Origin: an uncultured Candidatus Saccharibacteria bacterium
Lineage (GTDB): Bacteria; Patescibacteriota; Minisyncoccia; Ryanbacterales; GWA2-47-10b
NCBI GenBank assembly: GCA_964653715.1
Contig: CAZZGX010000027.1
Span: 1,836 to 65,835 of the forward strand
Reading direction: 5' to 3'
DNA length: 64,000 nucleotides
Part shown: one piece after another, positions 1 to 64,000 of the stretch
How positions within the stretch are numbered: position 1 is the first letter of the stretch
How the letters are laid out: each line of letters begins with the position of its first letter
The notes under the pieces: model-generated
Seen by the model: only the letters and a program-made list of their open reading frames with translations
The model's database searches: none
What the model was told of the DNA's origin: nothing
Position numbers and translations under genes: made by a program

Positions 1-673
1 TGTTATGGGCCTCATCGAGAACATGTATACTGCTGTATGTGAATTGCTCGGTTATACTATATACAAGAAACCCTTCCCCGTTTTTTCATATGAAGAGGCG
101 CTCAAGCATTTTGCTGCTGACAAGTTTGATATGCGCCCCCCAAAAGAGCAAAAACATAACACACTTGCTTTCGCATGGGTTGTCGATTTTCCTCTTTTTG
201 AAAAAACGAATACTGGCGCATGGACTTATAGTCACAATCCATTTACAGGTCCTCGACCTTTGGATGAAGAAAAACTTCGCGACAAAAAAGATATAGGTAA
301 CATTATGTCGCTCCAATATGACCTCGTTTGTAATGGCCATGAAGTTGGCGGGGGAGGAATCCGTATTCGCAACGCTGAACTTCTGCAAAAAGTCTTTGAA
401 ATTATCGGACATACACCTGAAACAATCGAAAGGGATTTTGGACATATGCTGAAAGCGTTCCGCTACGGCGCGCCGCTCGAGGGGGGTATTGCACTAGGCA
501 TCGACCGAATAATCGCAATTCTAGCGGGCGAGACATCTGTTCGTGAAGTGCAGGCTTTCCCTATGACAGCCGGCGGAAGAACCTCCGCGATGGACGCACC
601 GTCAGAAGTTTCGAAAGAACAACTTGCCGAACTCGGGCTTCTGGTCAAAAAACAAAAAAAACATGACCTATAG
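1..673 (+). CDS. aspS: Aspartyl-tRNA synthetase, C-terminal part (gene starts upstream of window)
   Basis: Class II aaRS motif 3 region (GGGGIRIRN, GxGxDR-like GIDRIIAIL) and a bacterial GAD-insertion signature (FPLFEKTNTGAWTYSHNPFTGP) are present. ORF is open to the window edge. Confidence 0.85.
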   Translation, partial: VMGLIENMYTAVCELLGYTIYKKPFPVFSYEEALKHFAADKFDMRPPKEQKHNTLAFAWVVDFPLFEKTNTGAWTYSHNPFTGPRPLDEEKLRDKKDIGNIMSLQYDLVCNGHEVGGGGIRIRNAELLQKVFEIIGHTPETIERDFGHMLKAFRYGAPLEGGIALGIDRIIAILAGETSVREVQAFPMTAGGRTSAMDAPSEVSKEQLAELGLLVKKQKKHDL

Positions 674-1394
674 CGTTCGCACCAAAGAATTCGAAGGACC
701 GCTCGAGTTATTGCTTAGCTTGATCGAAACAAAAAAACTTTCTATCAGTGAGGTCTCACTTGGAAGTGTTACGGAAGAATATCTGGAGCACTTGGGCAAA
801 ATGAAGGAGGATAATCCAGAGAACTATCACGAGGATATCGCCGTGTTTCTTGTAGTAGCCGCGACCTTGATGGTTGTGAAATCACGATCATTATTGCCTG
901 GGTTTTACATTTCGGCTGAGGAAAAAACCGATATACGCGAACTTGAAGATCGACTCAAAGCGTATCAGTGTGTTAAAGAAATGGCCGCCGAACTTGGCAA
1001 AATTATTCTTAAAAAAGAACATATTTATACGCATCCGGCGTATATCGCGGTAGCGCCTTCTTTTTTGCCTCCAGAGCGCCCGATTGGGATTCCTACCCTG
1101 CTCATATTTCTTAAAAATATGCTTATTGCCATACCCAAAAAGCACGAGCTGCCGCAGAAAATTATAAAAAAAATAATGTCGATTGAGGAAAAAATATTGG
1201 AATTGAAAAAAAGGATAGAGGATGGAATGGCCCAGACATTCAATGATTTTGTGACCAATAAGAAAGAGAAATTAGAAGTTATTGTGAGTTTTATTGCGAT
1301 GCTCGAGCTTATCAAACTCGGCATTATTACCGTTCAGCAGTCCGCTCCCTTTGAATTAATCCACATCAACCATGGAAACCGAAAAAGTTCTTGA
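663..1394 (+). CDS. scpA: Segregation and condensation protein A (kleisin)
   Basis: ScpA-type N-terminus (EGPLELLLSLIETKKLSISEVSL) and a C-terminal winged helix are present. Start moved from 624 to the in-frame ATG at 663, just past the aspS stop. Confidence 0.8.
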   Translation: MTYSVRTKEFEGPLELLLSLIETKKLSISEVSLGSVTEEYLEHLGKMKEDNPENYHEDIAVFLVVAATLMVVKSRSLLPGFYISAEEKTDIRELEDRLKAYQCVKEMAAELGKIILKKEHIYTHPAYIAVAPSFLPPERPIGIPTLLIFLKNMLIAIPKKHELPQKIIKKIMSIEEKILELKKRIEDGMAQTFNDFVTNKKEKLEVIVSFIAMLELIKLGIITVQQSAPFELIHINHGNRKSS

Positions 1395-1890
1395 AGCGCT
1401 CCTTTTTGTTTCAGGTGAGCCGCTTTCAATGAAAGATTTGGCGCGGCTTTCTGAAACAAATGCCAAAGAAGTGGTGGCAGCGCTCCATTCTCTTGAGGAG
1501 CGCTTGCAAGAACGGGGGATTTGTCTTCTCAGGCACGAAGATACTGTCTCATTGGGGACTGCTCCCGCGGCGACAAAAGCCACAGAGCGCCTTGTCAAAG
1601 AGCGGCTTGAGAGCGATCTTTCGCGCTTCTCACTCGAGACGCTCGCGATTATTCTTTGGAAAGGAAGGGTATCGCGCGCGAGTATTGATTATATTCGCGG
1701 TGTTAATTCGACGTTCTCTCTTCGAACACTTCTTATTCGTGGGCTTATCCAGCGAGAACAAGACTCGCGGGACGCGCGGGTATATCTCTATTCTCCAACC
1801 ATGGATCTTTTGAGGCATCTCGGAGTTTCCTCACTCAAAGATCTTCCTGAATTCGAGAGTATGCAGAATGAATTAAAAGATCATGATTAA
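1372..1890 (+). CDS. scpB: Segregation and condensation protein B
   Basis: ScpB N-terminus LEALLFVSGEPLSMKDLARL. It overlaps the scpA stop, the usual scpAB arrangement. Confidence 0.85.
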   Translation: METEKVLEALLFVSGEPLSMKDLARLSETNAKEVVAALHSLEERLQERGICLLRHEDTVSLGTAPAATKATERLVKERLESDLSRFSLETLAIILWKGRVSRASIDYIRGVNSTFSLRTLLIRGLIQREQDSRDARVYLYSPTMDLLRHLGVSSLKDLPEFESMQNELKDHD

Positions 1891-2806
1891 CGGGCTTGGA
1901 CAATTTATGCTTTCACTTTTGGCGTTTTTCCAAATTGAAACATCGCAATTTGCGCTTTCAAATCCAGCCCCGTTTCCTCCGCCACCTCGCGTTCAGGAAC
2001 AGGTATCTCTGCCCGGTATCTTAATACCAGAAACTCTCACGGCAAAAGCAATTATTGTCGCCAATTTAGACCGAGGGGAATCATTGGCAGAGAAAAATCT
2101 AGATATGCTTTTGCCGATCGCGAGCCTTAGTAAAATTATGACGAGTTTTGTTGCAGAAAAGTACCTCGAGCCTGAAACGAAACTTACTGTCTCGAGAGAT
2201 GCCGTCACAACGCCCGGAGCTGCTGGGGATTTCGAATTTGGCGAGCAGTTTCAATTTGAAGATTTGCTGACCGCCATGATGATGTATTCTTCCAACGACG
2301 CGGCGATGGTTGTCGCGGAACATGTGGGAGAAATCCTCGGAGGCGCCGCGTATGAAGAAAAAATAAGCCGCTTCGTCAGTGCCATGAATGAAAATGCGAA
2401 AGTATTAGGCATGGATCATACAATATTTCAAAACCCGACCGGTCTGGATGTGCGCCCAAGTGAGCCAAGCAACTACTCAACCGCTCGTGATCTCCAGCGT
2501 CTCGTTGTCGAAGTTCGTAACAATGGTAACCACGCGTGGGAACTTTCACGAAATGCAGAAAAGAACATCCGCTCTTCTGCAGGAAAAATCCATCATCTCA
2601 TAAATATCAATGAACTTTTGGATAAAGTCCCGCATGCTCTCGGCGGTAAAACTGGTAGCACAGATGCTGCCGGCGAATCAGTTATCGTGCTCTATGAATA
2701 TCCCCTTGGCAAACCCGGGGTACTTATTCTTCTTGGTGCCCAAACAGGTCAAAGATTTAAAGAAGGGGAAGAACTGCTCAAGCAAATTATGCCTCTCATT
2801 CAATAA
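1883..2806 (+). CDS. D-alanyl-D-alanine carboxypeptidase (S11 / PBP5-like serine peptidase)
   Basis: SxxK (ASLSKIMT), SxN (SSNDAA) and KTG (GKTGST) active-site motifs occur in the correct order. Confidence 0.8.
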   Translation: MINGLGQFMLSLLAFFQIETSQFALSNPAPFPPPPRVQEQVSLPGILIPETLTAKAIIVANLDRGESLAEKNLDMLLPIASLSKIMTSFVAEKYLEPETKLTVSRDAVTTPGAAGDFEFGEQFQFEDLLTAMMMYSSNDAAMVVAEHVGEILGGAAYEEKISRFVSAMNENAKVLGMDHTIFQNPTGLDVRPSEPSNYSTARDLQRLVVEVRNNGNHAWELSRNAEKNIRSSAGKIHHLININELLDKVPHALGGKTGSTDAAGESVIVLYEYPLGKPGVLILLGAQTGQRFKEGEELLKQIMPLIQ

Positions 2807-3880
2807 ATGGAAAATTCTCATACCGTTCTCGACGTGCTCAAAGTATTCGGTCTTGCCGGGTTTTCATTTTTTGTCGCGTTTTTCTTAACGCCGCTTTTGA
2901 CCTATTATCTCTATCGATATAAACTGTGGCCAAAAAAAAATGATCGCGAAGCGCTTTCAGGCGGTCATGCGACTGTTATTTCCAGCTTAGTCAAAGAGCG
3001 TTCAAATCAAGAGACTCCTCGAATGGGGGGAATCATTATTTGGGGAACGACGCTTGTTGTCACTCTCCTTTTTTGGGTACTTGGGAAAATTATTCCTGAT
3101 CCATTATTCGTAAAGCTAAATTTTCTCTCACGCGAGCAAACATGGCTTCCGTTCTTTGCGTTTATGACGGCGGCATGTATCGGACTTCTTGATGACTGGA
3201 TGCTTATTCGTGGGCAAGGCAAATACATAGGTGGAGGGATGGCGCTTACCATGCGCATTCTTCTTGTGGTAGGTATTGGAACAATTGGGGGATTTTGGTT
3301 CTATGGTCCGCTCGGCAGGGGAGATATCTCTATTCCGTTCTTAGGAGCGCTGCATCTTCAGTATTTTATTATTCCATTTTTTGCGCTTGTCATGCTCGCC
3401 GTTTTTAGCTCTGGCGTTATAGACGGACTTGATGGCCTTGCGGGCGGAGTGTTCGGCGCGATTATTGCCGCCTACGCCGGGATCGCTTTTTTCCAGCAAC
3501 AACTTAATCTTGCCGCGTTTCTTGCCGTTATTGGAGGGGCATTGCTTGCTTTTTTATGGTACAACATCCCTCCCGCGCGTTTTTATATGGGGGAATCAGG
3601 AATTCTGGGGCTTACTTCTATGATCACGGTTATCGCATTTTTAACCGATGCCGTAGCTGTTTTACCAATTATTGCTTTTCCGCTCGTCATCGAAACAGGA
3701 TCTGTTATCATACAGGTAGCCTCAAGAAAATTGCGTGGCAAAAAGGTCTTTATCGCGGCCCCTCTCCATCACCACTTTGAAGCAAAGGGCTGGCCCCACT
3801 ATAAAGTCACTATGCGGTTCTGGATTGTAGGCCTTGTTTCAGCACTCATCGGTATGGTCGTGCATTTGATTGGCAAATAA
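2807..3880 (+). CDS. mraY: Phospho-N-acetylmuramoyl-pentapeptide transferase
   Basis: Polytopic membrane protein with MraY signatures GLLDDW and APLHHHFE. Confidence 0.9.
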   Translation: MENSHTVLDVLKVFGLAGFSFFVAFFLTPLLTYYLYRYKLWPKKNDREALSGGHATVISSLVKERSNQETPRMGGIIIWGTTLVVTLLFWVLGKIIPDPLFVKLNFLSREQTWLPFFAFMTAACIGLLDDWMLIRGQGKYIGGGMALTMRILLVVGIGTIGGFWFYGPLGRGDISIPFLGALHLQYFIIPFFALVMLAVFSSGVIDGLDGLAGGVFGAIIAAYAGIAFFQQQLNLAAFLAVIGGALLAFLWYNIPPARFYMGESGILGLTSMITVIAFLTDAVAVLPIIAFPLVIETGSVIIQVASRKLRGKKVFIAAPLHHHFEAKGWPHYKVTMRFWIVGLVSALIGMVVHLIGK

Positions 3881-3882
3881 CT

Positions 3883-5472
3883 ATGGCTTCGATTTCATAT
3901 CTTATAAAAGGGGGAACACTGATCGATGGATCTGGGTTTCCGATGACCCAGGATAATGTTGCTATTTCTGGAGAGACGATCAAAACCGTTGGTGCGGGAA
4001 GTGCTTCTGGCGCTACGCGCGTGATCGATGCTACTGGGAAATACGTAATTCCTGGTATTATTGATATTACGAATCACTCTGACACGCATTGGTCATTGTT
4101 TCTCTCTCCTTCGCAAGAAAGCCTTTTGCGTCAGGGGATAACTACTATTGTGGGTGGAGTATGTGGCTCCTCTCTTGCTCCTCTTGCTGATGCCCAAGCA
4201 ATACGCGCTATCCAAAAATGGACGGATCTTTCTAAAGTAAACATCAACTGGCAAACCCAGGAAGAATTTTTTATGGAGATTGAACGACATGCCCTCGGCG
4301 TTAATTTTGGGACACTCGTGGGGCATGGAACACTGCGCCGCGGAATCGCAAATGATAGAATTGATCAACTTACACCCAGCGAGCTTGAATCCATGAAACT
4401 ATTGCTTCGCAGGTCGCTTGATGAGGGCGCGTTAGGACTCTCGATCGGGCTTACCACAAGCCATGGATCGGTAGCGTCACAAGAAGAAATAATCGGGCTC
4501 GCAAAGGTTGTAACGGAGGCGAGAAAATTTGTCAGTATTCACCTTCGAAATGAGGGGCGTCGCATCCTTTCTTCAGTTGTGGAGGCAGTCAATATTGCGC
4601 GACAGAGCGGCTCACCCGTTCACATAGTGCATTTGAAAGGTATTGGCCGAAAAGCATGGAATGATTTTCGGAAAGCACTCGCGATTATTCGTAAAGCAAC
4701 AAAAGACGAACATCTCCCGATCACGGTTGATTTTTTCCCGTACTTACGAACGGGTTCGCTACTCTACACACTTCTTCCCGAATGGATGCGCGAAGGTGGT
4801 AAAGAAAAAATCTTAAAAGTCTTAGCAAATAAGGAACGACATCCCGAGGTTATCGAGAGTATCCAATCTCTCACGTTACATTATGAAAACATTATCGTTT
4901 CCGAGGCGCATAAAGACAAGCATGCGATAGGAAAATCAATAGCTCGCATTGCCTCTGAATCAGGCCTCACGCCCGAAGAGACGCTTGCGCAACTTCTGAT
5001 TGTGAATGAACTCGGAGTGAGTATTTTTGGGCGGACGTTGCGCGGGAAAAACATTGTTTCGCTCGCAAAGGAATCGTACAGCATGTTCGGCTCGGACGGC
5101 GTTGGCGAAAGCGATTTTGATACAAAAAAGAAAGGCAATCTTACGCATCCCCGTTCATACGGGGCGGCTCCGCGGTTTTTAAATCGTCTTGTGAAACGAG
5201 GCAAGGTTCTCAGCTGGGAAGAAGCGGTACGAAAGATGACTTCCATGCCCGCCGAGCTCCTTGGGCTTAAAGAATCCCACGGGCTCATTAAAAAAGGATA
5301 TGCTGCGGATCTTGTCATTTTTGATCCTGAAGAGCTCACCGATACTGCCACGTATCGTGATCCGTTTCAATATCCGAAAGGCATCGACTATGTTTTTATC
5401 AATGGACGCCTTGCACTTGAAAAAGGAGTTTTTACAGGAGCGCTTGCGGGAAAGATTCTCCGTCAAAGCTAG
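3883..5472 (+). CDS. Amidohydrolase family protein (N-acyl-D-amino-acid deacylase-like, Amidohydro_3)
   Basis: N-terminus GGTLIDGSG...IPGIIDITNHSD and length around 530 aa match D-aminoacylase-like amidohydrolases. The canonical HxH metal motif is degenerate (NHS). Confidence 0.6.
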   Translation: MASISYLIKGGTLIDGSGFPMTQDNVAISGETIKTVGAGSASGATRVIDATGKYVIPGIIDITNHSDTHWSLFLSPSQESLLRQGITTIVGGVCGSSLAPLADAQAIRAIQKWTDLSKVNINWQTQEEFFMEIERHALGVNFGTLVGHGTLRRGIANDRIDQLTPSELESMKLLLRRSLDEGALGLSIGLTTSHGSVASQEEIIGLAKVVTEARKFVSIHLRNEGRRILSSVVEAVNIARQSGSPVHIVHLKGIGRKAWNDFRKALAIIRKATKDEHLPITVDFFPYLRTGSLLYTLLPEWMREGGKEKILKVLANKERHPEVIESIQSLTLHYENIIVSEAHKDKHAIGKSIARIASESGLTPEETLAQLLIVNELGVSIFGRTLRGKNIVSLAKESYSMFGSDGVGESDFDTKKKGNLTHPRSYGAAPRFLNRLVKRGKVLSWEEAVRKMTSMPAELLGLKESHGLIKKGYAADLVIFDPEELTDTATYRDPFQYPKGIDYVFINGRLALEKGVFTGALAGKILRQS

Positions 5473-6745
5473 AAGCCCCGTTCTTATCCTCGGGTTGGGT
5501 CTTCATGGCGGCGGAGTCGGAGCGGCGAGTTTTTTTGCGCGTCTTGGATACTCGGTAACCGTTACGGATCTTAAAGCAAAAAAGGAGCTCTTGATATCGT
5601 TAAAAAAATTGCGCGGTTTACCAATCAAATACATTCTCGGCAAACACCGGATGGAAGATATTAAACGAAGCAAACTTATCGTTAAAAATCCGGGTATCCC
5701 AGCGAGTTCCCCGTATGTAATAGCCGCTCAAAAATATCATATTCCTGTGACAAATGACGGAGAGCTTTTTATGGAACTCGCCCCTCGCAAAAAAGTAATA
5801 GGGATCACCGGTACAAAAGGCAAAACAACCACTGCGATGCTCGTAGGCCGTCTTCTCGGAAAAGAAGCGTTTGTCGTCGGAGTTCCGGGTGTTTCGTTTT
5901 TTGATTACTTTGACCGCGTACGCGAACCGAAATGGATTGTTGCTGAATTCTCAAGTTTTGATCTCGAATTTGTTAAAAAAAGTCCCCACATAGCCGTCTT
6001 CACGTCACTTTTCCCAGATCATCTTGACCGTTACCCCACCTTTAAAAAATACGCTTCTGCAAAAATGAACATCGTCCGCCATCAAACGAGCGGGGATGTA
6101 GCGATTTTTGCTTCATCTCCCAACACGCGTTCTCAAAGAGTAGAGTCTAAAAGTAAAGTAATTTGGGTAGACCTCGGGTCAAAAAAATACCGAGCTCCGT
6201 GGCCGACATCACACAATTCCGTGGCGCTTGCCGCCCGAGTAGGAGAAATATTAGGCTTTACTCAAAAAACAATCCAAGGGCGGTTTCATTCTTTCCGCCC
6301 GCCAAAAGGTAGGCTCGAAATAATATATCGCACAAAAAATCAGATATATATAAATGATACAACCTCTACGAATCCGGGGGCCGCGATGCATTCAATAAAA
6401 CTCATCGAGGAGCGTTTTGGCAAACAAAAACCTATTATTGTGATCACGGGAGGGGAGGATAAATCATTCCCAGCCGAAGAATTGAAAACATACGCGGAGT
6501 TTCTTCAAAATCATGCTATACGTGCTGTTTTTCTTAAAGGCTCAATGACTGAAAAATTGAAAAAGTACCTGCCCCATTTCGAGAAAACCTATACCTCCAT
6601 GCAAAATGCGGTCCGCGCGGCTCAATCATTCGAAGGAATTATCGTACTCCTTCCGGCAGCTGCTAGTTTTAATATGTTTCGCGACGAGTTTGATCGTGGA
6701 GAAAAATTTCTACGAGCTATACATCACAATGCGCGTGCAAAATAA
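5402..6745 (+). CDS. murD: UDP-N-acetylmuramoylalanine--D-glutamate ligase
   Basis: Rossmann start VLILGLGLHGGG, Mur ligase P-loop GITGTKGKTTT, and position between mraY and ftsW. Start is uncertain: ATG 5390 or 5402, or TTG 5444. All overlap the amidohydrolase 3' end. Confidence 0.8.
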   Translation: MDALHLKKEFLQERLRERFSVKARSPVLILGLGLHGGGVGAASFFARLGYSVTVTDLKAKKELLISLKKLRGLPIKYILGKHRMEDIKRSKLIVKNPGIPASSPYVIAAQKYHIPVTNDGELFMELAPRKKVIGITGTKGKTTTAMLVGRLLGKEAFVVGVPGVSFFDYFDRVREPKWIVAEFSSFDLEFVKKSPHIAVFTSLFPDHLDRYPTFKKYASAKMNIVRHQTSGDVAIFASSPNTRSQRVESKSKVIWVDLGSKKYRAPWPTSHNSVALAARVGEILGFTQKTIQGRFHSFRPPKGRLEIIYRTKNQIYINDTTSTNPGAAMHSIKLIEERFGKQKPIIVITGGEDKSFPAEELKTYAEFLQNHAIRAVFLKGSMTEKLKKYLPHFEKTYTSMQNAVRAAQSFEGIIVLLPAAASFNMFRDEFDRGEKFLRAIHHNARAK

Positions 6746-7835
6746 AAATTCTATAGATAAGACGTTCTTAGGAATTGTCGCGGCTCTTACTCTTCTTGGG
6801 CTCGCGACACTTCTCTCGGCTTCATTCTCTCTTGCCCAGCGTAATTTTGGCAACCCATACTATTTTTTTGTACGCCAGATTTTTCTTGGTGTCGGATTCG
6901 GGAGTATTCTTTTTTGGCTCGGTCTCAAGATAAAAATCTCTTTTTATAAGCGCTGGGCGCCGCTCATACTTTTGGGAAGTGTATTTCTTGTCATACTTGT
7001 TTTGTTGCCGGGCATCGGTGTTTCTATCGGAGGAGCGAGGCGCTGGCTTCGCTTAGGACCCTTGTCATTTCAGCCTTCTGAACTTTTAAAATTGGGTTTC
7101 ATTATTTACCTTTCCTCGTGGCTTACGTCAAAAAAGAAAGAAGTTTCTGGATATCTTTCAGGCTTTCTTCCATTTATGTTCATTACGATTTTTGTCGGCG
7201 CTTTTTTGATTTTTGAACCTGATATTGGGACACTTGGTGTTGTCGCATTTTCTTCGCTGCCGCTTTTTTTCTTGGGAGGTGGAAAGGGAACACAGATTTT
7301 AATTGCGATAGGACTTGGAATAGCGGCGCTTCTCTTCCTTATTTACTTGGCGCCCTACCGCCAGTCGCGTTTATTTGTATTTTTGTATCCTGATAGGGAA
7401 CAGCAGGGAGACGCGTACCATATAAACCAAGCACTCATTGCTATCGGTTCGGGAGGAATGTTTGGCCGTGGATGGGGGCTCTCGCGACAAAAATTTCAAT
7501 ATTTGCCTGAACCCGCGGGTGACGCTATTTTTGCTGTTTTCGCTGAAGAGCTGGGATTCGTGGGTATTTTTATTTTATTCGGGCTCTTTTTTGCTTTTTT
7601 AGTCCGTGGTATGATGATTGCATCGCGGTCAAAAGATTATTTTTCCCAATTACTTGCCGCTGGCATCACCTTACTTGTCATCATGCAGGTTATTATTAAT
7701 GTGGCCGCCATATCGGGTGCTTTTCCTCTGACTGGCATCCCGCTTCCGTTTATGTCAAATGGCGGAACTGCAATGGCGATCCTTCTTTTTGAAATGGGCA
7801 TATTGCTTCATATTTCGCGGAGAACGACTTCATGA
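6729..7835 (+). CDS. ftsW: SEDS family peptidoglycan glycosyltransferase FtsW/RodA
   Basis: Ten-TM SEDS protein in dcw order between murD and murG. Start set at ATG 6729, overlapping the murD stop. Confidence 0.85.
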   Translation: MRVQNKNSIDKTFLGIVAALTLLGLATLLSASFSLAQRNFGNPYYFFVRQIFLGVGFGSILFWLGLKIKISFYKRWAPLILLGSVFLVILVLLPGIGVSIGGARRWLRLGPLSFQPSELLKLGFIIYLSSWLTSKKKEVSGYLSGFLPFMFITIFVGAFLIFEPDIGTLGVVAFSSLPLFFLGGGKGTQILIAIGLGIAALLFLIYLAPYRQSRLFVFLYPDREQQGDAYHINQALIAIGSGGMFGRGWGLSRQKFQYLPEPAGDAIFAVFAEELGFVGIFILFGLFFAFLVRGMMIASRSKDYFSQLLAAGITLLVIMQVIINVAAISGAFPLTGIPLPFMSNGGTAMAILLFEMGILLHISRRTTS

Positions 7836-8956
7836 GAATTATATTATTGGGCGGAGGATCGGGTGGACATTTTTATCCGCTCATAGCCGTAGCTCAAGAA
7901 CTCCATTCAATAGCCATCGAGGAGCGGATCGTATCCCTCGAGCTTATTTTGATGGGAGATCAACCCTTTGACGCAAAATTATTGCGTGAGGAAAGGATTC
8001 TTTTTGAAGAAATTCCGTCCGGAAAAGTCAGACGATACTTCTCATTACTCAATCTATTTGATAGCCTCAAAACACTCCACGGTATCTTGCGCGCTATTTG
8101 GAAATTTACTCTCCATCCACCAGATCTCGTTTTTTCAAAAGGAGGGTACGACAGTTTTCCCGTACTGGTTGCTGCTCGGCTCTATCGAATACCAGTTATT
8201 ATTCATGAATCTGATTCTGTGCCCGGCGCGGTAAACGCATGGGCAGCAAAATTTGCCAAACGAATCGGCGTTTCCTTCCCAGAAACGGCGAGTTTCTTTC
8301 CAAAAGAAAAAGTAGCTCTGGTTGGTAATCCAATTCGCCGCGGTGTCTTGGGCGGATCGGAAGATGAAGCGTTTGATATTTTTGAGCTTGAAAGTGGTGT
8401 CCCGATTCTTCTTGTCCTCGGGGGCTCTCAGGGCGCTGAAAAAATTAACGAAGTTATTTTGTCAGCGCTTTCAGAGCTTGTTGATATAGTGGAGATTATT
8501 CATTCCACGGGACCCTCCCATGGAGGCGAGGTACAAGCAGAAGCTGGCGTTATTCTTGAAAAATCTATTCATAAAAAGCGCTACCATTCGTATTCCTATC
8601 TCGCTCCGACTCAATTGAGAAACGCCTCTTTTGTCTCAAGTGTTGTCGTCTCGCGCGCAGGATCTGGCGGTATTTTTGAAATTGCCGCCTGGAAAATGCC
8701 GTCCATTTTAATCCCACTCTCTCACGCCGCTCAAGATCACCAACGGCAAAACGCCTATAACTACGCGCGCACAGGCGCGGCAATTGTTATCGAAGAATCA
8801 AATCTCACCCCTCACGTGCTTATCTCTGAAATCAGGAAGATCATTGAGCGCCCGGAAGAACAAAAAAAGATGCAACTCGCAGCAGGAAGTTTTGCCCGTA
8901 TTGATGCCGCACAAAAAATAGCGCGCGAGATTATCCGTCTCGGTATTCATGAGTAG
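7832..8956 (+). CDS. murG: Undecaprenyldiphospho-muramoylpentapeptide beta-N-acetylglucosaminyltransferase
   Basis: N-terminus MRIILLGGGSGGHFYPLIAVAQEL is the MurG GGTGGH-type motif, in GT28 architecture. Confidence 0.9.
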   Translation: MRIILLGGGSGGHFYPLIAVAQELHSIAIEERIVSLELILMGDQPFDAKLLREERILFEEIPSGKVRRYFSLLNLFDSLKTLHGILRAIWKFTLHPPDLVFSKGGYDSFPVLVAARLYRIPVIIHESDSVPGAVNAWAAKFAKRIGVSFPETASFFPKEKVALVGNPIRRGVLGGSEDEAFDIFELESGVPILLVLGGSQGAEKINEVILSALSELVDIVEIIHSTGPSHGGEVQAEAGVILEKSIHKKRYHSYSYLAPTQLRNASFVSSVVVSRAGSGGIFEIAAWKMPSILIPLSHAAQDHQRQNAYNYARTGAAIVIEESNLTPHVLISEIRKIIERPEEQKKMQLAAGSFARIDAAQKIAREIIRLGIHE

Positions 8957-10337
8957 TATCCGCGTCCGCATCGCGCCTTCGCCTACCGGCAATTTGCATC
9001 TAGGTACCGCCCGTACGGCGCTTTTTAATTGGCTCTGGGCGAAAAAAACGGGCGGAGTCTTTATAGTTCGCATTGAGGATACGGACCGTGAGCGCTCAAG
9101 ACCGGAGTTTGAAAAAAATATTCTTGATGGACTTCATTGGCTCAAACTCGAATATGACGAATTTTACCACCAAAGCGAACGACTTGATCTCTATGAAACA
9201 TATTTAAAAAAACTACTCTATGGAGGAAATGCTTTTTTTTGTACACACTCCACCGAAGAGCTAGGAACAGAAGCAAAAACCCAGCGTGACTTAAAAGAAA
9301 CGCCACGGCACATCTGCAAACATCGCGAGAGCGGGCTCAAAGAGGGGATTATCCGTTTTAAAAACAATGCTCAAGGACCAATCCGTATCTTGGACATCGT
9401 TCGTGGTGAAATTTCATACGATGCCGGCATTTTCGGAGATTTTTCTCTTGCAAAAAATATGCGCGAGCCGCTCTACAATTTTGCAGCCGTTGTAGACGAC
9501 TATGAAATGAAAATATCCCATGTCATGCGCGGCGAGGATCATATTTCAAATACGCCAAAACAAATTTTACTTGAGCGGGCGCTCGAGATCCCGGAACCTA
9601 TCTGGGTACACCTGCCGCTGCTTCTTGGGCAAGATCGTTCAAAGCTTTCAAAGCGGCATGGGGCGCTTTCTCTAAACGAGTACCGTGAAATGGGATATCT
9701 CCCTGAAGCCATGACTAATTTTATGGCACTTTTGGGGTGGCATCCAAAAGATGAAGTGGGAGAGCTCCTTGATAGAGAAGCGCTTGTTCGTGAATTTTCT
9801 CTCGAAAAAATTCAAAAAGGCGGAGCCATTGTTTCGGGTGAAAAGCTTGACTGGTTTAACCGGATGTACATCAAAAAAAATATTCAATTGCTTGCGGATG
9901 CTATCAGTCAGGAGATAAAAAATGCTCTTGGCCAAAGCGCTACTAAAAAAGCACTTGAACTTGCCGCAGAACGGATTACTAAAACAACGGAACTGGAGCC
10001 GCTTCTCGAGGAAATTATTTCTCCGCCACCATATACACGCGATGTACTTCTTTGGAACGGGAAAAATGATCCACGGGAGACGGCAAGCATAATTGACGAA
10101 CTAATAGATTTATTGTCTGCACTAGATGCGCGGCAATTTAACTCGCATGACCTCGAGAAGGCACTTTTACCTTTAATTGAGAAAAATGGCAAAGGAAGGG
10201 TTTTATGGCCTTTTCGAGTGGCTTTATCGGGTAAGACTGCCTCGTTTGGGCCATATGACCTAGCAGAGATTCTCGGCAAAAATCGGACGCTGGAGCGCCT
10301 TGGAATTGCAGAGGAAATTCTTAAGGGAGCTTCGTAA
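8949..10337 (+). CDS. gltX: Glutamyl-tRNA synthetase
   Basis: Class I HIGH motif (PSPTGNLHLGTAR) and KMSKS motif (KLSKRHG) are present. Confidence 0.9.
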   Translation: MSSIRVRIAPSPTGNLHLGTARTALFNWLWAKKTGGVFIVRIEDTDRERSRPEFEKNILDGLHWLKLEYDEFYHQSERLDLYETYLKKLLYGGNAFFCTHSTEELGTEAKTQRDLKETPRHICKHRESGLKEGIIRFKNNAQGPIRILDIVRGEISYDAGIFGDFSLAKNMREPLYNFAAVVDDYEMKISHVMRGEDHISNTPKQILLERALEIPEPIWVHLPLLLGQDRSKLSKRHGALSLNEYREMGYLPEAMTNFMALLGWHPKDEVGELLDREALVREFSLEKIQKGGAIVSGEKLDWFNRMYIKKNIQLLADAISQEIKNALGQSATKKALELAAERITKTTELEPLLEEIISPPPYTRDVLLWNGKNDPRETASIIDELIDLLSALDARQFNSHDLEKALLPLIEKNGKGRVLWPFRVALSGKTASFGPYDLAEILGKNRTLERLGIAEEILKGAS

Positions 10338-10339
10338 AG

Positions 10340-11587
10340 ATGAAGAGAAAAATATTTTTTTGGCTTATATCTCTTCTGGTATTTGTACCAGTCTTTTTTA
10401 CAAAAGGAGCTCTTGTTGATGACCTCCAAAAAAAAATTCAGGACCGAGAGAGCGAGATCAAGACGCTTGAAGCCGAGATTGCCCAGTATCAAGGCGTGCT
10501 GGAGAAACAAACGGGAGTTTCAAAAACTCTCAAGGATGAGATCAGCCGGCTTGAAAATGAAATTAAAAAACTGAACGCGAATATTACGCTCACACAAAAC
10601 CGTATAGCAAAAACCGAGCTCACGATTCAAGAATTATCGCTCATGATCACAGACAAGGAAAAAAATATCGAGAGGGATACCGATTCGCTTCGCGAGCTCT
10701 TGCGTTCAATGAATGAGAGCGATGAACTATCAATTATCGAAGTTCTTCTTTCGCGCCCCGTTGTTTCAGATTTTTTGGGGGATATCCAGTCCTATGAAAC
10801 TATCAGCTCAAGCGTAGAAGACAAATTGGTCCTGTTACAAAATGAGAAAAAAGAGTTGCTCGCTGAGCGAAGTATAAAAGAAAACGAACAGACAAACCTT
10901 ACGGTATTAAAAGAAGACCTTTTGGGTCGCAAGACCGCGGAAGTCTCCTTGGGCGGAACGAAGAAAAAACTTTTGAAAGACAGTAAAAACCAAGAAACTG
11001 TATATTCAAAAATGCTTCGCGAGCGTGAAGCACGGCGGGCACTTGTACAGAAAGAAACGCAAGATATCGAAAGTCAGTTGAAGCTTCTGATTGATCCAAG
11101 TTCTTTGCCGCAAAAAAGGCCTGGAGTTCTTTCAGCTCCGGTTCTTGATCTCTTTATAACCCAACAGTTTGGCTTTACTGATTTTGCCTTAACGTATGGC
11201 TCCGACGTGTATCGCGGCAAGGGCCATAATGGAATTGATGTGCGGGCTCCAATTGGAACACGCGTACTTGCAGCCGCAGACGGAGTTGTCAAACATATCG
11301 GCAATACAGACGCTATTTGCCCGGGAGGATCCTATGGTAAATATATAGTTATTGAGCATCCAAACAATCTTTCAACGCTCTACGGACACCTTGCCTTAAT
11401 GAGCGTGACTCAAGGTCAAAAGATCACGCGTGGAGAGGGGATCGGGTATTCCGGAAATACCGGGTATTCAACGGGGCCGCATCTGCATTTTACGGTATAT
11501 GCCTCCAATACCTACCGGCTCGCGAAAACCGTTCATTGTGGGCTTATCCCTGCCGGTGGGTATCTTAATCCAACAGATTATTTATAA
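10340..11587 (+). CDS. M23 family metallopeptidase with N-terminal coiled coil (EnvC-like murein hydrolase activator/peptidase)
   Basis: Signal/TM, a long coiled coil, then an M23 domain carrying HxxxD and HLHF motifs (GHNGIDV, PHLHFTVY). Confidence 0.8.
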   Translation: MKRKIFFWLISLLVFVPVFFTKGALVDDLQKKIQDRESEIKTLEAEIAQYQGVLEKQTGVSKTLKDEISRLENEIKKLNANITLTQNRIAKTELTIQELSLMITDKEKNIERDTDSLRELLRSMNESDELSIIEVLLSRPVVSDFLGDIQSYETISSSVEDKLVLLQNEKKELLAERSIKENEQTNLTVLKEDLLGRKTAEVSLGGTKKKLLKDSKNQETVYSKMLREREARRALVQKETQDIESQLKLLIDPSSLPQKRPGVLSAPVLDLFITQQFGFTDFALTYGSDVYRGKGHNGIDVRAPIGTRVLAAADGVVKHIGNTDAICPGGSYGKYIVIEHPNNLSTLYGHLALMSVTQGQKITRGEGIGYSGNTGYSTGPHLHFTVYASNTYRLAKTVHCGLIPAGGYLNPTDYL

Positions 11588-11594
11588 TAGAACA

Positions 11595-11804
11595 ATGAAT
11601 CGCGGTTTTATCCAACTCATTATCATTGTTATAATGGCAGTCGTCATTCTAAGTCTGCTCGGAGTATCGATCAGCGCGTTTGTCAATAACTCAACACTGC
11701 GCGACAATTTTGCCTACCTGTGGAGTTGGCTTACTTCGCTTTGGAATAATTTTGCTGGCCAGTACTTCTGGCAATTCTTTAATTTTGTTAGGTCGAAAGT
11801 TTAG
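11595..11804 (+). CDS. Small hydrophobic protein (hypothetical)
   Basis: 69-aa ORF with one TM segment directly after the M23 gene. No SD. Confidence 0.25.
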   Translation: MNRGFIQLIIIVIMAVVILSLLGVSISAFVNNSTLRDNFAYLWSWLTSLWNNFAGQYFWQFFNFVRSKV

Positions 11805-12212
11805 ATTGAGCGCTGCTTCGCATGAGGGCCCCGTCATGCTTCGGAAATGAAGACATGTATTTATAATTATTGATAAATATAGTTGAGGTCTTTTCTCGAG
11901 CAATGTTGGATAGCGCATAAGCGCCAACCGGTCCGATAAAAGACTATTAAATTATTTTTACCGGGAACATGAGGCCCTCGTGCCAAACAACGCATATCAT
12001 TAATGAAAAGAGCTTTTGCTACCAGTCTATCATAGGTAACGCCTAGTATCTTCGTTGAGTTTCAAGAATTTGGGTTATTTTAGTGCAAGAGTTGTGTAAA
12101 AAATGTGCAAAAGGAGAGTATAAAAAGGCTCGAATGCTAAACACGTCGCAAAAGGTATATTGTGCGACCTATTCTCATAGTGAACAAATGACTAGTAAGA
12201 TACACTATCTCT

Positions 12213-13376
12213 ATGCGCGTCAGCTATTCGGCACTTGATACCTACAAAAAGTGCCCGCAAAAGTATAAATTTCAAGAAATAGAAAGGCGAAAAGCCCCAA
12301 AATCCAAAGAGGCCCTTTTTGGGACCGCGGTTCACGAGGCGCTCAAATACATGTTTTCGCGAGATCCCCTCTTTCCGACGCTCGAGGAAGTTCTTGCCAG
12401 TTTTAGGGAAATGTTGGCGGGTTCAAAAATCGCGGATATCGAAAAAAAACGTTACGAGGCATCTGGCGAGAAAATGATTCGGACTTTTTTCGTCAAAAAT
12501 CCGCCGTGGAATTTTACCGTCATTGACCTCGAATCTTGCTTTGAAGTAGCGCTCAATGACGCGCGTACCGGGCGTAATCACGTGCTTGTAGGTAAAATCG
12601 ACCGGATTGACAAGCCGGACGAGCAAACCTACGAAATTATCGATTATAAAACATCTTCCAAGCTTCCTTCCCAGGAAACGGTTGACGAAAACCTCCAGCT
12701 CTCGCTTTATCACCTTGGGATCAAGAAACGCTGGCCACATATCGAGCCCAAAAACGTCATCCTCTCGCTCTATTTCTTGAAAGCGGGAGAGAAGCTCTCG
12801 ACTCACCGTGAGGAAGCGGCACTTCGCGAAACGGAAGAAAAAATCCTTGCCGATATCCGCACCATTGAACAAAAAATGGGAAAGGACGAATTTCCTCCCA
12901 CTCCTTCGGCGCTTTGCAACTGGTGCGGCTACCGCCCCATTTGCCCCGCGTGGCGACATCTTTATGAAAAAGACGCGGCACCGCTCCCTCAAAAAATGGA
13001 GGTTGAGAAGATGATCGGCGATTATGCCCAACTCAAATCAGAGATTGCCGAGCGCGAAGGAGAGCTTAAAAAGATTTCTAGCGCGATTCATGAGTACTTA
13101 AACGAAACTGGTCTCGAGCGGCTTTTTGGCAACTCTCTGGTTCTCGCGCGAAAAATTCAGGAACGCTCCTCGGTGGATCTTGAAAAACTGCAAACCATAC
13201 TTGAGCCCGCCGGACTCTGGCAGCAAGTCCTCGCCCCCGATCCGAAACTTCTCAAAAAACTTCTCCCTACCCTATCGGAAGATATTCAAGAAAAAGTAAA
13301 AGAAGCAATTTTCATCAAAAAATTCACCGTGCTTTCCTTAAGCAAAAAGAAACCAAATGAAAAAGAGCGGCCATAA
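12213..13376 (+). CDS. PD-(D/E)XK nuclease family protein, RecB/Cas4-like with Fe-S cysteine set and C-terminal coiled-coil extension
   Basis: N-terminal Cys (CPQKY) plus a C-terminal CNWCGYRPICPAW triad form a Cas4/AddB-type 4Fe-4S arrangement. Nuclease core GKIDRID ... YEIIDYKTS matches D...(D/E)xK. Confidence 0.7.
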   Translation: MRVSYSALDTYKKCPQKYKFQEIERRKAPKSKEALFGTAVHEALKYMFSRDPLFPTLEEVLASFREMLAGSKIADIEKKRYEASGEKMIRTFFVKNPPWNFTVIDLESCFEVALNDARTGRNHVLVGKIDRIDKPDEQTYEIIDYKTSSKLPSQETVDENLQLSLYHLGIKKRWPHIEPKNVILSLYFLKAGEKLSTHREEAALRETEEKILADIRTIEQKMGKDEFPPTPSALCNWCGYRPICPAWRHLYEKDAAPLPQKMEVEKMIGDYAQLKSEIAEREGELKKISSAIHEYLNETGLERLFGNSLVLARKIQERSSVDLEKLQTILEPAGLWQQVLAPDPKLLKKLLPTLSEDIQEKVKEAIFIKKFTVLSLSKKKPNEKERP

Positions 13377-13401
13377 TCCTTGTCTTGGCGTCAAACGGAT
13401 T

Positions 13402-13740
13402 TCAGAGGCAGGTTTTGGAGCGGTCGAAGCCGGCTTTTTGGGCCTCTAGTTCTGACGAAAAGTAGATTTTGTTTTCGTCTTTGATGTTGGTCTTGCAATC
13501 AATTGGATAGTATTTCTGTCCGGTGCGGCTTGCCATATAGAGCATATCCTCTACGGGACTCCCTGCGTCCTTATTTGGAATTTCAAAGGCACGCTCGTTA
13601 TATCGAATCGGGAATCTTTTTGTAGAAATCGTATAAAGGCGAAGCCCACCCGCGATGCAAAGGACCAAAAGAAAAACCGCGAGAAATGTAAAGAGCGGCT
13701 CTTGCCAGCCCTTGATTTTTTCTTTCAGGTCGGGTATCAT
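13402..13740 (-). CDS. Membrane-anchored protein with Ada-like (Ada_Zn_binding-fold) domain, Cys set degenerate
   Basis: N-terminal TM, then YYPIDCKTNIKDENKIYFSSELEAQKAGFDRSKTC. This resembles the Ada N-terminal pattern Y..C......EN..F.S..EA..AGFRPCK.C, but only two of four Cys are present. Start moved to the internal ATG (13740) so the rpmA promoter region stays free. Confidence 0.4.
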   Translation of the reverse strand: MIPDLKEKIKGWQEPLFTFLAVFLLVLCIAGGLRLYTISTKRFPIRYNERAFEIPNKDAGSPVEDMLYMASRTGQKYYPIDCKTNIKDENKIYFSSELEAQKAGFDRSKTCL

Positions 13741-13778
13741 ACGAAACAACGTTAGCAAATATAATAATTTAGGCAATT

Positions 13779-14051
13779 ATGGCGCATACTAAAGCCGGAG
13801 GGTCTACACAAAACCTTCGCGACTCACAACCAAAATTCCTCGGTGTAAAGCTCTTTGCAGGTGAAAAAGCTCAACCCGGGTCTATTATCATCCGCCAGCG
13901 CGGCACGCGATTTATGGCAGGATCAAACGTCCGAACGGGCAAAGATCATACGCTCTATGCCATCAAAGAGGGTGTCGTGAAATTCTCTCGAAAGCGCAAA
14001 ATACGTTTCGATGGCAATACTGTGCATCGCAACGTAGTCAGCGTCGGATAA
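13779..14051 (+). CDS. rpmA: 50S ribosomal protein L27
   Basis: [24 protein letters not shown]... is a canonical L27 N-terminus. Confidence 0.95.
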
Positions 14052-14077
14052 AAAAAAAGAGGACAGAGTCCTCTATC
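14051..14077. terminator. Bidirectional intrinsic terminator (A8 - AGAGGAC/GTCCTCT hairpin)
   Basis: Perfect 7-bp stem flanked by an A-run on plus and a T-run on minus. It ends the rpmA transcript and the pyrG-side minus transcript. Confidence 0.6.
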
Positions 14078-14249
14078 TTGGCGACTTTTGCAAGGAGCCA
14101 CATTTGGAGCAGGTATATAAAATTCCGGCGCCGTGTGTAGCCATTATTTGAGCATCACAACAATCACTTCTTTCGGCAACTTTGCCTTTTGAAGTTTCTG
14201 TAACGCCTCGAGACTTTGCATTTTCGATCTCGATAATCTTTGACTTCAT
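14073..14249 (-). CDS. Small (58 aa) putative zinc-ribbon protein, not in ORF track
   Basis: Hand translation: MKSKIIEIENAKSRGVTETSKGKVAERSDCCDAQIMATHGAGILYTCSKCGSLQKSPR. GGAGGTGGG lies immediately 5' of the ATG. The stop is embedded in an intrinsic terminator hairpin (AGAGGAC-AGA-GTCCTCT) followed by T8 on the minus strand. Confidence 0.4.
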   Translation of the reverse strand: MKSKIIEIENAKSRGVTETSKGKVAERSDCCDAQIMATHGAGILYTCSKCGSLQKSPR

Positions 14250-14273
14250 CCCACCTCCGAAAGAACTCTTTTG

Positions 14274-15947
14274 TTATATTTTACGTTTTATCTTGGCTCG
14301 TGGCAATGACGTATCTTTCGCGCGCTTATTTTTAATCGCGGCCTTGATAAATTCGCGAAAAAGTGGGTGTGGAACAAGCGGCCGTGATAAAAATTCGGGG
14401 TGAAATTGAACACCAAGAAAAAATGGGTGCTCTTTGATCTCTGCGATTTCGACTAATTTTTGCTGGGGATTGATGCCTGAGATGATAAGGCCCTTTTTTT
14501 CAAGTCGCCCAAGTAGTTTCGAGTTGACTTCATAGCGATGGCGATGGCGCTCTTTGATTTTTGGAAGGCTATACGCGCGCTCAGCGATTGTGCCTTTTAT
14601 AATCCTGCAATCATAGAGCCCAAGACGCATCGAGCCCCCGTAATGTTTTTGAGAAATAAGCGCTTCTTGCTCAGGAAGGATATCAATAACGGGATAAGGC
14701 GTTTTTTTGTCGATCTCGGTTGTATGCGCGTGGGCCATTCGGGCAACATTTCGCGCGAACTCAACCACCATAAGCTGCATCCCATAGCAAAGGCCAAAAT
14801 AGGGTATTTTTTCGTGCCGGCAAAATTCTATAACTTTAATTTTACCCTCAATCCCCCGTCCCCCGAAACCACCAGGAACTACAATGCCGTCATAAAGTTT
14901 TAGATCCTTGAGCGCGCGGGGATTTTTTTCATACTCTTCGGCATCGAGCCAGTGAAGCTCTGGTTCGCGCTTAAAAAACCATGTAGCATGCTTGAGCGCC
15001 TCTATAACGGAAATGTATGAGTCGGCAAGCGAAAAGGAGCCTGTCGAGAAGTATTTCCCGACGATGCCAATCTTTACGGTAGACTTTCCCGGCTTGCGGA
15101 TCACCGTTACCAAGCGGCGCCACTCTTTGAGGTCAGTCTTTTTTTTCTTGAGGCCTAACTTTTTGAGGACAAGGCCCCCGAGGTTATCTTTTTCAAAATT
15201 AAGCGGTACCTCATAGATTGAATCGATGTCGGGTGCTGAGATAATATCCTCTTCGTTGAGATTTGAGGCGACCGAAAGTTTGCGCTTTCGCGGAAGATCA
15301 AGTGGTTCGGAGGCGCGCGCTAAAATGATGTCAGGCTGGATTCCGGCAGCGTTGAGTGTCCGGACGGCGTATTGTGTGGGTTTGGTTTTCATCTCGCCAA
15401 TTTTGTCCGGAATCGGCAAGTAGCTGACCATGACAAAAAGAACGTCTTTTGGATGGCGGAGTTTCATCATGCGCGCCGCTTCCAGAAAAAGAAGATTTTG
15501 GTACTCCCCTACCGTGCCGCCGATTTCGATTAAAAGAATATCAGCGTGATCTTTTTTCTGCGCGCGCTCGATCCTAGAGATTATCTCTTCGGGGATGTGG
15601 GGTACCACCTCAACGCATTTTCCGTCGTATTCAAGACTGCGTTCTTTTTCAATCACCGACTGATACACCATCCCAGTCGTCATGTAATTGACACGAAAGA
15701 GCGACCGATTTAAAAAACGTTCGTAATTGCCGATATCCTGATCGCACTCGAGCCCGTCGCTCGTCACGAACACCTCTCCGTGCTCAGTAGGATTCATCGT
15801 TCCCGCGTCAACGTTAATATAGGGGTCAATTTTCATCGCCGAAACACGAAAACCGTAGGACTGAAGAATTTTTCCAAGCGATGAGGTGGCAATTCCCTTG
15901 CCAATCCCCGACATCACTCCACCCGTTACAAAAATAAACTTGTTCAT
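14274..15947 (-). CDS. pyrG: CTP synthase
   Basis: N-terminus MNKFIFVTGGVMSGIGKGI and a C-terminal glutamine amidotransferase domain (GLCYGMQ). Confidence 0.95.
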   Translation of the reverse strand: MNKFIFVTGGVMSGIGKGIATSSLGKILQSYGFRVSAMKIDPYINVDAGTMNPTEHGEVFVTSDGLECDQDIGNYERFLNRSLFRVNYMTTGMVYQSVIEKERSLEYDGKCVEVVPHIPEEIISRIERAQKKDHADILLIEIGGTVGEYQNLLFLEAARMMKLRHPKDVLFVMVSYLPIPDKIGEMKTKPTQYAVRTLNAAGIQPDIILARASEPLDLPRKRKLSVASNLNEEDIISAPDIDSIYEVPLNFEKDNLGGLVLKKLGLKKKKTDLKEWRRLVTVIRKPGKSTVKIGIVGKYFSTGSFSLADSYISVIEALKHATWFFKREPELHWLDAEEYEKNPRALKDLKLYDGIVVPGGFGGRGIEGKIKVIEFCRHEKIPYFGLCYGMQLMVVEFARNVARMAHAHTTEIDKKTPYPVIDILPEQEALISQKHYGGSMRLGLYDCRIIKGTIAERAYSLPKIKERHRHRYEVNSKLLGRLEKKGLIISGINPQQKLVEIAEIKEHPFFLGVQFHPEFLSRPLVPHPLFREFIKAAIKNKRAKDTSLPRAKIKRKI

Positions 15948-16384
15948 ACTGGGTTTATTCTTACACGAATAGGAATTTTTTTCTTCCCAAGCCGGATCGT
16001 GATCATGTGTTCGCCAGCCGTTTTAAGCGGTAACCCCTCAATTTCTTCATCTTTAATAAAAGAAAAGCCGGAGCGGTGAAGCAGTAGTGCCGCTTCCTCC
16101 TTGGTAAACGCCGCGAATAAATGCCCTTTTTCGTTCACCTTTTTATGTACTTCGAGAGTAACATCTGAAAGGCGTGTTTCATATTCATAGCGCGCCTCGA
16201 GCTTTTTTTCCTTATTTTTTGCAATAGACTCTCGACGCGTTGCCGCGTCATGAATTGAGGATGCGTCAGCTAACCGTGCCAGCCCTTCTCGGATTAAATA
16301 GTTTCTGCCGTAGCCGTCCTTAACCTCGACTACCTCGCCTTTTTGCCCAACCCGGGCGATATCTTTGAGGAGAAGGACTCTCAT
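15944..16384 (-). CDS. rplI: 50S ribosomal protein L9
   Basis: MRVLLLKDIARVGQKGEVVEVKDGYGRNYLI matches the L9 N-domain. Confidence 0.9.
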   Translation of the reverse strand: MRVLLLKDIARVGQKGEVVEVKDGYGRNYLIREGLARLADASSIHDAATRRESIAKNKEKKLEARYEYETRLSDVTLEVHKKVNEKGHLFAAFTKEEAALLLHRSGFSFIKDEEIEGLPLKTAGEHMITIRLGKKKIPIRVRINPV

Positions 16385-16385
16385 G

Positions 16386-17588
16386 TTAACGAGATCGCAA
16401 GTACACTATGGCTTTCTCGAGTACTGGATCCTCGCCGGGCTTTACGTCGTCAGGAACTTTTACTTCAATGTCAGGCGTAAGTCCTTCTTTAGAAATCGAT
16501 TTGCCCTTGGGCGTCAGCCACTTGGCGATGGTAATTTTAAGCGATGTATTAGGAGTGATGTCTTCGAGCTGCTGAACGGAACCTTTGCCAAACGTTTTTT
16601 CGCCCATTAAGATGGCCTTTCCGTGCTCCTGCAAGGCACCTGATAAAATTTCGGCAGCCGATGCCGTACCGCGATCTATGAGTACAACCGTAGGTATGTG
16701 CTCAAGCGCACGGTATCCCACACTTCGAAAAATATCAGGTTTTCCCTCGCGATACACTTCCTGTGCGACCACGTCTCCTTCCGGTAAAAACCAGCTCGCG
16801 ATATCAACAGCCGAGCTGAAAAATCCTCCTGGATTGTTGCGAAGATCAATGATGAGCTTTTTCGCACCCGAATTAAGAAACGTTCGCACCGCATCTCCAA
16901 ACTCGGGACCCGACTTCTCCGAGAAACTCGCTACGTGAATAATAAATATCCCCTCTTTGGTTTCAGTAGTAATAATCGGCACTTTAATAACATCACGCAT
17001 CACCTCCACAACCCGCGGCTTGTCTTCATTGACGCGAAGAATAGTCAATGTAACTTTCGTGCCGCGTTCTCCCCGGATTTTATGCACCGCCTCATCCAAA
17101 GAAAGATCGTTTGTAAATGTATCATCTATTTTTAAAATTTTATCCCCCGCTTTGAGCCCGGCTTTCTCCGCGGGCGAACCTTTAATCGGGGCAATTACCG
17201 TTAGAATTTCCTTACGGACACCGATCTCGGCTCCGATGCCAGAAAATTCACCTTTTATCTCGCTTTGAAAATCCTGCAGATCAGCGGGTGGAAAAAATGT
17301 TGAGTAGGGATCACCAAAGCTTTTCACCATTCCCTCGATAGCTCCCCATACGAGGGCCTGCCGGTTCACGGGCTCGTCCCCCACATGCTTGGCCTCCATA
17401 AGCCTCCAGGCCTTCCAGAATGGCTCGAAATCGACAGAATCGGCCTCTGGCGCGTTTTTGTTGAGCACGCCTAGAATGTGAGCCACTTCGGGACGCGTCT
17501 GATACCCATACAAGGCCCCAAAACTAAAAGAAGCGCCAACGATAACGAACGCAAGCACTATAACAAAGATAGATTTTCCTCTCGCCAT
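16386..17588 (-). CDS. ctpA: Carboxyl-terminal processing protease (S41)
   Basis: N-terminal TM, PDZ domain, S41 catalytic region (GxSxSAAE-like TASAAEIL) and a lysine dyad. Confidence 0.85.
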   Translation of the reverse strand: MARGKSIFVIVLAFVIVGASFSFGALYGYQTRPEVAHILGVLNKNAPEADSVDFEPFWKAWRLMEAKHVGDEPVNRQALVWGAIEGMVKSFGDPYSTFFPPADLQDFQSEIKGEFSGIGAEIGVRKEILTVIAPIKGSPAEKAGLKAGDKILKIDDTFTNDLSLDEAVHKIRGERGTKVTLTILRVNEDKPRVVEVMRDVIKVPIITTETKEGIFIIHVASFSEKSGPEFGDAVRTFLNSGAKKLIIDLRNNPGGFFSSAVDIASWFLPEGDVVAQEVYREGKPDIFRSVGYRALEHIPTVVLIDRGTASAAEILSGALQEHGKAILMGEKTFGKGSVQQLEDITPNTSLKITIAKWLTPKGKSISKEGLTPDIEVKVPDDVKPGEDPVLEKAIVYLRSR

Positions 17589-17652
17589 GTACGAATACTA
17601 GTATCTCAAATAATTTTATCTGAAGCAAGAAGTCGTGGTATGATTACGGTAT

Positions 17653-18561
17653 ATGGAAAAAGTTGCCTCGCGGCACGTGACATGGGTGGATGTCGAAAAT
17701 CCCACGGAAGCTGAAATCAAGATGCTTTCGCTCAAACATATGATCCATCCGCTTGCCGCCCGTGAAATGCAGATTACCACCTACCGTCCCAAACTAGAGC
17801 GCTATGAAGAGCATCTCTATCTTGTCCTTCACTTTCCCGTATTTGAACCAAAAGCAAGCTCGAGTCAAAGCCGCGAAATTGATTTTTTAATTTTTCCCTA
17901 CACACTTGTAACCGTCCACTACGAACCAATCCCGCAGCTCGATGATTATCAAAAACTTCTCGCCGAACATGAAGCAATTCGGGAACGGACGTTTGGCTCC
18001 TCAAGCGGCCACCTGCTCTACAACATCATCAGCCAGCTCTTCGCGGTTTCACGCAAAGATCTCGACTTCATAGAATCCAAAATCAAAAATATCGAGGAAC
18101 GCGTGTTTAATGGAGACGGGCGGGTGCTACGTGAAATTGCCCTCTTGCGCAGAGACATCCTCAATTTTCAGAAAGCGTTGAAACCGCAACAAACCGTACT
18201 CGATTCGCTTGAAGAGCACGGCAAACAGTTTTTTGGTCAAGACATGAAACCTTATTTCAGCGATATTAAGGGCGCCTACATACAGATCTGGAACTCGGTT
18301 GAAAATTTGAGGGAAACGCTGGACACGCTTTATGAAACCATTACTTCACTTATCGCCTCAAATACCAATGAAATTATTAAAACGCTCACCGTTTTTACTC
18401 TTGTCGTCATGCCAATCTCGCTGATTGCGTTTATTTTTTCTATGGATATTCCCGGCGTCCCGCTCAAAAATAACCCTAATGCTTTCTGGATTGTAACGAG
18501 CAGTATGATTGGGCTCTCATTGATCATCTATAACATTTTCAAACAAAAGAAATGGCTCTAG
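17653..18561 (+). CDS. corA: CorA family divalent cation transporter (GMN motif replaced by SMD)
   Basis: CorA-like cytoplasmic N-domain and two C-terminal TM helices. The signature position reads FIFSMDIP rather than YGMNF. An extended -10 (TGGTATGAT) sits about 11 nt upstream of the ATG, suggesting a near-leaderless transcript. Confidence 0.65.
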   Translation: MEKVASRHVTWVDVENPTEAEIKMLSLKHMIHPLAAREMQITTYRPKLERYEEHLYLVLHFPVFEPKASSSQSREIDFLIFPYTLVTVHYEPIPQLDDYQKLLAEHEAIRERTFGSSSGHLLYNIISQLFAVSRKDLDFIESKIKNIEERVFNGDGRVLREIALLRRDILNFQKALKPQQTVLDSLEEHGKQFFGQDMKPYFSDIKGAYIQIWNSVENLRETLDTLYETITSLIASNTNEIIKTLTVFTLVVMPISLIAFIFSMDIPGVPLKNNPNAFWIVTSSMIGLSLIIYNIFKQKKWL

Positions 18562-19922
18562 TGTTGTTCAACACTCTTTCAAGAAAGAAAGAGAAATTTA
18601 ATGTTCCCAAATTCCGTTCTGTCAAGCTCTATACCTGCGGGCCGACCGTATATCGTTCGCAACATATCGGAAATTATCGTACCTATATTTTTGAAGATAT
18701 TCTCAAACGGACCCTACTGCTCAACGGATACCGCGTACATCACATTACAAACGTCACTGATGTCGGGCACTTAACGTCTGATGATGACACGGGAAAGGAT
18801 AAAATCGAAAATGAAGCGCGCCGTATCCATAAAAATGCTTGGGACATTGCGAGACAATTCGAAAACGAATTTAAAAGCGACTCACGGGCGCTCAATATCC
18901 TCCCCCCTCAAAAATATGTCCGCGCCACCGATCACATCGTCGAACAGATTGCACTTATTAAAAAATTGGAGTCAAAAGGATATGTATACACAACAGGAGA
19001 CGGTTTATACTTTGATACTTCAAAAGTGAAAAATTATGGGGCACTCGCTGGGCGAGCTGCCGCGAGCACACGCGAGGGCTCTCGAGTAGAGATACGAAAA
19101 AAACGTCATGCGATGGATTTTGCGCTCTGGAAATTCTCTCCTGCTAGCGAGAAAAAACAAATGGAATGGTCCTCTCCGTGGGGCATCGGCTTTCCGGGGT
19201 GGCATATCGAGTGTTCCGCGATGAGCATGAAATATCTCGGCCCGACGCTCGATATCCACGCGGGAGGTACCGACCACATACAAATTCACCATCCCAATGA
19301 AATCGCGCAATCAGAAGCCGTAACTGGTAAAATATTTTCCCGTTTTTGGATGCACGGCGCGTTTCTTACGATCAAGGGAAGTAAAATGGCAAAATCCTCG
19401 CCCGAAACAAACCTGACGCTTGAGATGCTCCGGGAACACGCTTTTGATCCTCTTGATTTTCGATATCTCACGCTCGGAACACATTATCGTAAACCCCTAT
19501 CATTTAGCTGGGAAGCGCTGCGAGGGGCTCGTAATTCGCGGCTTAAACTCTTGGCTTCGTATAAAAATTTAAAAAAGCAAAAAGGCGCAAAAGACTCGAT
19601 ATTGAAAAAGGTCGTCCTCAAAGAACTCTCGGACGATTTGAATGCGCCAAAAGCACTCTCTTCTCTTTGGAAATACCACGAAAACATTTCGCAACACGCG
19701 GTTCTCTCTATAGACCATGCGTTTGGACTTGGTTTCAAAAAAGAATCAGAGAAAATCCGAAATCGAGTAATTCCTAATACAATAACAATCCTAGTTCAGG
19801 AACGAGAACGGTATCGCAAGGGAAAAAAATGGCAGAAGGCTGATCGCATCCGCCAAAAAATTGTAAAGGAGGGTTATACCATTGAGGATACCCCGTCCGG
19901 ACCGTTCGTACACAAGATATAA
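18552..19922 (+). CDS. cysS: Cysteinyl-tRNA synthetase
   Basis: YTCGPTVY...HIGN (HIGH-type) and KMAKS motifs, plus zinc-binding Cys residues. Confidence 0.9.
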   Translation: MALVLFNTLSRKKEKFNVPKFRSVKLYTCGPTVYRSQHIGNYRTYIFEDILKRTLLLNGYRVHHITNVTDVGHLTSDDDTGKDKIENEARRIHKNAWDIARQFENEFKSDSRALNILPPQKYVRATDHIVEQIALIKKLESKGYVYTTGDGLYFDTSKVKNYGALAGRAAASTREGSRVEIRKKRHAMDFALWKFSPASEKKQMEWSSPWGIGFPGWHIECSAMSMKYLGPTLDIHAGGTDHIQIHHPNEIAQSEAVTGKIFSRFWMHGAFLTIKGSKMAKSSPETNLTLEMLREHAFDPLDFRYLTLGTHYRKPLSFSWEALRGARNSRLKLLASYKNLKKQKGAKDSILKKVVLKELSDDLNAPKALSSLWKYHENISQHAVLSIDHAFGLGFKKESEKIRNRVIPNTITILVQERERYRKGKKWQKADRIRQKIVKEGYTIEDTPSGPFVHKI

Positions 19923-19980
19923 AGCTTTTCTAAACAAAAATTGGTTGCTACACCTTTGCACGTTCGGGTAGCATAGTACT

Positions 19981-21318
19981 ATGCCCGATCCGCTAAAAAT
20001 TCCTCCTCATTCCAAAGAAGCAGAAATGGCCGTCTTGGGATCAGTGATGATCGACCGAAACGCGATTACGCGCGTGGTCGATATTTTGCTGCCGGATGAT
20101 TTTTATCACAATGAACACGGCATCATTTGGACGACTATGATGAATCTATTCGATAAAAGCGCTCCGCTTGATATTCTTGCTGTTCAAGGACATCTCACCG
20201 AGCGCGGACTTCTTGAACGCGCAGGCAACGCGAGCTATCTCGCAACCCTCGTCAATTCAGTCGCGAGCGCTGGAAGTATCACTCACTACGCTGAAATCGT
20301 GAAAAAAAAGCGGGTGTTGAGGGATCTTATTACATCCGCGCACCACATTGGCGATCTTGGTTATCAGGAAGGAGAAGATATTGAACTCTTGCTCGACGAA
20401 GCGGAACGAAAAATATTTTCAATTTCCCAGCATTCCCTTCGTCAACGCTTCGCGCCTGTTCGCGACGCGCTCACGGAAGCATGGGAACGAATCGACATGC
20501 TTCACAAAGGCAAAGGAACGCTCCGCGGTGTGCCGACCGGATTTGAAAAACTAGATAATATTTTATCGGGACTTCAAAAATCAGACCTCGTCGTGCTTGC
20601 CGCGCGTCCATCGCTCGGGAAAACCGCGTTGGCGCTTGATATCGTGCGCAACGCCGCCGTCAATCACAAAATTCCGGTTGCTATTTTTTCGCTTGAAATG
20701 TCAACCCAGCAACTCGTTGATCGTTTCATCGCGGCAGAAGCCCATGTGGATCTCTGGAAACTCCGCACGGGAAACCTCTCGGAAACCTCAAATGATTTCC
20801 AGAGAATCAACGACGCGCTTTCGCGCCTTGCCGAGGCCCCAATCTATATTGATGACGCAGCTACGAGCTCGGTTCTTCAGATGCGTGCGATGGCGCGACG
20901 GCTACAAGCTGAAGTCCCGCTCGGTCTTATTGTCGTCGATTATCTGCAGCTCATGCAGCCCCGACAGATTTCTGACAGTATGGTCCAGCAAATCACTGAG
21001 ATCTCGCGCTCGCTCAAGCAACTAGCACGCGAGCTTGATGTGCCCGTGCTTGCGCTTTCGCAGCTTTCGCGCGCGGTTGAGCAACGTCATCCTCCCATTC
21101 CAAGGCTGTCGGATCTTCGAGAATCCGGATCTATTGAGCAGGACGCTGACGTGGTCATGTTTATTTATCGGGAAGATAAAGTAAAACGAGATTCAAATCG
21201 TCCGAATATCGCGGAGATTTTAGTAGAAAAACACCGCAACGGGCCTACCGGACGAACAGAGCTCTATTTCAACGCCGAGAAAGTTAGTTTTTCCTCGCTT
21301 GATGAAACCTTTATATAA
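19981..21318 (+). CDS. dnaB: Replicative DNA helicase
   Basis: DnaB N-domain (KEAEMAVLGSVMID) and RecA-like P-loop (ARPSLGKTALALDI). Confidence 0.95.
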   Translation: MPDPLKIPPHSKEAEMAVLGSVMIDRNAITRVVDILLPDDFYHNEHGIIWTTMMNLFDKSAPLDILAVQGHLTERGLLERAGNASYLATLVNSVASAGSITHYAEIVKKKRVLRDLITSAHHIGDLGYQEGEDIELLLDEAERKIFSISQHSLRQRFAPVRDALTEAWERIDMLHKGKGTLRGVPTGFEKLDNILSGLQKSDLVVLAARPSLGKTALALDIVRNAAVNHKIPVAIFSLEMSTQQLVDRFIAAEAHVDLWKLRTGNLSETSNDFQRINDALSRLAEAPIYIDDAATSSVLQMRAMARRLQAEVPLGLIVVDYLQLMQPRQISDSMVQQITEISRSLKQLARELDVPVLALSQLSRAVEQRHPPIPRLSDLRESGSIEQDADVVMFIYREDKVKRDSNRPNIAEILVEKHRNGPTGRTELYFNAEKVSFSSLDETFI

Positions 21319-21319
21319 C

Positions 21320-21937
21320 ATGCACCCCGATCCAATACAAAAAATCATAGAATACTTCATGCGGCTCCCGGGCATTGGCCCGCGCCAAGCGTCTCGCTTT
21401 GCCTATACGTTGCTCGATGAGGATAAAAGGACAATCGAGGGCTTTGGAAACGCGCTTAAGGATCTTGAAAAACACGTCGGTCGCTGTAGCGAGTGTTTCC
21501 GAAGTATTACGAAAAAAAATGGCGAAGAAATATGCGCCGCGTGTAGTGTCGAATCGCTCACCGCCATTTTAGTGGTCGAAAAAGATCAGGATCTCGAAAC
21601 AATTGCCAAGAGCGGCATTTGGGAGGGCGCGTATCATGTACTTGGCGGCACTATCTCGCTTCTTAACGAAAAAACACGTGTTACCGAACGAATTCGAACT
21701 CTCTATGAACGCCTTGAAAGGCGACTTAAGAAAAAAAATTCCATAGAGATTGTACTCGCGACATCGGCAACGACAGAGGGTGATTCGACGGCACTCTACA
21801 TAGAGCGGGTGCTTGAGCCTTTCACGAAGGAGAAGAAAATAACCTTGTCGCGTCTCGGAAGAGGCATCTCCACGGGGACTGAGATGGAGTACGCTGACCC
21901 GCAAACCTTAAAAAATGCCTTTAAAAACAGAAAATAA
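21320..21937 (+). CDS. recR: Recombination protein RecR
   Basis: HhH (RLPGIGPRQASRFAY), C4 zinc finger (CSEC...C..C) and Toprim region. Start set at ATG 21320, immediately after the dnaB stop. Confidence 0.9.
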   Translation: MHPDPIQKIIEYFMRLPGIGPRQASRFAYTLLDEDKRTIEGFGNALKDLEKHVGRCSECFRSITKKNGEEICAACSVESLTAILVVEKDQDLETIAKSGIWEGAYHVLGGTISLLNEKTRVTERIRTLYERLERRLKKKNSIEIVLATSATTEGDSTALYIERVLEPFTKEKKITLSRLGRGISTGTEMEYADPQTLKNAFKNRK

Positions 21938-21944
21938 AAACATC

Positions 21945-21975
21945 TTTACATTCTTTTTTTACGGTGTAGAAATAA
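21945..21975 (+). promoter_or_regulatory. Putative sigma70 promoter (TTTACA - 16 nt - TAGAAAT) for the orphan toxin gene
   Basis: Hexamer spacing read directly from the sequence. It is followed by a GGAGGGAGGA SD. Confidence 0.4.
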
Positions 21976-21994
21976 ATAAGACGTGGAGGGAGGA

Positions 21995-22270
21995 ATGACA
22001 AAGCTCGACATTACGTTGAGTGCAGACAAAGAACTCCAATCCATATGCTGTAAAAGACAAGTAGATCAAGTGAGTCGTACGATCCTTGATATCGCGAGTG
22101 ACCCATTTATGCGTGAGACACGGGATCTCGAAAATAATCCGGGAGTGCGGTATATCGCGGTTGAGAACTTTTATATATTATATTATGTAGCCGAATCTGC
22201 GGGAGAGGACAAGCCCCGCCTAGTCAGTATTATGGGAGTTCTCAACGGCCCCTATCATCCACTTCACTAA
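21995..22270 (+). CDS. RelE/ParE-family toxin-like protein (orphan, no cognate antitoxin ORF adjacent)
   Basis: A 91-aa protein with the ParE/RelE pattern ...NNPGVRYIAVENFYILYYVAE...RLVSIMGV. It has its own SD and promoter. Start corrected from 21983 to ATG 21995, because MEGG is the SD. Confidence 0.55.
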   Translation: MTKLDITLSADKELQSICCKRQVDQVSRTILDIASDPFMRETRDLENNPGVRYIAVENFYILYYVAESAGEDKPRLVSIMGVLNGPYHPLH

Positions 22271-22294
22271 AGACCGGACCACGGTCTTTTTTTT
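22271..22294 (+). terminator. Intrinsic terminator (AGACCG-GACCA-CGGTCT + T8)
   Basis: Hairpin plus U-run directly after the toxin stop codon. Confidence 0.7.
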
Positions 22295-22358
22295 CGACAA
22301 AAACCGTAATACGTGTTAGAGTCCTGGATAGAAAACCTACGACAGGAGGACAAACAGA

Positions 22359-22970
22359 ATGACCCGCACGCTTGTCGCCGCACTTGCTCTTTTCATCATC
22401 GCCACCAGTTCACATGCTCTTGTCCTTTGCACATCTTCGCGCGGTACCGAAACAATCCGTATTCGAAATGTATGCTCGAAAAACGAACTACAACTCGACC
22501 CCGTTGCTCTCGGGCTTCAAGGACCAAAAGGTGACCCGGGTATCAACCCGATACCCTGTGCTTCGCAAATTGGCAACGAAGTATACTTCGAAGAATGTAA
22601 CGTAAACATTCGAAACGGGAGTGGTGCTACGGATGGAGTACTGAATGGTTTAGGTAATTTGGTAATTGGCTACAACGAGGACCTAAATAATCATAGTGTT
22701 CGAACGGGTTCTCATAATATTGTTGTGGGGAGTAACCACTCATATTCGAGTTTTGGTGGACTGGTTTCTGGTGCCTGGAACACAGTCAGCGGTCCAGCAA
22801 GCTCAGTTATTGGTGGCTATCAAAATATCGCCAGTGGCTGCGCATCTTCTATCACCGGCGGAAATGGCAATTTAGCCCAAGGATGCTATTCATCTGTCAG
22901 TGGTGGGCATGAACGGTCTGTCTACGAAACTAGCAACTGGGCCGCTGGTAATCTCTTCGAACCAAATTAG
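22359..22970 (+). CDS. Secreted protein with collagen-like G-x-y triplets and YadA-head/tail-fibre-like beta-helical Ser/Gly repeats
   Basis: Signal peptide MTRTLVAALALFIIATSSHA, a GLQGPKGDPG triplet run, then periodic N.a.G..SS..GG..N.asG repeats. Strong SD ACAGGAGGA. Confidence 0.6.
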   Translation: MTRTLVAALALFIIATSSHALVLCTSSRGTETIRIRNVCSKNELQLDPVALGLQGPKGDPGINPIPCASQIGNEVYFEECNVNIRNGSGATDGVLNGLGNLVIGYNEDLNNHSVRTGSHNIVVGSNHSYSSFGGLVSGAWNTVSGPASSVIGGYQNIASGCASSITGGNGNLAQGCYSSVSGGHERSVYETSNWAAGNLFEPN

Positions 22971-23048
22971 TTACACAACTTCACGCCCCTCGCAAACCAG
23001 CGATGGGCTTTTTTTATTCAATTGATTAGTTTTTCTGTCTTAACAAAA

Positions 23049-23072
23049 TAAAAAAACCTCCCTGAGGGGAGG
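23049..23072 (-). terminator. Intrinsic terminator for the minus-strand paralog pair (CCTCCC-TGA-GGGAGG preceded by A7 on plus)
   Basis: Hairpin plus T-run when read on the minus strand, 30 nt past the 23100 stop. Confidence 0.55.
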
Positions 23073-23099
23073 TTCGTTCCGACTTTGTTTTCTTCTGTT

Positions 23100-23450
23100 T
23101 CATTGTTTTTCCGCAAAAGCGGCGCCAGATGTGATACCCAGTCCTTTTCGCAGGTAGCCAGCATCAATCCCAAGCGCGTCGCAAACATTTTCGAATGAGT
23201 ACGGCCACGTTCTATCAACGCTCTCGAACCACTGCCATGCCTCGTGCCAAATTGTACGCCTTTTGACGCTGGGGATACTCTTGTATTCTTGGTAGATCTT
23301 AATGGTACCTTCGAGCAGAGCTAACATAAGTTTTTTCTCGGGCCTGATGTTTACGCGGCTCGTTCGGCGAAAATCATCACACTGAGATGGAAGAAAGTCA
23401 TCCAAGGCGCTTAAGGTCCGCCGAACCCGAGTGCTACGAATATTACTCAT
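23100..23450 (-). CDS. Hypothetical protein, paralog A of a tandem pair (shared C-terminal motif FxNVCDxLGIDAxYLRxGL ... AAFAEK)
   Basis: 116 aa. Clear similarity to the adjacent ORF (LMLALLEGTIKIY / LMLAVLENGIKDY; YSFENVCDALGIDAGYLRKGL / FSFLNICDKLRINADYLRSGL). Confidence 0.55.
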   Translation of the reverse strand: MSNIRSTRVRRTLSALDDFLPSQCDDFRRTSRVNIRPEKKLMLALLEGTIKIYQEYKSIPSVKRRTIWHEAWQWFESVDRTWPYSFENVCDALGIDAGYLRKGLGITSGAAFAEKQ

Positions 23451-23892
23451 TGGCTTCTTCTTTTTCAGCTAAGAAAAAGGCGGATGGAAGCTTCGAAAAA
23501 ACATTGGTTCTGCCTCTATTTATTTTTTTCTTTAGAAGTCCGGAACGCAAATAGTCAGCGTTAATCCGCAATTTGTCGCATATATTCAGAAAAGAAAACA
23601 GCAATTCTGATTCATTAGAAAATATCCAACTTTCAGCTTTCTTTTCTAAACGACGACGACACCTGGAGTCCTGGTAATCATGAAGACCTTGAGCGTTCTT
23701 ACCCAAATAGTCCTTGATACCATTTTCTAGAACCGCAAGCATGAGCGCTTCTTCGCCAGTCCGGAATAGAGTCTTATTCATATCCGCAAGCTGACTAGGC
23801 AGTATGATCGCGGACTCGAACAAGCTATTGATTATTTCCTCTACAGCCTCATCGCGTAGCTCATAGGTATACCTCAATGCCGAACGATTCAT
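23443..23892 (-). CDS. Hypothetical protein, paralog B of the tandem pair
   Basis: 149 aa from ATG 23892, preceded by GGGAGGAGGGGG. The ORF-track N-terminus (to 24111) is antisense read-through of tRNA-Lys and was trimmed. Confidence 0.55.
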   Translation of the reverse strand: MNRSALRYTYELRDEAVEEIINSLFESAIILPSQLADMNKTLFRTGEEALMLAVLENGIKDYLGKNAQGLHDYQDSRCRRRLEKKAESWIFSNESELLFSFLNICDKLRINADYLRSGLLKKKINRGRTNVFSKLPSAFFLAEKEEANE

Positions 23893-23972
23893 ATCCCCCT
23901 CCTCCCAATGACGATGAACTTTCGAAAATACATTACCATAGGTATGTGAAGTTTGTCGAATTCCATCCCAAC

Positions 23973-24045
23973 TCCGCCCGGCAGGAATCGAACCTGCGAC
24001 CATCTCCTTAAAAGGGAGCTGCTCTACCGACTGAGCTACGGGCGG
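23973..24045 (-). tRNA. tRNA-Lys (anticodon UUU), CCA not encoded
   Basis: Hand-folded cloverleaf: D-arm TAGCTCAGTCGGTAGAGCA, anticodon loop CTTTTAA, variable loop TGGTC, T-arm GCAGGTTCGATTCCTGC (near-identical to E. coli tRNA-Lys), acceptor CCGCCCG/CGGGCGG, discriminator A. Confidence 0.85.
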
Positions 24046-24059
24046 AGTTGGGAAACAAT

Positions 24060-24512
24060 TTATCGTGAGCGCGATATCAGAAAAAGGCCTATGAGGGGCA
24101 TGACCATCCAAAAAAGAAACGCGTTGTTGCCGCTAAAAAAGGCTAATGTGAGCGGCGAGAACTTTACTATACCACGGAATGAAAGTAAGTTCAATGTACC
24201 TGCCATAAAAAGTCCGATCGCGAGAAAACTCGCGATAAACGATTGCCACCATTTGTATGAGGCGCGCTCGGCACGCAATATCACGCGATCAAAAAACAAA
24301 AAAAGGACAAGCATAAGCCCAGCGTAGAAAGAAAGGTTACGGTATATATGGTAGTCAATCTTATATTCGTCAAAAAGCTTGAAGAACAGCGGACTTAAAA
24401 AGAGGGAAAGATATGTGGCAAGCATAAAAGAAAGAAGTTTTGTCTTGCCGTTTCCCATCATTCCGCCGATAAGCCCCGCCAGCAAAAAAATAAAACGAGG
24501 AGCGCATCCCAC
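24060..24512 (-). CDS. Hypothetical polytopic membrane protein
   Basis: Four predicted TM segments and no recognisable motif. Start uncertain. Confidence 0.4.
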   Translation of the reverse strand: MGCAPRFIFLLAGLIGGMMGNGKTKLLSFMLATYLSLFLSPLFFKLFDEYKIDYHIYRNLSFYAGLMLVLFLFFDRVILRAERASYKWWQSFIASFLAIGLFMAGTLNLLSFRGIVKFSPLTLAFFSGNNAFLFWMVMPLIGLFLISRSR

Positions 24513-24559
24513 GCCGGATTTCGCAGTACGGCTTCAAATGAGGCAAGGAGCGGCATCTT

Positions 24560-25612
24560 CTACAATCCTTCTCGTCCGAGCTCTTCGGCAAGCGTCTTAA
24601 GCCGAGGAGTCAATTTTTTTGGCATCTTGATTTTCACTTCGATCAAGAGATCTCCTCGAGATCCGTTTTCGCGGAGAACTCCCTTTCCACCCACTTTAAG
24701 AATCTCGCCGTCAACAACTCCTTGCGGAATTTTCAATTTGAGAGAGCCGTCAAGAGTCGAGATAACGTGAGAACCACCGAGCAACGCTTCCGAAAGAGGC
24801 GTATTGAGTTGCATGAGTAAATCATTGCGTGAACGTTTGAACACTGGGTGGGCTAAGACTCGGACTTTGACATACAAGTCCCCAGCCTCCCCATTTCGTT
24901 GCGCCTCACCTTTATGCGGAATTCGCACGACCTCACCGTTTTCAATACCGGGAGGAATCATAATTCGAATTTCTTCACCGCGCGCGACTACTCCCTCACT
25001 ATGACACGAAGCACACTTTTTTTCCGGGATTTTCCCTTCACCATGGCACGTTTGGCATTCAATGACTTGCGTAAAATTTCCAAAAAACGAGCGCCGCGTG
25101 TCGCGAATAGTCCCAGCGCCGTGGCATTTGCTACACGTGGTCTCGCTTGATTCTTTCGCGCGTCCGGATCCTTTGCACGTTTCGCATAAAACGCGCTTTC
25201 GTATAAGCACGCGCCGCTCGGCTCCAAATACCGATTCGGCAAATGGAATATCGATATCAATCGAAATATCACGCCCACGCCTTTTTGTACTTGTCCCTCC
25301 CCCAGCGCCGCCGAAAAAAGACTCAAAAATGTCTCCCATATCAACATCTTCAAATCCGCGAAAAGACCCAAAATCCCAGCCACTAGGCGCTCCTCCGGGA
25401 CTACCATCAGCAACGCGCCCAAATTGATCATACTGCGCGCGTTTTTGATCATTAGATAGTACCTGGTAGGCTTCATTGACCTCTTTGAATTTTTTTTCAT
25501 CCCCTCCAGTTTTATCGGGATGAAACTGGTGCGCCAACTTGCGGTAGGCCTTTTTAATCTCCTCCTTGGAGGCACTTCGCACCACGCCTAGAATTTCATA
25601 ATAGTTTTTCAT
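24560..25612 (-). CDS. dnaJ: Molecular chaperone DnaJ
   Basis: J-domain (YYEILGV...HPD), G/F region and four CxxCxGxG zinc-finger repeats. Confidence 0.95.
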
Positions 25613-26553
25613 GTAAGAGAGTGGGTTCCGAGCTCAACAGTTATTGTTCTCAATTCTACAACTTTATACCGAAGAAGCAATTGGAGAATAAGAAATGCGC
25701 AAAAAACGACAAGCCAGTTTATGAAAAACGCGATGAAACGGAGCAGTACGAAAAGACCTACAGCAAAGGCAACAGGAAAAAGATTCTTATACGAAACCAG
25801 TTGATTTTCAATCATACGAATGCCAATTTGATAAAAAATATAAGAAACGGAATCGTTTGATTGAATGGCAACACCAGTTTTTTTACCAAGACTTGCCACT
25901 CCCTGTTCGATAAGAAGCGACCGCTCCACCGGGCTAAAAGATTCCGGACTTTTTTTGAGATCGGCTGCCGCTACGCGCACAATATATTCTGCAAGCGAAA
26001 TATCTTTTTGAAACCCCGGCATAATCTTTGTAATAGCAGGCTCTCCCCACCCAATCAAACGGATAAAAAGACTCTCCGGCACAATTTTTTTGAAATCCGG
26101 TGATGTGTTGGGGACTGTCACATACGAAGCCATGGCTACAAGAACCGCCAAAAACGTCGTGGTAAGCGGTATAGCCTTACGAAGTGGTCTTGTGATTCCT
26201 GCCTTGATAACCAGTTGCATTTCTCTCCGCGCCCGGAAATAACCGACGACACCAAAGAAAAAAAGAAGAAGAGAGGCCACGAGTAACGAGAAATCTTGGT
26301 ACCAAAAAAATACCGTAAACGAAGAAATTGCCCACGCGATTACAAAAACCCACGAGCGCTCAATGAGAAGAATCGCAAGCGCTAAAACCGTCAACTGGAG
26401 CAATACGGCAATCACGCTACTCCAGAAAACCGCCGTGAACTGCCACTCTGGAAGTAGGAAATAGACTGAAAGTGAAAGCCAAAAAAGTAACGAGGTAGGG
26501 ATGATAAAAAAGACAAGAACGAGTTCCTTATTTTCCGGGCTCATTCGTTTCAT
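25609..26553 (-). CDS. Hypothetical membrane protein encoded between dnaK and dnaJ
   Basis: Several TM helices and no recognisable motif. It overlaps both neighbours, so it is co-transcribed with the heat-shock operon. Confidence 0.5.
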
Positions 26554-28414
26554 TATCGCCCTTTACGTCCTCGTGCTCAACTTCGCGAGGCTGTGTATTC
26601 TCTGGAGCCGCTTGTTTTTGGTACAAGATTTCCCCGATTTTCTGGCTGGCAGCAGCAAAAGCCTGTGTTTTCTGTTTAATAGTCTCAACCAAGTCCCCTT
26701 TCAATGCTTCGGTGAGCTCCTCTTTTTTCTTTTGGATATCGTCAGCCACGTCTTTGGGAATTTTATCACCAGCTTCACGAAGACCTTTTTCAGCCGTATA
26801 GATTAGGGTATCGGCGATATTTTTGCTCTCGGCAAGCTCTTTTTTCTTTTGGTCCTCCGCAGCATACGCCGTAGCATCTTGTTTCATCCGCTCAATCTCG
26901 TCTTTACTCAAACCACTGGAGGCTTCGATCCGAACTGACTGTTCCTTGCTCGTTGCTTTATCTTTTGCTTTTACTGAGAGAATGCCGTTGACATCAATGT
27001 CAAACGTTACCTCAATTTGCGGCGTACCGCGAGATGCCGGCGGAATACCATCGAGCATAAAACGGCCCAACGATTTATTGTGTTCCGCCATCTCTCGCTC
27101 TCCCTGTAAAATATGAATTTCAACGGAAGTTTGCTGATCGGCTGCCGTCGAGAAAGTTTGCGTTTTTGCCGTGGGAATGGTCGTATTTTTTTCGATAAGT
27201 CGCGTAAAAACCCCTCCCATCGTCTCGAGTCCGAGTGAGAGAGGCGTTACGTCGAGAAGAAGGATATCTTTTACGTCTCCCTGCAATATCCCCGCTTGCA
27301 CCGCAGCTCCGAGTGCCACAACTTCATCGGGGTTGATGGAACGATTTGGGTCTTTGCCAAAAATATTTTTAACAGCCTCGACGATTGCGGGCATCCGCGT
27401 CTGGCCTCCTACAAGAATTACTTCGTTGATATTGGTAAGCGCAAATCCCGCGTCTTTGACGACTTGTTTTGTAATCTCAATCGATTTCTCAACATAGGGT
27501 CCCACGAGCTCTTCAAGTTTCGCGCGAGTTAACTTCATCAAAAGATGCTGCGGACCTGACGCGTCTGAGGTAATAAATGGAATATTGATCTCATGTTCAA
27601 CTGTGCTTGAAAGCTCATGCTTCGCCTTTTCGGCAGATTCCTTGAGGCGCTGAAGCGCCATCGTGTCTCTAGAGACATCAACCCCACTCTGTTTTTTAAA
27701 TTCCGCAACGATCCATTCGATGATTTTCTGGTCAAAATCGTCTCCGCCCAAATGCGTATCGCCTCCAGTCGCCCTCACTTCAATCGTATCCTCGGCAATT
27801 TCCAATACAGAAACATCAAAGGTACCCCCACCAAAATCATAGACGACAATTTTTTCATCTTTCTTTGTATTTAAACCGTACGCAAGCGCTGCAGCAGTCG
27901 GCTCGTTTAAAATTCGACGCACGGTAAACCCTGCGATCTCGCCGGCATCTTTCGTCGCTTTTCGTTGAGAATCATCGAAATACGCGGGAACAGTAATAAT
28001 AGCTTCCTTTATTGGTTCTCCGAGCTTTTCTTCCGCATCAGCTTTTAGCTTTTGGAGAATCATGGCCGAGATCTCCTCGGGCCGTTTCCAGCCGTCGCCC
28101 AAATGAACCTCAACGCCCCCATTGGAAGATGAGCGAATATCATACGGAAGTAATGTTTTGTCCCGCGTTATCACGGCATCACTGAATTTCCGTCCGATAA
28201 GCCGTTTTGCGGAAAAAACAGTTCCCTTGGGATTGGTAACGGCCTGACGCTTTGCCAAAAGTCCTACCAAGCGTTCCCCGATTTTTGAGATAGCCACAAT
28301 CGAAGGCATTGTCCGATTGCCTTCTTTGTTTTCAATAATGCGCGGCGTTCCTCCTTCAACAATAGCCATTGCTGAGTTTGTTGTTCCTAAGTCTATTCCT
28401 AATATTTTTGCCAT
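26528..28414 (-). CDS. dnaK: Molecular chaperone DnaK (Hsp70)
   Basis: N-terminus [22 protein letters not shown], Hsp70 signatures ([10 protein letters not shown]), and a C-terminal lid. Confidence 0.97.
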
Positions 28415-28430
28415 ATTGTTTTATAGTAAT

Positions 28431-28976
28431 TTATTTATCTTTCAATTTTGCGACTTTTACTCGTGAAGGTCGGATAACCTCGTCCTGCATTTGATAGCCT
28501 TTCTGAAATTCTTCTACTACTACGCCGTCCTCATTTGGATCTTCTGTTTCTCTTGTTTCAATCGCTTCATGATATTGGGGATTAAATGTTTTTCCTATAG
28601 ATTCCATGGCCGTAATACCGTACTCGTCGAGAAGCTTGAGACATTTATCGTACATTCTCCGGATTCCTTCCGCCCAAGGTATATGCGGCACCTCAAGCAG
28701 AAATGCCTTTTCAAAATTATCGATAATATCGAGAAGATCCTTGACGGCAAGTTTCTTGAGAAAGCGCGCCCGCTCGGCATCCTCGCGTTCATACTGGCGC
28801 TGGCCGTTGATAAAATCTGCTTTCGCTCGCTGCCAACCTTTCAAATACTCATCCTTCTCATCTCTGCATACCGCAAGATCTTTTTTGAGCCTCGCGATCT
28901 TCGCCGCAATCTCATTATCGCCATCCACCAGCTCTATTTCTTCTTCTTGGTCGTCCTTGGGTCTTTTTTCTTCCAT
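28431..28976 (-). CDS. grpE: Nucleotide exchange factor GrpE
   Basis: Coiled-coil N-terminus and GrpE C-terminal beta-domain (GTVVEEFQKGYQMQDEVIRPSRVKVAK). Confidence 0.9.
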   Translation of the reverse strand: MEEKRPKDDQEEEIELVDGDNEIAAKIARLKKDLAVCRDEKDEYLKGWQRAKADFINGQRQYEREDAERARFLKKLAVKDLLDIIDNFEKAFLLEVPHIPWAEGIRRMYDKCLKLLDEYGITAMESIGKTFNPQYHEAIETRETEDPNEDGVVVEEFQKGYQMQDEVIRPSRVKVAKLKDK

Positions 28977-29629
28977 ACCCGCATAAGAGAAATTAATTGG
29001 TCATAATGCATCCGTATAGGACCCGCGATACAAAACATATCGCCATCGGATGTTTTGGTAACAACAACGCTAATATGATGGAGCGGCTGAATTTGGTTTT
29101 CTTCCCCGATAACAACATCGAAAGAATCGGCGGTAATCTGGCTTGAGTATGTCTTTTCAAATCGTTCAAACGTATCAAGAAATGTCCCAAATTCCTGCAT
29201 ATACGGCTTGCTGAAAAATTCCGGTTCTTGAAAGATTTTATCAAAACCGATTGGGCGGGAGCCCGTCGAGTACGACAAAAGATGGAAGTGCTCTGCGATT
29301 TTTTCCTGAAGCGCCCGAAGGCTCACCGCGTCTTCTACAAAAAGAAGGCGTTCGATCGCGTGAGGTAGAAGAGATGAACGCGCCTCGCCCGAAAGAACAC
29401 GGTCAACAAAAAATCGGTAGCCGCGCGTCTGCGGGACTCGTCCGCCGGAAGTATGCGGCTGTTCGATGTATCCTTCGTCTGTCAGATCGGTAAAAATATT
29501 TCTGATTGATGCCGCACTTAAAGTATTCTTCATCCGATGCGCAATTTTTTCACTTGATACGGGCTCGGCCGTTTTAATATACTCCCTGACCAATATTTCA
29601 AGGATATTTTGTTCTCGCTCTCCGATCAT
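28934..29629 (-). CDS. hrcA: Heat-inducible transcription repressor HrcA (short form)
   Basis: N-terminal wHTH (ILEILVREYIKTAEPVSSEKIA...SAASIRNIFTDLTDEGYIEQPHTSGGRVPQTRGYRFFVD), upstream of grpE-dnaK-dnaJ, with CIRCE immediately 5'. Confidence 0.85.
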   Translation of the reverse strand: MIGEREQNILEILVREYIKTAEPVSSEKIAHRMKNTLSAASIRNIFTDLTDEGYIEQPHTSGGRVPQTRGYRFFVDRVLSGEARSSLLPHAIERLLFVEDAVSLRALQEKIAEHFHLLSYSTGSRPIGFDKIFQEPEFFSKPYMQEFGTFLDTFERFEKTYSSQITADSFDVVIGEENQIQPLHHISVVVTKTSDGDMFCIAGPIRMHYDQLISLMRVWKKKDPRTTKKKK

Positions 29630-29645
29630 ACGTCAAGTATACCAA

Positions 29646-29672
29646 TTAGCACTCCCATGTCAAGAGTGCTAA
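29646..29672. promoter_or_regulatory. CIRCE operator (TTAGCACTC-N9-GAGTGCTAA), perfect inverted repeat
   Basis: Exact match to the HrcA-binding consensus, 17 nt upstream of the hrcA start codon. Confidence 0.95.
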
Positions 29673-29738
29673 TTGCCTTACTGCGGAGTTTTACCGGCTT
29701 GCAATAAAATGCTATGCTAATAAATGGAGGAAAACTAT

Positions 29739-30140
29739 ATGCCACAAGCATATCCTAGAAGGTTTGTCTCCCAAAGAAATCGTAACTACGTGTTCTTTCC
29801 AAACTCACAAGAGGAATTGCGCGGTGTGCGTGTACTTGTTGGCGCTGGACCCATCGCATCGGTAGGAACCGTAGGCATCTATTGTATTGTGTCTTCTAAA
29901 CAAGTTAAGGCGCTTGACAAGGCAGCAATTCGATATGAAATTCAGCGCCCGATGAGTAAAAAAGAGCTACGGTACTGGAAAGAGCGAACGACAAAAGTGC
30001 CCATCTCTCCTACTAAGCTTTCTGCAAAAACGATGAAAGCCATTCAAAAAAGCAGAACCGAATTTAGTCGCGGCAAGTACATCACACTGGAAGAATTAGA
30101 AGAAATAGTAGAAGAGAAAAGAAGGAAACGTAGAGCCTAG
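29739..30140 (+). CDS. Hypothetical protein, divergent from hrcA (basic C-terminus)
   Basis: 133 aa from ATG 29739, with SD GGAGG 8 nt upstream. The C-terminal segment KAIQKSRTEFSRGKYITLEELEEI resembles short antitoxin/DNA-binding tails but cannot be classified. Confidence 0.4.
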   Translation: MPQAYPRRFVSQRNRNYVFFPNSQEELRGVRVLVGAGPIASVGTVGIYCIVSSKQVKALDKAAIRYEIQRPMSKKELRYWKERTTKVPISPTKLSAKTMKAIQKSRTEFSRGKYITLEELEEIVEEKRRKRRA

Positions 30141-30200
30141 CAATTCATCTCCAACATCCCGCCAAGATAAGAATCGTGGCGGTTTTTTATTGCTGTCAGA

Positions 30201-30602
30201 TTATCGTTTGGCCCATTGTGGAGCGCGGCGGGCTTTTTTGAGGCCGAATTTGCGGCGTTCTTTGACGCGCGGGTCGCGTTTCAAAAAACCGGCTTTTTTG
30301 AGTTTTTTGCGAAGTTCGGGATCAAAAATGATAAGAGCGCGGCTGATACCGTGACGCAACGCTTCCGATTGCGAATGAATACCCCCGCCATTGACTTTTG
30401 CACTTACCGAAAAGCGCGTCTCGGGACGGGTCTTTCGAAAAGCATCCTCGGCGATTTTTTGCATATCAAGCGTCGGGAAATACTCCTTATAGGATTTGGT
30501 ATTTACGACCATACCATCTCCACCGGGTGTAATACGAACTCGCGCAACGGATGTCTTCCTTCTCCCAACCGCTTCAAAATAATGTGAATCTTTTTTAGGC
30601 AT
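30201..30602 (-). CDS. rpsI: 30S ribosomal protein S9
   Basis: C-terminus ...KKARRAPQWAKR and S9 core. Confidence 0.95.
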   Translation of the reverse strand: MPKKDSHYFEAVGRRKTSVARVRITPGGDGMVVNTKSYKEYFPTLDMQKIAEDAFRKTRPETRFSVSAKVNGGGIHSQSEALRHGISRALIIFDPELRKKLKKAGFLKRDPRVKERRKFGLKKARRAPQWAKR

Positions 30603-30939
30603 GAATGGTGAGATTTTTTAATATATTTTTCTTGAGACGATTTCGAGGGATCATGCCTGAGACAGCTTGGCGGATAAATTCAGCGGGATCTTTTTTGAAA
30701 ACACGCTCATATGGAATTTTTTTGAGCCCGCTTGGATATCCTGAGTAGCGCTCGCGTGCTTCCATTTTCATCTTCTTACCGGTAACCCGCACAGCCGCGG
30801 CGTTTTTAATAATTACTTTCTGCTTGGGCGCTATATACCGCTCATACGCAGGGCTTTTTTTGCCGCGAAGATATAACGCCGCTTCTGAAGCAATGCGCCC
30901 CAATGATTTTCCTTTGGCATCTAATACGATAGGTTCCAT
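30595..30939 (-). CDS. rplM: 50S ribosomal protein L13 (N-terminally short form)
   Basis: GKSLGRIASEAALYLRGKKSPAY matches the L13 core. Start set at ATG 30939 (MEPIVLDAKGK), which abuts the rplQ stop. The longer ORF-track start would overlap rplQ by 95 nt. Confidence 0.8.
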   Translation of the reverse strand: MEPIVLDAKGKSLGRIASEAALYLRGKKSPAYERYIAPKQKVIIKNAAAVRVTGKKMKMEARERYSGYPSGLKKIPYERVFKKDPAEFIRQAVSGMIPRNRLKKNILKNLTIHA

Positions 30940-30940
30940 A

Positions 30941-31291
30941 TTATTCCACAAGGCTAATGTGCACCATCCGTGAAGCGTCGCTACTGCGCTGTCCAATCTT
31001 GGTAATACGCAAATACCCGCTGGTACGTTCTCCAAGCGCGGGAACGATATTTTTTTTCATTCGTATTGCCGCGTCTTTGCCAAGCATGGTGACGACTTCG
31101 CGATGAGCGGCGAGTGTTCCGCGGCGTTCTTTGGTAATAAGGCGCTCAAGATGCGGGCGCACTTCTTTTGCCCGCGCTTCGGTTGTAACAATCGATTTAG
31201 AAAAAACAATCCCGCGCATAAGCGCGCGAAGTAATGCCTTGCGCCCGGCTTTTTCCCGTTTCAAAATTCTACCGCGGCGGCGATGCCTCAT
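30941..31291 (-). CDS. rplQ: 50S ribosomal protein L17
   Basis: MRHRRRGRILKREKAGRKALLRAL... is a canonical L17 N-terminus. Confidence 0.95.
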   Translation of the reverse strand: MRHRRRGRILKREKAGRKALLRALMRGIVFSKSIVTTEARAKEVRPHLERLITKERRGTLAAHREVVTMLGKDAAIRMKKNIVPALGERTSGYLRITKIGQRSSDASRMVHISLVE

Positions 31292-31293
31292 AG

Positions 31294-32250
31294 TTATTCT
31301 CTCTCAAGTGAGAAGTTGTAATTAGTAAGTTCCTTCGCAATTTCATCAACTGCCTTGTCTCCAATCCCGTCAATTAATCGAAGGTCTTTCTCTGTTTTTT
31401 TGGAAAGCTGACCGATGGTTCGAATATCATTTTTTAAGAGCGCGTTTAGAGTGTGGCGCGAAAATTTTACATCTTCGAGCGGAGTCTGGGAGAGTGCCGA
31501 ATCCGCTGGCTCAAGTACAGCTTCTTCTGTGTCTTCTACGCGAATTGGCTCTTCCCCTTTCTGACGAAACATCTTGAGCTCTGAGAGCTGCCCCATCAAG
31601 ATTTCGAGTCCCTTCAAAAATGCTTCCCGCGGCGCAATGGTCCCGTCTGTATCAATATAAAAAATCAAACGATTGTAATCAGTTTCCGTGCCAACGCGCA
31701 TATTTTCAACGTGATAACTGATTTTACGCACTGGAGTAAAAATAGCGTCGAGTACGATTATACCCGCTTCTATACGCTCGGTCTCAAGTGTTTCTTTGGC
31801 GCGGTATCCCACTCCGCGCTCGACGGTAAGCTCAATTAAAAGTTTTGCGTCTTTTTTTGTAAGAGTCGCTATATGTTGATCTTTGTTGACAATTTCAACA
31901 TCGGACGGCGTTTTAATGTTTTTCGCGGTAACTTCAGTTTCACCCTTTGCTTCAAAAGAAATAGTCGTAGGCCCTTCTGTATGAACGCGAAATCGAAGCT
32001 GTTTAATGTTCAATAAAATTGCGAGAACGTCCTCGAGAACGCCCGGGAGCGTCGAGAACTCGTGTGAGGCGCCTTCGATTTTTACCCGAGTCACGGCCGC
32101 CCCGGGTAAAGACGAAAAAAGCACTCGCCGGAGGGCATTGCCAATAGTTACCCCATATCCAGGATGAAGACCCTCGATGACGATGCGGGCTGATGCCTCG
32201 TCCTCTTCTTCAATGTAAGGATACGCGGGAAGAAGAATTGAATAATTCAT
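31294..32250 (-). CDS. rpoA: DNA-directed RNA polymerase subunit alpha
   Basis: N-terminal domain (LRRVLFSSLPGAAVTRVKIEG) and C-terminal domain (LSRHTLNALLKNDIRTIGQL), directly after rpsD. Confidence 0.95.
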   Translation of the reverse strand: MNYSILLPAYPYIEEEDEASARIVIEGLHPGYGVTIGNALRRVLFSSLPGAAVTRVKIEGASHEFSTLPGVLEDVLAILLNIKQLRFRVHTEGPTTISFEAKGETEVTAKNIKTPSDVEIVNKDQHIATLTKKDAKLLIELTVERGVGYRAKETLETERIEAGIIVLDAIFTPVRKISYHVENMRVGTETDYNRLIFYIDTDGTIAPREAFLKGLEILMGQLSELKMFRQKGEEPIRVEDTEEAVLEPADSALSQTPLEDVKFSRHTLNALLKNDIRTIGQLSKKTEKDLRLIDGIGDKAVDEIAKELTNYNFSLERE

Positions 32251-32271
32251 AAAAAAATAAAAATGAGACGA

Positions 32272-32898
32272 TTATCGTGAGTAATACTCAATAATCGATT
32301 TTATATTATATATACGTACCACATCTTCGACTTTTGGTAAAGATGCTACAGTGCCCTCCTTGCTCTCGGGTACGAGCGAAAGCCAGTCAGGCGGCATATG
32401 TTTTTTAAGCGTAATGTCAAGATTTTGAAAAACACCCTTTGATTCAGATCCGGGAGTAATTGAAATTTTCTGACCGGGACGAACGCGGTAGGAGGGCACA
32501 AAAACCTTCCGTCCATCAACAGCAATGTGTCCATGGCCCACGAGCTGCCGAGCAATAGAGCGTGAAACGGCAAACCCAAGCCGGAAGACCACATTGTCAA
32601 GCCGTTGTTCAAGCGACTGAACGAGTTTTTGGACAACATCGCCCGAATGCCCGCCCTGCGCGCGCTCAACATAATTTCGAAACTGTCGCTCGGAAACTCC
32701 ATACAAAAAACGCACTTTTTGCTTTTCATGAAGTTGCGCCGCAAATTCTGATCCGCCTCTACGGCGTTTTTTGTTTCCATGGACACCTGGAGGGTAGGGC
32801 TTTCGCAAAACAGCGCATTTGGGAGAATAGCAACGCTCCCCTTTCAAAAAAAGTTTTTCTCCCTGCCTACGGCAAATTTTACATTTAGAACTTTGCAT
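32272..32898 (-). CDS. rpsD: 30S ribosomal protein S4
   Basis: N-terminal Zn-ribbon-like CKICRRQGEKLFLKGERCYSPKC and an S4 RNA-binding domain. Confidence 0.95.
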   Translation of the reverse strand: MQSSKCKICRRQGEKLFLKGERCYSPKCAVLRKPYPPGVHGNKKRRRGGSEFAAQLHEKQKVRFLYGVSERQFRNYVERAQGGHSGDVVQKLVQSLEQRLDNVVFRLGFAVSRSIARQLVGHGHIAVDGRKVFVPSYRVRPGQKISITPGSESKGVFQNLDITLKKHMPPDWLSLVPESKEGTVASLPKVEDVVRIYNIKSIIEYYSR

Positions 32899-32907
32899 AA
32901 AAATATA

Positions 32908-33339
32908 TTATACGCGTCTGGGTTTTGGCGGACGGATATGTCCATGCGCGATTGGAGTCATATCTTTAATTGAATGGATGACAAAGCCTTTATGTCCAAA
33001 AACACGAATTGCCGACTCACGCCCGGAACCGACGCCTTTGACGCGAATATTCACATCGGTAAGGCCCATGTTGCGTGCTTCATCGGCAAGAATTTCCGCG
33101 GCTCGGGATGCCGCATACGGAGTCCCTTTTTTGGATCCAGAAAAACCGCTCTTACCCGAAGAAGTTGAAAAGATGACATCGCCACGCTCATTGGTCAGCG
33201 TTATCATCGTATTGTTATACGTTGAAAGAACATGAATAATACCGTTCGTAAGTTTTTTCTTTGAAGTTTTAGCCGCCGGAGTATCCTTTGACTCTCCAGC
33301 GCTCTCTGCTGTTTTTTTGATTACGCGTTTTTTACCCAT
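32908..33339 (-). CDS. rpsK: 30S ribosomal protein S11
   Basis: S11 core ...GFSGSKKGTPYAASRAAE... Confidence 0.95.
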   Translation of the reverse strand: MGKKRVIKKTAESAGESKDTPAAKTSKKKLTNGIIHVLSTYNNTMITLTNERGDVIFSTSSGKSGFSGSKKGTPYAASRAAEILADEARNMGLTDVNIRVKGVGSGRESAIRVFGHKGFVIHSIKDMTPIAHGHIRPPKPRRV

Positions 33340-33342
33340 AGG

Positions 33343-33729
33343 TTATTTTTTCTCAACTTTGCGCTTACCCGAACCCATTGTTTTACGGACATTGCCGCGG
33401 CGTGTGCGTGAATTGGTCTTTGTGCGCTGACCTCGAGCCGGGAGACCGCGCGCGTGACGCATACCGCGATAGGTACCCGCGTCCCTTAGCCGCTTAATAT
33501 TGACCATGATCTCCCTCCGCAAAGCGCCTTCCACTGGATATTCTTTTTCAATAACGGCGCGAAGGCGCGCCACTTCTTCGGGCGTGAGCTCTTTGGCGCG
33601 CTTTGAATCAGACACTTTTGTGCGCTCCAAGATTAGCCTGGCGCGCGGCCTTCCAATCCCATATATATATGAAAGGGCAATCTCAATTTTTTTGTTGTCT
33701 GGAATATTTACTCCCGCGATACGCGCCAT
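33343..33729 (-). CDS. rpsM: 30S ribosomal protein S13
   Basis: [26 protein letters not shown] is a canonical S13 start. Confidence 0.95.
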
Positions 33730-33732
33730 ATC

Positions 33733-33846
33733 TTATCCTTGCCGCTGCTTATGTTTTGGATTTTTGCAAATAATATGCAAGCGTCGAGAACGCTTGACGA
33801 CTTTACAGTTGCTACAAATTTTTTTTACGGAAGCTCTTACCTTCAT
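33733..33846 (-). CDS. rpmJ: 50S ribosomal protein L36 (not in ORF track, found by hand translation)
   Basis: Minus-strand translation [37 protein letters not shown], 37 aa, with the C-x2-C-x12-C-x4-H zinc ribbon typical of L36. Located between rpsM and infA as in canonical operons. Confidence 0.9.
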
Positions 33847-33857
33847 TCGGGATCTGA

Positions 33858-34073
33858 TTATAATCGCTGGACAATGCGCCCACGCTCTGAGTCATATTGG
33901 GAAAACTGAACTCGCACGCGGTCACCGACCAGCACTTTAATGTAATGAAGACGCATTTTCCCCGCAAGATACGCAAGCACTTCGCGCTCACCTTCATCGA
34001 GCTTTACCCGGAAGAGTCCCCCCTTGAAGGCTTCCTGCACAATCCCGTCTTTCAGGGTCTTCGCATCTGGCAT
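33858..34073 (-). CDS. infA: Translation initiation factor IF-1
   Basis: S1-like OB fold; [32 protein letters not shown] is near-identical to bacterial IF-1. Confidence 0.95.
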
Positions 34074-34124
34074 AGAAACATGGGCTTTATGATATCGAAA
34101 ATATTTGTCTCTGTCAACAGAGGG

Positions 34125-35438
34125 CTAATCAACATTGAGAACAACTCGCCCCTGATCCCGAGGGATATGTTTCAAAAAGCGCGGCGTAAAGACCGCTTCA
34201 ACCTTAAAAACAGCAGGATACTGGGCAAAAATTGAGTTGAGCTCCTCCTCATTTTTTGCTTTAAGAACCTTACTTTTAAGCTCTTCTTTGTTGAGATTCC
34301 ATTCAAAAATAGCGCGACCGGATACAGCCATAGTCACGGTTTTTGCCTGCCAATCAAAATTTATGTCCCGAAACGTAATGGCTGAACTCTTGTATAACGT
34401 AACCGCTCCTTGCCGATAATCGTCCTTAAAAAGAGTCCGAGCAAGAGTATCTGAATAGACACCGCGATCAATGCCCAACGTCTTTGCTTCTCCGCGAACC
34501 TCGCCGAAAAATTTTTCACCGGGGGAACCTACGGGTGGGTCGGTGAGACGAAGTGTCGTTACATATTGAAACTGCGAAGGAAAGGTCACGTACGCATCCG
34601 AAATCGAAGATTCAAAGTTTTTTTTGAGCTCCGACTGCATAACGGGCTCGAGATCCGCAAGCAGTTTGTCTGCCTCAGTTTTCCCGACAACTTTGCCCTC
34701 TCCCGTGGCCCCACCCTTCATCGGATCCTTCCCGCGCGCAAAAAACTTTTCATATTTTGGTGTTCCTGAAAACCCAGGAATTTTGAAATCAGTCGCATCA
34801 ATATTATATTTTTCGCCCGGCTGATCCGCCGTTACGATAACTTCAATCGATCCCGGTTGGTCAAGCCGCTTTCCCGGCACAATAATCGGAGCCGAAGTCC
34901 GATAGATAAAACCTTGCGGAGACAAAAAGCGAGTCCCTGCGAGCAACGTTTGAAATTCGGCATTATAATTATTGTATACAATAATGGTGCCTGACGCTTT
35001 TTGGCTAAATTTTTTTGTGTCGCGACTCTCGCCTTCCCCGCGCTTTACAAATATTGTTGAAAATTCTTTTGCGGGAAGAGTAATTTTGATACCCGGACCA
35101 AGATCAAAGTTTGTACGCTTGCGTGTTATAGCGAGGGTTAAACTCGATGTCCAATAAACATACGCGCCGATACACGCTCCGACTATAATTATGACTGCAA
35201 TAAAAACGCGCGGCCCTTTTGGTCTTTTCTCCTTAATCCTCAACGGCTCGTTCTGGTCACTTTTTAAAAAAGAGATATCTTCCGTGTCAATAATATTGAG
35301 CGTGCGAGCTTTTGGCAGCGTTTTTTTCTCAACCTGCTCAAATGGACGAGAAATTTTCCCCAATCCAGGACGAATGTCGGAGATAATCTTTCGTTCCGGT
35401 AATACATTATTTTTTTGGGTTATTTTTTTTAAAGCCAT
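34125..35438 (-). CDS. Hypothetical membrane-anchored extracytoplasmic protein
   Basis: Basic cytoplasmic N-terminus, single TM (VFIAVIIIVGACIGAYVYW), and a roughly 330-aa extracytoplasmic domain with no recognisable motif. Confidence 0.45.
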   Translation of the reverse strand: MALKKITQKNNVLPERKIISDIRPGLGKISRPFEQVEKKTLPKARTLNIIDTEDISFLKSDQNEPLRIKEKRPKGPRVFIAVIIIVGACIGAYVYWTSSLTLAITRKRTNFDLGPGIKITLPAKEFSTIFVKRGEGESRDTKKFSQKASGTIIVYNNYNAEFQTLLAGTRFLSPQGFIYRTSAPIIVPGKRLDQPGSIEVIVTADQPGEKYNIDATDFKIPGFSGTPKYEKFFARGKDPMKGGATGEGKVVGKTEADKLLADLEPVMQSELKKNFESSISDAYVTFPSQFQYVTTLRLTDPPVGSPGEKFFGEVRGEAKTLGIDRGVYSDTLARTLFKDDYRQGAVTLYKSSAITFRDINFDWQAKTVTMAVSGRAIFEWNLNKEELKSKVLKAKNEEELNSIFAQYPAVFKVEAVFTPRFLKHIPRDQGRVVLNVD

Positions 35439-35439
35439 G

Positions 35440-36585
35440 CTAGTGCTCTATACTTAACAAGAGCGAAACCAGTCCAAAGTCTCCCGGTCCTTCAAGGCAG
35501 CAAAACTCTTCAAACCGCTCGCGAAAGGCCTCCGGCGTCACAACAGAAACATGCAACTCTTTTGCAATATCCGGATGAAGAAGGGGCGGGGTCAGGATTG
35601 TTTTTACTTCATCAAGAAACGCGCCACCGCCCAAAAAAAACATCCGGGTGCTTGCTATTGATTCTCGTCGAGCGTACTGCCATACGCGCTCAAAAAGTTG
35701 TTCCCATTGTTTAATCTCTTTCCGGATCAACACGCTTAATTTATTTTTGATCTCATCTTCAAGCATGCCTCCCGTATAGTTTTTCAAAAGAGAGAACGCG
35801 TTTTCCAAATCTATACGTTCATGTTCCGAAATACGGAGCACTATGTTCAAAACTCCGAACGGAAGCGCCAAGACTTCCGTAATAATACCATCCATAATAA
35901 ATGTTACCTCGGTAAGTTCCCCTCCGATATCCACCACAATTGCTGAATTTCCACCCGATACCATCTGTCGCATAAGACTCCACGTGGAAACCGGAAATGT
36001 TGAAAAGTGAATCTTTGCTGTGCGGGTAAAACCCTCTATGGTTTGCGTAATCCTGTCATGAAGGTCGCGTGAAGTCGCAGAGAAACGAATCCAAAGATCG
36101 ATCTCATCGGCAAGACGGCCAATCGGTTTTTCTACGGGATATCCGTTGAGAAACGTTTTCATAATAACGCTTTCGAAAACAACAATATCCTCTCGCTTAA
36201 GGTCTTCTAGAAATTTCTTCTTTCCCTCTTCCAGAATGCCCTCGAGTTCTACCACTTTAAGCGCCGCGTTATTGCGCCCACCGCGGTGAAACCGTTCAGT
36301 CTTACCAAGGTAAAAAATCGACGCGAGCCCAATAACATAAAACGTGGGCATCGATCCTTCCGTAAATGCACTTACCTCTTTCATGACATGGGAAAATTGA
36401 GTGATTGTCGAGCGGCTGAAATGCAGGGCGTCTTTTTGAAGAGATACTTTATGAAACTGGCGAAATGTTTTTACAATCCGAGGCTTATGATTTTTATCAG
36501 GCAACTCAAAAAGAGTAGCACTGACTGACGCCGTGCCAATATCGAAAACGATGCCTTTTTGTTTGCGAGTAGGCGTGAATAACAT
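35440..36585 (-). CDS. ASKHA-superfamily (actin-like) ATPase, Ppx/GppA- or FtsA/PilM-like
   Basis: Phosphate-1 motif GIVFDIGTASVSA and phosphate-2/adenosine motif AIVVDIGGELTEV in the order typical of actin-fold ATPases. Subfamily not resolvable by eye. Confidence 0.5.
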   Translation of the reverse strand: MLFTPTRKQKGIVFDIGTASVSATLFELPDKNHKPRIVKTFRQFHKVSLQKDALHFSRSTITQFSHVMKEVSAFTEGSMPTFYVIGLASIFYLGKTERFHRGGRNNAALKVVELEGILEEGKKKFLEDLKREDIVVFESVIMKTFLNGYPVEKPIGRLADEIDLWIRFSATSRDLHDRITQTIEGFTRTAKIHFSTFPVSTWSLMRQMVSGGNSAIVVDIGGELTEVTFIMDGIITEVLALPFGVLNIVLRISEHERIDLENAFSLLKNYTGGMLEDEIKNKLSVLIRKEIKQWEQLFERVWQYARRESIASTRMFFLGGGAFLDEVKTILTPPLLHPDIAKELHVSVVTPEAFRERFEEFCCLEGPGDFGLVSLLLSIEH

Positions 36586-38381
36586 TATGGGACTATTCTA
36601 GCACGAATCCTCCGAATACCATGGCTCGTGGCTTCTTCTTTAAGTATAGTAAATGTTCCGATCATTTGGGTATGCGTAACATGAGGACCTCCGCAAAATT
36701 CCCGCGAGACGACCTCCCCATTTTTATCTACAAATGAATATACGGAAACGCGTGGCGGGTATTTCTCCTTGAAAAAATGGAGCGCCTCAAGCTTGATCGC
36801 CGTCTCGTAATCCATCTCTTCATTTATAACCGCGAGATCACGCGAGATTGCGTCATTGACGAAATCCTCAATTTTTTTAATTTCCTCCCCGTTAAGTTTG
36901 CGAGAGAAACTAAAATCAAAACGTGTTCGAAGTACAGTAATATCTGATCCCATCTGATGAACCTCATCCCCAAGCACCGCGCGAAGAGCCGCCTGCAAAA
37001 GATGCGTAGCGCTATGCAAGCGCGTTACTTTCTCAAGCTCCGCCGTGTCCCGCGCTTTAAGCTCCCCCGTATCAAGGAGAAGCCCGTGTCCGCCGAATTT
37101 TTTCTCCTGCCCAACCCGCGAAATTTCTTGATGCTTTTTAAATTCTTCAAGAAATTGAGGCTCTTTCAGGGTCGCAGATGCTTTTCCTCCAAACTCTTTG
37201 ATAATTTCAAACGGCAGGCCAAAGCTTTGATACAGTCCAAATGCGACCTTCGCGTCAATAACTCCTTTTCGCATTGATTCTTGAAGCGCCTTTATTCCAT
37301 TCTTAAGAGTCTCTCCAAAACGCTCGCGCTCTTTTGCAAATTCTTCACGGATCGCTGTATTTTCTTCCAAAAGTTTTTTATAGAACTCACCGTATTCATG
37401 AACAATATCATGAATCATCGCATCAAAAACGTGATGGGGAATTTTATGGAGATGTTCATACGCTAAAATCCGTCTCAAAAGGCGCCTTAGAATATACCCC
37501 GCGTCTTTGTTTGACGGCCGAACCCCGTCGCCAAGAAGAAATACGGATCCCCTCAAATGATCGGCGATAATACGCTTGGCGCGCTCGTCGAGTTCTTTCG
37601 GCAAAAGTTCAATAACCTGATTAAAAAGATCTGTTTCAAAAATATTTTTTGTTTTTTGAGAAATCATGGCAAGGCGCTCAAGCCCCATACCTGTATCAAC
37701 ACCGGGAGTTTTAAGCGGCTCGAGTTTTTTACCCTCTATTCCTGAAAGCAACTCTTCGCGCGATCCCGGAAAGAAGAACTGGTTAAAAACGATATTCCAT
37801 ACTTCTATGTCCGCGCCATCGGCGTTGCGGCAATAAATCTCCGTCGTGGGACCGCACGGACCTTGTGCGCCGGTAGGCCCCCAAAAAACGTCCTCCATCC
37901 CTTCTTCGCGGATGTCAGAAACGCCAAGCGCCTGCCACAGCGCGCGAGATTCATCGTCTCGCGGAACGCCATCACTTCCTTTAAATATGCTTACGTATGA
38001 AATTTCTAGATTCATCTCATGCCGGATAAAATCATACGCGTACTCAATCGCCTCTTTTTTAAAATATCCTCCAAAGCTAAAATTGCCGAGCATTTCAAAA
38101 AATGTCAGATGTGAAGCATCTCCCACGATATCGATATCCGAAGTTCGAAAACTTTTCTGCGCTGATGCGGCCGAAAATGACCCAAGCGCGCGACCAAGCC
38201 CGGGATGAATTGATTTTTTCGGATCAGCTTCTCCCGTATAGTACGGCTTAAACTGCTGCATGCCTGCGGTCGTCAAAAGTACCGAGGGATCGTCGGGAAC
38301 AAGCGAACTTGAAGGTACAATGGCATGCCCGCTTTTTTCAAAAAATTTAAGAAATGTCTGCCGAATTTCGAGGGACGTCAT
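36585..38381 (-). CDS. alaS: Alanyl-tRNA synthetase, compact form lacking C-terminal C-Ala domain
   Basis: AlaRS N-terminus (LEIRQTFLKFFEKSGHAIVPSSSLVP...LLTTAGMQQFKPYY), editing-domain HxxxH (HSATHLLQAAL) and CGGPHV motif. Only 598 aa. Confidence 0.85.
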   Translation of the reverse strand: MTSLEIRQTFLKFFEKSGHAIVPSSSLVPDDPSVLLTTAGMQQFKPYYTGEADPKKSIHPGLGRALGSFSAASAQKSFRTSDIDIVGDASHLTFFEMLGNFSFGGYFKKEAIEYAYDFIRHEMNLEISYVSIFKGSDGVPRDDESRALWQALGVSDIREEGMEDVFWGPTGAQGPCGPTTEIYCRNADGADIEVWNIVFNQFFFPGSREELLSGIEGKKLEPLKTPGVDTGMGLERLAMISQKTKNIFETDLFNQVIELLPKELDERAKRIIADHLRGSVFLLGDGVRPSNKDAGYILRRLLRRILAYEHLHKIPHHVFDAMIHDIVHEYGEFYKKLLEENTAIREEFAKERERFGETLKNGIKALQESMRKGVIDAKVAFGLYQSFGLPFEIIKEFGGKASATLKEPQFLEEFKKHQEISRVGQEKKFGGHGLLLDTGELKARDTAELEKVTRLHSATHLLQAALRAVLGDEVHQMGSDITVLRTRFDFSFSRKLNGEEIKKIEDFVNDAISRDLAVINEEMDYETAIKLEALHFFKEKYPPRVSVYSFVDKNGEVVSREFCGGPHVTHTQMIGTFTILKEEATSHGIRRIRARIVP

Positions 38382-38412
38382 TATATTTTAGTATAGCAAA
38401 TGTGGAGCGCTC

Positions 38413-39438
38413 TCACGAGATAATTCCACCGCCTAAAAGCTGATCACCTTTGTAAAAAACAATTGATTGGCCGGGGGCGACGGCGCGCTGGGATTCGTCA
38501 AAAATAGCGCGCCCGTCTTCGACGCGACAGTGCGCCAACGGCGCACGATACCGGATGCGCGCCTCACATGCAAACGGAAAAGAAACGGAATCCAGCCAAT
38601 TTGAATTTTTATAGAGAATCTCTTTTTGATAGAGAATTGGGTCATTTTCGGTTTCTGCCACAATAACGGCTGCAGTTTTCAAATCTTTCTCGGCCACATA
38701 ATACGGCTTCTCTCCGCCCAAAACACCGACGCCGTGGCGCTGGCCAATCGTTAGAAACTCAACCCCCACATGCTCTCCAACCCTACGACCCGAGGCGGTT
38801 TTTATCTCGCCCAGCGTGGGCTCCATGTACTCTTTTAAAAACTCGGGCATACTGCCTTTGCCTAAAAAACAAATTCCCTGCGAATCTTTTTTCTCGGCTG
38901 TAGGGAGGCCGAATTCACGCGCAAGTGCGCGAACCTCTGGTTTAGTATAGCTGCCGATCGGAAAAAGTGACTTTTCTATAATCTCAGGCGGAAGCGCCCA
39001 TAAAAAATATGTTTGGTCTTTGTTTGAATCTCTGGCTTTCAAAAGCCGCCATCCCTCTTTTTTTGTGTAGTGTCCCGTTGCGATAAAATCGGCTCCTTGT
39101 GCTACCGCCCAATTGTAAAAAACGCCAAATTTAATTTTTTTGTTGCACATGACATCCGGATTTGGCGTACGCCCAACCTTGTACTCATCGATCAAATACG
39201 TGACAACGTGTTCATAATAGTCACGTGAGACATCAAGAACGCGAAATGGAATGCCTAAATGCGCAGCCACGCGCGCTGCGTCTTTACGATCAGTCTCCCA
39301 TTGGCAGTCAAAGTTTGGATTCGTCCACCCCTGCATAAAAACACCAAATACATCGAACCCTTCTTTTTGCAAAAGTGCCGCCGCAACGGAGGAATCCACT
39401 CCTCCGGACATCGCTACAAATACTTTTTTACGCTGCAT
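38413..39438 (-). CDS. mnmA: tRNA-specific 2-thiouridylase MnmA
   Basis: PP-loop VFVAMSGGVDSSVAA, catalytic Cys residues, and length typical of MnmA. Confidence 0.9.
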   Translation of the reverse strand: MQRKKVFVAMSGGVDSSVAAALLQKEGFDVFGVFMQGWTNPNFDCQWETDRKDAARVAAHLGIPFRVLDVSRDYYEHVVTYLIDEYKVGRTPNPDVMCNKKIKFGVFYNWAVAQGADFIATGHYTKKEGWRLLKARDSNKDQTYFLWALPPEIIEKSLFPIGSYTKPEVRALAREFGLPTAEKKDSQGICFLGKGSMPEFLKEYMEPTLGEIKTASGRRVGEHVGVEFLTIGQRHGVGVLGGEKPYYVAEKDLKTAAVIVAETENDPILYQKEILYKNSNWLDSVSFPFACEARIRYRAPLAHCRVEDGRAIFDESQRAVAPGQSIVFYKGDQLLGGGIIS

Positions 39439-39467
39439 GAAATCTTACCATACCATCTATATCCGTT

Positions 39468-40436
39468 TTATCGCAAATATTTTGCTTTATTTTTTTTATG
39501 CTCTTCAAAGGTTTTCGCGTAATGCATAGCACCCGCTAAATCGGAAAGGTAGTAATAATAGGTGGTTTTTTCGGGAATGAGCGCCGCGCGAATCGCATCA
39601 AGCCCCGGGTTTGATATAGGACCGGGTGGAAGGCCTTTATGCGCGTAGGTATTGTAAAGATTTTTTTCGTTACTCAAATCAGTCACCGTAAGCTCGTGGC
39701 TTTTCTTACCTGTGGTATAGGCAAGGGTCGCGTCAACTTGTAGCGGGATTCCCTCTTCCAGCCGTCGCCATAAAATCCCCGAAATAATTTGCCGATCCTT
39801 ACTTATCGCGGCTTCTTTCTCGAGAATTGATGCCATAGTTATTAATGCATATTCGTCTTTGCCGCTTCGAGCGATATCATTTTTCAAAGATTGTGTCTTT
39901 GACTTAAAATTTGCAAGAAGTGTCTTTATGACTTCATTGGGTGAAGCAAGCTCAAAAAATCGATAGGTATCCGGAAATAAAAAACCCTCAAGGCCTCGCG
40001 GATATACACTAGCAAAATCTCCGCGCGCAATTTTTAAGAAAGATCCTGCGTCACCGAGGCCTTTTTTTTCAAACACCATTGCGATATCCTCAAGCGTAAA
40101 GCCTTCCGGGATGACAATGGTAACTTCTTGCCTACCTCGAATGAGTACCGCAAGCACTTGAAAAATTGACATCGGCTCCTCAAATACAAATCGCCCCGCG
40201 CCAAGTTTGTTTTGAAGTCCTCCAATATAGGCAATCGCCTTAAAAACGCTCGCAAGGCGAATAACGCCATGTTCTTTGAGTAGTGTAGCAATACCATCAG
40301 CACTCATCCCATGCTCAATAAGAACTGGCATATCATGCGGGCGAGGCGGAATAATAACGCCAAGCGAGTACCCAAGCACAAGAAACACGACAAGAATGCC
40401 AACTAGACTCGCTTTAAAAAAAACTTTTTGGATCAT
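39468..40436 (-). CDS. mltG: Endolytic murein transglycosylase MltG (YceG-like)
   Basis: N-terminal TM, then a YceG domain with LPPGPISNPG and the catalytic Glu region. Confidence 0.85.
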   Translation of the reverse strand: MIQKVFFKASLVGILVVFLVLGYSLGVIIPPRPHDMPVLIEHGMSADGIATLLKEHGVIRLASVFKAIAYIGGLQNKLGAGRFVFEEPMSIFQVLAVLIRGRQEVTIVIPEGFTLEDIAMVFEKKGLGDAGSFLKIARGDFASVYPRGLEGFLFPDTYRFFELASPNEVIKTLLANFKSKTQSLKNDIARSGKDEYALITMASILEKEAAISKDRQIISGILWRRLEEGIPLQVDATLAYTTGKKSHELTVTDLSNEKNLYNTYAHKGLPPGPISNPGLDAIRAALIPEKTTYYYYLSDLAGAMHYAKTFEEHKKNKAKYLR

Positions 40437-40789
40437 TACTCGACGCTTATGAGGCCCCCTATTTCGGGATAGAGATGATCATGATAGCGCCATTTACCTG
40501 CTTCCCCGAAGGTAAACGACCAGGACGCGTCTGGTGCAATCGGCCGCTTGGGATCGAATTCTGTGTAAATTTCGTGTGTGGGATGGATATTGGACGCGGG
40601 CCAGTGTTCATTTTTACCATCGTTGCGAAATTCCATGGTCTCGCCCTGTTTAATTGTAATATTAACTGGTTCAAAACCATCGTCTTTCATATTCATAACA
40701 ACGATAGGTCCACCGCCTTTTTTAAAAATAAAAAAAAGAAGAGCAACGATAATCCCTACTAGCAGTATAACAATAATATTTTTTTTCAT
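40436..40789 (-). CDS. Small secreted cupredoxin-fold-like protein (no Cys ligand)
   Basis: Signal/TM, then EPVNITIKQGETMEFRNDGKNEHW...HP, the beta-sandwich pattern seen in cupredoxin/EfeO-N-type domains. A copper site is not evident. Confidence 0.4.
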   Translation of the reverse strand: MKKNIIVILLVGIIVALLFFIFKKGGGPIVVMNMKDDGFEPVNITIKQGETMEFRNDGKNEHWPASNIHPTHEIYTEFDPKRPIAPDASWSFTFGEAGKWRYHDHLYPEIGGLISVE

Positions 40790-40811
40790 AGGAATAGTAA
40801 TAGTGTATCTG

Positions 40812-42542
40812 CTAAGGAACCTCTATGGCAAGTAAGCTGCCGTCGGGTTTGATCGGACGGATCTCGAACGCCGGATAGAGCTCTTTGAATTGATCCCGCC
40901 TTCTCGCCCATAGCGTCTGGTTCATAAATATGGTAAACGGACGCTGATAGTAAGTCAGAACGCTTTCTGGATCAATGACCTCAGCGTTTTGGCCACGCAT
41001 GAGAGAAACTTCCATCCACGTCTTCCATAGATGCGGCGCCCCCCAAGAATAAAAAGGATATACGCTATCCGCAACCAAATAAAAAGTATATGGCTTTTGC
41101 AAAAATCTCTCTTCAATGTAGCGAGCAGTGCCTCCCACGTCATTTCCCTTCACGAATCCTTCAGATACAAAATCATAAAAGATCTGAAAATTAGAGAGCG
41201 CTCCTGCGACAATAATAAGTACAACGAGCGTCCGTCCAAAATAGGGCACAAAACTCTCTAAAAAACTTCCCATTCTTTCGAGCCCCCCGATTATAAGCCC
41301 CGCAACAAAGGGGAGGAGCAAAAGATAGCGGGTATAATTTGGATTTTTTGTAAGAAACAAAGCATAAAAAAAATAGAGAAAAAGGAATGACCCGACAATG
41401 AGCATTTCTTCGGGGCGTTTTTTTAATTTAAAAAGAAAGAATACAAGGCCTATCCACAATAAAATTCCGGAAATAGGATCGACAAACCCGTGCCCATAAT
41501 TTGGATATATGTACCCGTGGTCATGGCTATTTTCATTGAAAACGAGTAAACCCTTTTTTACATTATCGTAAAAAGCTTCGATGATTGTACCACTATTGTT
41601 CCAAGATTTCTGAAGTTTCTGGCCTTCCGAGAAAATCATAATCTGCTCACGGGAATACACGGCGCCAAACCCGGGAGTCTTGAGCGTGGCAATACCAAGA
41701 GGAATTATAACGACGAGAAAGCCGAAAAAAGAGACGCTTCCATTTTTAAAAAGAGTTACAAATGGATACTTCCCGCGAAAAAACATCGCCATAGACAAAA
41801 GAAAAAGGAGCCAGAGGAAAATGACAATCCGTGCTGGAAAATAATTGTAAAAGCCAAGGCCGGCCATCGCGCCACCTAAAAAAGTTTCAAAAAAAGATTT
41901 TTTCTGAAATCCGCGCAATAGCAAAGAAAGGGAAACTACTTCAATGAGTAGCGCCACATTGTCGCGCATCGCCATTCGACTGATCGCAAGAAGCGCGTGG
42001 TTTGAGCCCACAAGTACGGCTCCTGAAATCGCGAGCAATCTCCCCCAAAAAAGCCTGAAGAAAAAATATGAGGCGGCAATGATACAAAGGCCCGAGAGCG
42101 CGTGGAGAATACGAATATGATAGACAGTTACACCCCCAAGCAGGCGCGCGAGCCAGCCCCACAAAGCAAAAATAAACGTTGGAAAATAAAAATAGCTGCT
42201 TAAAGAAAAAATGTCTGTATTTTTGTGCGCAAGTTGTTTTGAGAAATACGTAATCGTGAGCTCGTCGGTATTCATCTGATACGGGACACTTGAGAGTCCT
42301 AAAAAATATATGGGCGCGAATACAAGGATAAGCCCGATACCTATTAAAATATCGCGCGGTGCAATAGATACAAAGTATTTTTCTCTTTTATAAAAAAATG
42401 CCGCGAACAAAATGATTGATGCGATCCAGAAAAAAACTACCCACACGCTATATCCAGAGTGGTTATATATGTACCCGCCCAGCACCGTGGAAATAGTGCC
42501 TGAGGCAAACAATGAAATTATTTTGGAAGGCGCAAAGCGCAT
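40812..42542 (-). CDS. GT-C superfamily membrane glycosyltransferase (ArnT/PMT-like, GT39/GT83-type)
   Basis: About 12 TM helices with an N-terminal loop-rich region similar to dolichyl-phosphate-mannose / undecaprenyl-phosphate-sugar transferases. 576 aa. Confidence 0.55.
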   Translation of the reverse strand: MRFAPSKIISLFASGTISTVLGGYIYNHSGYSVWVVFFWIASIILFAAFFYKREKYFVSIAPRDILIGIGLILVFAPIYFLGLSSVPYQMNTDELTITYFSKQLAHKNTDIFSLSSYFYFPTFIFALWGWLARLLGGVTVYHIRILHALSGLCIIAASYFFFRLFWGRLLAISGAVLVGSNHALLAISRMAMRDNVALLIEVVSLSLLLRGFQKKSFFETFLGGAMAGLGFYNYFPARIVIFLWLLFLLSMAMFFRGKYPFVTLFKNGSVSFFGFLVVIIPLGIATLKTPGFGAVYSREQIMIFSEGQKLQKSWNNSGTIIEAFYDNVKKGLLVFNENSHDHGYIYPNYGHGFVDPISGILLWIGLVFFLFKLKKRPEEMLIVGSFLFLYFFYALFLTKNPNYTRYLLLLPFVAGLIIGGLERMGSFLESFVPYFGRTLVVLIIVAGALSNFQIFYDFVSEGFVKGNDVGGTARYIEERFLQKPYTFYLVADSVYPFYSWGAPHLWKTWMEVSLMRGQNAEVIDPESVLTYYQRPFTIFMNQTLWARRRDQFKELYPAFEIRPIKPDGSLLAIEVP

Positions 42543-43627
42543 TGATCGCGATACTCGGATTCTACGTTAGCGCAGAATTTTTTTAAATCATCCGTCGAGG
42601 TAAGTACCTGCGGCGCGCGGTCAAAAATAACATCATAACAAGCTTTTTTCTCGGCCTTGTCAGTGAGCATCTGGCAGAAATTGAGAGCATCTTTTTGCCC
42701 CGTAGGATCCCAGAAGGTATCCTGTGCCGCGCCGATAAGACAGCCGATGCGCATTGTGCCTGCGGGGGCTGACGTACATGCCTCCTTGGCACCCAAGGGA
42801 TTCGCCCGGAAAACGCCTCCCACGTCGCGCCCCATGCTTTCGAAACAGGTTCTTTGATACAGTTTGGGCACTTTGGAGCACTCGCTTCCAATTTTTTTGA
42901 AATCGCCCGCAAAGAGCTGTATCATCCGGGATGTTTGGAGAAAGTAACAAGATCCTTTATATTTGTCTTCAACATCGGTACAGGGATACTGGGGATCATT
43001 ATTTAAATATTTTGTTTTGTGGCCGTCTTTTTCATCAAGCCCACCGACAATATTTTCCATAAACACGCCGGTCCAACAGGAATCAAACCCTTTTGTCAAA
43101 AGATCGCAACTTTTGAGCGCGTCCGGAAGGGCGTAGTTTGTCCATGCCATAAGGCCATGCCCGACACCATGGAGACATTGATGAGAAAAAAATGGATTGA
43201 GTTCTGAATTGCAGATAACGTTTAAACTTTGAGTGAGGTTTGCTGTTCCATGTTCTTTGAAATAGGCTTCGGTGGCGCCGTGATAACATCCCGAATGACA
43301 TTCGGCGCTACAGAGTTGAAATGCTTTTTCGTTATATATCTCATACGCAAAGCGGCCCGCCTGATGCGCCGTTTGGTGACAATCGCCGAATTGCGGCACA
43401 AGTTCGTTAAGATGTTGTACAGTTTTTGTCGGCCCGAATTTTTTTATATACGAATAGAGATCATCATCGTTTTGAAAAAGATTCGCAGAATCAACGGCAA
43501 TAGATTCATTATAGGGACGAGGCGGCGCGGCTATCCGTGTTTTCGTGAAAATCTTCGGGATTGCCAAAAATGAAAACCCGCCCAAAAGAAAAAGTACTGC
43601 TGCTGTAAGAAAATATTTTACCTTCAT
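42518..43627 (-). CDS. Secreted cysteine/histidine-rich repeat protein (hypothetical)
   Basis: Signal anchor MKVKYFLTAAVLFLLGG. Recurrent C-x2-4-H-x-(G/A) units appear (CHQTAHQAG, CHSGCYHGATEAY, CLHGVGHGLMAW) among about 22 Cys. Start moved to ATG 43627 to abut the upstream gene. Confidence 0.45.
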   Translation of the reverse strand: MKVKYFLTAAVLFLLGGFSFLAIPKIFTKTRIAAPPRPYNESIAVDSANLFQNDDDLYSYIKKFGPTKTVQHLNELVPQFGDCHQTAHQAGRFAYEIYNEKAFQLCSAECHSGCYHGATEAYFKEHGTANLTQSLNVICNSELNPFFSHQCLHGVGHGLMAWTNYALPDALKSCDLLTKGFDSCWTGVFMENIVGGLDEKDGHKTKYLNNDPQYPCTDVEDKYKGSCYFLQTSRMIQLFAGDFKKIGSECSKVPKLYQRTCFESMGRDVGGVFRANPLGAKEACTSAPAGTMRIGCLIGAAQDTFWDPTGQKDALNFCQMLTDKAEKKACYDVIFDRAPQVLTSTDDLKKFCANVESEYRDQCALRLPK

Positions 43628-44424
43628 TTTTTTAAATTTTGAAAAAGATATAGCGCCCCCCAAAGGGCCGCTGCATCGCCAAGCTCCGCTTTTTTAACCG
43701 GCGGATGATCTTTAAAAATAGTAAGCGTTTTTTGGAGCGAGAGCTGAATCTTGTCAACTTGAATATCGTCGCGCTTCATAATAGCGCCGCCCAAAATGAC
43801 AACATCCGGAGACCAAAATACTATCATATTCTGCACCGCTGAAGCGATAAAATGTCTCTCGCGACTCCAAACCGCCGTATCATTAATTTCAAATGACGGC
43901 GTGTGGAATTCGACCCCCAGTGCGCTTCCGGAAATAAAAGATTCGAGCTCGCGATTTGTTGTAGCTTCTATGATTTGATGACCTATCTCGAAGCCATAGG
44001 CATTCTGGTCGATGGCTCCCTTTACAATACGCGCGCCTCCGACACCCGTGCTGATCGTCATATACGCTATAATTTCATATCCCTTCCCCGCGCCCATGGT
44101 GGCCTCCCCTAATCCTGCGAGTGCGGCGTCATTTTCAAGATATACGTCTTTGCCAAAAATCCTCTCAAGGTCTTGTTTTATACTTTTACCGGCCCAGTCT
44201 GCCAAGTGAGGAGCCGCGCGCAATACGGATTTATCTTTATTAAAAGGGCCGGGAAATCCCCCAACCACCGCCTCCGGTGAATATTCTTCTTTTATTTTTG
44301 TAAAAAGCGAAAGACCTTCTTTATAGTTTGGCAAGGTCGGCAAAATGGTAAGCTCACCTATGGTTTTACCATCTGAGAGCGCGTAGCGCGTCTTGGTACC
44401 GCCTATATCGAATACCAGTATCAT
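43624..44424 (-). CDS. ROK family glucokinase
   Basis: N-terminal DIGGTKTR and ROK signature YLENDAALAGLGE. 266 aa. Confidence 0.75.
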   Translation of the reverse strand: MILVFDIGGTKTRYALSDGKTIGELTILPTLPNYKEGLSLFTKIKEEYSPEAVVGGFPGPFNKDKSVLRAAPHLADWAGKSIKQDLERIFGKDVYLENDAALAGLGEATMGAGKGYEIIAYMTISTGVGGARIVKGAIDQNAYGFEIGHQIIEATTNRELESFISGSALGVEFHTPSFEINDTAVWSRERHFIASAVQNMIVFWSPDVVILGGAIMKRDDIQVDKIQLSLQKTLTIFKDHPPVKKAELGDAAALWGALYLFQNLKK

Positions 44425-45365
44425 TGATAAAGTTCTTTTTTGAAACCTTCAATCGCTGAAACTTTTTCCTGACGAACGCCGCCTCGTTCTCCTAAATAGT
44501 ACGCGGCCCAGCACGCGAAGAGTACCGAAGAAAAAATCGATAAAAATCTTTCTCCCCGAAGCTTAATCTCCGTAACGGGAAACCCTCGTTTTTGATACAG
44601 TCTCTGCGTGAGCTTCATACGCCTTGAAATTTGCGGATGATCTTCTGGATCATATATAAAAATAAAATGGAATGGATTCGCCCGTGATACCGTACTAAAA
44701 CCTTCCATTTCGTTATGATTGAGTTCTGGGAAAACATTTGAAAACGCGGGTATTTTTGCGGTCTCATTAAGAGTTATTTTCCAAAAATATGCGACTGCTT
44801 CGTTTTTTGTAGACGTGTATATGACAGGAATTTTTTCAAAGAGACTTTCGGCACATTGTTTCCCTTCTGCCTCGGCCGCCCGCATATCAAGCATACCAGC
44901 AAGTTTCGTCAACTGATCGGCTTCGTTTTCCCTTTGCATCATTGTGAGCACGGCCTTTGCGCTAAAACCTACTGCCATACGAGGCTGAATATCCGTATCG
45001 GGCAAACGTATAAACGGTACACTATTCTCCTCCGCGCGCTTCAAAAGCTCTCCTCCCGTGCTAATAGCGCCCTGCGCATATCCTTTTTTGGCTGCCTCCT
45101 CAAATGCATCGAGTGTTTCTTCCGTATTGCCGGAATACGAGCTCGCTATCACCAACCCTTCACGAAACCAGCTGGGAAGACCGTAGCTTCTATGAGCGAC
45201 GACTGGCAAATCCGCAAAACAAGCTTTCAAAAGCCCCGCGGAAAGCGCCGAGCCGCCCATTCCTGCCAATAAAAAATGATTGGTTGCGGCATACGCCTCC
45301 TTATTTTCTATTTCAAATTCATGGGAAAATTGAGAAGGAAAATTTTCTATAGCCTCTTTCATCAT
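44421..45365 (-). CDS. Bifunctional phosphoglucose/phosphomannose isomerase (SIS domain, archaeal-type PGI/PMI)
   Basis: Signature SYSGNTEET and a second SIS half. About 310 aa. Confidence 0.75.
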   Translation of the reverse strand: MMKEAIENFPSQFSHEFEIENKEAYAATNHFLLAGMGGSALSAGLLKACFADLPVVAHRSYGLPSWFREGLVIASSYSGNTEETLDAFEEAAKKGYAQGAISTGGELLKRAEENSVPFIRLPDTDIQPRMAVGFSAKAVLTMMQRENEADQLTKLAGMLDMRAAEAEGKQCAESLFEKIPVIYTSTKNEAVAYFWKITLNETAKIPAFSNVFPELNHNEMEGFSTVSRANPFHFIFIYDPEDHPQISRRMKLTQRLYQKRGFPVTEIKLRGERFLSIFSSVLFACWAAYYLGERGGVRQEKVSAIEGFKKELYQ

Positions 45366-45377
45366 TTTGAGTATACC

Positions 45378-46526
45378 TTATTTTTCTCTCATTGCCCTAG
45401 CCACAGTTTTAACCAAACGTGTATCAAAAAGAGTTGGCATAATCCGATTGGGTTCGGGATGTGCAACCAACTTTGAAAGGGCGTGAGCCGCGCGAAGCTT
45501 CATACTATCGGTAATGGAGCGCGCCTCGCAGTCGAGTACCCCGCGAAACACGCCCGGAAATACAAGCGCGTTATTAATTTGATTCGGGAAATCGCTCCGC
45601 CCTGTGGCTATGACCCTAGCACCAGCGCGGTGTGCCTCGACCGGCATGATTTCAGGCATGGGATTTGCAAGAGCAAAAACAATAGGATCCTTTTTCATGA
45701 GACGAATATGGTCCTCGCGTAAAATCCCGCCGCGGGAAACTCCTATAAAAACATCGGCGTCTCGTAGCGCCTCATCCATCCCACCCCGCCGGTTCTGCGG
45801 ATTGGTACGATCTCGAAGTTTTTTCTTATACGGCTCGAGATCCGAGCGTCCCGTTGAGATAATCCCATGGCTATCAAGCATAATGATATTTTTTGCGCCA
45901 GCTCTTATGAATAAGTACGCCACCGCAGTCCCTGCGGGACCCGCCCCGCTTACAACAATGCGTACACGAGCGATGTTTTTTTTCACAACCCGAAGCGCGT
46001 TGAGAAGTGCCGCAAGCACGACGATCGCCGTTCCATGCTGATCGTCGTGCATGACGGGGATATCGAGCGCGCGCAAAAGACGCGATTCTATTTCAAAACA
46101 GCGCGGCGCGGAAATATCTTCAAGATTGATTCCGCCGAAGGCAGGAGCGATTGCTTTTACGGTATCAATAATTTTTTCGGTATCTTGTGTTGCGAGCGCA
46201 ATAGGAAACGCATCAATGTTCGCAAATTTTTTAAAAATGACGCATTTACCCTCGAGCACCGGGAGCGCTCCTTCTGGCCCGATATTACCGAGACCCAGAA
46301 CCGCCGATCCATCAGAGACGACGGCAACGCTATTTTTTTTAATGGTAAAATCGCGAAGCTCTTTTTTATGACGCGCTAAATACGAGCTGACTGCTCCCAC
46401 GCCCGGCGTATAGAGAAGAGAAAGATCATTCATAGATTCAAGCTTTCCTTTATTCCGTATTTCGATCTTTCCTGCGAGTTTCCTATGGAGCCGCAACGCT
46501 TCTTTCTGAAAATTATCTCTCGCCAT
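45378..46526 (-). CDS. NAD(P)-dependent malic enzyme (short, MaeB N-domain type)
   Basis: LSLLYTPGVGAVS, NAD-binding GAGPAGTAVA, and the malic enzyme catalytic Lys/Asp context. Confidence 0.85.
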   Translation of the reverse strand: MARDNFQKEALRLHRKLAGKIEIRNKGKLESMNDLSLLYTPGVGAVSSYLARHKKELRDFTIKKNSVAVVSDGSAVLGLGNIGPEGALPVLEGKCVIFKKFANIDAFPIALATQDTEKIIDTVKAIAPAFGGINLEDISAPRCFEIESRLLRALDIPVMHDDQHGTAIVVLAALLNALRVVKKNIARVRIVVSGAGPAGTAVAYLFIRAGAKNIIMLDSHGIISTGRSDLEPYKKKLRDRTNPQNRRGGMDEALRDADVFIGVSRGGILREDHIRLMKKDPIVFALANPMPEIMPVEAHRAGARVIATGRSDFPNQINNALVFPGVFRGVLDCEARSITDSMKLRAAHALSKLVAHPEPNRIMPTLFDTRLVKTVARAMREK

Positions 46527-46528
46527 AC

Positions 46529-47302
46529 TTACGCGATGCTCCGCCCCCCATCGACAGCGAGTACCTCGCCGGTTACAAAATCCGCGTCAAGCAAATAGAG
46601 GATTGCTTTGGCGATCTCATCCGCCCCTCCCCAATGGCCAAGCGGCGTGCCTGAGACAACCTCACGGTTTTCCTCTTCCGTTAAATTCGGTGGCGCGAGT
46701 ATCGGCCCCGGGGCAACCGCGTTGACCAAAATTGTTGGCGCCAACTCTTTTGCGAAAGATTTTGTAAGGCCTACTACCGCCGCCTTTGCGGCATTATATG
46801 GCAAATGGTCTTTGTAGGGGCGTTCAAGGGCAGACCAGTCAGAAATGGTAATAATCTTTCCTTGTACACTGCCGACGTTTTTTCCTTCAACAACGATCGG
46901 CATACCTTTGTTTTTCAAAAATTCATCTCCCATGGCCTTTCCTAAAAGAAACGTGCTCTTGGCGATAATATCCATGTTTTGATTCCAATCGGCCTCAGAA
47001 AGAGTTTCCCACGGAGTGGTGGGATAAATCGCGGCCATATGGATAAGTATGTCGATCTTCCCAAATTCTTTCTTGACCGATTCGACAAGTTGAGCGACGT
47101 CCACGGATCGTGATAAATCCGCCTTGAATAGCGTGACCCGGGCGCCCTGTTTTTCTGCTTCGCGCCTAGCACCCTCAACTTCTTTTTCAGATTCTAAATA
47201 GGTGAGCGCGATGGATGCCCCTCGCATGGCCAAATCCCGTGCAACGCTTACACCAACACGCGCCGCTCCTGTGAGTATGACAACTTTATCTTTAAGATTC
47301 AT
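46529..47302 (-). CDS. SDR family oxidoreductase
   Basis: TGAARVGVSVAR (TGxxxGxG-type) and YNAAK catalytic motif. Confidence 0.8.
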   Translation of the reverse strand: MNLKDKVVILTGAARVGVSVARDLAMRGASIALTYLESEKEVEGARREAEKQGARVTLFKADLSRSVDVAQLVESVKKEFGKIDILIHMAAIYPTTPWETLSEADWNQNMDIIAKSTFLLGKAMGDEFLKNKGMPIVVEGKNVGSVQGKIITISDWSALERPYKDHLPYNAAKAAVVGLTKSFAKELAPTILVNAVAPGPILAPPNLTEEENREVVSGTPLGHWGGADEIAKAILYLLDADFVTGEVLAVDGGRSIA

Positions 47303-47353
47303 AGAATAAAAACAATAGTACCATCATAGCGTTATGCGTAAATTAAATAAAGT

Positions 47354-47389
47354 AAAAAAATCCCCCCGCCCGAGGCGGGGGGATTTTTT
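47354..47389. terminator. Strong bidirectional intrinsic terminator (A7-ATCCCCCCGCC-CGA-GGCGGGGGGAT-T6)
   Basis: Perfect 11-bp GC stem with flanking A/T runs, 12 nt downstream of the major pilin stop. Confidence 0.85.
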
Positions 47390-47400
47390 CATCGAAACAT

Positions 47401-47892
47401 TTAACGAGTTATTACAATAGAAGCAGCGTTGCCTACCTCACATGAACCAACAGTGACAGAGTTATTTGCGTTCTTGATTAAGTAATAACCAGTTTTCCCC
47501 GCATTCCATGTACCTGTTTCAGCAGGACTTATTGGTATAGATCCCAAGTGACCTCCTGTCTGCAGAGCTGTTAGATCAACACAATTAGTACCTGCGACGG
47601 GAACGCATGGAAGATTTGAGGCGGCAGTACAAGCAGCGCCAGTATTTGTCCCTATCATATAGTTTGTACCAGCAGTCAGAAGCGTGATTGAAGGAATATA
47701 ATTTCCTCCGTTATCAACCTGATTGACGCGAACCGCGCTCAAAATTGCAGATACATCCGCAAAGCGGCGTGAGTCACGCGCGTCTCGAAAGCGCTTTAAG
47801 GGATCAAGTGCGACAAATACGATCGCCGCGAGAATCGCGATAATGGCGATAACGATTAAAAGTTCAATTAATGTAAATCCTCGTTTTTTCAT
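47401..47892 (-). CDS. Type IV major pilin (prepilin-type N-terminal cleavage/methylation domain)
   Basis: MKKRGFTLIELLIVIAIIAILAAI is the class III signal G/FTLIE. It has its own strong terminator. Confidence 0.9.
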   Translation of the reverse strand: MKKRGFTLIELLIVIAIIAILAAIVFVALDPLKRFRDARDSRRFADVSAILSAVRVNQVDNGGNYIPSITLLTAGTNYMIGTNTGAACTAASNLPCVPVAGTNCVDLTALQTGGHLGSIPISPAETGTWNAGKTGYYLIKNANNSVTVGSCEVGNAASIVITR

Positions 47893-47975
47893 ATGCTTAA
47901 AAAATATTTCAATAATACCTCTATTATATTTTATCTACGCAATATAACGAATTAAGTTATCCACAGGAGTCCCTT

Positions 47976-49682
47976 TTACTTGATTTTCTCAAGGTATTTC
48001 GCAGCCGCCCAGCCTTCTTTGCCTTCGCTGATCTTAATTTTGAACCAGCCGTTTGACTCGTCCACAAGCATATATTTCTCGCCTGGGTTGACCTTTTGAA
48101 TCAAAGTCCCAGAAACCGATGGTGTCTCGCGCACATTGAGCCAGCCCGTTTCAGTGCTTTTTACAAGAACGTAGGTCCCAGATTGGATCGACTCGTTGTT
48201 ACTAAGAGTAACTTTTCCAACGAGATTCATTACCTTCGGGTCATCTGTTTTCTCAAGAGTCGTGATTTCAATGCTTTCAAGTTGATATTGGATGTGTCGC
48301 GTATTAAGATTTTCTACCATAACCGTGAACAACTGCTTGGCATCGGCATCGGGATAGGCCACCCACACATACGCCTCTTTTGAAGAACTAATCGGCGCAG
48401 GCGCAAGTTTTTCCCCGCTTCGCAATTCTTTTTCCGCCTCAGAAAGAGAAAAAATAATCGCCTCGCTTTCCGAAACGGATTTTTGAGACGTAATTTCAAT
48501 ACTGCGGCCGTGTAAATTTTGATCGGTATAACTTGCGGTTTTAAACGCCAGTGGAATTTTTATATTCAGAATTTCTTTCTTTGAAAATTGCGCGGCTGGT
48601 TGCGACACGATGGTTGCTTGGGGGAGAGGAAAAGTCGGCATTTTTTTTGTGTTCCATCTCAATCCTACTAATAAAAGAAAAACGAGAACACCCATAGCCA
48701 TAACAATATTTTTTCTTGAAAAGTAATTATTCGTGTTTTTTCTCGCGTCGTTCCCAGAAAGGGCGAGGCGCGGCGAATTCATATCCCAAAGGGCCAACGC
48801 CGCTCCGACTGCTTTCATGCACCGCGTTCCACTCGAATAAATACTTACTCCGATCTCGGCAGGAATCGAAAGATTTGTTTCAAAAAAAGACGCTGACCCA
48901 CCGAGACGCGCCAACTCCCCGCCGAGTACAATTTTTTTAATATCATGCCCTGTGGTTTTTTTAAAATAGGAAACGCCGCGAGCAATTTCAGCGGCTATCG
49001 GTTCAAGCGCCTTGATCACGGTGAAAAAGTTTTTGTCGTTTTTACCGCTTAAATTTTCCTTCTCGAGATCAACCTCGCCAATGCCCGGCAGTGCGTATGA
49101 CGAATGAAAAACACCTCGATCAAAAAAAGAAACAAAAACTGCCGTTTTGCCAAGCTCAACGAGCGCCAATGCCAAATCTTCTTTTTGATTGGCAAGACCT
49201 CGGAAGAGTGCCGCGGGCTCTGGATCAAAAAACGCGATTTCAATCCTCAATTTTTGGAAAAATGCCTCCCATTCATTGAGCCACTCCCTGCTTGAAGCGA
49301 TAATGCTGAGACTTGAGCGCGAAAAGACAAGGTCTCTCCGGTCGAGCGGGATATTTTTTTCCGCTTCTTTTCGAAGCGTATCCGTCAAATCTTCACTCTC
49401 TTTTGAAACAAAAAAATGCGAATAGACAAGGTTTTCGGGAAGCGCAAACGTAGCTTTTCTTACCAAAATCGGCCTTGGTTCCGCTTCAAGAAGCGTTTTT
49501 TTGAGAGCGTCAAAAAGCTTTTGTTCGTTCTTGATTCTCCCCTCCTCAACCACGCCCGGCTCGAGCGTCTTTCTGCCAAGATTTTTTATTCTTGGCCTGT
49601 TAAATTGCGCAAGCTCCGCTATTTCTATTGAGTGGTCGTCGATGCTGATGCCAACCGAATGCGAAAAAAATATATTTTTCAT
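47976..49682 (-). CDS. pilM: Type IV pilus assembly protein PilM fused to PilN-like TM segment and C-terminal SH3b domain
   Basis: Actin-like PilM N-domain, mid TM (IVMAMGVLVFLLLVGL), and a C-terminal SH3b-like region (GWLNVRETPSVSGTLIQKVNPGEKYMLVDESNGWFKIK). Confidence 0.75.
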   Translation of the reverse strand: MKNIFFSHSVGISIDDHSIEIAELAQFNRPRIKNLGRKTLEPGVVEEGRIKNEQKLFDALKKTLLEAEPRPILVRKATFALPENLVYSHFFVSKESEDLTDTLRKEAEKNIPLDRRDLVFSRSSLSIIASSREWLNEWEAFFQKLRIEIAFFDPEPAALFRGLANQKEDLALALVELGKTAVFVSFFDRGVFHSSYALPGIGEVDLEKENLSGKNDKNFFTVIKALEPIAAEIARGVSYFKKTTGHDIKKIVLGGELARLGGSASFFETNLSIPAEIGVSIYSSGTRCMKAVGAALALWDMNSPRLALSGNDARKNTNNYFSRKNIVMAMGVLVFLLLVGLRWNTKKMPTFPLPQATIVSQPAAQFSKKEILNIKIPLAFKTASYTDQNLHGRSIEITSQKSVSESEAIIFSLSEAEKELRSGEKLAPAPISSSKEAYVWVAYPDADAKQLFTVMVENLNTRHIQYQLESIEITTLEKTDDPKVMNLVGKVTLSNNESIQSGTYVLVKSTETGWLNVRETPSVSGTLIQKVNPGEKYMLVDESNGWFKIKISEGKEGWAAAKYLEKIK

Positions 49683-49684
49683 TT

Positions 49685-50107
49685 TTAATTGCTTTGTTCA
49701 CTCCAAGATACAATGGATATGACATTATACAGAGCCCCCGACAAAATGACGGCCGCTTGGATTTTTTTGTTGTAGCTCCCGCTTGTTCCCGTAACAGTAA
49801 TGACACGCCCTATGCCAAATGCTGATACTACTTCTATTATACAAGACCCATCGGGAGCTGTGAAACTCATTGGGCCCAGAGTTATCCCATAGAGTGGATC
49901 GATACGGATATGACGATACGTCTCTTCCATACATCCATGCGCAACACCAAGTGCCTTTGCCCCGCCCGCAGCCGATAATCCCATATCGAGCTCTCCGAGC
50001 CCAATGAGTGCCGTGCTGTAAACTTCAAGAAATGTTATTGCCCCTATAAGAATAACGGTAAAAAGCGCCGCGATACCTTTTTGATTTTTATTTTTTAAAG
50101 ATTGCAT
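49685..50107 (-). CDS. PilX-N-like minor pilus protein (no GFxxxE cleavage motif)
   Basis: N-terminus MQSLKNKNQKGIAALFTVILIGAITFL resembles the PilX N-terminal helix. Start moved to ATG 50107 to remove a 125-nt overlap. Confidence 0.5.
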   Translation of the reverse strand: MQSLKNKNQKGIAALFTVILIGAITFLEVYSTALIGLGELDMGLSAAGGAKALGVAHGCMEETYRHIRIDPLYGITLGPMSFTAPDGSCIIEVVSAFGIGRVITVTGTSGSYNKKIQAAVILSGALYNVISIVSWSEQSN

Positions 50108-50108
50108 A

Positions 50109-50618
50109 TTATTGGCGCAGACTGACGGCAGTCTCGAGCGTTTGCGAATACTGATAAATATTGTTTGCGGATGGGTTTTTATACTCAAATGTGGCGACGA
50201 CACGGAGATTGTCTCGTTCTCCCAATTCTGCAAGATTTTTGTAGGAAAGCGCTGTCACGATAACTTCTTTTCCAAGAATTGGTACGGGACTCCCCGCCAA
50301 TTGCGTCATATAGAACATCCCTCCCGCAACGCTGAATGTAATATCTGGATCAGCCCCGGGCATATCGAGCAATAATGGAAAAATCACGCCGTCGAGAGCG
50401 TTCCCTTTCGTAGGACTTGTGATGAGGCGCGCACCTCGGACTTTTTGAGTCAAAATATCAAACGCTAGGCGCGCGTTTGACTCAACTTCTTCTATCGCGT
50501 GCGCTTTAGCGCGATTTGCGGAAATAGAAATCCCAAACATTACAAATCCCGTTACGATAAGGCCGATGACGGCCACGTAGATAAGAGTTTCTATAAATGT
50601 AAATCCTTTTTTCTTCAT
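50109..50618 (-). CDS. Prepilin-type pseudopilin (minor pilin)
   Basis: MKKKGFTFIETLIYVAVIGLIV from ATG 50618. Confidence 0.8.
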   Translation of the reverse strand: MKKKGFTFIETLIYVAVIGLIVTGFVMFGISISANRAKAHAIEEVESNARLAFDILTQKVRGARLITSPTKGNALDGVIFPLLLDMPGADPDITFSVAGGMFYMTQLAGSPVPILGKEVIVTALSYKNLAELGERDNLRVVATFEYKNPSANNIYQYSQTLETAVSLRQ

Positions 50619-50619
50619 C

Positions 50620-53600
50620 CTATTTATAATTAACTCTAACTTCCTTGAGTACCGGCGAGCTCGCGCCGTCTCCACTTAAAAATACTTTGTACTCGACCCA
50701 TCGATTGCCATTGAGCGCGGTCGGCACCAAAGAAGCATTTCTAGCGGTAAAATATGTTCCGGCCCCGCCGGCCCCGTACCACGGTGTCCAAACGCCCGGC
50801 AAACCTGATACATCGGGTGCCGTCCGCAATTGAAATTGAACTGAACACGCGGGAACACATACGGGGATTGATTCATCCCACTCAATAATCTGGACTGGCG
50901 AGGGATCGGACATATTAAAATTTGAAGATGTGAGGAAGCCGCTCCCCACATAGGCGCTTCGCCGCAAAATAACTCCCTGCGCGCCGACAATCCACCCCAC
51001 ACTTTGATTGACCATTTTGACCGCGTTGAGCACGGTGGATACAGGCGACGAGTATACCTGCCACGTTGAGCCGTCCCAATGAAGAATGGTCCCGCCAGCG
51101 CCGACAATCCATCCGTCAGTTGCGGATACCATGTACACGCTATTGAGTGTCGCCGATGTTGGGGATAGAACCGATTGCCACGCGCAGATTGGGGCACAAA
51201 TATAGCGATAAATTCTTCCATTCCCGCCGACAATCCATCCGTCAGTTGCGGATACCATGTACACGCTGTTCCACGCTTGCGTGGAAATCGTTTGAGATGA
51301 CCACGAAGAACCATTCCAATGGAGCACTACCCCGTTATTCCCTACGGCCCAACCGTCACTCGCAGAAATCATGTATATGCTATTGAGTCCCGAACTAGTC
51401 GGAGATGAAACCGCTTGCCACGCGCCACCCGTTTGCCACCCGCCTCCAGTAAAATGCCGGATATTGCCTCCCAAACCCACAACCCACGCATTATCAGGAG
51501 CAAGCGCAAAGAGCGATCGCCACGCGGCAGAACCCTGCTGCAAACTTACGGCGGTAGTACCGTCCCAATGAAAAATTTTTCCCCCGCTTGCCGCAATCCA
51601 GCCATCATTTGCGGAAACCATGGAAATACTATTGAGATCGTTGGTGCTGATATTTGTGGCAAGCGTCCATCCAAAACCATCAAAATGCAGAATGTCTCCG
51701 TTGTTCGTAACGGCCCAAATATTATCCTGCGTGACAATGGAAAGATCGTTGATCGATTGTGTTGTTACAGGATTATATAGAATTGTAATATCCTGAAACT
51801 GTGGTGACACGCTGCCAACGGTGCCACGAGTAAAAGTGACACGGTACTGAAAATATCGGCGAGCGGGCGAACTAATGCTTGAGTTTATATTGTTCGTTTG
51901 TTCAGCTGAAAACGATGACCAGCTTGCATCGGGCGCGGGCGTATTGCCGGTTCTTGTAGAAACTGTCATGGTAGTGCCCACTGGTACCGCTTGAGACCAA
52001 TACATGAGAGCCCAGGTTGTGAGAGGATTGCCGCCATCGAAAATTCTGGAAAAGAGTGTTCCCACGCTCACGTATGATATATCGTAATACGCGATACGCC
52101 CAGAACTTCCAAGAGTCCAGCCGTGCGTTGCATCTTGCATTGTGACTGCATTCCAGCTCATGCCCCCTAAATCAGTAACCTCGGACCACGCGCTTCCCGA
52201 ATAGCGATAGAGTTTTCCGGTTGATCCCGCAATCCAGCCGCTGCTCGGTGATAGCATAAAAACATCATTTAAATTGGTACTCCCCGCAAAACTGCTTACC
52301 GTTTGCCACAAAGTTCCATTATAATGCCGGGCAATGCCATTGTTACCTACAACCCAGCCATCGCTCGCGGAAATCATAAATACCGAATTCCACGCTTCAT
52401 TGCCGGTATCAATTGATTTACTGCCGGTCCAATTGAGCTCATCCCAATGAAGAATTTTACCCGCGAGCCCTACCGCCCACCCATCACTAGATGAAACCAT
52501 ATAGATACTTTTCAAATCTTTGGTTCCAGCGGGCACTGCGTATGCGCCTGACCATGCCGTTCCGTTCCAACGTTTGATTGAGCCATTAGCGCCTACAATC
52601 CAAACATTATCTGCGGCAAGAACAAATACATCATTCCATGTCACGCTATCGCCGGTGCTCAAGAGCGTCCAAGTTGAACCATTCCATCTGTAAGTTCTCC
52701 CACCCGATCCAACCGCCCAACCATCGGTAGTTGTCCGCATATCAATCCCGCGGAGATTTACTGTGGCGCCTAAATTTGCGCTGACTGCCCAATTTGTTCC
52801 ATTGTACCGAAGCACCTGACCGGCATCGGTTACCGCCCAGACATCGCTGGGTCCAATCGCGTCCACATCGGTAATATTTTGAGTAGTCGCAACCGCGCTC
52901 GCCGCGTGCTCTGCCCACTGTTGCGCCTGTGCAAGCGCTACGCTTGCTCCAGCTCCCGTGCCATTTACCGCGGTACCGGACAAAGATCCCGCGTTAAAAT
53001 CAGAATCAGTAGTGTCGAAAAAACTATTTGCGTATGCAGGAACCCAGACACCGTTTGGCAACGCGCGAAGCGTAATTTGTCCTGGGGTTGTAGAGTTGTC
53101 AATATTCCCGTCGTCGCTGTTGTATTGTGTTGCGTTCGACCAGTTTGTCTGCCCCGCGCCTCCCGACCAATCAGTCTGGGTCCATTCACGAGAATCCCAA
53201 TTTGTAAGATACTCATTACGGTCAACATAACTAGAATTTCCCCACGACACGCGCACGCGGACATATTTTGAATGAATATCTTTGTAATTACCGCCAGTAG
53301 GGGGACAAGAAGCGATATTCCCAGCAGGATCGCGACATACCTCATCAAATTGGATGGTCCGCGTATATTTGCCGTTGATCAACTGCGATAACCCGGAAGT
53401 GAGCACCCAGCGATTGCCAACTTCCGAGACAACGGCCGGGCTCGGCACAATCTCATTCCACGCACCATCGCGTACCGAACGAACCGCCTCCATCCCCTCC
53501 TCGGCAAAATGGAACGCTTCTGTTTCTTCGCCTCCTTTGAGAAGTGCTGAAAAATTGCCCGCAGCTAGTGAGGCGATCGAAACCGAGAGAAGCAGGAAAA

Positions 53601-53661
53601 TCGCCATAGCGATAAGAATCTCCATGAGCGATTGGCCTTTTTTATAATCAAGCCGCTTCAT
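50620..53661 (-). CDS. Giant (1013 aa) pseudopilin with about 14 Ycf48/BNR-like beta-propeller blade repeats
   Basis: N-terminus MKRLDYKKGQSLMEILIAMAIFLL (G-x4-E prepilin motif), followed by about 14 repeats of the form (S/T)xxDGW(A/I)VG..G.I..W.G..W. Confidence 0.8.
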   Translation of the reverse strand: MKRLDYKKGQSLMEILIAMAIFLLLSVSIASLAAGNFSALLKGGEETEAFHFAEEGMEAVRSVRDGAWNEIVPSPAVVSEVGNRWVLTSGLSQLINGKYTRTIQFDEVCRDPAGNIASCPPTGGNYKDIHSKYVRVRVSWGNSSYVDRNEYLTNWDSREWTQTDWSGGAGQTNWSNATQYNSDDGNIDNSTTPGQITLRALPNGVWVPAYANSFFDTTDSDFNAGSLSGTAVNGTGAGASVALAQAQQWAEHAASAVATTQNITDVDAIGPSDVWAVTDAGQVLRYNGTNWAVSANLGATVNLRGIDMRTTTDGWAVGSGGRTYRWNGSTWTLLSTGDSVTWNDVFVLAADNVWIVGANGSIKRWNGTAWSGAYAVPAGTKDLKSIYMVSSSDGWAVGLAGKILHWDELNWTGSKSIDTGNEAWNSVFMISASDGWVVGNNGIARHYNGTLWQTVSSFAGSTNLNDVFMLSPSSGWIAGSTGKLYRYSGSAWSEVTDLGGMSWNAVTMQDATHGWTLGSSGRIAYYDISYVSVGTLFSRIFDGGNPLTTWALMYWSQAVPVGTTMTVSTRTGNTPAPDASWSSFSAEQTNNINSSISSPARRYFQYRVTFTRGTVGSVSPQFQDITILYNPVTTQSINDLSIVTQDNIWAVTNNGDILHFDGFGWTLATNISTNDLNSISMVSANDGWIAASGGKIFHWDGTTAVSLQQGSAAWRSLFALAPDNAWVVGLGGNIRHFTGGGWQTGGAWQAVSSPTSSGLNSIYMISASDGWAVGNNGVVLHWNGSSWSSQTISTQAWNSVYMVSATDGWIVGGNGRIYRYICAPICAWQSVLSPTSATLNSVYMVSATDGWIVGAGGTILHWDGSTWQVYSSPVSTVLNAVKMVNQSVGWIVGAQGVILRRSAYVGSGFLTSSNFNMSDPSPVQIIEWDESIPVCVPACSVQFQLRTAPDVSGLPGVWTPWYGAGGAGTYFTARNASLVPTALNGNRWVEYKVFLSGDGASSPVLKEVRVNYK

Positions 53662-54141
53662 CTATTGAATTTGAACAACCCCAAGAACGTTGACGCTGAC
53701 GGCAAGCGTGCCCCCCGTAGAATGCGCGAGTGTCACAAGACCTGCCGCCTGCGGCACGCCGAGACCCTTTGAAAAATAAACATCGCCCAGAGAAAAATTT
53801 GAACTTTGGGTTAGGGCCGAAGGCAAAACGGTTATCTGATCAATACTTGGGTCACGATTGGCAAAAGCAGGACTCGCGCTTGGCGATCCCCACAACGTAA
53901 AACGATTTGTATCAAAATGGACGCCGTATGTCATTCCTCCCGCGCGCGCGGCCGAACGCTCGCGCGCCTGTCTAAGAGTTGCCGCCAACTGATCGGCATA
54001 TTCGTCGAGTTGGGCGCCCCGATAAACATTGCTATAAAGTGGGGTCGCTAAAACCGCGAGTAAAAGGGTGATCGCGAGAACAATAACAAACTCAAAAGCG
54101 GTAAACCCTTTTTTAGCGCTGGATATTGCCCGTAAGCTCAT
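53662..54141 (-). CDS. Prepilin-type pseudopilin (minor pilin)
   Basis: MSLRAISSAKKGFTAFEFVIVLAITLLLA from ATG 54141, overlapping the pilC 3' end by 29 nt. Confidence 0.7.
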   Translation of the reverse strand: MSLRAISSAKKGFTAFEFVIVLAITLLLAVLATPLYSNVYRGAQLDEYADQLAATLRQARERSAARAGGMTYGVHFDTNRFTLWGSPSASPAFANRDPSIDQITVLPSALTQSSNFSLGDVYFSKGLGVPQAAGLVTLAHSTGGTLAVSVNVLGVVQIQ

Positions 54142-55198
54142 AGATGGGCGTAATGATGGCGAGCGCGAATATGACAACTATAATACCTATAATAAGCAAA
54201 AGCATGGGTTCTATAATAGTAGAAAGTGATTTTGCGGTCGTATCGACTCCTTCCTCATAAAAATTAGCAAGATATAAAAGTGTCTCCTCAAAGCGCCCGG
54301 ACTCTTCCCCAACCTGCACCATGCGCGTAACTATTTTAGGAAAAAGTTTTTTGTGCGACTCGAGACTTTCGGCAAGTTTTCCTCCTTTACTGATGTGTAC
54401 CGACACGTCTTCAAGGGCGCGGCGATAATAAAAATTGCCGGTGCTTGAAGCGGTAATATCGAGCGCCTCATCGATATTGATTCCACTTTTAAGCAGCGTC
54501 CCCAGTGTTCTTGAAAAACGCGCGAGATTCGCGCCCATCACAAGGCGCTTGATAAGAGGCGTGTGCAAAAAAATCCAATGGGTCACGGGCTTTATAAAAT
54601 TTTGACGGATAAGCCATACAAAGAAAAAAATAAAAAATACGAGACCAAGAAGCAGCCAAACGCCATCATTTTGAATAAGGTGCGCGAACCAAATAAGAGC
54701 GCGCGTGCTCATTGGTAAGTCTATCTTAAGTCCCTCAAAAAGAGGTATGATCTTTGGAAGCACAACAAAGGACATAAAAATACCGAGGATAAATGTGGCA
54801 ACAAGAATGAACCCGGGATACACCAAGGCGCCTGTCACTTTTGCCGTAAGCTCTTTTTCCTTTTCAAGCTCTTGGGCAACGCTCTCAAGATTTTCGGCGA
54901 GCTGCCCCGAGGCCTCCCCTGCACGCACCGATTCCGTAAAAAGGCCCGAAAATACTCGAGGATAATCTGAAAATGACGAGGAAAGGGAACGCCCCGTCTC
55001 AACCGCTTTGAGGACTCCTCCGAGCGTCGGCTTCAGTCTGCCTTCAGCCGCGTCTGCCGCGATTGAAAGCGCCTCAATGATTGTAAGACCAGACCGCAAC
55101 ATCACTGCCAAGTGCTTGGCAAGCAATGCTCGTTGGGTAAGGCTTACCCCACCAAAAGAAATAGAACGATTTAATTTTTTTACGCTACTTGTTTTCAT
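54113..55198 (-). CDS. pilC: Type IV pilus platform protein PilC (GspF family)
   Basis: Two T2SSF repeats and three TM helices. 361 aa. Confidence 0.85.
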   Translation of the reverse strand: MKTSSVKKLNRSISFGGVSLTQRALLAKHLAVMLRSGLTIIEALSIAADAAEGRLKPTLGGVLKAVETGRSLSSSFSDYPRVFSGLFTESVRAGEASGQLAENLESVAQELEKEKELTAKVTGALVYPGFILVATFILGIFMSFVVLPKIIPLFEGLKIDLPMSTRALIWFAHLIQNDGVWLLLGLVFFIFFFVWLIRQNFIKPVTHWIFLHTPLIKRLVMGANLARFSRTLGTLLKSGINIDEALDITASSTGNFYYRRALEDVSVHISKGGKLAESLESHKKLFPKIVTRMVQVGEESGRFEETLLYLANFYEEGVDTTAKSLSTIIEPMLLLIIGIIVVIFALAIITPIYELTGNIQR

Positions 55199-55581
55199 TT
55201 TTTTCGCTTTGCCAAATGCGTCCGAACCAGCTCCGGCAATTTATTTATTGAAAAATCGGTTTTAACAAGATAGTCGGCGGCACCCAGTTCAAGCCCTGTT
55301 TTGATGTCCGACTCTTGCCCGAGATTAGTGAGAATAATAACCGGAATATGTTTTGTTTCTTTATTAAGCTTAATCTCACTTAAAATATCAAAACCGTTTT
55401 TTTGCGGCAAAATAATATCAAGGAGCACCAAATCCGGTTTCTCCTGCACTACCTTCCCAAGCCCTTCCTCACCTGAAATCGCCATACTGACTTCAAATCC
55501 TTCGCGCTTGAGCTTATCGCTATAGAGCTTTAGAAGAAACTTGTCGTCCTCGATAATAAGAATGTTTTTTTTGTCGTCCAT
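55195..55581 (-). CDS. Single-domain response regulator (CheY-like receiver)
   Basis: ILIIEDDKFLLKLY...LVLLDIILPQKNG has the phospho-acceptor Asp context. 128 aa with no output domain. Confidence 0.85.
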   Translation of the reverse strand: MDDKKNILIIEDDKFLLKLYSDKLKREGFEVSMAISGEEGLGKVVQEKPDLVLLDIILPQKNGFDILSEIKLNKETKHIPVIILTNLGQESDIKTGLELGAADYLVKTDFSINKLPELVRTHLAKRKK

Positions 55582-55584
55582 TGT

Positions 55585-56304
55585 TTAACGCAAGGGTAAT
55601 GTGAAATAAAAAGTGGTTCCTTTCTCTGGCACACTCTCAAACCATATAGTGCCGCCGCTTGCCATAATGATCGCCTTCGAAATGAAAAGCCCGAGCCCCG
55701 AGCCTTCGGCGGCGAGCGCTACCACGCGCGGACTCCGATAAAATTTACTGAATATTTTCTTGCGGTCTGTGGTCGTGATGCCAACACCGCTATCGGCACA
55801 GGCAAAAAGGACCTCTTTTGTATTTTTTGTAACGGCAACCTTAATATTTCCCTTTCCTTTATTATAGCGTATTGCGTTGTAAATAATATTGGTCACGACT
55901 TCTTGGATTTTAGTTGCATCTATCGAAATAAGAGCCACGGGGGAAGGCACATCCAGCGAAATAGTGGTGTTTTTGGCGCTGGCAAACGCGGTAAGATCTT
56001 TAATCACAGTTCGTACGATCTCAACAAAATCAGAAGGACTTTTTTCAAGCGTCATGCGGCTCTCGTCAATCCGAGAAGCATCAAGCAAATTTTTGACAAG
56101 CTGAATCATCTTATCCGTGCCTCCATAGGCTAGGCGCAAATATTCTTCCTGTTCGGGAGAAAGTTTTCCCAAATCGCCGGAAAGAAGCACCTCTATCGAA
56201 GACTTTATGCCCGCGAGCGGAGTTTTCAATTGATGCGCGATAACCGACGTAACTTCGGTAATTCTTTTTTCGCTTTTAAGTGAAAGTGTTTTTTTTGATC
56301 TCAT
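55585..56304 (-). CDS. Sensor-less histidine kinase (DHp + HATPase_c only)
   Basis: H-box IAHQLKTPLAGI and N/G1/G2 boxes (NAIRYN, DSGVGI, GSGLGL). No TM or sensor domain. 239 aa. Confidence 0.85.
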   Translation of the reverse strand: MRSKKTLSLKSEKRITEVTSVIAHQLKTPLAGIKSSIEVLLSGDLGKLSPEQEEYLRLAYGGTDKMIQLVKNLLDASRIDESRMTLEKSPSDFVEIVRTVIKDLTAFASAKNTTISLDVPSPVALISIDATKIQEVVTNIIYNAIRYNKGKGNIKVAVTKNTKEVLFACADSGVGITTTDRKKIFSKFYRSPRVVALAAEGSGLGLFISKAIIMASGGTIWFESVPEKGTTFYFTLPLR

Positions 56305-56306
56305 TG

Positions 56307-58094
56307 TTATTCTTTAGTGGCGCGGATAACTTCTTCAAGCGTGGTAATGCCTACAATAACTTTCTGAATCCCGTCCTCGAGCATCGTGGTCATGCCGCTA
56401 CTCTCTGCCACTTTCATAATTTCGATAGAGGCCGCCCGTTTGGTAATTAAATCTTTAATTTCATCGTTCATCAAAAGCACTTCAAAAATTCCAACCCGCC
56501 CGAGGTATCCCGTGCTAGAGCAAACAGGACATCCCCCGCCCTTGTAAAAACGAATTTTCGCAAACGACGATTTATTCTTTATCTTTAAAAGCTTTTTTAA
56601 GTGCGGGTCCTCTTCGATCATTGCCTTTTCCTCCGGAAGAAGTTTATACGAGACGCGGCACTTCTCACAAATGCGGCGCACGAGTCGCTGGGCGATGATA
56701 CAATTGACGGTTGAGGCCACAAGAAATGGCTCGACCTTCATATCCAAAAGGCGCGGCAGAGTGGTCGCCGCGTCATTTGCGTGGAGCGTTGAGAGGACGA
56801 GGTGGCCGGTCATGGCTGAGTTTACGGCGATATCAGCGGTTTCCTCATCGCGGATCTCGCCGACCATAATCATGTCCGGGTCCTGCCGGACGATCGCGCG
56901 AAGTCCTTTTGCGAACGTCAGATTGGTTCTTGAGTTTACCTGAATTTGGCTGACTCCTTCAATTTCATATTCAACAGGATCCTCAATGGTTGAGATATGA
57001 ACGTCGCGGGTGTTTAAAATTTTGAGCATGCCGTAGACCGTCGTCGTCTTCCCGGATCCCGTAGGGCCTGTTACAAGAATCATCCCGTGCGGATTGTCGA
57101 TCGAGCGGCGGACTTTTTTAAAATCAGCCTCACCCAACCCCAAATCCGTAAGGCCAAATTGCCGGCTCCGAGCCGAGAGGATACGCATGACGACATTTTC
57201 GCCTTCGGTCACCGGCACAATGGAAATACGAACGTCCACTTTTTCATCATCGGCCTCAAAAGCAAGCTTACCATCCTGTGCCGCGCGGTGCTCGTCAGTA
57301 CGCATTTTCGATAATATTTTTATGCGCGTCAAAATCAAATCCATGAGCGCTTTGGGCACGTCAAGAACATCGTGCATAACGCCGTCAACTCGAAAGCGAA
57401 CCATTACCTTGCCGGGGTGCGGCTCCACATGAATATCGGATGCCTTTGAATCATATCCGTAGTGGAGCAGCATATCGACAACCTCAACGATAGTCTCGTC
57501 GCGCTCCTCTTTTGAAAGAAGAGTGTCGTTGAGCTTGCCAAGAATTTTTTTAAATTCATCGTGAATATTGGCTTTGTAGCGCGCGAGTACATCATCAAAA
57601 CTCCGGCGTGTCATGTAAAACGGCATGACTTTAGCGCCGAGCCGTTTTTCAAGAAGATGCGTTGCCTCAAAATCATCGGGATCGCGCATGCCTACCTTGA
57701 CGCCCGCACCCCTGCGCGAGAAGGCAACCACACCGCGCGCGCGCGCAACTGCTTCGGGAATTTCGTGAAGTAGCGCCTCATCAATTTTTTCTTCCTTAAG
57801 ATCGACGAAGGAAACTCCCAGCTCCTCTGCTATGATCTTACCTAGCTGGTCGTCATTGATAAGGTCCTTATCAATCAAAAGCTCGTCGAGTGCTTTCCCC
57901 TGCTCACCTGCTTCTTTTTTGGCAAGCTCAAAATCCGCCTCCGAGACAAGACCGGGCTTTACCAGCAACTCCTTTATTTTTTCATCGGTAAGGTCCACAG
58001 CTAAATTTAATTGTATTATAACTGAAAGCGGTAGATGGAGACAGTGCTTTGTTTTAAAGTATATATTGGTGGTCTTTGGAGGGATCAATGACAA
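56307..58094 (-). CDS. pilB: Type IV pilus assembly ATPase PilB (GspE family)
   Basis: N-terminal GSPII_E_N domain, Walker A GPTGSGKTTT, and a tetra-Cys motif (CEKC...CPVC). 595 aa. The N-terminus overlaps the divergent XRE gene; the true start may be the downstream GTG at 57998. Confidence 0.9.
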   Translation of the reverse strand: MSLIPPKTTNIYFKTKHCLHLPLSVIIQLNLAVDLTDEKIKELLVKPGLVSEADFELAKKEAGEQGKALDELLIDKDLINDDQLGKIIAEELGVSFVDLKEEKIDEALLHEIPEAVARARGVVAFSRRGAGVKVGMRDPDDFEATHLLEKRLGAKVMPFYMTRRSFDDVLARYKANIHDEFKKILGKLNDTLLSKEERDETIVEVVDMLLHYGYDSKASDIHVEPHPGKVMVRFRVDGVMHDVLDVPKALMDLILTRIKILSKMRTDEHRAAQDGKLAFEADDEKVDVRISIVPVTEGENVVMRILSARSRQFGLTDLGLGEADFKKVRRSIDNPHGMILVTGPTGSGKTTTVYGMLKILNTRDVHISTIEDPVEYEIEGVSQIQVNSRTNLTFAKGLRAIVRQDPDMIMVGEIRDEETADIAVNSAMTGHLVLSTLHANDAATTLPRLLDMKVEPFLVASTVNCIIAQRLVRRICEKCRVSYKLLPEEKAMIEEDPHLKKLLKIKNKSSFAKIRFYKGGGCPVCSSTGYLGRVGIFEVLLMNDEIKDLITKRAASIEIMKVAESSGMTTMLEDGIQKVIVGITTLEEVIRATKE

Positions 58095-58342
58095 AGGACG
58101 GTATTAATCAGAAGTTCGTGGCACGACGGATTCGAGAAGCGATAGATATGCATGCCGAAGGCGATATCCAGCTATTTGCGCATTACGTCGGGCTCTCTGC
58201 TTCAGCAATGTACAACTATATCCATACCGAAAGAACCCCTTCAACCAGAGCGCTTTGGAAAATATCTAGATTCACGAACTTGCCAATGGAATGGTTTCTC
58301 ACAGAACCCAAACGGCAAATCACGAACCTTTCAGACAATTAA
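58076..58342 (+). CDS. XRE-family helix-turn-helix transcriptional regulator
   Basis: Cro/C1-type HTH (FAHYVGLSASAMYNYIHTERTPSTRALWKISRFTNLPMEWF). 88 aa. Confidence 0.65.
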   Translation: MEGSMTKDGINQKFVARRIREAIDMHAEGDIQLFAHYVGLSASAMYNYIHTERTPSTRALWKISRFTNLPMEWFLTEPKRQITNLSDN

Positions 58343-58346
58343 AAAA

Positions 58347-58371
58347 ACCGCCCACGGGCGGTCTTTTTTTT
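58347..58371 (+). terminator. Intrinsic terminator (A7-ACCGCCC-ACG-GGCGGT-T9)
   Basis: GC hairpin plus U-run 5 nt after the XRE stop. Confidence 0.8.
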
Positions 58372-58387
58372 ATTAAACACGTCTGCA

Positions 58388-58417
58388 TTGACAAAAGAAC
58401 AGTTTTAGTGTAAGAAT
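58388..58417 (+). promoter_or_regulatory. Consensus-like sigma70 promoter TTGACA-17 nt-TAAGAAT
   Basis: Perfect -35 hexamer, 17-nt spacer and a good -10. About 20 nt downstream lie AAGGAGG and an ATG at 58448. Confidence 0.6.
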
Positions 58418-58447
58418 AAGTTAGACAAATTTGCCAAGGAGGTTTCA

Positions 58448-58909
58448 ATGCGGCGAATCAGGCGATTCTTTCAAAAAATAACTCTCATCGAACTCATCGC
58501 GATTTGTGCAGTGGGAGGTATTACAGGCAAAATGTACCTTCTCGTGCGAGAGCGACAAGATCTGCGAATGCAGATCGGTGTCGTACTGCTCGAGCATAAG
58601 CTCGTGTATCGTTACGAAGAGCGCGGGTTTGGCACTCTTGCGCGTCTTTGCAAAAGTACACCGCGCAAATGGCGCGAGTTTTACTTTACCTGCAAAGCAA
58701 CGAAAAGACCAAGTGCGCCAGCCTCGCTTGTAACCACGATATACCGCAATCGATTCGCGGCCAATCATAAATACGCCGCTTTCAAGCGGCGCTGGCAATC
58801 ATCTGAATGGATCCCCATTCGGCGCTCACCCGGACTTGTCTCGCGACAAGTCCGTTTTTTTATTTATCCGGAAATTCTTTTTAAAATTGTTCTTTCAATA
58901 AAAAAATGA
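58448..58909 (+). CDS. Hypothetical highly basic small protein, OR an untranslated about 440-nt RNA (ORF runs through its own terminator)
   Basis: The best promoter and SD in the window sit upstream. The 153-aa ORF (MRRIRRFFQKITLIELIAICAVGG...) continues about 50 nt past an intrinsic terminator at 58831-58862. Confidence 0.3.
   Translation: MRRIRRFFQKITLIELIAICAVGGITGKMYLLVRERQDLRMQIGVVLLEHKLVYRYEERGFGTLARLCKSTPRKWREFYFTCKATKRPSAPASLVTTIYRNRFAANHKYAAFKRRWQSSEWIPIRRSPGLVSRQVRFFIYPEILFKIVLSIKK
58831..58862 (+). terminator. Intrinsic terminator (CGGACTTGTC-TCGC-GACAAGTCCG + T8)
   Basis: Perfect 10-bp stem plus U-run. It lies inside the 58448 ORF. Confidence 0.75.
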
Positions 58910-58938
58910 GGGTGTCCGGCACCTAGCAGGACACCCTC
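58901..58938 (-). terminator. Intrinsic terminator for minus-strand gene 58978..59580 (GAGGGTGTCC-N11-GGACACCCTC, T7 on minus)
   Basis: 10-bp stem preceded by A7 on plus. Convergent with the plus-strand terminator 40 nt away. Confidence 0.7.
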
Positions 58939-58977
58939 TTAGTCGCAGACACCTGATCAACTTGCTTTAGCCATCGC

Positions 58978-59580
58978 TTACTCGTAAACCACGAGCTTGT
59001 TGTCTCGGTGGTCAAGCGCGATTCGCGGTGGAAGACTCCACTCCTCTGCAAGTTTCTCGACCAGCTGGTCTGACGGCTTGGCAAGTTTGCAACTTTCGTC
59101 GCTAAGCTGGACCCAATTGCCGAACTTGCGCGCGTAGTAGCCATCATCACGCTTTTCTACACGGAACGCGTAGAAACTCGCTTGGTCCTTCGCCTGTGCC
59201 TTATACGCGCCTTTCTGTCCATGCTTGTCTGCGGCGCGTTCGCGGCAAACCGGGCAAGCGCGGTGAAGCTTCAAGAAATCAGAGAAACTGTAATAGGCAT
59301 TCCCGTAGCCGTGGGAATACTCCTCCCTCCCTTCGACGAGCAGGAGTTCTGCTCTACCCGTGGGAACAATTTCGGAGCAATAGGTGCACCAAGTCATTCC
59401 GCGAGCATGGAGTTCCTGCTGGAGAAGCTCGACGCGTTTCGCGCCGTATTCGCTAACTACCTGCCGGAGTGTCTGTTGCTTGGCGGAAAGTTTGAGTGAA
59501 ATCTGGTCGATGTTCTGTGCTGTACGCTCGGCCCGCTTACGCATGGCCAAAAGCTCTGTCGCCATCGCTTCTTGTGCCAT
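58978..59580 (-). CDS. Hypothetical coiled-coil protein with CxxC...CxxC zinc ribbon
   Basis: 200 aa. N-terminal heptad region, then CTYCSE-x27-CPVCRE. SD AAAGGAGAG 7 nt upstream. Local GC is above the window background. Confidence 0.55.
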   Translation of the reverse strand: MAQEAMATELLAMRKRAERTAQNIDQISLKLSAKQQTLRQVVSEYGAKRVELLQQELHARGMTWCTYCSEIVPTGRAELLLVEGREEYSHGYGNAYYSFSDFLKLHRACPVCRERAADKHGQKGAYKAQAKDQASFYAFRVEKRDDGYYARKFGNWVQLSDESCKLAKPSDQLVEKLAEEWSLPPRIALDHRDNKLVVYE

Positions 59581-59654
59581 AAAAAGCTCTCCTTTTTATG
59601 TTTGATTGTTGGAGTTCCATAAACAAGCTACCAAAAACAGCAATAAAAATCAAA

Positions 59655-59688
59655 CGAAAACAGAAACCATTTCAAATTTCTGTTTTCG
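59655..59688 (-). terminator. Terminator hairpin (CGAAAACAGAAA-N10-TTTCTGTTTTCG), T-rich on minus side
   Basis: Perfect 12-bp stem 30 nt downstream of the 59717 stop. Confidence 0.55.
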
Positions 59689-59716
59689 AAAAATCTTTAT
59701 GAAAAAAATTCTTTTG

Positions 59717-60001
59717 CTATTTGATTTTCCTCTCAAGACGAGCAACGCGGGTTTCGAGAAATTTAAACTCATCACGAGTTATTTGATTGTGGCGGATAAG
59801 CGCAAGTTCCGATTTCATAATATCAATATCGCCTTCGACTTTCATGAGCTTCTCGTCAATTTTATCTAATCTTCTCGTATGTTGTTTTGTCTCATCGCGG
59901 ACAAAATCCAAACTTTCTCCAAATACTCTAAAATCAGAGTGGATATTCTCTAAAACAATAGTATAAGCGTCTTTTTCTCTTATCTGCTTTCTCTTGGCCA
60001 T
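59717..60001 (-). CDS. Hypothetical coiled-coil protein (94 aa)
   Basis: Heptad-rich (…LDKIDEKLMKVEGDIDIMKSELALIRHNQITRDEFKFLETRVARLERKIK), AT-rich, with its own terminator. Confidence 0.45.
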   Translation of the reverse strand: MAKRKQIREKDAYTIVLENIHSDFRVFGESLDFVRDETKQHTRRLDKIDEKLMKVEGDIDIMKSELALIRHNQITRDEFKFLETRVARLERKIK

Positions 60002-60063
60002 AAATTTATCTTATCCCCAGAATCTACAAAAGTCAAAATAAGAATCTACAACTCCGTCTCAAA

Positions 60064-60150
60064 GCGGAGAGGGTGAGATTCGAACTCACGAGAGGATTGC
60101 TCCTCTGGCGGTTTTCAAGACCGCTGCCTTCAACCACTCAGCCACCTCTC
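60064..60150 (-). tRNA. tRNA-Ser (anticodon UGA), class II with long variable arm, CCA not encoded
   Basis: Hand fold: GGAGAGG-TG-GCT-GAGTGGTTGAA-GGC-A-GCGGT-CTTGAAA-ACCGC-CAGAGGAGCAATCCTCTC-GTGAG-TTCGAAT-CTCAC-CCTCTCC-G. Confidence 0.85.
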
Positions 60151-60195
60151 CGCTCTACTACGGAATCATTTCAAATTTTTAAGACCGCCGCCTTG

Positions 60196-60405
60196 TCGCG
60201 CTTATCACGCGGTTAAACATGACACGAGTCATGTTTAACGGGCTTCCCGCCTCGCCTCGATGGTGAGTCGAGGCGGGCGCCCGTCAAAAGCAACCCCATT
60301 GCTTTTGACCCACCCAGCCACCCCACCAGTGCAAATAGAATATCAAAATTGGGGCGAATTTCAACTTGAAAATAAATTCGGGGACGTTCCTTTTGGAACG
60401 TCCCC
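60196..60405. repeat. Cluster of four unrelated perfect/near-perfect GC-rich palindromes (stems 11-12 bp) plus minor AT palindromes
   Basis: 60212-60239 GTTAAACATGAC/GTCATGTTTAAC. About 60249-60279 CGCCTCGA/TCGAGGCG. 60283-60309 GTCAAAAGCAA/TTGCTTTTGAC. 60378-60405 CGGGGACGTTCC/GGAACGTCCCCG; the last also acts as terminator for the 60427 gene. Confidence 0.8.
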
Positions 60406-60426
60406 GACTCTTTGTTCGGCCAGCAA

Positions 60427-60735
60427 CTAGACCGGACGGATCTCGTGCACTTTGCGCTGCAACACGACGACCTTGCCATTGAGCGGCGTGGCCACCTGGA
60501 TGCGTTTGCCCACACGGCGGCGCACTTTGCCTGTGAACTCTCGCCTCCCATGCGTAAGCCTTACCTGGTCGCCCGGCGTAATCTTCACAGTGACGCCTTC
60601 GACGATGGTCCCATCTGGAAGGATCAGATCCCGTGGCTCCAGATGCTCGAGGCTCACCGGGGGTACAAACTCTTTGACCCCAGGCCGCAGGTATAGTAGA
60701 GCAGCAACTCCGATGAAAATCAGCAAAATGCTCAT
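60427..60735 (-). CDS. Hypothetical small membrane-anchored protein encoded in a 60+% GC segment
   Basis: 102 aa. SD GGAAGGAGG 6 nt upstream. N-terminal TM (MSILLIFIGVAALLYL) then a beta-rich domain (ILPDGTIVEGVTVKITPGDQVRL...). Hand-counted GC about 63% over 120 nt versus about 33-45% elsewhere. Confidence 0.55.
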   Translation of the reverse strand: MSILLIFIGVAALLYLRPGVKEFVPPVSLEHLEPRDLILPDGTIVEGVTVKITPGDQVRLTHGRREFTGKVRRRVGKRIQVATPLNGKVVVLQRKVHEIRPV

Positions 60736-60874
60736 TTCTGCCTCCTTCCTTCATTGTAAAACAGTTTCATGAACCCAAAAACATTATATCATAATTATAT
60801 TGATTGTCAATATTCGTATAAATCTATTGTTATGCGCGATACTTCGTGCTAGGGATAAGCAGTAATTTATACCA

Positions 60875-62092
60875 ATGAATACCACCAAGGTAGTACAAGA
60901 ACTTGCCCAAGGACCAACACTTTCCATTATCGCGCTTATTGACGCCCTCATAGAAGAAGCGCACGGCCTCCGCGCATCGGACATTCATATTGACCCCAAT
61001 GAAAAAGAAGTTAAAGTGCGCGTGCGCATCGACGGTGTACTGCAAGACACCTATTCCATTCCTAAAGAAATCCAATCTGAAGTTATAACGAGAATTAAAG
61101 TCCTCTCTGGACTCCGCACGGACGAGCACCAAGCGCCGCAGGACGGGCGTTTTAGAATCGTACTTGCAGAGCAAAGTCCAATTGATATTCGCGTATCCAT
61201 CGCGCCTTCTTATTACGGAGAAAATGCGGTTTTGCGTCTTCTTTCCGAACGATCAGAAAAATTCGCGCTTGAGATGCTTGGCTTCAGCGAAGAAAACCAA
61301 GAAAAAATCGCGCGCGCCATCAGAAACCCATATGGAATGATACTGGCAACGGGACCAACGGGATCAGGCAAAACCACGACGCTCTACACCATTTTAAAAC
61401 AGCTCAATACAAAAGAGGTTTCCATTATAACGATCGAAGATCCGATAGAATACGCGCTCGACGGAATCAACCAGATGCAGGTCAACGCGCGGAGCGGTCT
61501 CACGTTTGCAAACGGCCTTCGCTCTATTTTGCGTCAAGACCCTGACATCATCATGGTTGGCGAAATCCGCGATTCCGAAACCGCCGGGCTTGCGGTAAAC
61601 ACGGCGCTCACCGGTCACCTCGTTCTATCCACACTTCACACAAACGACGCGGCAACCACACTCCCCCGCATGCTTGATCTGGGTCTCGAGCCGTATCTCA
61701 TCACTGCCACGGTAAATCTAGTTATTGGCCAGCGACTTGTCAGAAAAATATGTAGAGAGTGCAAAAAAGAGCACGAACTTACGCCTGCGGAACAAAAAAG
61801 TCTCGCAACAACAAAAAATATCCCGGCCTCGTTTAGTCAAATGCGCTCGGTGTGGCGAGGAGCTGGCTGTGAAGCATGCAACGGCAGTGGCTATAGAGGA
61901 CGCCTCGGCATTTATGAGATCATCGAGGTCAACGACGAGCTCAGAAACGCCATGCTCGAGCGATGCTCGTCTGAAAATATAAAAAAAGTTGCGATCCAAC
62001 ATGGCATGAGAAGCATGGTCGAGGACGGTTTTAAAAAAGTATTCAGAGGTCTCACCACCTTCGAAGAAGTTCTCCGCGTCATCCATGAATAA
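60875..62092 (+). CDS. GspE/PilB-family secretion ATPase, short form (second copy)
   Basis: Walker A GPTGSGKTTT, Asp/His boxes, and a tetra-Cys motif (CRECKKEH...CEACNGSG) that marks GspE/PilB rather than PilT. 405 aa. Confidence 0.85.
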   Translation: MNTTKVVQELAQGPTLSIIALIDALIEEAHGLRASDIHIDPNEKEVKVRVRIDGVLQDTYSIPKEIQSEVITRIKVLSGLRTDEHQAPQDGRFRIVLAEQSPIDIRVSIAPSYYGENAVLRLLSERSEKFALEMLGFSEENQEKIARAIRNPYGMILATGPTGSGKTTTLYTILKQLNTKEVSIITIEDPIEYALDGINQMQVNARSGLTFANGLRSILRQDPDIIMVGEIRDSETAGLAVNTALTGHLVLSTLHTNDAATTLPRMLDLGLEPYLITATVNLVIGQRLVRKICRECKKEHELTPAEQKSLATTKNIPASFSQMRSVWRGAGCEACNGSGYRGRLGIYEIIEVNDELRNAMLERCSSENIKKVAIQHGMRSMVEDGFKKVFRGLTTFEEVLRVIHE

Positions 62093-63173
62093 GCCAAAAC
62101 TCTCCGCAATGTCTCTTTCTCTCTTCCGCACCCGTCTGTCGCTTCGGGATCAGGCGCTTTTTGCCAAACGCCTTTCGCTCCTCTCACGTGCAGGCGTAAC
62201 GCTGCTTGAATCGATCAACATCATGAACCGCCAGAGTAAGGGCGCTAGAAAAAAAATGTATGAGGAGATTGAGAATGATTTAGCAAACGGACAATATTTA
62301 TCAAAAAGTCTCGCGCGACACCACCATAGCTTTGGCAACTTTGCCATAAATATTATTCGAGTCGGCGAGACAACTGGCACGCTTTCAGATAATTTGCTCT
62401 ACCTCTCGGAAGAAATCGACAAAAAAAGAGAATTGCGAGGAAAAGTCATCGGCGCCCTTATCTACCCGATCATTATCATGGTATCAGCGCTCGCAATTGC
62501 CGGATTTTTAACGATTTACCTTTTTCCAAAACTTATGCCGGTGTTTCAAAGCTTAAACGTAAAGTTACCAATAACGACGCGAGCGCTCATCTGGATAAGC
62601 ACATTTCTCATCGCCTACGGGCCTTGGATAATCGCCGGCCTCGTGGTGGGATTGATCGCGCTTTTCATTGCGTTGCGGGATGAACGTGTTCGGTTCATTT
62701 TTGATCATTTTCTTTTAAAAATTCCTGTCATGGGCGATGTACTTCAGCACTATCATATCAGCAACACCTGCCGCACCATGGGGCTCCTATTAAAAAGCAA
62801 CGTGCGCGTCTTGGAATCTGTTACGGTGGCAGCAGAAACTTCAAGCAATTTGCCCTATAGATACGCGCTCGCGCACCTTAAGACCGCAATCACCAAAGGG
62901 TCAAATATCGCGAAACAACTCGAGAAAAAACCGGGTCTTTTCCCCATCATGCTCACCGAGATGATCGCAATCGGAGAGAAAACCGGTAATCTGTCCGAGA
63001 CGTTTCTCTATTTATCTGGAATCTACGAACAGGAACTTGATGAAAAAACTAAACGACTTTCCTCAACTATTGAACCCGCCATGATGCTGGGAATGGGACT
63101 GCTTGTCGGCTTTATCGCAGTCTCCATCATCACGCCTATTTATGAGGTTACGCAACACTTGCAACCAAGGTAG
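62085..63173 (+). CDS. GspF/PilC-family platform protein (second copy)
   Basis: Two T2SSF repeats and three TMs, translationally coupled to the upstream ATPase (8-nt overlap). Confidence 0.85.
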   Translation: MNKPKLSAMSLSLFRTRLSLRDQALFAKRLSLLSRAGVTLLESINIMNRQSKGARKKMYEEIENDLANGQYLSKSLARHHHSFGNFAINIIRVGETTGTLSDNLLYLSEEIDKKRELRGKVIGALIYPIIIMVSALAIAGFLTIYLFPKLMPVFQSLNVKLPITTRALIWISTFLIAYGPWIIAGLVVGLIALFIALRDERVRFIFDHFLLKIPVMGDVLQHYHISNTCRTMGLLLKSNVRVLESVTVAAETSSNLPYRYALAHLKTAITKGSNIAKQLEKKPGLFPIMLTEMIAIGEKTGNLSETFLYLSGIYEQELDEKTKRLSSTIEPAMMLGMGLLVGFIAVSIITPIYEVTQHLQPR

Positions 63174-63642
63174 GGAAAAAAGCAGCGCGGGAATTACCGT
63201 GACTGAAATTATGCTCGTCTTAGGCATTATGTCCATCGTGTCCGGATTTTCGCTCTTTGCCAACATGGATAGTTACCGTGGATACGCGTTTCGAGGAACC
63301 CGGGACATGTTGGTGGCAGTTTTACAAAAAGCCAGAAGCCAAAGTATTAACAACATGTGTTTTGGAAGCGCGTGTACTGACGGCAAACCACACGGAGTGC
63401 ATTTTACCCCCGGCCAATACGTCATTTTCCAAGGTGCAAGCTGGGCCGCGCGCGACGCCGCACTTGATGAAATTGTAAAAATTGAGAGCGCGAATGTGCA
63501 AGTAAGCGGGCCCGATATTGTTTTCGCGCAACTCTCAGGAAACGCGAGCCCAGCGGGAGGCGTCATCACCGTGGTCGATGATGCAAGCCACTCTTCAGTA
63601 ATCTCAGTTAATGGAGAGGGCCAGATACTTTGGACAAATTAA
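63142..63642 (+). CDS. Prepilin-like protein (atypical long leader, G-ITVTE motif)
   Basis: …KSSAGITVTEIMLVLGIMSIVSGF has G then E at +5. The only in-frame ATG upstream is at 63142, a 17-aa leader overlapping pilC2. Confidence 0.5.
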   Translation: MRLRNTCNQGREKSSAGITVTEIMLVLGIMSIVSGFSLFANMDSYRGYAFRGTRDMLVAVLQKARSQSINNMCFGSACTDGKPHGVHFTPGQYVIFQGASWAARDAALDEIVKIESANVQVSGPDIVFAQLSGNASPAGGVITVVDDASHSSVISVNGEGQILWTN

Positions 63643-63646
63643 TTAT

Positions 63647-64000
63647 ATGAAAAAGAACAACACAAAAACGGCAGGATTTTCAATATTTGAGATTCTCATC
63701 GCGATGACGATAATGATTGTCACCATTTCAGCGGTCGTTCTTGTCGCATTTGGCAACCAATCGGTTCTCATCGATAGCCAGACCAATACAGAGGCGATCG
63801 CAAAAGCGCAAGAACTTTTGGAGAGCGCGCAAGCTGCCGCCCGGAAAGATTTTAAACTGGTCAACCCAGTACCGTTAACGACGGCTACGGACGCGGACGG
63901 ATGGACCTACACAAAAAAAGTTGACATCACGGGATCTGATTTTTTCATGAAAGAGATCAAGGCCACTATTTCATGGCAGGGCGACCACAATAGGTCTCTC
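63647..64000 (+). CDS. Prepilin-type pilin/pseudopilin, 5' part (continues past window end; not in ORF track)
   Basis: Hand translation from ATG 63647: MKKNNTKTAGFSIFEILIAMTIMIVTISAVVLVAFGNQS..., a canonical GFxxxE class III signal. Confidence 0.8.
   Translation, partial: MKKNNTKTAGFSIFEILIAMTIMIVTISAVVLVAFGNQSVLIDSQTNTEAIAKAQELLESAQAAARKDFKLVNPVPLTTATDADGWTYTKKVDITGSDFFMKEIKATISWQGDHNRSL

Follow-up and report, generated by a model that had tools for sequence, protein, structure and literature searches.

An orphan gene of atypical composition with its own expression signals beside tRNA-Ser in a Parcubacteria genome, and a public gene call in another frame

A 102-codon open reading frame on the minus strand of a Parcubacteria (CPR/Patescibacteria) genome, at positions 60427-60735 of the window, is interpreted here as an orphan gene with a full expression cassette of its own, located in a variable spacer that also contains a tRNA-Ser gene. 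The window is the whole stretch of DNA that was analysed, 64,000 nucleotides in length. The product would be a small bitopic membrane protein, the gene would have come from a mobile gene pool and its role would be an accessory one; this reading, taken with all its parts and including the proposition that the ORF is a genuine and independently transcribed protein-coding gene, is regarded as fairly probable. The 156-aa ORF that public annotation places at the same site is in the wrong frame and is an off-frame artefact. An initial annotation, made by eye from the sequence, had already proposed a GC-rich orphan gene for a membrane-anchored beta-domain protein at this site, to which the present analysis adds the correction of the public frame, the complete cassette and a quantified composition.

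The target ORF is situated in a 2.8-kb spacer separating two divergent gene sets of the pilus type. Both sets resemble type IV pilus and type II secretion systems. The set on the minus strand comprises genes for T2SSF, a response regulator, a histidine kinase and T2SSE with an MshEN domain, and the set on the plus strand comprises genes for T2SSE (the pilus ATPase) and T2SSF followed by a pilin-like gene. In addition to the target ORF and tRNA-Ser(tga), the spacer contains an XRE-type HTH gene, a pilin-like ORF, a conserved gene for a 200-aa protein and a 94-aa coiled-coil orphan. The positions of these features are as follows.

54113-55198, minus strand, T2SSF gene
56307-58094, minus strand, gene for T2SSE with MshEN
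58978-59580, conserved 200-aa gene, 850 nt from the target ORF
60064-60151, minus strand, tRNA-Ser(tga)
60427-60735, minus strand, target coding sequence (ATG, 102 codons, TAG; product MSILLIFIGVAALLYLRPGVKEFVPPVSLEHLEPRDLILPDGTIVEGVTVKITPGDQVRLTHGRREFTGKVRRRVGKRIQVATPLNGKVVVLQRKVHEIRPV)
60875-62092, plus strand, T2SSE (pilus ATPase) gene, its ATG at 60875 divergent from the target promoter
62085-63173, plus strand, T2SSF gene

The target ORF lies on the 5' side of the tRNA-Ser. Protein identity of the flanking pilus ATPase (60875-62092) to its relatives is 70% in a groundwater-type MAG, 64% in a Yanofskybacteria MAG and 59% in a Jorgensenbacteria MAG; the first of these is the closest flank available, too distant for a presence/absence comparison, and the region is lacking there. 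Among the six closest loci of the ATPase homologues, the spacer is different in every one examined and no counterpart of the target ORF occurs upstream. The loci of the 200-aa family have varying surroundings as well, in which a relative of the target is never present. The flanks of tRNA genes in these Parcubacteria genomes are plastic, with a truncated serine recombinase beside tRNA-Ser(tga) at one related locus (L165) and a large serine recombinase beside tRNA-Arg at another (L162). A hairpin-rich and GC-rich stretch adjoins the target ORF.

The coding potential of the region was assessed with six-frame codon models obtained from two trainings, one on 217 long genes of the fetched loci (54-63% GC) and the other on the window's own genes. 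The target frame scores +16.0 nats with the 58% GC-gene model and +12.1 nats with the window-gene model and is the only coding-like frame of the six, the other five being better explained as its off-frames. Among 806 real fragments held out from training, its score with a half-trained model (15.4 nats) ranks at the 56th percentile. The target coding score is beyond all of 4000 random sequences matched in composition, even with the best of six frames allowed. In sliding windows, the coding signal is non-negative only within 60735-60436. The combined content of C, W and H is 3% in the target product, as compared to 7-14% in the alternative frames, and the peptides EFVPPVSLEHLEPR and DLILPDGTIVEGVTVK belong to the product of this 102-aa frame. 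The length of the open frame alone is no evidence of a gene, since an ORF of at least 102 codons is present in 34% of composition-matched random copies of the stretch 60152-60740, in which long ORFs are found in four frames. A structured RNA was considered for the same positions and rejected: folding energy over 60427-60735 shows no excess (z = 0.09 for the minus strand and 0.00 for the plus strand), which argues against such an RNA, and a search of Rfam over these positions gave nothing above noise.

The target ORF is bracketed by a complete expression cassette consisting of an extended -10 promoter, a leader with a Shine-Dalgarno (SD) sequence and an intrinsic terminator, the elements of which are listed below.

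60783-60810, minus strand, promoter (TTGACA at 60810-60805, a 16-nt spacer ending in TGA, TATAAT at 60788-60783)
60736-60776, minus strand, predicted 5' leader (about 41 nt) with the SD sequence AAGGAAGGAGG
60368-60407, minus strand, intrinsic terminator (TCGGGGACGTTCC-AAAA-GGAACGTCCCCGA followed by the tail ATTTATTTTC)

The promoter matches the sigma-70 consensus at 12 of 12 positions, has the TGn extension in addition, and is the sole perfect match on both strands of the 64 kb. It is placed in an intergenic stretch of 32% GC (0.317 for 60736-60874) common to the target and the divergent ATPase gene, and the position of its -10 box suggests a transcription start at about 60776. The motif GGAGG at 60745-60741 precedes the target ATG by a 5-nt spacer, in agreement with the ideal SD-ATG spacing claimed in the initial annotation. 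The terminator hairpin (60407-60378) begins 19 nt past the stop codon and has 13 pairs, nine of them G-C, with a loop of 4 and a T-rich tail. Initiation of this type is rare in the housekeeping genes of the window: few of the 44 reference genes show an SD-like motif and only one has GGAGG, while a -10-like TAnnnT box is found 3-9 nt before the ATG in about 20 of 43 window genes, which suggests leaderless mRNAs in the host. Several other small genes of the window use GGAGG too, and the SD of the target is therefore not uniquely foreign. The anti-SD motif is absent from many, about half, of the Parcubacteria (PMC9297842).

The composition of the target ORF was compared with that of 1244 fragments of the same length drawn from 44 window genes. 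Its GC content is 0.583 against 0.462 for the window, with values of 0.68, 0.38 and 0.69 at the three codon positions. GC3 is as high in none of the 1244 fragments (0.69 against 0.46±0.06, z = +3.8), and the z-scores relative to the same fragments are +3.1 for GC, +3.2 for the Karlin codon bias B and -3.8 for the codon adaptation index (CAI). When CAI is calculated with the window's own S9, L13, RpoA, S4 and S11 genes as the reference, the target has 0.548 as compared to 0.699±0.035 (z = -4.3) and is lower than all of the 1180 fragments compared. Thus, the composition is indeed far from the host background, as the initial annotation had claimed, and with CAI and GC3 properly calculated the target remains distinguishable from core genes. 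The GC-rich third positions are not linked to expression, since the ribosomal-protein and RpoA genes of the reference, which are highly expressed, have GC3 of 0.40-0.45, and codon bias of that kind was rejected as their explanation. Along the locus GC changes in sharp steps, from 0.32 to 0.60 to 0.51.

Relatives of the target were sought at the level of proteins, DNA and profiles. A word-indexed search of 5.8 billion clustered proteins identified no homologue, and a full HMMER search of 1.84 billion representatives identified no credible relative. The single match of the latter search (P0001, E = 1.6e-45) is a 2820-aa protein whose 23 identical repeats contribute about 7 bits each, and was rejected as an artefact; aligned singly with the target, one repeat reaches 32.7 bits in BLASTP across 40 residues, a score without significance in a database of this size. 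A pattern-plus-tblastn scan of 185,579 species genomes, 241 million metagenome records and 2.9 million viral contigs returned nothing, tblastn against phage and plasmid records returned no relative of the target, and NCBIfam, PADLOC and the sequences of the PDB contain no match. The best match in PHROGs (E = 0.072) is to a group without an assigned function. The Pfam-A database was searched with hmmscan up to E = 1 for the full protein and up to E = 10 for three domain constructs, with the HMMER filters discarding most matches above about E = 0.1, and the sole match is a weak one to Poly_export (PF02563; E = 0.02-0.06). Close homologues are excluded by the DNA-level pattern scans and the search in the 156-aa frame, and distant ones could be hidden by wrong-frame calls. 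The orphan status assigned in the initial annotation is supported by every one of these protein, genome, metagenome, viral and profile searches. The absence of homologues, which leaves maintenance of the protein unsupported by conservation or dN/dS, counts against the reading preferred here.

The proposition that the real gene at this site is one of the overlapping ORFs is very improbable. The public gene caller chose for the source contig a 156-aa ORF at 60284-60754, on the same strand and in a different frame, and the protein collection for that contig has the 156-aa product on record and lacks the 102-aa product; the first AUG of the leader (60754), with which this ORF starts, might also serve in a genome that mostly initiates without an SD. 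However, the 156-aa frame scores -50.7 and -24.7 nats in the two codon models and is negative in every sliding window, its base pattern has GC2 above GC1 above GC3 (0.61/0.59/0.43), its product has a high content of R, W, C and H and matches only itself in searches, and its translation would read straight through the terminator hairpin; it was rejected on these grounds. The other candidate, a 94-aa ORF on the plus strand (60412-60696), has a register that is the antisense mirror of the GC1/GC3 pattern, but its coding scores are -16.0 and -12.1 nats and its TTG start is located 5 nt after the terminator hairpin and has no SD, and it was rejected likewise. Overlapping antisense ORFs had been dismissed as composition artefacts in the initial annotation, a judgement that holds for the five other frames and extends to the annotated 156-aa ORF. 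The absence of the 102-aa product from the protein databases is thus a consequence of the wrong-frame call on the source contig, and calls of this kind could similarly hide homologues elsewhere, which is a caveat for claims of orphan status in CPR genomes. It is also improbable, though less so, that the target frame has no function and is either a frame opened by chance in GC-rich spacer DNA or what is left of a decayed mobile element beside tRNA-Ser. The frequency of ORFs of this length at this composition (the 34% given above), the lack of a homologue, the low confidence of the predicted structure and the adjoining hairpin-rich stretch favour such a view. It is opposed by a codon-frame signal at the median of real genes which no random sequence equals, by the normal amino-acid make-up of the product, and by the only perfect promoter in the window, a consensus SD and a strong terminator bracketing exactly this frame.

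The sharp GC steps, together with a break at about 59707 in the independent Logan assembly of run ERR3478687, could be taken as signs of an assembly error that inserted about 600 bp of DNA from a GC-richer organism. Such a chimera is highly unlikely, however. The GC-rich stretch is flanked within the contig by host-like sequence on either side, and it begins at a start codon that follows AT-rich promoter DNA of the host type. The break in the Logan assembly is at a distance of 700 nt, also in AT-rich DNA, and had the fragment come from a sampled foreign organism, a database match would normally be expected. A native, fast-evolving and lineage-specific gene, in which high GC3 is a persistent property of the gene and not a trace of recent transfer, is a rather unlikely explanation but has more in its favour. 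The neighbouring 200-aa family, an old one which ranges over Brenner-, Sung-, Zambryski-, Falkow- and Spechtbacteria, has GC3 of 0.62-0.71 in every host examined (0.69-0.71 at four other loci, where host GC is 46-53%) with third positions only 49-69% identical and a conserved SD. Since this family keeps both features across Parcubacteria, neither high GC3 nor an SD is by itself enough to date a transfer. The synonymous codons of the target, moreover, fit this family over the host (+6.5 nats, against -26.8±9.8 for host fragments), and its flanks carry no signature of mobility: no integrase or recombinase is present among the neighbouring genes scanned, no duplicated half of tRNA-Ser that could serve as an att repeat occurs in the window, the direct repeats flanking the target are short and at chance level, and no viral relatives of the neighbouring genes were found. 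On the other hand, a native gene of any age would be expected to have orthologues in the sampled Parcubacteria, and none is found in either frame, nor is there anything comparable upstream of the relatives of the adjacent ATPase. Synonymous composition outside the host range, an atypical SD-led initiation, a variable spacer and the plastic flanks of tRNA genes are all in favour of a foreign origin, and the target is plausibly foreign-derived, which is judged likelier than not. The initial annotation had gone further and suggested a recent horizontal acquisition, of which only the foreign-like composition is borne out; with no donor homologue in the searches and no integrase or att repeat, the recency of the transfer is unproven, and that interpretation is therefore supported in part.

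The layout of the product was examined with hydropathy, structure prediction and motif searches, and its two principal parts are as follows.

60688-60732, minus strand, hydrophobic segment (codons 2-16, SILLIFIGVAALLYL), predicted N-terminal membrane anchor
60430-60606, minus strand, basic, predicted all-beta domain (codons 44-102) with a GD-x-V...G-x-V motif

The mean Kyte-Doolittle hydropathy of the N-terminus is 2.71 over 15 residues (2-16) and 2.02 over 19, and AlphaFold, run with no alignment, places a helix at residues 4-14. The N-terminus has no basic n-region, AXA signal-peptidase site, lipobox or prepilin motif. Residues 2-16 are accordingly best read, from sequence features, as a putative signal anchor that would make the product a small bitopic membrane protein; the segment is short for a membrane span. 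A type IV pilin or pseudopilin was considered and rejected, since the N-terminus MSILLIFIGVAALLYL contains no prepilin motif (the G-x-T-L-x-E motif of class III signals) and gives no N_methyl match in Pfam, a profile that is matched by the true pilin-like genes at other positions of the window. The anchor is followed by a linker (residues 17-46) of net charge -3, and residues 47-102 have a net charge of +11. Five to six beta strands are predicted by AlphaFold over residues 35-93, at a mean pLDDT of 52-55 (65-72 in the core), and the period-2 hydrophobic moment exceeds that of shuffled sequences with z = 1.6-1.75 (p about 0.05). The order of a hydrophobic N-terminus and a beta-rich region given in the initial annotation is in keeping with the hydropathy and with this low-confidence model. 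The domain of about 55 residues is probably a small SH3/KOW-like barrel, as far as the model can be taken as a guide; fold searches with the low-confidence model (pLDDT 52-55) gave no significant match. The topology is left undecided by the flanking charges (+2/-2 within 15 residues), and an N-out/C-in arrangement with a cytoplasmic domain is favoured, by a narrow preponderance, because positive charge is absent from the N-terminus and the domain is at +11.

Several known systems resemble the product in part. YajC, a small accessory subunit of the Sec translocon encoded in the gene order tgt-yajC-secDF, consists of a single membrane helix at the N-terminus, the residues 'RP' directly after it, and a small beta-rich domain that carries the pattern GD-x-V...G-x-V and faces the cytoplasm. 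Judged by eye, YajC (PF02699), of about 100 aa, is the nearest in architecture, with the same order of helix, 'RP' and GD-x-V beta domain; the 102 aa of the target, its hydrophobic residues 2-16 and its predicted strands are compatible with this architecture, which is not specific. The linker of the target is however acidic and about 38 residues long, whereas that of YajC is short, basic and helical, and the target differs further in a domain of net +11, a foreign-like composition and neighbours that are tRNA-Ser and T2SSE/T2SSF, with no secDF adjacent. The Pfam-A scan, up to E = 10 but with filters that discard most matches above about 0.1, reported no match to the YajC profile, and the fetched loci contain no YajC gene. 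The likeness to Poly_export/SLBB (PF02563), the domain type of the Wza N-terminus, extends from residues 49 to 100 of the target over positions 6-56 of the 77 in the model, but at 13.9-15.4 bits (E = 0.021-0.062) it stays below the gathering threshold of 28 bits.

KOW proteins share the consensus G-D-x-V-x-V-x-x-G-x-x-x-G-x-x-G-x-V and are soluble and not anchored in the membrane. The target motif GDQVRLTHGRREFTGKVRRRV and the basic domain resemble the KOW/SH3-like barrels of ribosomal L24 and NusG/Spt5, and the weak matches of the low-confidence model in Foldseek include the KOW6-7 domains of DSIF and eIF5A (E = 0.5-0.9); yet no KOW match is present in Pfam, and the target carries a predicted membrane anchor. 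ComEA-like proteins are anchored at the N-terminus and act with the type IV pilus or competence machinery. An anchored N-terminus and a pilus setting are likenesses of the target to a receptor of the ComEA type, but the comparison with ComEA and Wza finds no helix-hairpin-helix in Pfam, no sequence match in the PDB and no significant match in the fold searches made with the low-confidence model. Tip of the Pseudomonas phage D3112 is a small, prophage-encoded inhibitor of the type IV pilus, and the likeness to it is one of function by analogy alone, in that both would be foreign-derived small accessory proteins near or acting on a pilus ATPase; the target, however, has no phage genes in its vicinity, and the phage and viral collections are empty of relatives.

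Orphan accessory genes of atypical composition in the variable regions flanking tRNA genes form a well-known class, and the target is a member of it, having no homologues, outlying GC3 and codon use, a promoter and terminator of its own and a place in a variable spacer adjacent to a tRNA. It departs from the usual islets of this class in lying 5' of the tRNA instead of on the usual 3' integration side, and in having no integrase or att repeat. Small hypothetical membrane proteins are abundant in CPR genomes, and one singleton without a functional lead is unsurprising among them.

On the preferred reading, that of an orphan accessory gene from a mobile pool, the cassette would be strongly transcribed from its own promoter and translated by means of its SD. 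An N-terminal anchor of 15-16 residues would hold a short acidic linker and the basic all-beta domain of about 55 residues, and a basic barrel at the cytoplasmic face would bind an acidic partner or nucleic acid. The cassette would most likely have entered from an unsampled, GC-richer and SD-using gene pool, such as a mobile element. The product may be an accessory factor of exclusion, immunity or pilus modulation and not a core part of the pilus, which is offered as a guess. A bolder version, in which the target founds a new family of membrane-anchored, highly basic small beta-barrels, comes from an unsampled CPR mobile element and modulates the type IV pilus or DNA uptake, is speculative and improbable. 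If it were true, an exclusion factor, or a membrane-tethered binder of DNA or of the ATPase, would be encoded between two pilus-motor operons, and an SD-dependent cassette would have been delivered into a host whose translation is mostly of mRNAs that have neither leader nor SD. As the housekeeping genes of this genome for the most part have no SD and look to be leaderless, the target cassette offers a natural and convenient case for asking if SD-led initiation is still in use in such Parcubacteria.

The public gene call of the source contig over the target is P0080, a 156-aa product at 60284-60754 on the reverse strand, which is in the wrong frame, and because of this call the 102-aa product of the small membrane-protein gene (60427-60735, reverse strand) is absent from the protein collection. 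When the 102-aa sequence was used as the query, P0001, a 2820-aa protein with 23 identical repeats, was matched by HMMER at E = 1.6e-45, a value that arises from adding up about 7 bits for every repeat; such multi-stretch matches to perfectly repetitive proteins are to be judged repeat by repeat.

Gene starts were compared across the whole window. A Shine-Dalgarno sequence is absent from most of the housekeeping genes, and in about 20 of the 43 genes a -10-like hexamer (TAnnnT) ends 3-9 nt before the ATG, a placement as expected for leaderless mRNAs; the anti-Shine-Dalgarno sequence is reported to be missing in approximately half of the Parcubacteria (PMC9297842). GGAGG-led starts belong chiefly to small accessory genes, the target among them:

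GGAGG-led starts in the window
21995, 22359, 29739, 58088 and 58448: ATGs
60735, reverse strand: ATG of the target
23902, reverse strand: GGAGG of a further ORF

Two of these starts belong to neighbouring ORFs in the spacer that holds the target:

58088-58342, forward strand: XRE-type HTH gene
58448-58909, forward strand: GGAGG-led 153-aa ORF, next after the XRE-type HTH gene

ATG 58088, with GGAGG located 5 nt upstream, is the most likely start of the XRE-type gene, which matches phage repressor PHROGs as well as the N-terminus of PADLOC RmrA. The N-terminus of the 153-aa ORF (…FFQKITLIELIAICAVGGI…) is similar to a degenerate prepilin signal.

The 200-aa gene of the spacer (58978-59580, reverse strand) encodes a Cys-motif protein (CTYC...CPVC) of a family that lacks a Pfam domain and is widespread in the Parcubacteria, with 78 hits, many of the members being on contigs of about 1 kb. 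In every locus examined (the window and the related Parcubacterial loci L162, L163, L165 and L167) the family gene follows, downstream, a tRNA gene of the same orientation, directly in some loci and after one intervening gene in others. The GC at third codon positions (GC3) of the family genes is 0.62-0.71, irrespective of the GC content of the host. The gene is preceded by the following stretch:

59581-59700: region upstream of the 200-aa gene, in which a stretch of about 95-110 nt comprises a hairpin, a promoter-like element (TTGAT...TAGTTT) and the leader GGAACCCCAACAACCAAACACAGAAAGGAGAG

Identity in this upstream stretch (58-80%) exceeds that at the third codon positions of the family itself (49-69%), which suggests that the stretch serves as a conserved regulatory leader. 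This part of the window was also assembled independently, in the Logan contig L161 (run ERR3478687), which corresponds to window positions of about 57629-59707 and whose end, near 59707, falls on the AT-rich junction ahead of the 94-aa ORF; the 200-aa product is the sole one of this region recorded from both assemblies.

In two of the related loci a tRNA is accompanied by a recombinase sequence: in L165 (10093-10538) the N-terminus of a truncated serine recombinase (MRYVIYTRKSSESEERQILSIEAQ…) comes next after tRNA-Ser(tga), and in L162 (4099-5640) a large serine recombinase of 493 aa overlaps at its end with tRNA-Arg(tct). The tRNA flanks in related Parcubacteria are therefore zones of integration and plasticity. 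In the window, tRNA-Ser is flanked as follows:

59717-60001, reverse strand: 94-aa coiled-coil ORF, immediately 3' of tRNA-Ser

With an unusually low GC of 0.37 (GC3 0.37), this ORF is a second compositional outlier of the target's spacer, in the opposite, GC-low direction. It forms a cluster of one member in the protein collection, and searches against Pfam and PHROG gave only noise-level coiled-coil hits.

Between the terminator of the target and tRNA-Ser, an array of three to four near-perfect hairpins in a row was observed at 60190-60310 (within 60152-60345):

60212-60223/60228-60239: hairpin arms
60246-60258/60265-60277: hairpin arms
about 60283-60293/60299-60309: hairpin arms
60309-60327, reverse strand: G-run tract GGTGGGGTGGCTGGGTGGG, directly 5' of the array on the same strand
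60364-60337, reverse strand: weak promoter-like site upstream of the array

No match to the array was found in Rfam, and no further copies occur in the rest of the window or in 160 loci. The array folds much better than shuffled sequences on either strand (z = -6.0 and -5.5). It could encode a small RNA or the long leader of a tRNA, or consist of palindromes that bind protein. The G-run tract, judging by its sequence, might form a G-quadruplex.

Follow-up and report, generated by a model that had tools for sequence, protein, structure and literature searches.

The window, i.e. the whole 64-kb stretch of DNA analysed here, comes from a small bacterium of the candidate phyla radiation and carries two sets of genes for type IV filament machinery, one on each strand (Table 1). 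Module 1 spans 47401-58094 on the minus strand, and module 2 runs along the plus strand to the end of the window. The first-pass annotation had described module 2 as an ATPase and a platform protein, coupled in translation, and two prepilins, facing away from the first pilus operon, and each of these elements is found: all four genes are present and tightly packed, 2.8 kb separate the divergent modules, the stop of the ATPase gene overlaps the ATG of the platform gene by 8 nt (ATGAATAA), and the platform gene overlaps the prepilin 1 gene by 32 nt (ATG at 63142), an overlap that is also called in relatives. Both prepilin genes exist, but the second is represented only by the N-terminus of a protein that reaches 448-624 aa in relatives, and as the window end cuts this gene the window carries less than half of the operon. 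An upstream extension of the ATPase gene is excluded by a stop codon just upstream and by the 139 nt that separate it from an opposite-strand ORF (60427-60735). On the plus strand upstream of the ATPase gene no sigma-70 consensus promoter was found; a perfect sigma-70 promoter at 60810-60783 points away from it.

Table 1. Genes and features of the two modules, in window coordinates.
Feature	Coordinates	Strand	Evidence
Short ATPase, 405 aa, N1-less, PilB/GspE class	60875-62092	+	PF00437 T2SSE
PilC/GspF platform, 362 aa	62085-63173	+	two T2SSF domains
Prepilin 1 (pil1), FimU/GspH-fold minor prepilin, 166 aa	63142-63642	+	
Prepilin 2, large pilin-like protein, N-terminal 117 codons	63647-64000, open to window end	+	
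tRNA-Ser and small ORFs	2.8 kb between module 2 and minus-strand PilB operon		
Module-1 full-length PilB, 595 aa, MshEN N-terminal domain	56307-58094	-	T2SSE E 1e-124, MshEN E 2.7e-13
Module-1 histidine kinase	55585-56304	-	Pfam
Module-1 response regulator	55195-55581	-	Pfam
Module-1 PilC	54113-55198	-	Pfam
Module-1 GspH-like pilin	53662-54177	-	Pfam, phmmer
Module-1 pilin-like repeat protein, 1013 aa	50620-53661	-	matches PSII_BNR (Ycf48) model
Module-1 pilins	50109-50675 and 49685-50233	-	
Module-1 PilM-like+SH3 protein	47976-49682	-	Pfam
Module-1 major pilin	47401-47892	-	

The first gene of module 2 encodes, as had been annotated, a short GspE-type ATPase with an intact tetracysteine. PF00437 covers residues 17-401 (E 8e-128), the Walker A (160), Asp box (187), Walker B (222) and His box (246) motifs are in place, and the cysteines form the pattern C293xxC296...C332xxC335; both the catalytic motifs and the four cysteines are kept in 120/120 homologues. 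The homologues are nearly all 400-410 aa long, and more than 100 from the database are 63-77% identical to the short ATPase at the same ~404-aa length with intact motifs. The protein has only the N2 and C-terminal domains, with ~185 N-terminal residues fewer than module-1 PilB, and its alignments begin at position 181 of the PilB profile and position 108 of the GspE profile, the N1/MshEN (GSPII) domain being absent.

Matches to PDB sequences place the short ATPase with PilF, PilB and GspE (E 1e-107 to 1e-104, on the N2 and C-terminal domains of these proteins) and 70 orders of magnitude away from PilT (1e-33). The NCBIfam scores follow the same order, with 522 bits for GspE (TIGR02533), 493 for PilB, 263 for ComGA (NF041000) and 176 for PilT (TIGR01420), all of them below the respective equivalog cut-offs of 630.25, 675.65, 300 and 319.1 bits; PilB/GspE lead PilT by about 350 bits, and GspE leads PilB by just 29 bits. 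PilT proteins have an AIRNLIRE-type C-terminal motif and no tetracysteine, and a search of the short ATPase for AI[RK]N[LI]IR gave no match. By sequence, then, the short ATPase is an assembly (extension) motor of the PilB/GspE class that lacks N1.

The first-pass annotation had left it to phylogeny to decide between PilB, PilT and GspE. In a neighbor-joining tree with bootstrap (a distance method, 324 columns) the short ATPase is split from 28 PilT-like proteins with 100% bootstrap, which puts it outside PilT and in the PilB/GspE extension class. Its family is monophyletic (74%); a 579-aa Jorgensenbacteria ATPase (83%) and the 595-aa module-1 PilB (73%) group with it, and E. coli GspE lies outside the Patescibacteria clade. 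The internal nodes are moderately supported (73-83%), and at that level of support the tree suggests that the short ATPase belongs in the Patescibacteria PilB clade beside the PilB of module 1. The exclusion of ComGA, MSHA, T4bP and Tad comes from the HMM and PDB scores, not from the tree. The Jorgensenbacteria ortholog of the short ATPase has a receiver domain where N1 would be, which indicates that not every member of the clade can do without a partner or regulatory domain at the N-terminus.

The platform protein has two T2SSF domains (E 8.5e-52) and scores 280 bits with GspF (TIGR02120, equivalog cut-off 424), 234 with PilC and 149 with ComGB (NF041012, cut-off 240), its alignments to GspF and PilC beginning near profile position 51-64. 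For the ATPase and platform of module 2 alike, scores with GspE/PilB and GspF/PilC are roughly double those with ComGA and ComGB.

Both prepilins fit a class III signal, with a hydrophilic leader that ends in Gly/Ala, a hydrophobic helix and Glu at +5. In prepilin 1 a leader of 17 aa (MRLRNTCNQGREKSSAG) precedes ITVTE, with cleavage predicted between G17 and I18 (SSAG/ITVTEIMLVLG), and in prepilin 2 the N-terminus reads MKKNNTKTAG/FSIFEILIAM. The leader length and the G-ITVTE motif of prepilin 1 had been called unusual; set against the 53 family members whose N-terminus is intact they are mild variants, since leaders range from 2 to 36 aa, three members have Ile at +1 and four have Thr at +4, and it is Gly/Ala at -1 and Glu at +5 that are conserved. 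The deposited gene model (P0122, 143 aa) begins at Met24 and so misses the signal. The globular part of prepilin 1 has the GspH-type fold of the GspH/FimU/FimT group, and a profile of its orthologs matches PDB sequences over the N-terminal pilin helix only. For the 117-aa fragment of prepilin 2 a protein search returned no homologue; with phmmer, orthologs were identified in six related loci (L001, L003, L005, L006, L008 and L010; E 2e-7 to 9e-23). These are the large proteins mentioned above, and several of them carry LVIVD repeats (E 1.4e-18 in L006, 4.5e-6 in L010), repeats of a kind that forms a beta-propeller.

What lies beyond the window can be read from relatives, in which module 2 is an operon of seven genes that opens with the short ATPase and the platform, continues with the FimU/GspH-fold minor pilin, the large beta-propeller pilin and a pair of small minor pilins, and closes with the major pilin (E-F-pil1-big-p145-p165-major). 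The window holds four of the seven, the fourth incomplete, and the other genes are inferred from relatives at 54-77% ATPase identity. All five pilins of the related operons have class III signals; the fourth minor pilin, one of the two small ones, lacks Glu5, and the major pilin is canonical (KGFTLIE). The seven-gene synteny is kept in Paceibacteria (L001, L003, L005, L006, L008), Jorgensenbacteria (L009) and Saccharibacteria (L010), the flanking genes being unrelated from locus to locus, and no PilM match was found in any of the related loci.

Each module-2 gene, whether taken from the window or from L003, has a module-1 counterpart in the same order by phmmer. The two modules are thus colinear paralogs that run in the same order from the ATPase through the platform, the GspH-like pilin, the large pilin and the two small pilins to the major pilin, and module 1 adds the MshEN domain, the histidine kinase/response regulator pair and the PilM-like+SH3 protein, all absent from module 2. 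The large pilins differ as well, being a 1013-aa PSII_BNR (Ycf48)-type repeat protein in module 1 and, in relatives, a protein of ~500 aa with LVIVD repeats in module 2. Module 2 is also found alone, with no module 1 nearby, in other Patescibacteria. A functional meaning for the divergent pairing was considered and rejected, as the adjacency is not kept in relatives.

We consider it likely that the four genes, 3.1 kb in all, begin a seven-gene operon that is conserved in Patescibacteria and encodes a minimal type IV filament machine, complete in itself and paralogous to the larger neighboring operon. Its product is best read from the gene content as a second filament, Com-like in its minimal make-up and distinct from the filament of module 1. 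In such a machine the PilB/GspE-class ATPase would form a hexamer with no more than its N2 and catalytic domains, dock on its own PilC-type platform and drive polymerization of a dedicated major pilin, whose gene lies beyond the window and is seen in relatives. Four minor pilins, namely the FimU/GspH-fold pilin, the large beta-propeller pilin as the likely adhesin, a small pilin and the Glu5-less GspK/PilX-like pilin, would form the priming/tip complex from which polymerization starts. The window has no prepilin peptidase, and the pilins would be processed by one encoded elsewhere. The machine would also work without PilM/N/O-type alignment proteins, and their absence would fit the loss of the N-terminal domain from the ATPase, since the N-terminal domain of GspE binds the PilM-like domain of GspL. 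By analogy with the thin T4P-2 pilus of Saccharibacteria and its beta-propeller protein PilX2, the second filament is probably used in attachment to a host or surface.

A competence (Com-type) pseudopilus dedicated to DNA uptake would agree with the composition of module 2, which equals that of the minimal Com machine: the ATPase is N1-less, the platform is short, four minor pilins accompany one major pilin, and PilMNOP, a secretin and PilT are all lacking. Patescibacteria are also naturally competent and dependent on imported nucleotides (PMC11623550; PMC6744442). However, the ComGA and ComGB scores miss their cut-offs (263 against 300 and 149 against 240 bits) and lie far under those of GspE/PilB and GspF/PilC, the short ATPase nests in the Patescibacteria PilB clade, and the gene order differs in that the major pilin comes last. 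Neither comEC nor comEA occurs in the window or in the relatives' operon, the large beta-propeller pilin suggests adhesion, and the non-essential second pilus of TM7x has no effect on transformation (PMC11623550), all of which makes a competence role improbable.

The first-pass annotation had offered two distinct filaments and an extension/retraction pair as alternatives, and of these the former now fares better. Under the latter the short ATPase would replace PilT for the module-1 pilus, or act as a bifunctional motor like CpaF of Tad. It is near PilT in length and N1-less as PilT is, the two modules adjoin in the source genome, and a search of the 64-kb window returned no PilT-family gene. 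Against this stand the 100% bootstrap split, the low TIGR01420 score, a tetracysteine typical of PilB/GspE and the absence of an AIRNLIRE-like motif. Moreover, the ATPase gene overlaps that of its own platform and is followed in relatives by a full pilin set, module 2 occurs in other genomes with no module 1 nearby, and genuine PilT genes of Patescibacteria sit beside a different PilB clade (L067, L070). We therefore reject the substitution for PilT, and hold an extension/retraction pair to be quite unlikely.

A type II secretion pseudopilus has in its favor that GspE and GspF are the top NCBIfam matches of the ATPase and platform and that pil1 has a GspH-like fold. Both scores fall short of the equivalog cut-offs (630 and 424 bits), the lead of GspE over PilB is only those 29 bits, and E. 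coli GspE falls outside the Patescibacteria clade; a secretin and GspC/L/M are absent from the window's module and from every related operon, and Patescibacteria have neither PilQ-type secretins nor an outer membrane (PMC6744442). This identity is very unlikely and was rejected. Finally, the adjacency, the shared gene order and the ~185 missing ATPase residues might suggest that module 2 arose from module 1 by recent tandem duplication, or is a truncated copy in decay, and does nothing of its own. This is hardly credible and likewise rejected: the ATPases are just 51% identical (over module-1 residues 201-595) and the platforms 34%, more than 100 homologues keep the length and the motifs, the seven-gene synteny extends across several Patescibacteria classes, and the occurrence of module 2 alone likewise argues against the simple tandem duplication that the first-pass annotation had named as a refutation of its reading.

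Patescibacteria, which are ultrasmall and depend on hosts, have in type IV pili their main surface tools, and a pair of pili with distinct functions has so far been demonstrated in cultured Saccharibacteria alone. A second, stripped-down operon (N1-less PilB, platform and five pilins, one of them propeller-bearing) that is conserved in Paceibacteria, Jorgensenbacteria and some Saccharibacteria offers a candidate host-attachment filament for uncultured lineages and a natural case of a PilB-clade motor that has neither an N1 domain nor a PilM partner; the gene model of prepilin 1 is also corrected. Current views of type IV filament biology are unchanged, and module 2 is itself fairly ordinary, since the operon is common in the group and two type IV pili are already known in Saccharibacteria. 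A bolder version, to which we give little credence, is that the ~404-aa ATPase operon is a Patescibacteria-wide, T4aP-derived machine that shrank independently to a Com-like minimum, in which the N1-less motor alone runs the filament, possibly both extending and retracting it, and the pilin-fused beta-propeller adhesin selects the host cell. If true, this would provide a compact, genetically tractable model of a type IV filament that runs on ATPase and platform alone, and a determinant of epibiont host range.

Among known systems the dual pili of Nanosynbacter lyticus TM7x, shown experimentally to be two distinct type IV pili (T4P-1 and T4P-2), are the natural comparison (PMC11623550). As judged from the published architecture, TM7x too belongs to the Patescibacteria and has PilB/PilC and the pilins in two sets each, a pilin set being made up of one major and four minor pilins, and its T4P-2, like module 2, has no PilT; each pilin set includes one large minor pilin, and in T4P-2 this is PilX2 with its beta-propeller, the proposed adhesin, which is needed for host binding (PMC11623550). 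T4P-2 retains PilM2/N2/O2 and has its pilins at a separate locus, whereas module 2 has no PilM/N/O, an N1-less ATPase and a single operon. The Saccharibacteria MAG L010 has an ortholog of the module-2 operon, and TM7x itself was compared by architecture only.

The Com pilus (ComGA-ComGG) works on an ATPase, platform, peptidase and 1+4 pilins alone (PMC10191384), and this minimal gene set is present in L001, L003, L005, L006, L008 and L010, the window itself showing the first four genes. The likeness extends to the N1-less extension ATPase, to a platform of about 350-360 aa, to a single major pilin beside four minor ones, to a peptidase gene that lies elsewhere and to the lack of PilMNOP, secretin and PilT. 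In contrast to Com, the ATPase and platform of module 2 do not reach the ComGA and ComGB cut-offs and are nearer PilB/GspE and PilC/GspF, the major pilin is encoded by the last gene of the operon rather than by the first pilin gene, and the minor pilins include a beta-propeller protein of ~500 aa. No role in DNA uptake is indicated. For the ATPase core the best sequence and structure match is T4aP PilB/PilC with FimU-PilVWX (Pseudomonas, Myxococcus, Geobacter, Thermus; E about 1e-107), the Zn tetracysteine included. As in T4aP there are four priming minor pilins, one of them without Glu5, and the large propeller protein recalls PilY1. Module 2 departs from T4aP in having no N1/MshEN on its ATPase, no PilMNOP/Q and no PilT in the operon, and in carrying its propeller fused to a pilin N-terminus, whereas PilY1 is a separate protein.

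In both the ORF map and the sequence, four tightly packed plus-strand genes make up module 2, the operon start at 60875-64000, confirming the set of ATPase, platform and two prepilin genes proposed in the first-pass annotation; the start of the platform gene and the stop of the ATPase gene share the overlap ATGAATAA. The window comes from a small genome and is rich in housekeeping genes (for tRNA synthetases, Mur ligase/FtsW/MurG, DnaK/DnaJ, RpoA, DnaB and RecR). The nearest database proteins among the matches listed come from Paceibacterota/Parcubacteria MAGs, which assigns the organism to the Patescibacteria (CPR).

Features of module 2, of its surroundings in the window and of related loci (L-prefixed coordinates belong to contigs of relatives or other Patescibacteria)
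Feature	Coordinates	Strand	Description
Gene 1 (ATPase)	60875-62092	+	405 aa
Gene 2 (platform)	62085-63173	+	362 aa
Gene 3 (pil1)	63142-63642	+	ATG 63142, 32 nt inside gene 2
Gene 4	63647-64000	+	no stop before window end
Relatives' gene 1			ATPase
Relatives' gene 2			platform
Relatives' gene 3			pil1, ~165 aa
Relatives' gene 4			large protein, 474-624 aa
Relatives' genes 5-6			two proteins, ~125-170 aa
Relatives' gene 7			pilin, 156-198 aa, canonical KGFTLIE signal
Module 1 568-aa protein	47976-49682	-	weak PilM_2 N-terminus, C-terminal SH3_3
Module 1 pilin-like protein	50620-53661	-	1013 aa, class III signal
Module 1 kinase and regulator	55195-56304	-	239-aa histidine kinase lacking an obvious sensor domain, single-domain response regulator
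Spacer	58095-60874		2.8 kb between modules
Spacer ORF	58978-59580		two CxxC pairs
Spacer ORF	59717-60001
tRNA-Ser(TGA)	60064-60151
Hairpin	60378-60407		terminator-like, bidirectional, 13-bp stem, after ORF 60427-60735
Spacer ORF	60427-60735		102 aa
Sigma-70 consensus	60783-60810	-	perfect, extended, TTGACA-16-TG-TATAAT
Receiver-bearing ATPase	L009:9455-11194		Jorgensenbacteria MFKK01000008
PilB/PilT-like locus	L067:3629-8500
PilB/PilT-like locus	L070:9428-14600
GIY-YIG copies	L008:9480-12520		Yanofskybacteria MGJI01000027
GIY-YIG copy	L001:12594-13295
28-aa footprints	L009:12342-12962, L009:15482-16078

The T2SSE domain of the short ATPase (PF00437) is complete (E = 8e-128, residues 17-401), with Walker A at 160, the Asp box at 187, Walker B at 222 and the His box at 246, and the CxxC...CxxC tetracysteine whose retention had been claimed is present at 293/296/332/335. 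Its matches to solved structures, Thermus PilF, Geobacter and Myxococcus PilB and Vibrio GspE (E ~1e-107 to 1e-104), invariably span the N2 and C-terminal domains of these proteins, with weaker matches to BfpD (1e-37) and PilT proteins (1e-33). The NCBIfam models score 522 bits for GspE, 493 for PilB, 263 for ComGA and 176 for PilT, every one below its equivalog cut-off. Because the alignments begin at profile positions 108 (GspE) and 181 (PilB), the protein lacks the entire N1/MshEN region, and a longer coding sequence is not possible since a stop codon lies upstream, as does an opposite-strand gene at 139 nt. Among the 120 best database homologues (63-100% identical), nearly all measure 400-410 aa and all four cysteines are kept; the short length is a trait of the family.

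To place the motor we used a neighbor-joining tree (core alignment of 324 columns, 200 bootstraps) of 132 ATPases from 80 loci of GTDB species representatives, relatives' contigs, database hits and E. coli GspE, HofB and YggR, with ComGA, MSHA, T4bP and Tad references left out. The 28 PilT-like proteins split from every PilB/GspE-like protein in 100% of replicates, and the short ATPase lies outside them, which speaks against the earlier suggestion that it substitutes for PilT. The short family is monophyletic (74%) and groups with a 579-aa Jorgensenbacteria ATPase (83%) and then with the window's 595-aa PilB (73%). Assignment to GspE proper was rejected on the same placement, which argues that the short motor is a Patescibacteria PilB derivative after loss of the N-terminal domain.

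The Jorgensenbacteria ortholog in L009 carries an N-terminal receiver domain (PF00072, E = 3.5e-18, residues 22-125) in the place where N1 would sit; genes for a histidine kinase and a stand-alone receiver come before it. This arrangement implies that a phosphorelay controls the pilus motor of that lineage, and the N-terminus in this clade is evidently a module for regulation or docking that can be exchanged.

The same seven genes occur in L001-L006 (ATPases 69-77% identical), L008 (Yanofskybacteria), L009 and L010 (a Saccharibacteria MAG), and a second Saccharibacteria contig, L044, has a reduced operon of ATPase, platform, 448-aa large pilin and major pilin. PilM-like, PilT-like and peptidase genes are absent from the operon at all of these loci. 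As the flanking genes vary by locus the operon is an independent unit, and that it lies divergently next to module 1 in the window is incidental. In L067 and L070 a PilB of another Patescibacteria clade (586-596 aa) is followed by a PilT-like ATPase, PilC and a pilin, the PilT-like gene coming directly after PilB in L067, whereas L070 has a small receiver gene in between. In Patescibacteria, PilT therefore goes with another type of pilus locus, and many lineages may have three PilB paralogs.

Module 1, the window's minus-strand type IV pilus operon, matches module 2 gene for gene and in gene order, each match being weak but specific. What module 1 has in addition is an MshEN domain on its PilB, a kinase/regulator pair (histidine kinase and response regulator) separating PilB from PilC, and a PilM-like+SH3 protein. 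Identities of 51% between the ATPases and 34% between the platforms contradict a simple tandem duplication; a recent duplication of module 1 was likewise rejected in favor of old paralogy. Kinase/regulator pairs also lie ahead of PilB in the Patescibacteria loci L018, L019 and L041. The 1013-aa module 1 protein consists in large part of many copies of a Trp/Gly-rich unit, with a match to the PSII_BNR (Ycf48) model (PF14870, E = 5.9e-14) at residues 827-900. In the spacer, whose GC content is unremarkable and which contains several small ORFs, none of the three tabulated ones has a Pfam match, and the sigma-70 consensus is directed away from the short-ATPase gene and faces the 102-aa ORF. A search of the plus strand 5′ of the ATPase found no consensus promoter.

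All five operon pilin products carry class III signals. With its start at Met24, the deposited pil1 model (P0122, 143 aa) begins within the helix of the mature pilin and misses the signal; ortholog alignments support the upstream ATG, which restores it. The 17-aa leader and predicted G-ITVTE site, initially described as unusual, are a mild variant: family leaders span 2-36 aa, the family conserves Gly/Ala at -1 and Glu at +5, and among 53 members Ile occurs at +1 in three and Thr at +4 in four. With 52 homologues as input, AlphaFold2 gives a confident model of pil1 (pLDDT 90.3). Gene 4 is predicted to be only the N-terminus of a large protein; a homologue search with this fragment found none, and several orthologs contain LVIVD repeats (E = 1.4e-18 in L006), which form a beta-propeller. 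The fourth minor pilin has no Glu5 (GFVALITAI...), as is the case for GspK/PilX-type tip pilins; the set thus resembles four priming/tip minor pilins and one major pilin.

In relatives, the leader-peptide region of prepilin genes contains an in-frame element of ~285-300 bp that codes for a GIY-YIG nuclease domain; the window has none. In L008 the pil1, big pilin and following minor pilin genes each have one copy (82-98% identity among the three), with a degenerate GFTPLE on one side and the real GFTLIE cleavage motif on the other. L001 pil1 contains a different GIY-YIG copy, and the L009 pilins bear 28-aa footprints (GFTPLESVVAHNGNKSQARERGALSSLT) with similar ends. This suggests a mobile element that may target the conserved GFTLIE-coding DNA and whose product prepilin peptidase would cut away from the mature pilin. 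Nothing relevant came from a literature search on GIY-YIG and prepilin.

The N1 domain of GspE binds the PilM-like cytoplasmic domain of GspL, and the joint absence of N1 and PilM from the module 2 operon would be coherent with this. Type IV pili are known to be abundant in Patescibacteria (PMC6744442), and the module 2 operon is a well-conserved subtype, not described until now, of a familiar machine. Among experimentally studied systems Nanosynbacter lyticus TM7x comes closest; it has a thick, essential, PilT-associated pilus and a second, thin and non-essential one without PilT, whose major pilin and beta-propeller PilX2 promote host binding, not transformation (PMC11623550). By analogy with this thin pilus, the product of module 2 would most likely be a second filament that is adhesive and possibly non-retractile, in line with the two distinct filaments originally proposed; a service in DNA uptake is possible.

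With the Com pilus, the accepted minimal type IV filament machine (PMC10191384), module 2 shares its operon composition (N1-less motor, platform, one major and four minor pilins) and the absence of an alignment complex, secretin and retraction ATPase. However, its ATPase and platform are not ComGA/ComGB by curated models or by the tree, itself built without ComGA references, and we therefore read module 2 as a PilB-clade system, which would operate like a Com-type minimal machine outside the Com family.
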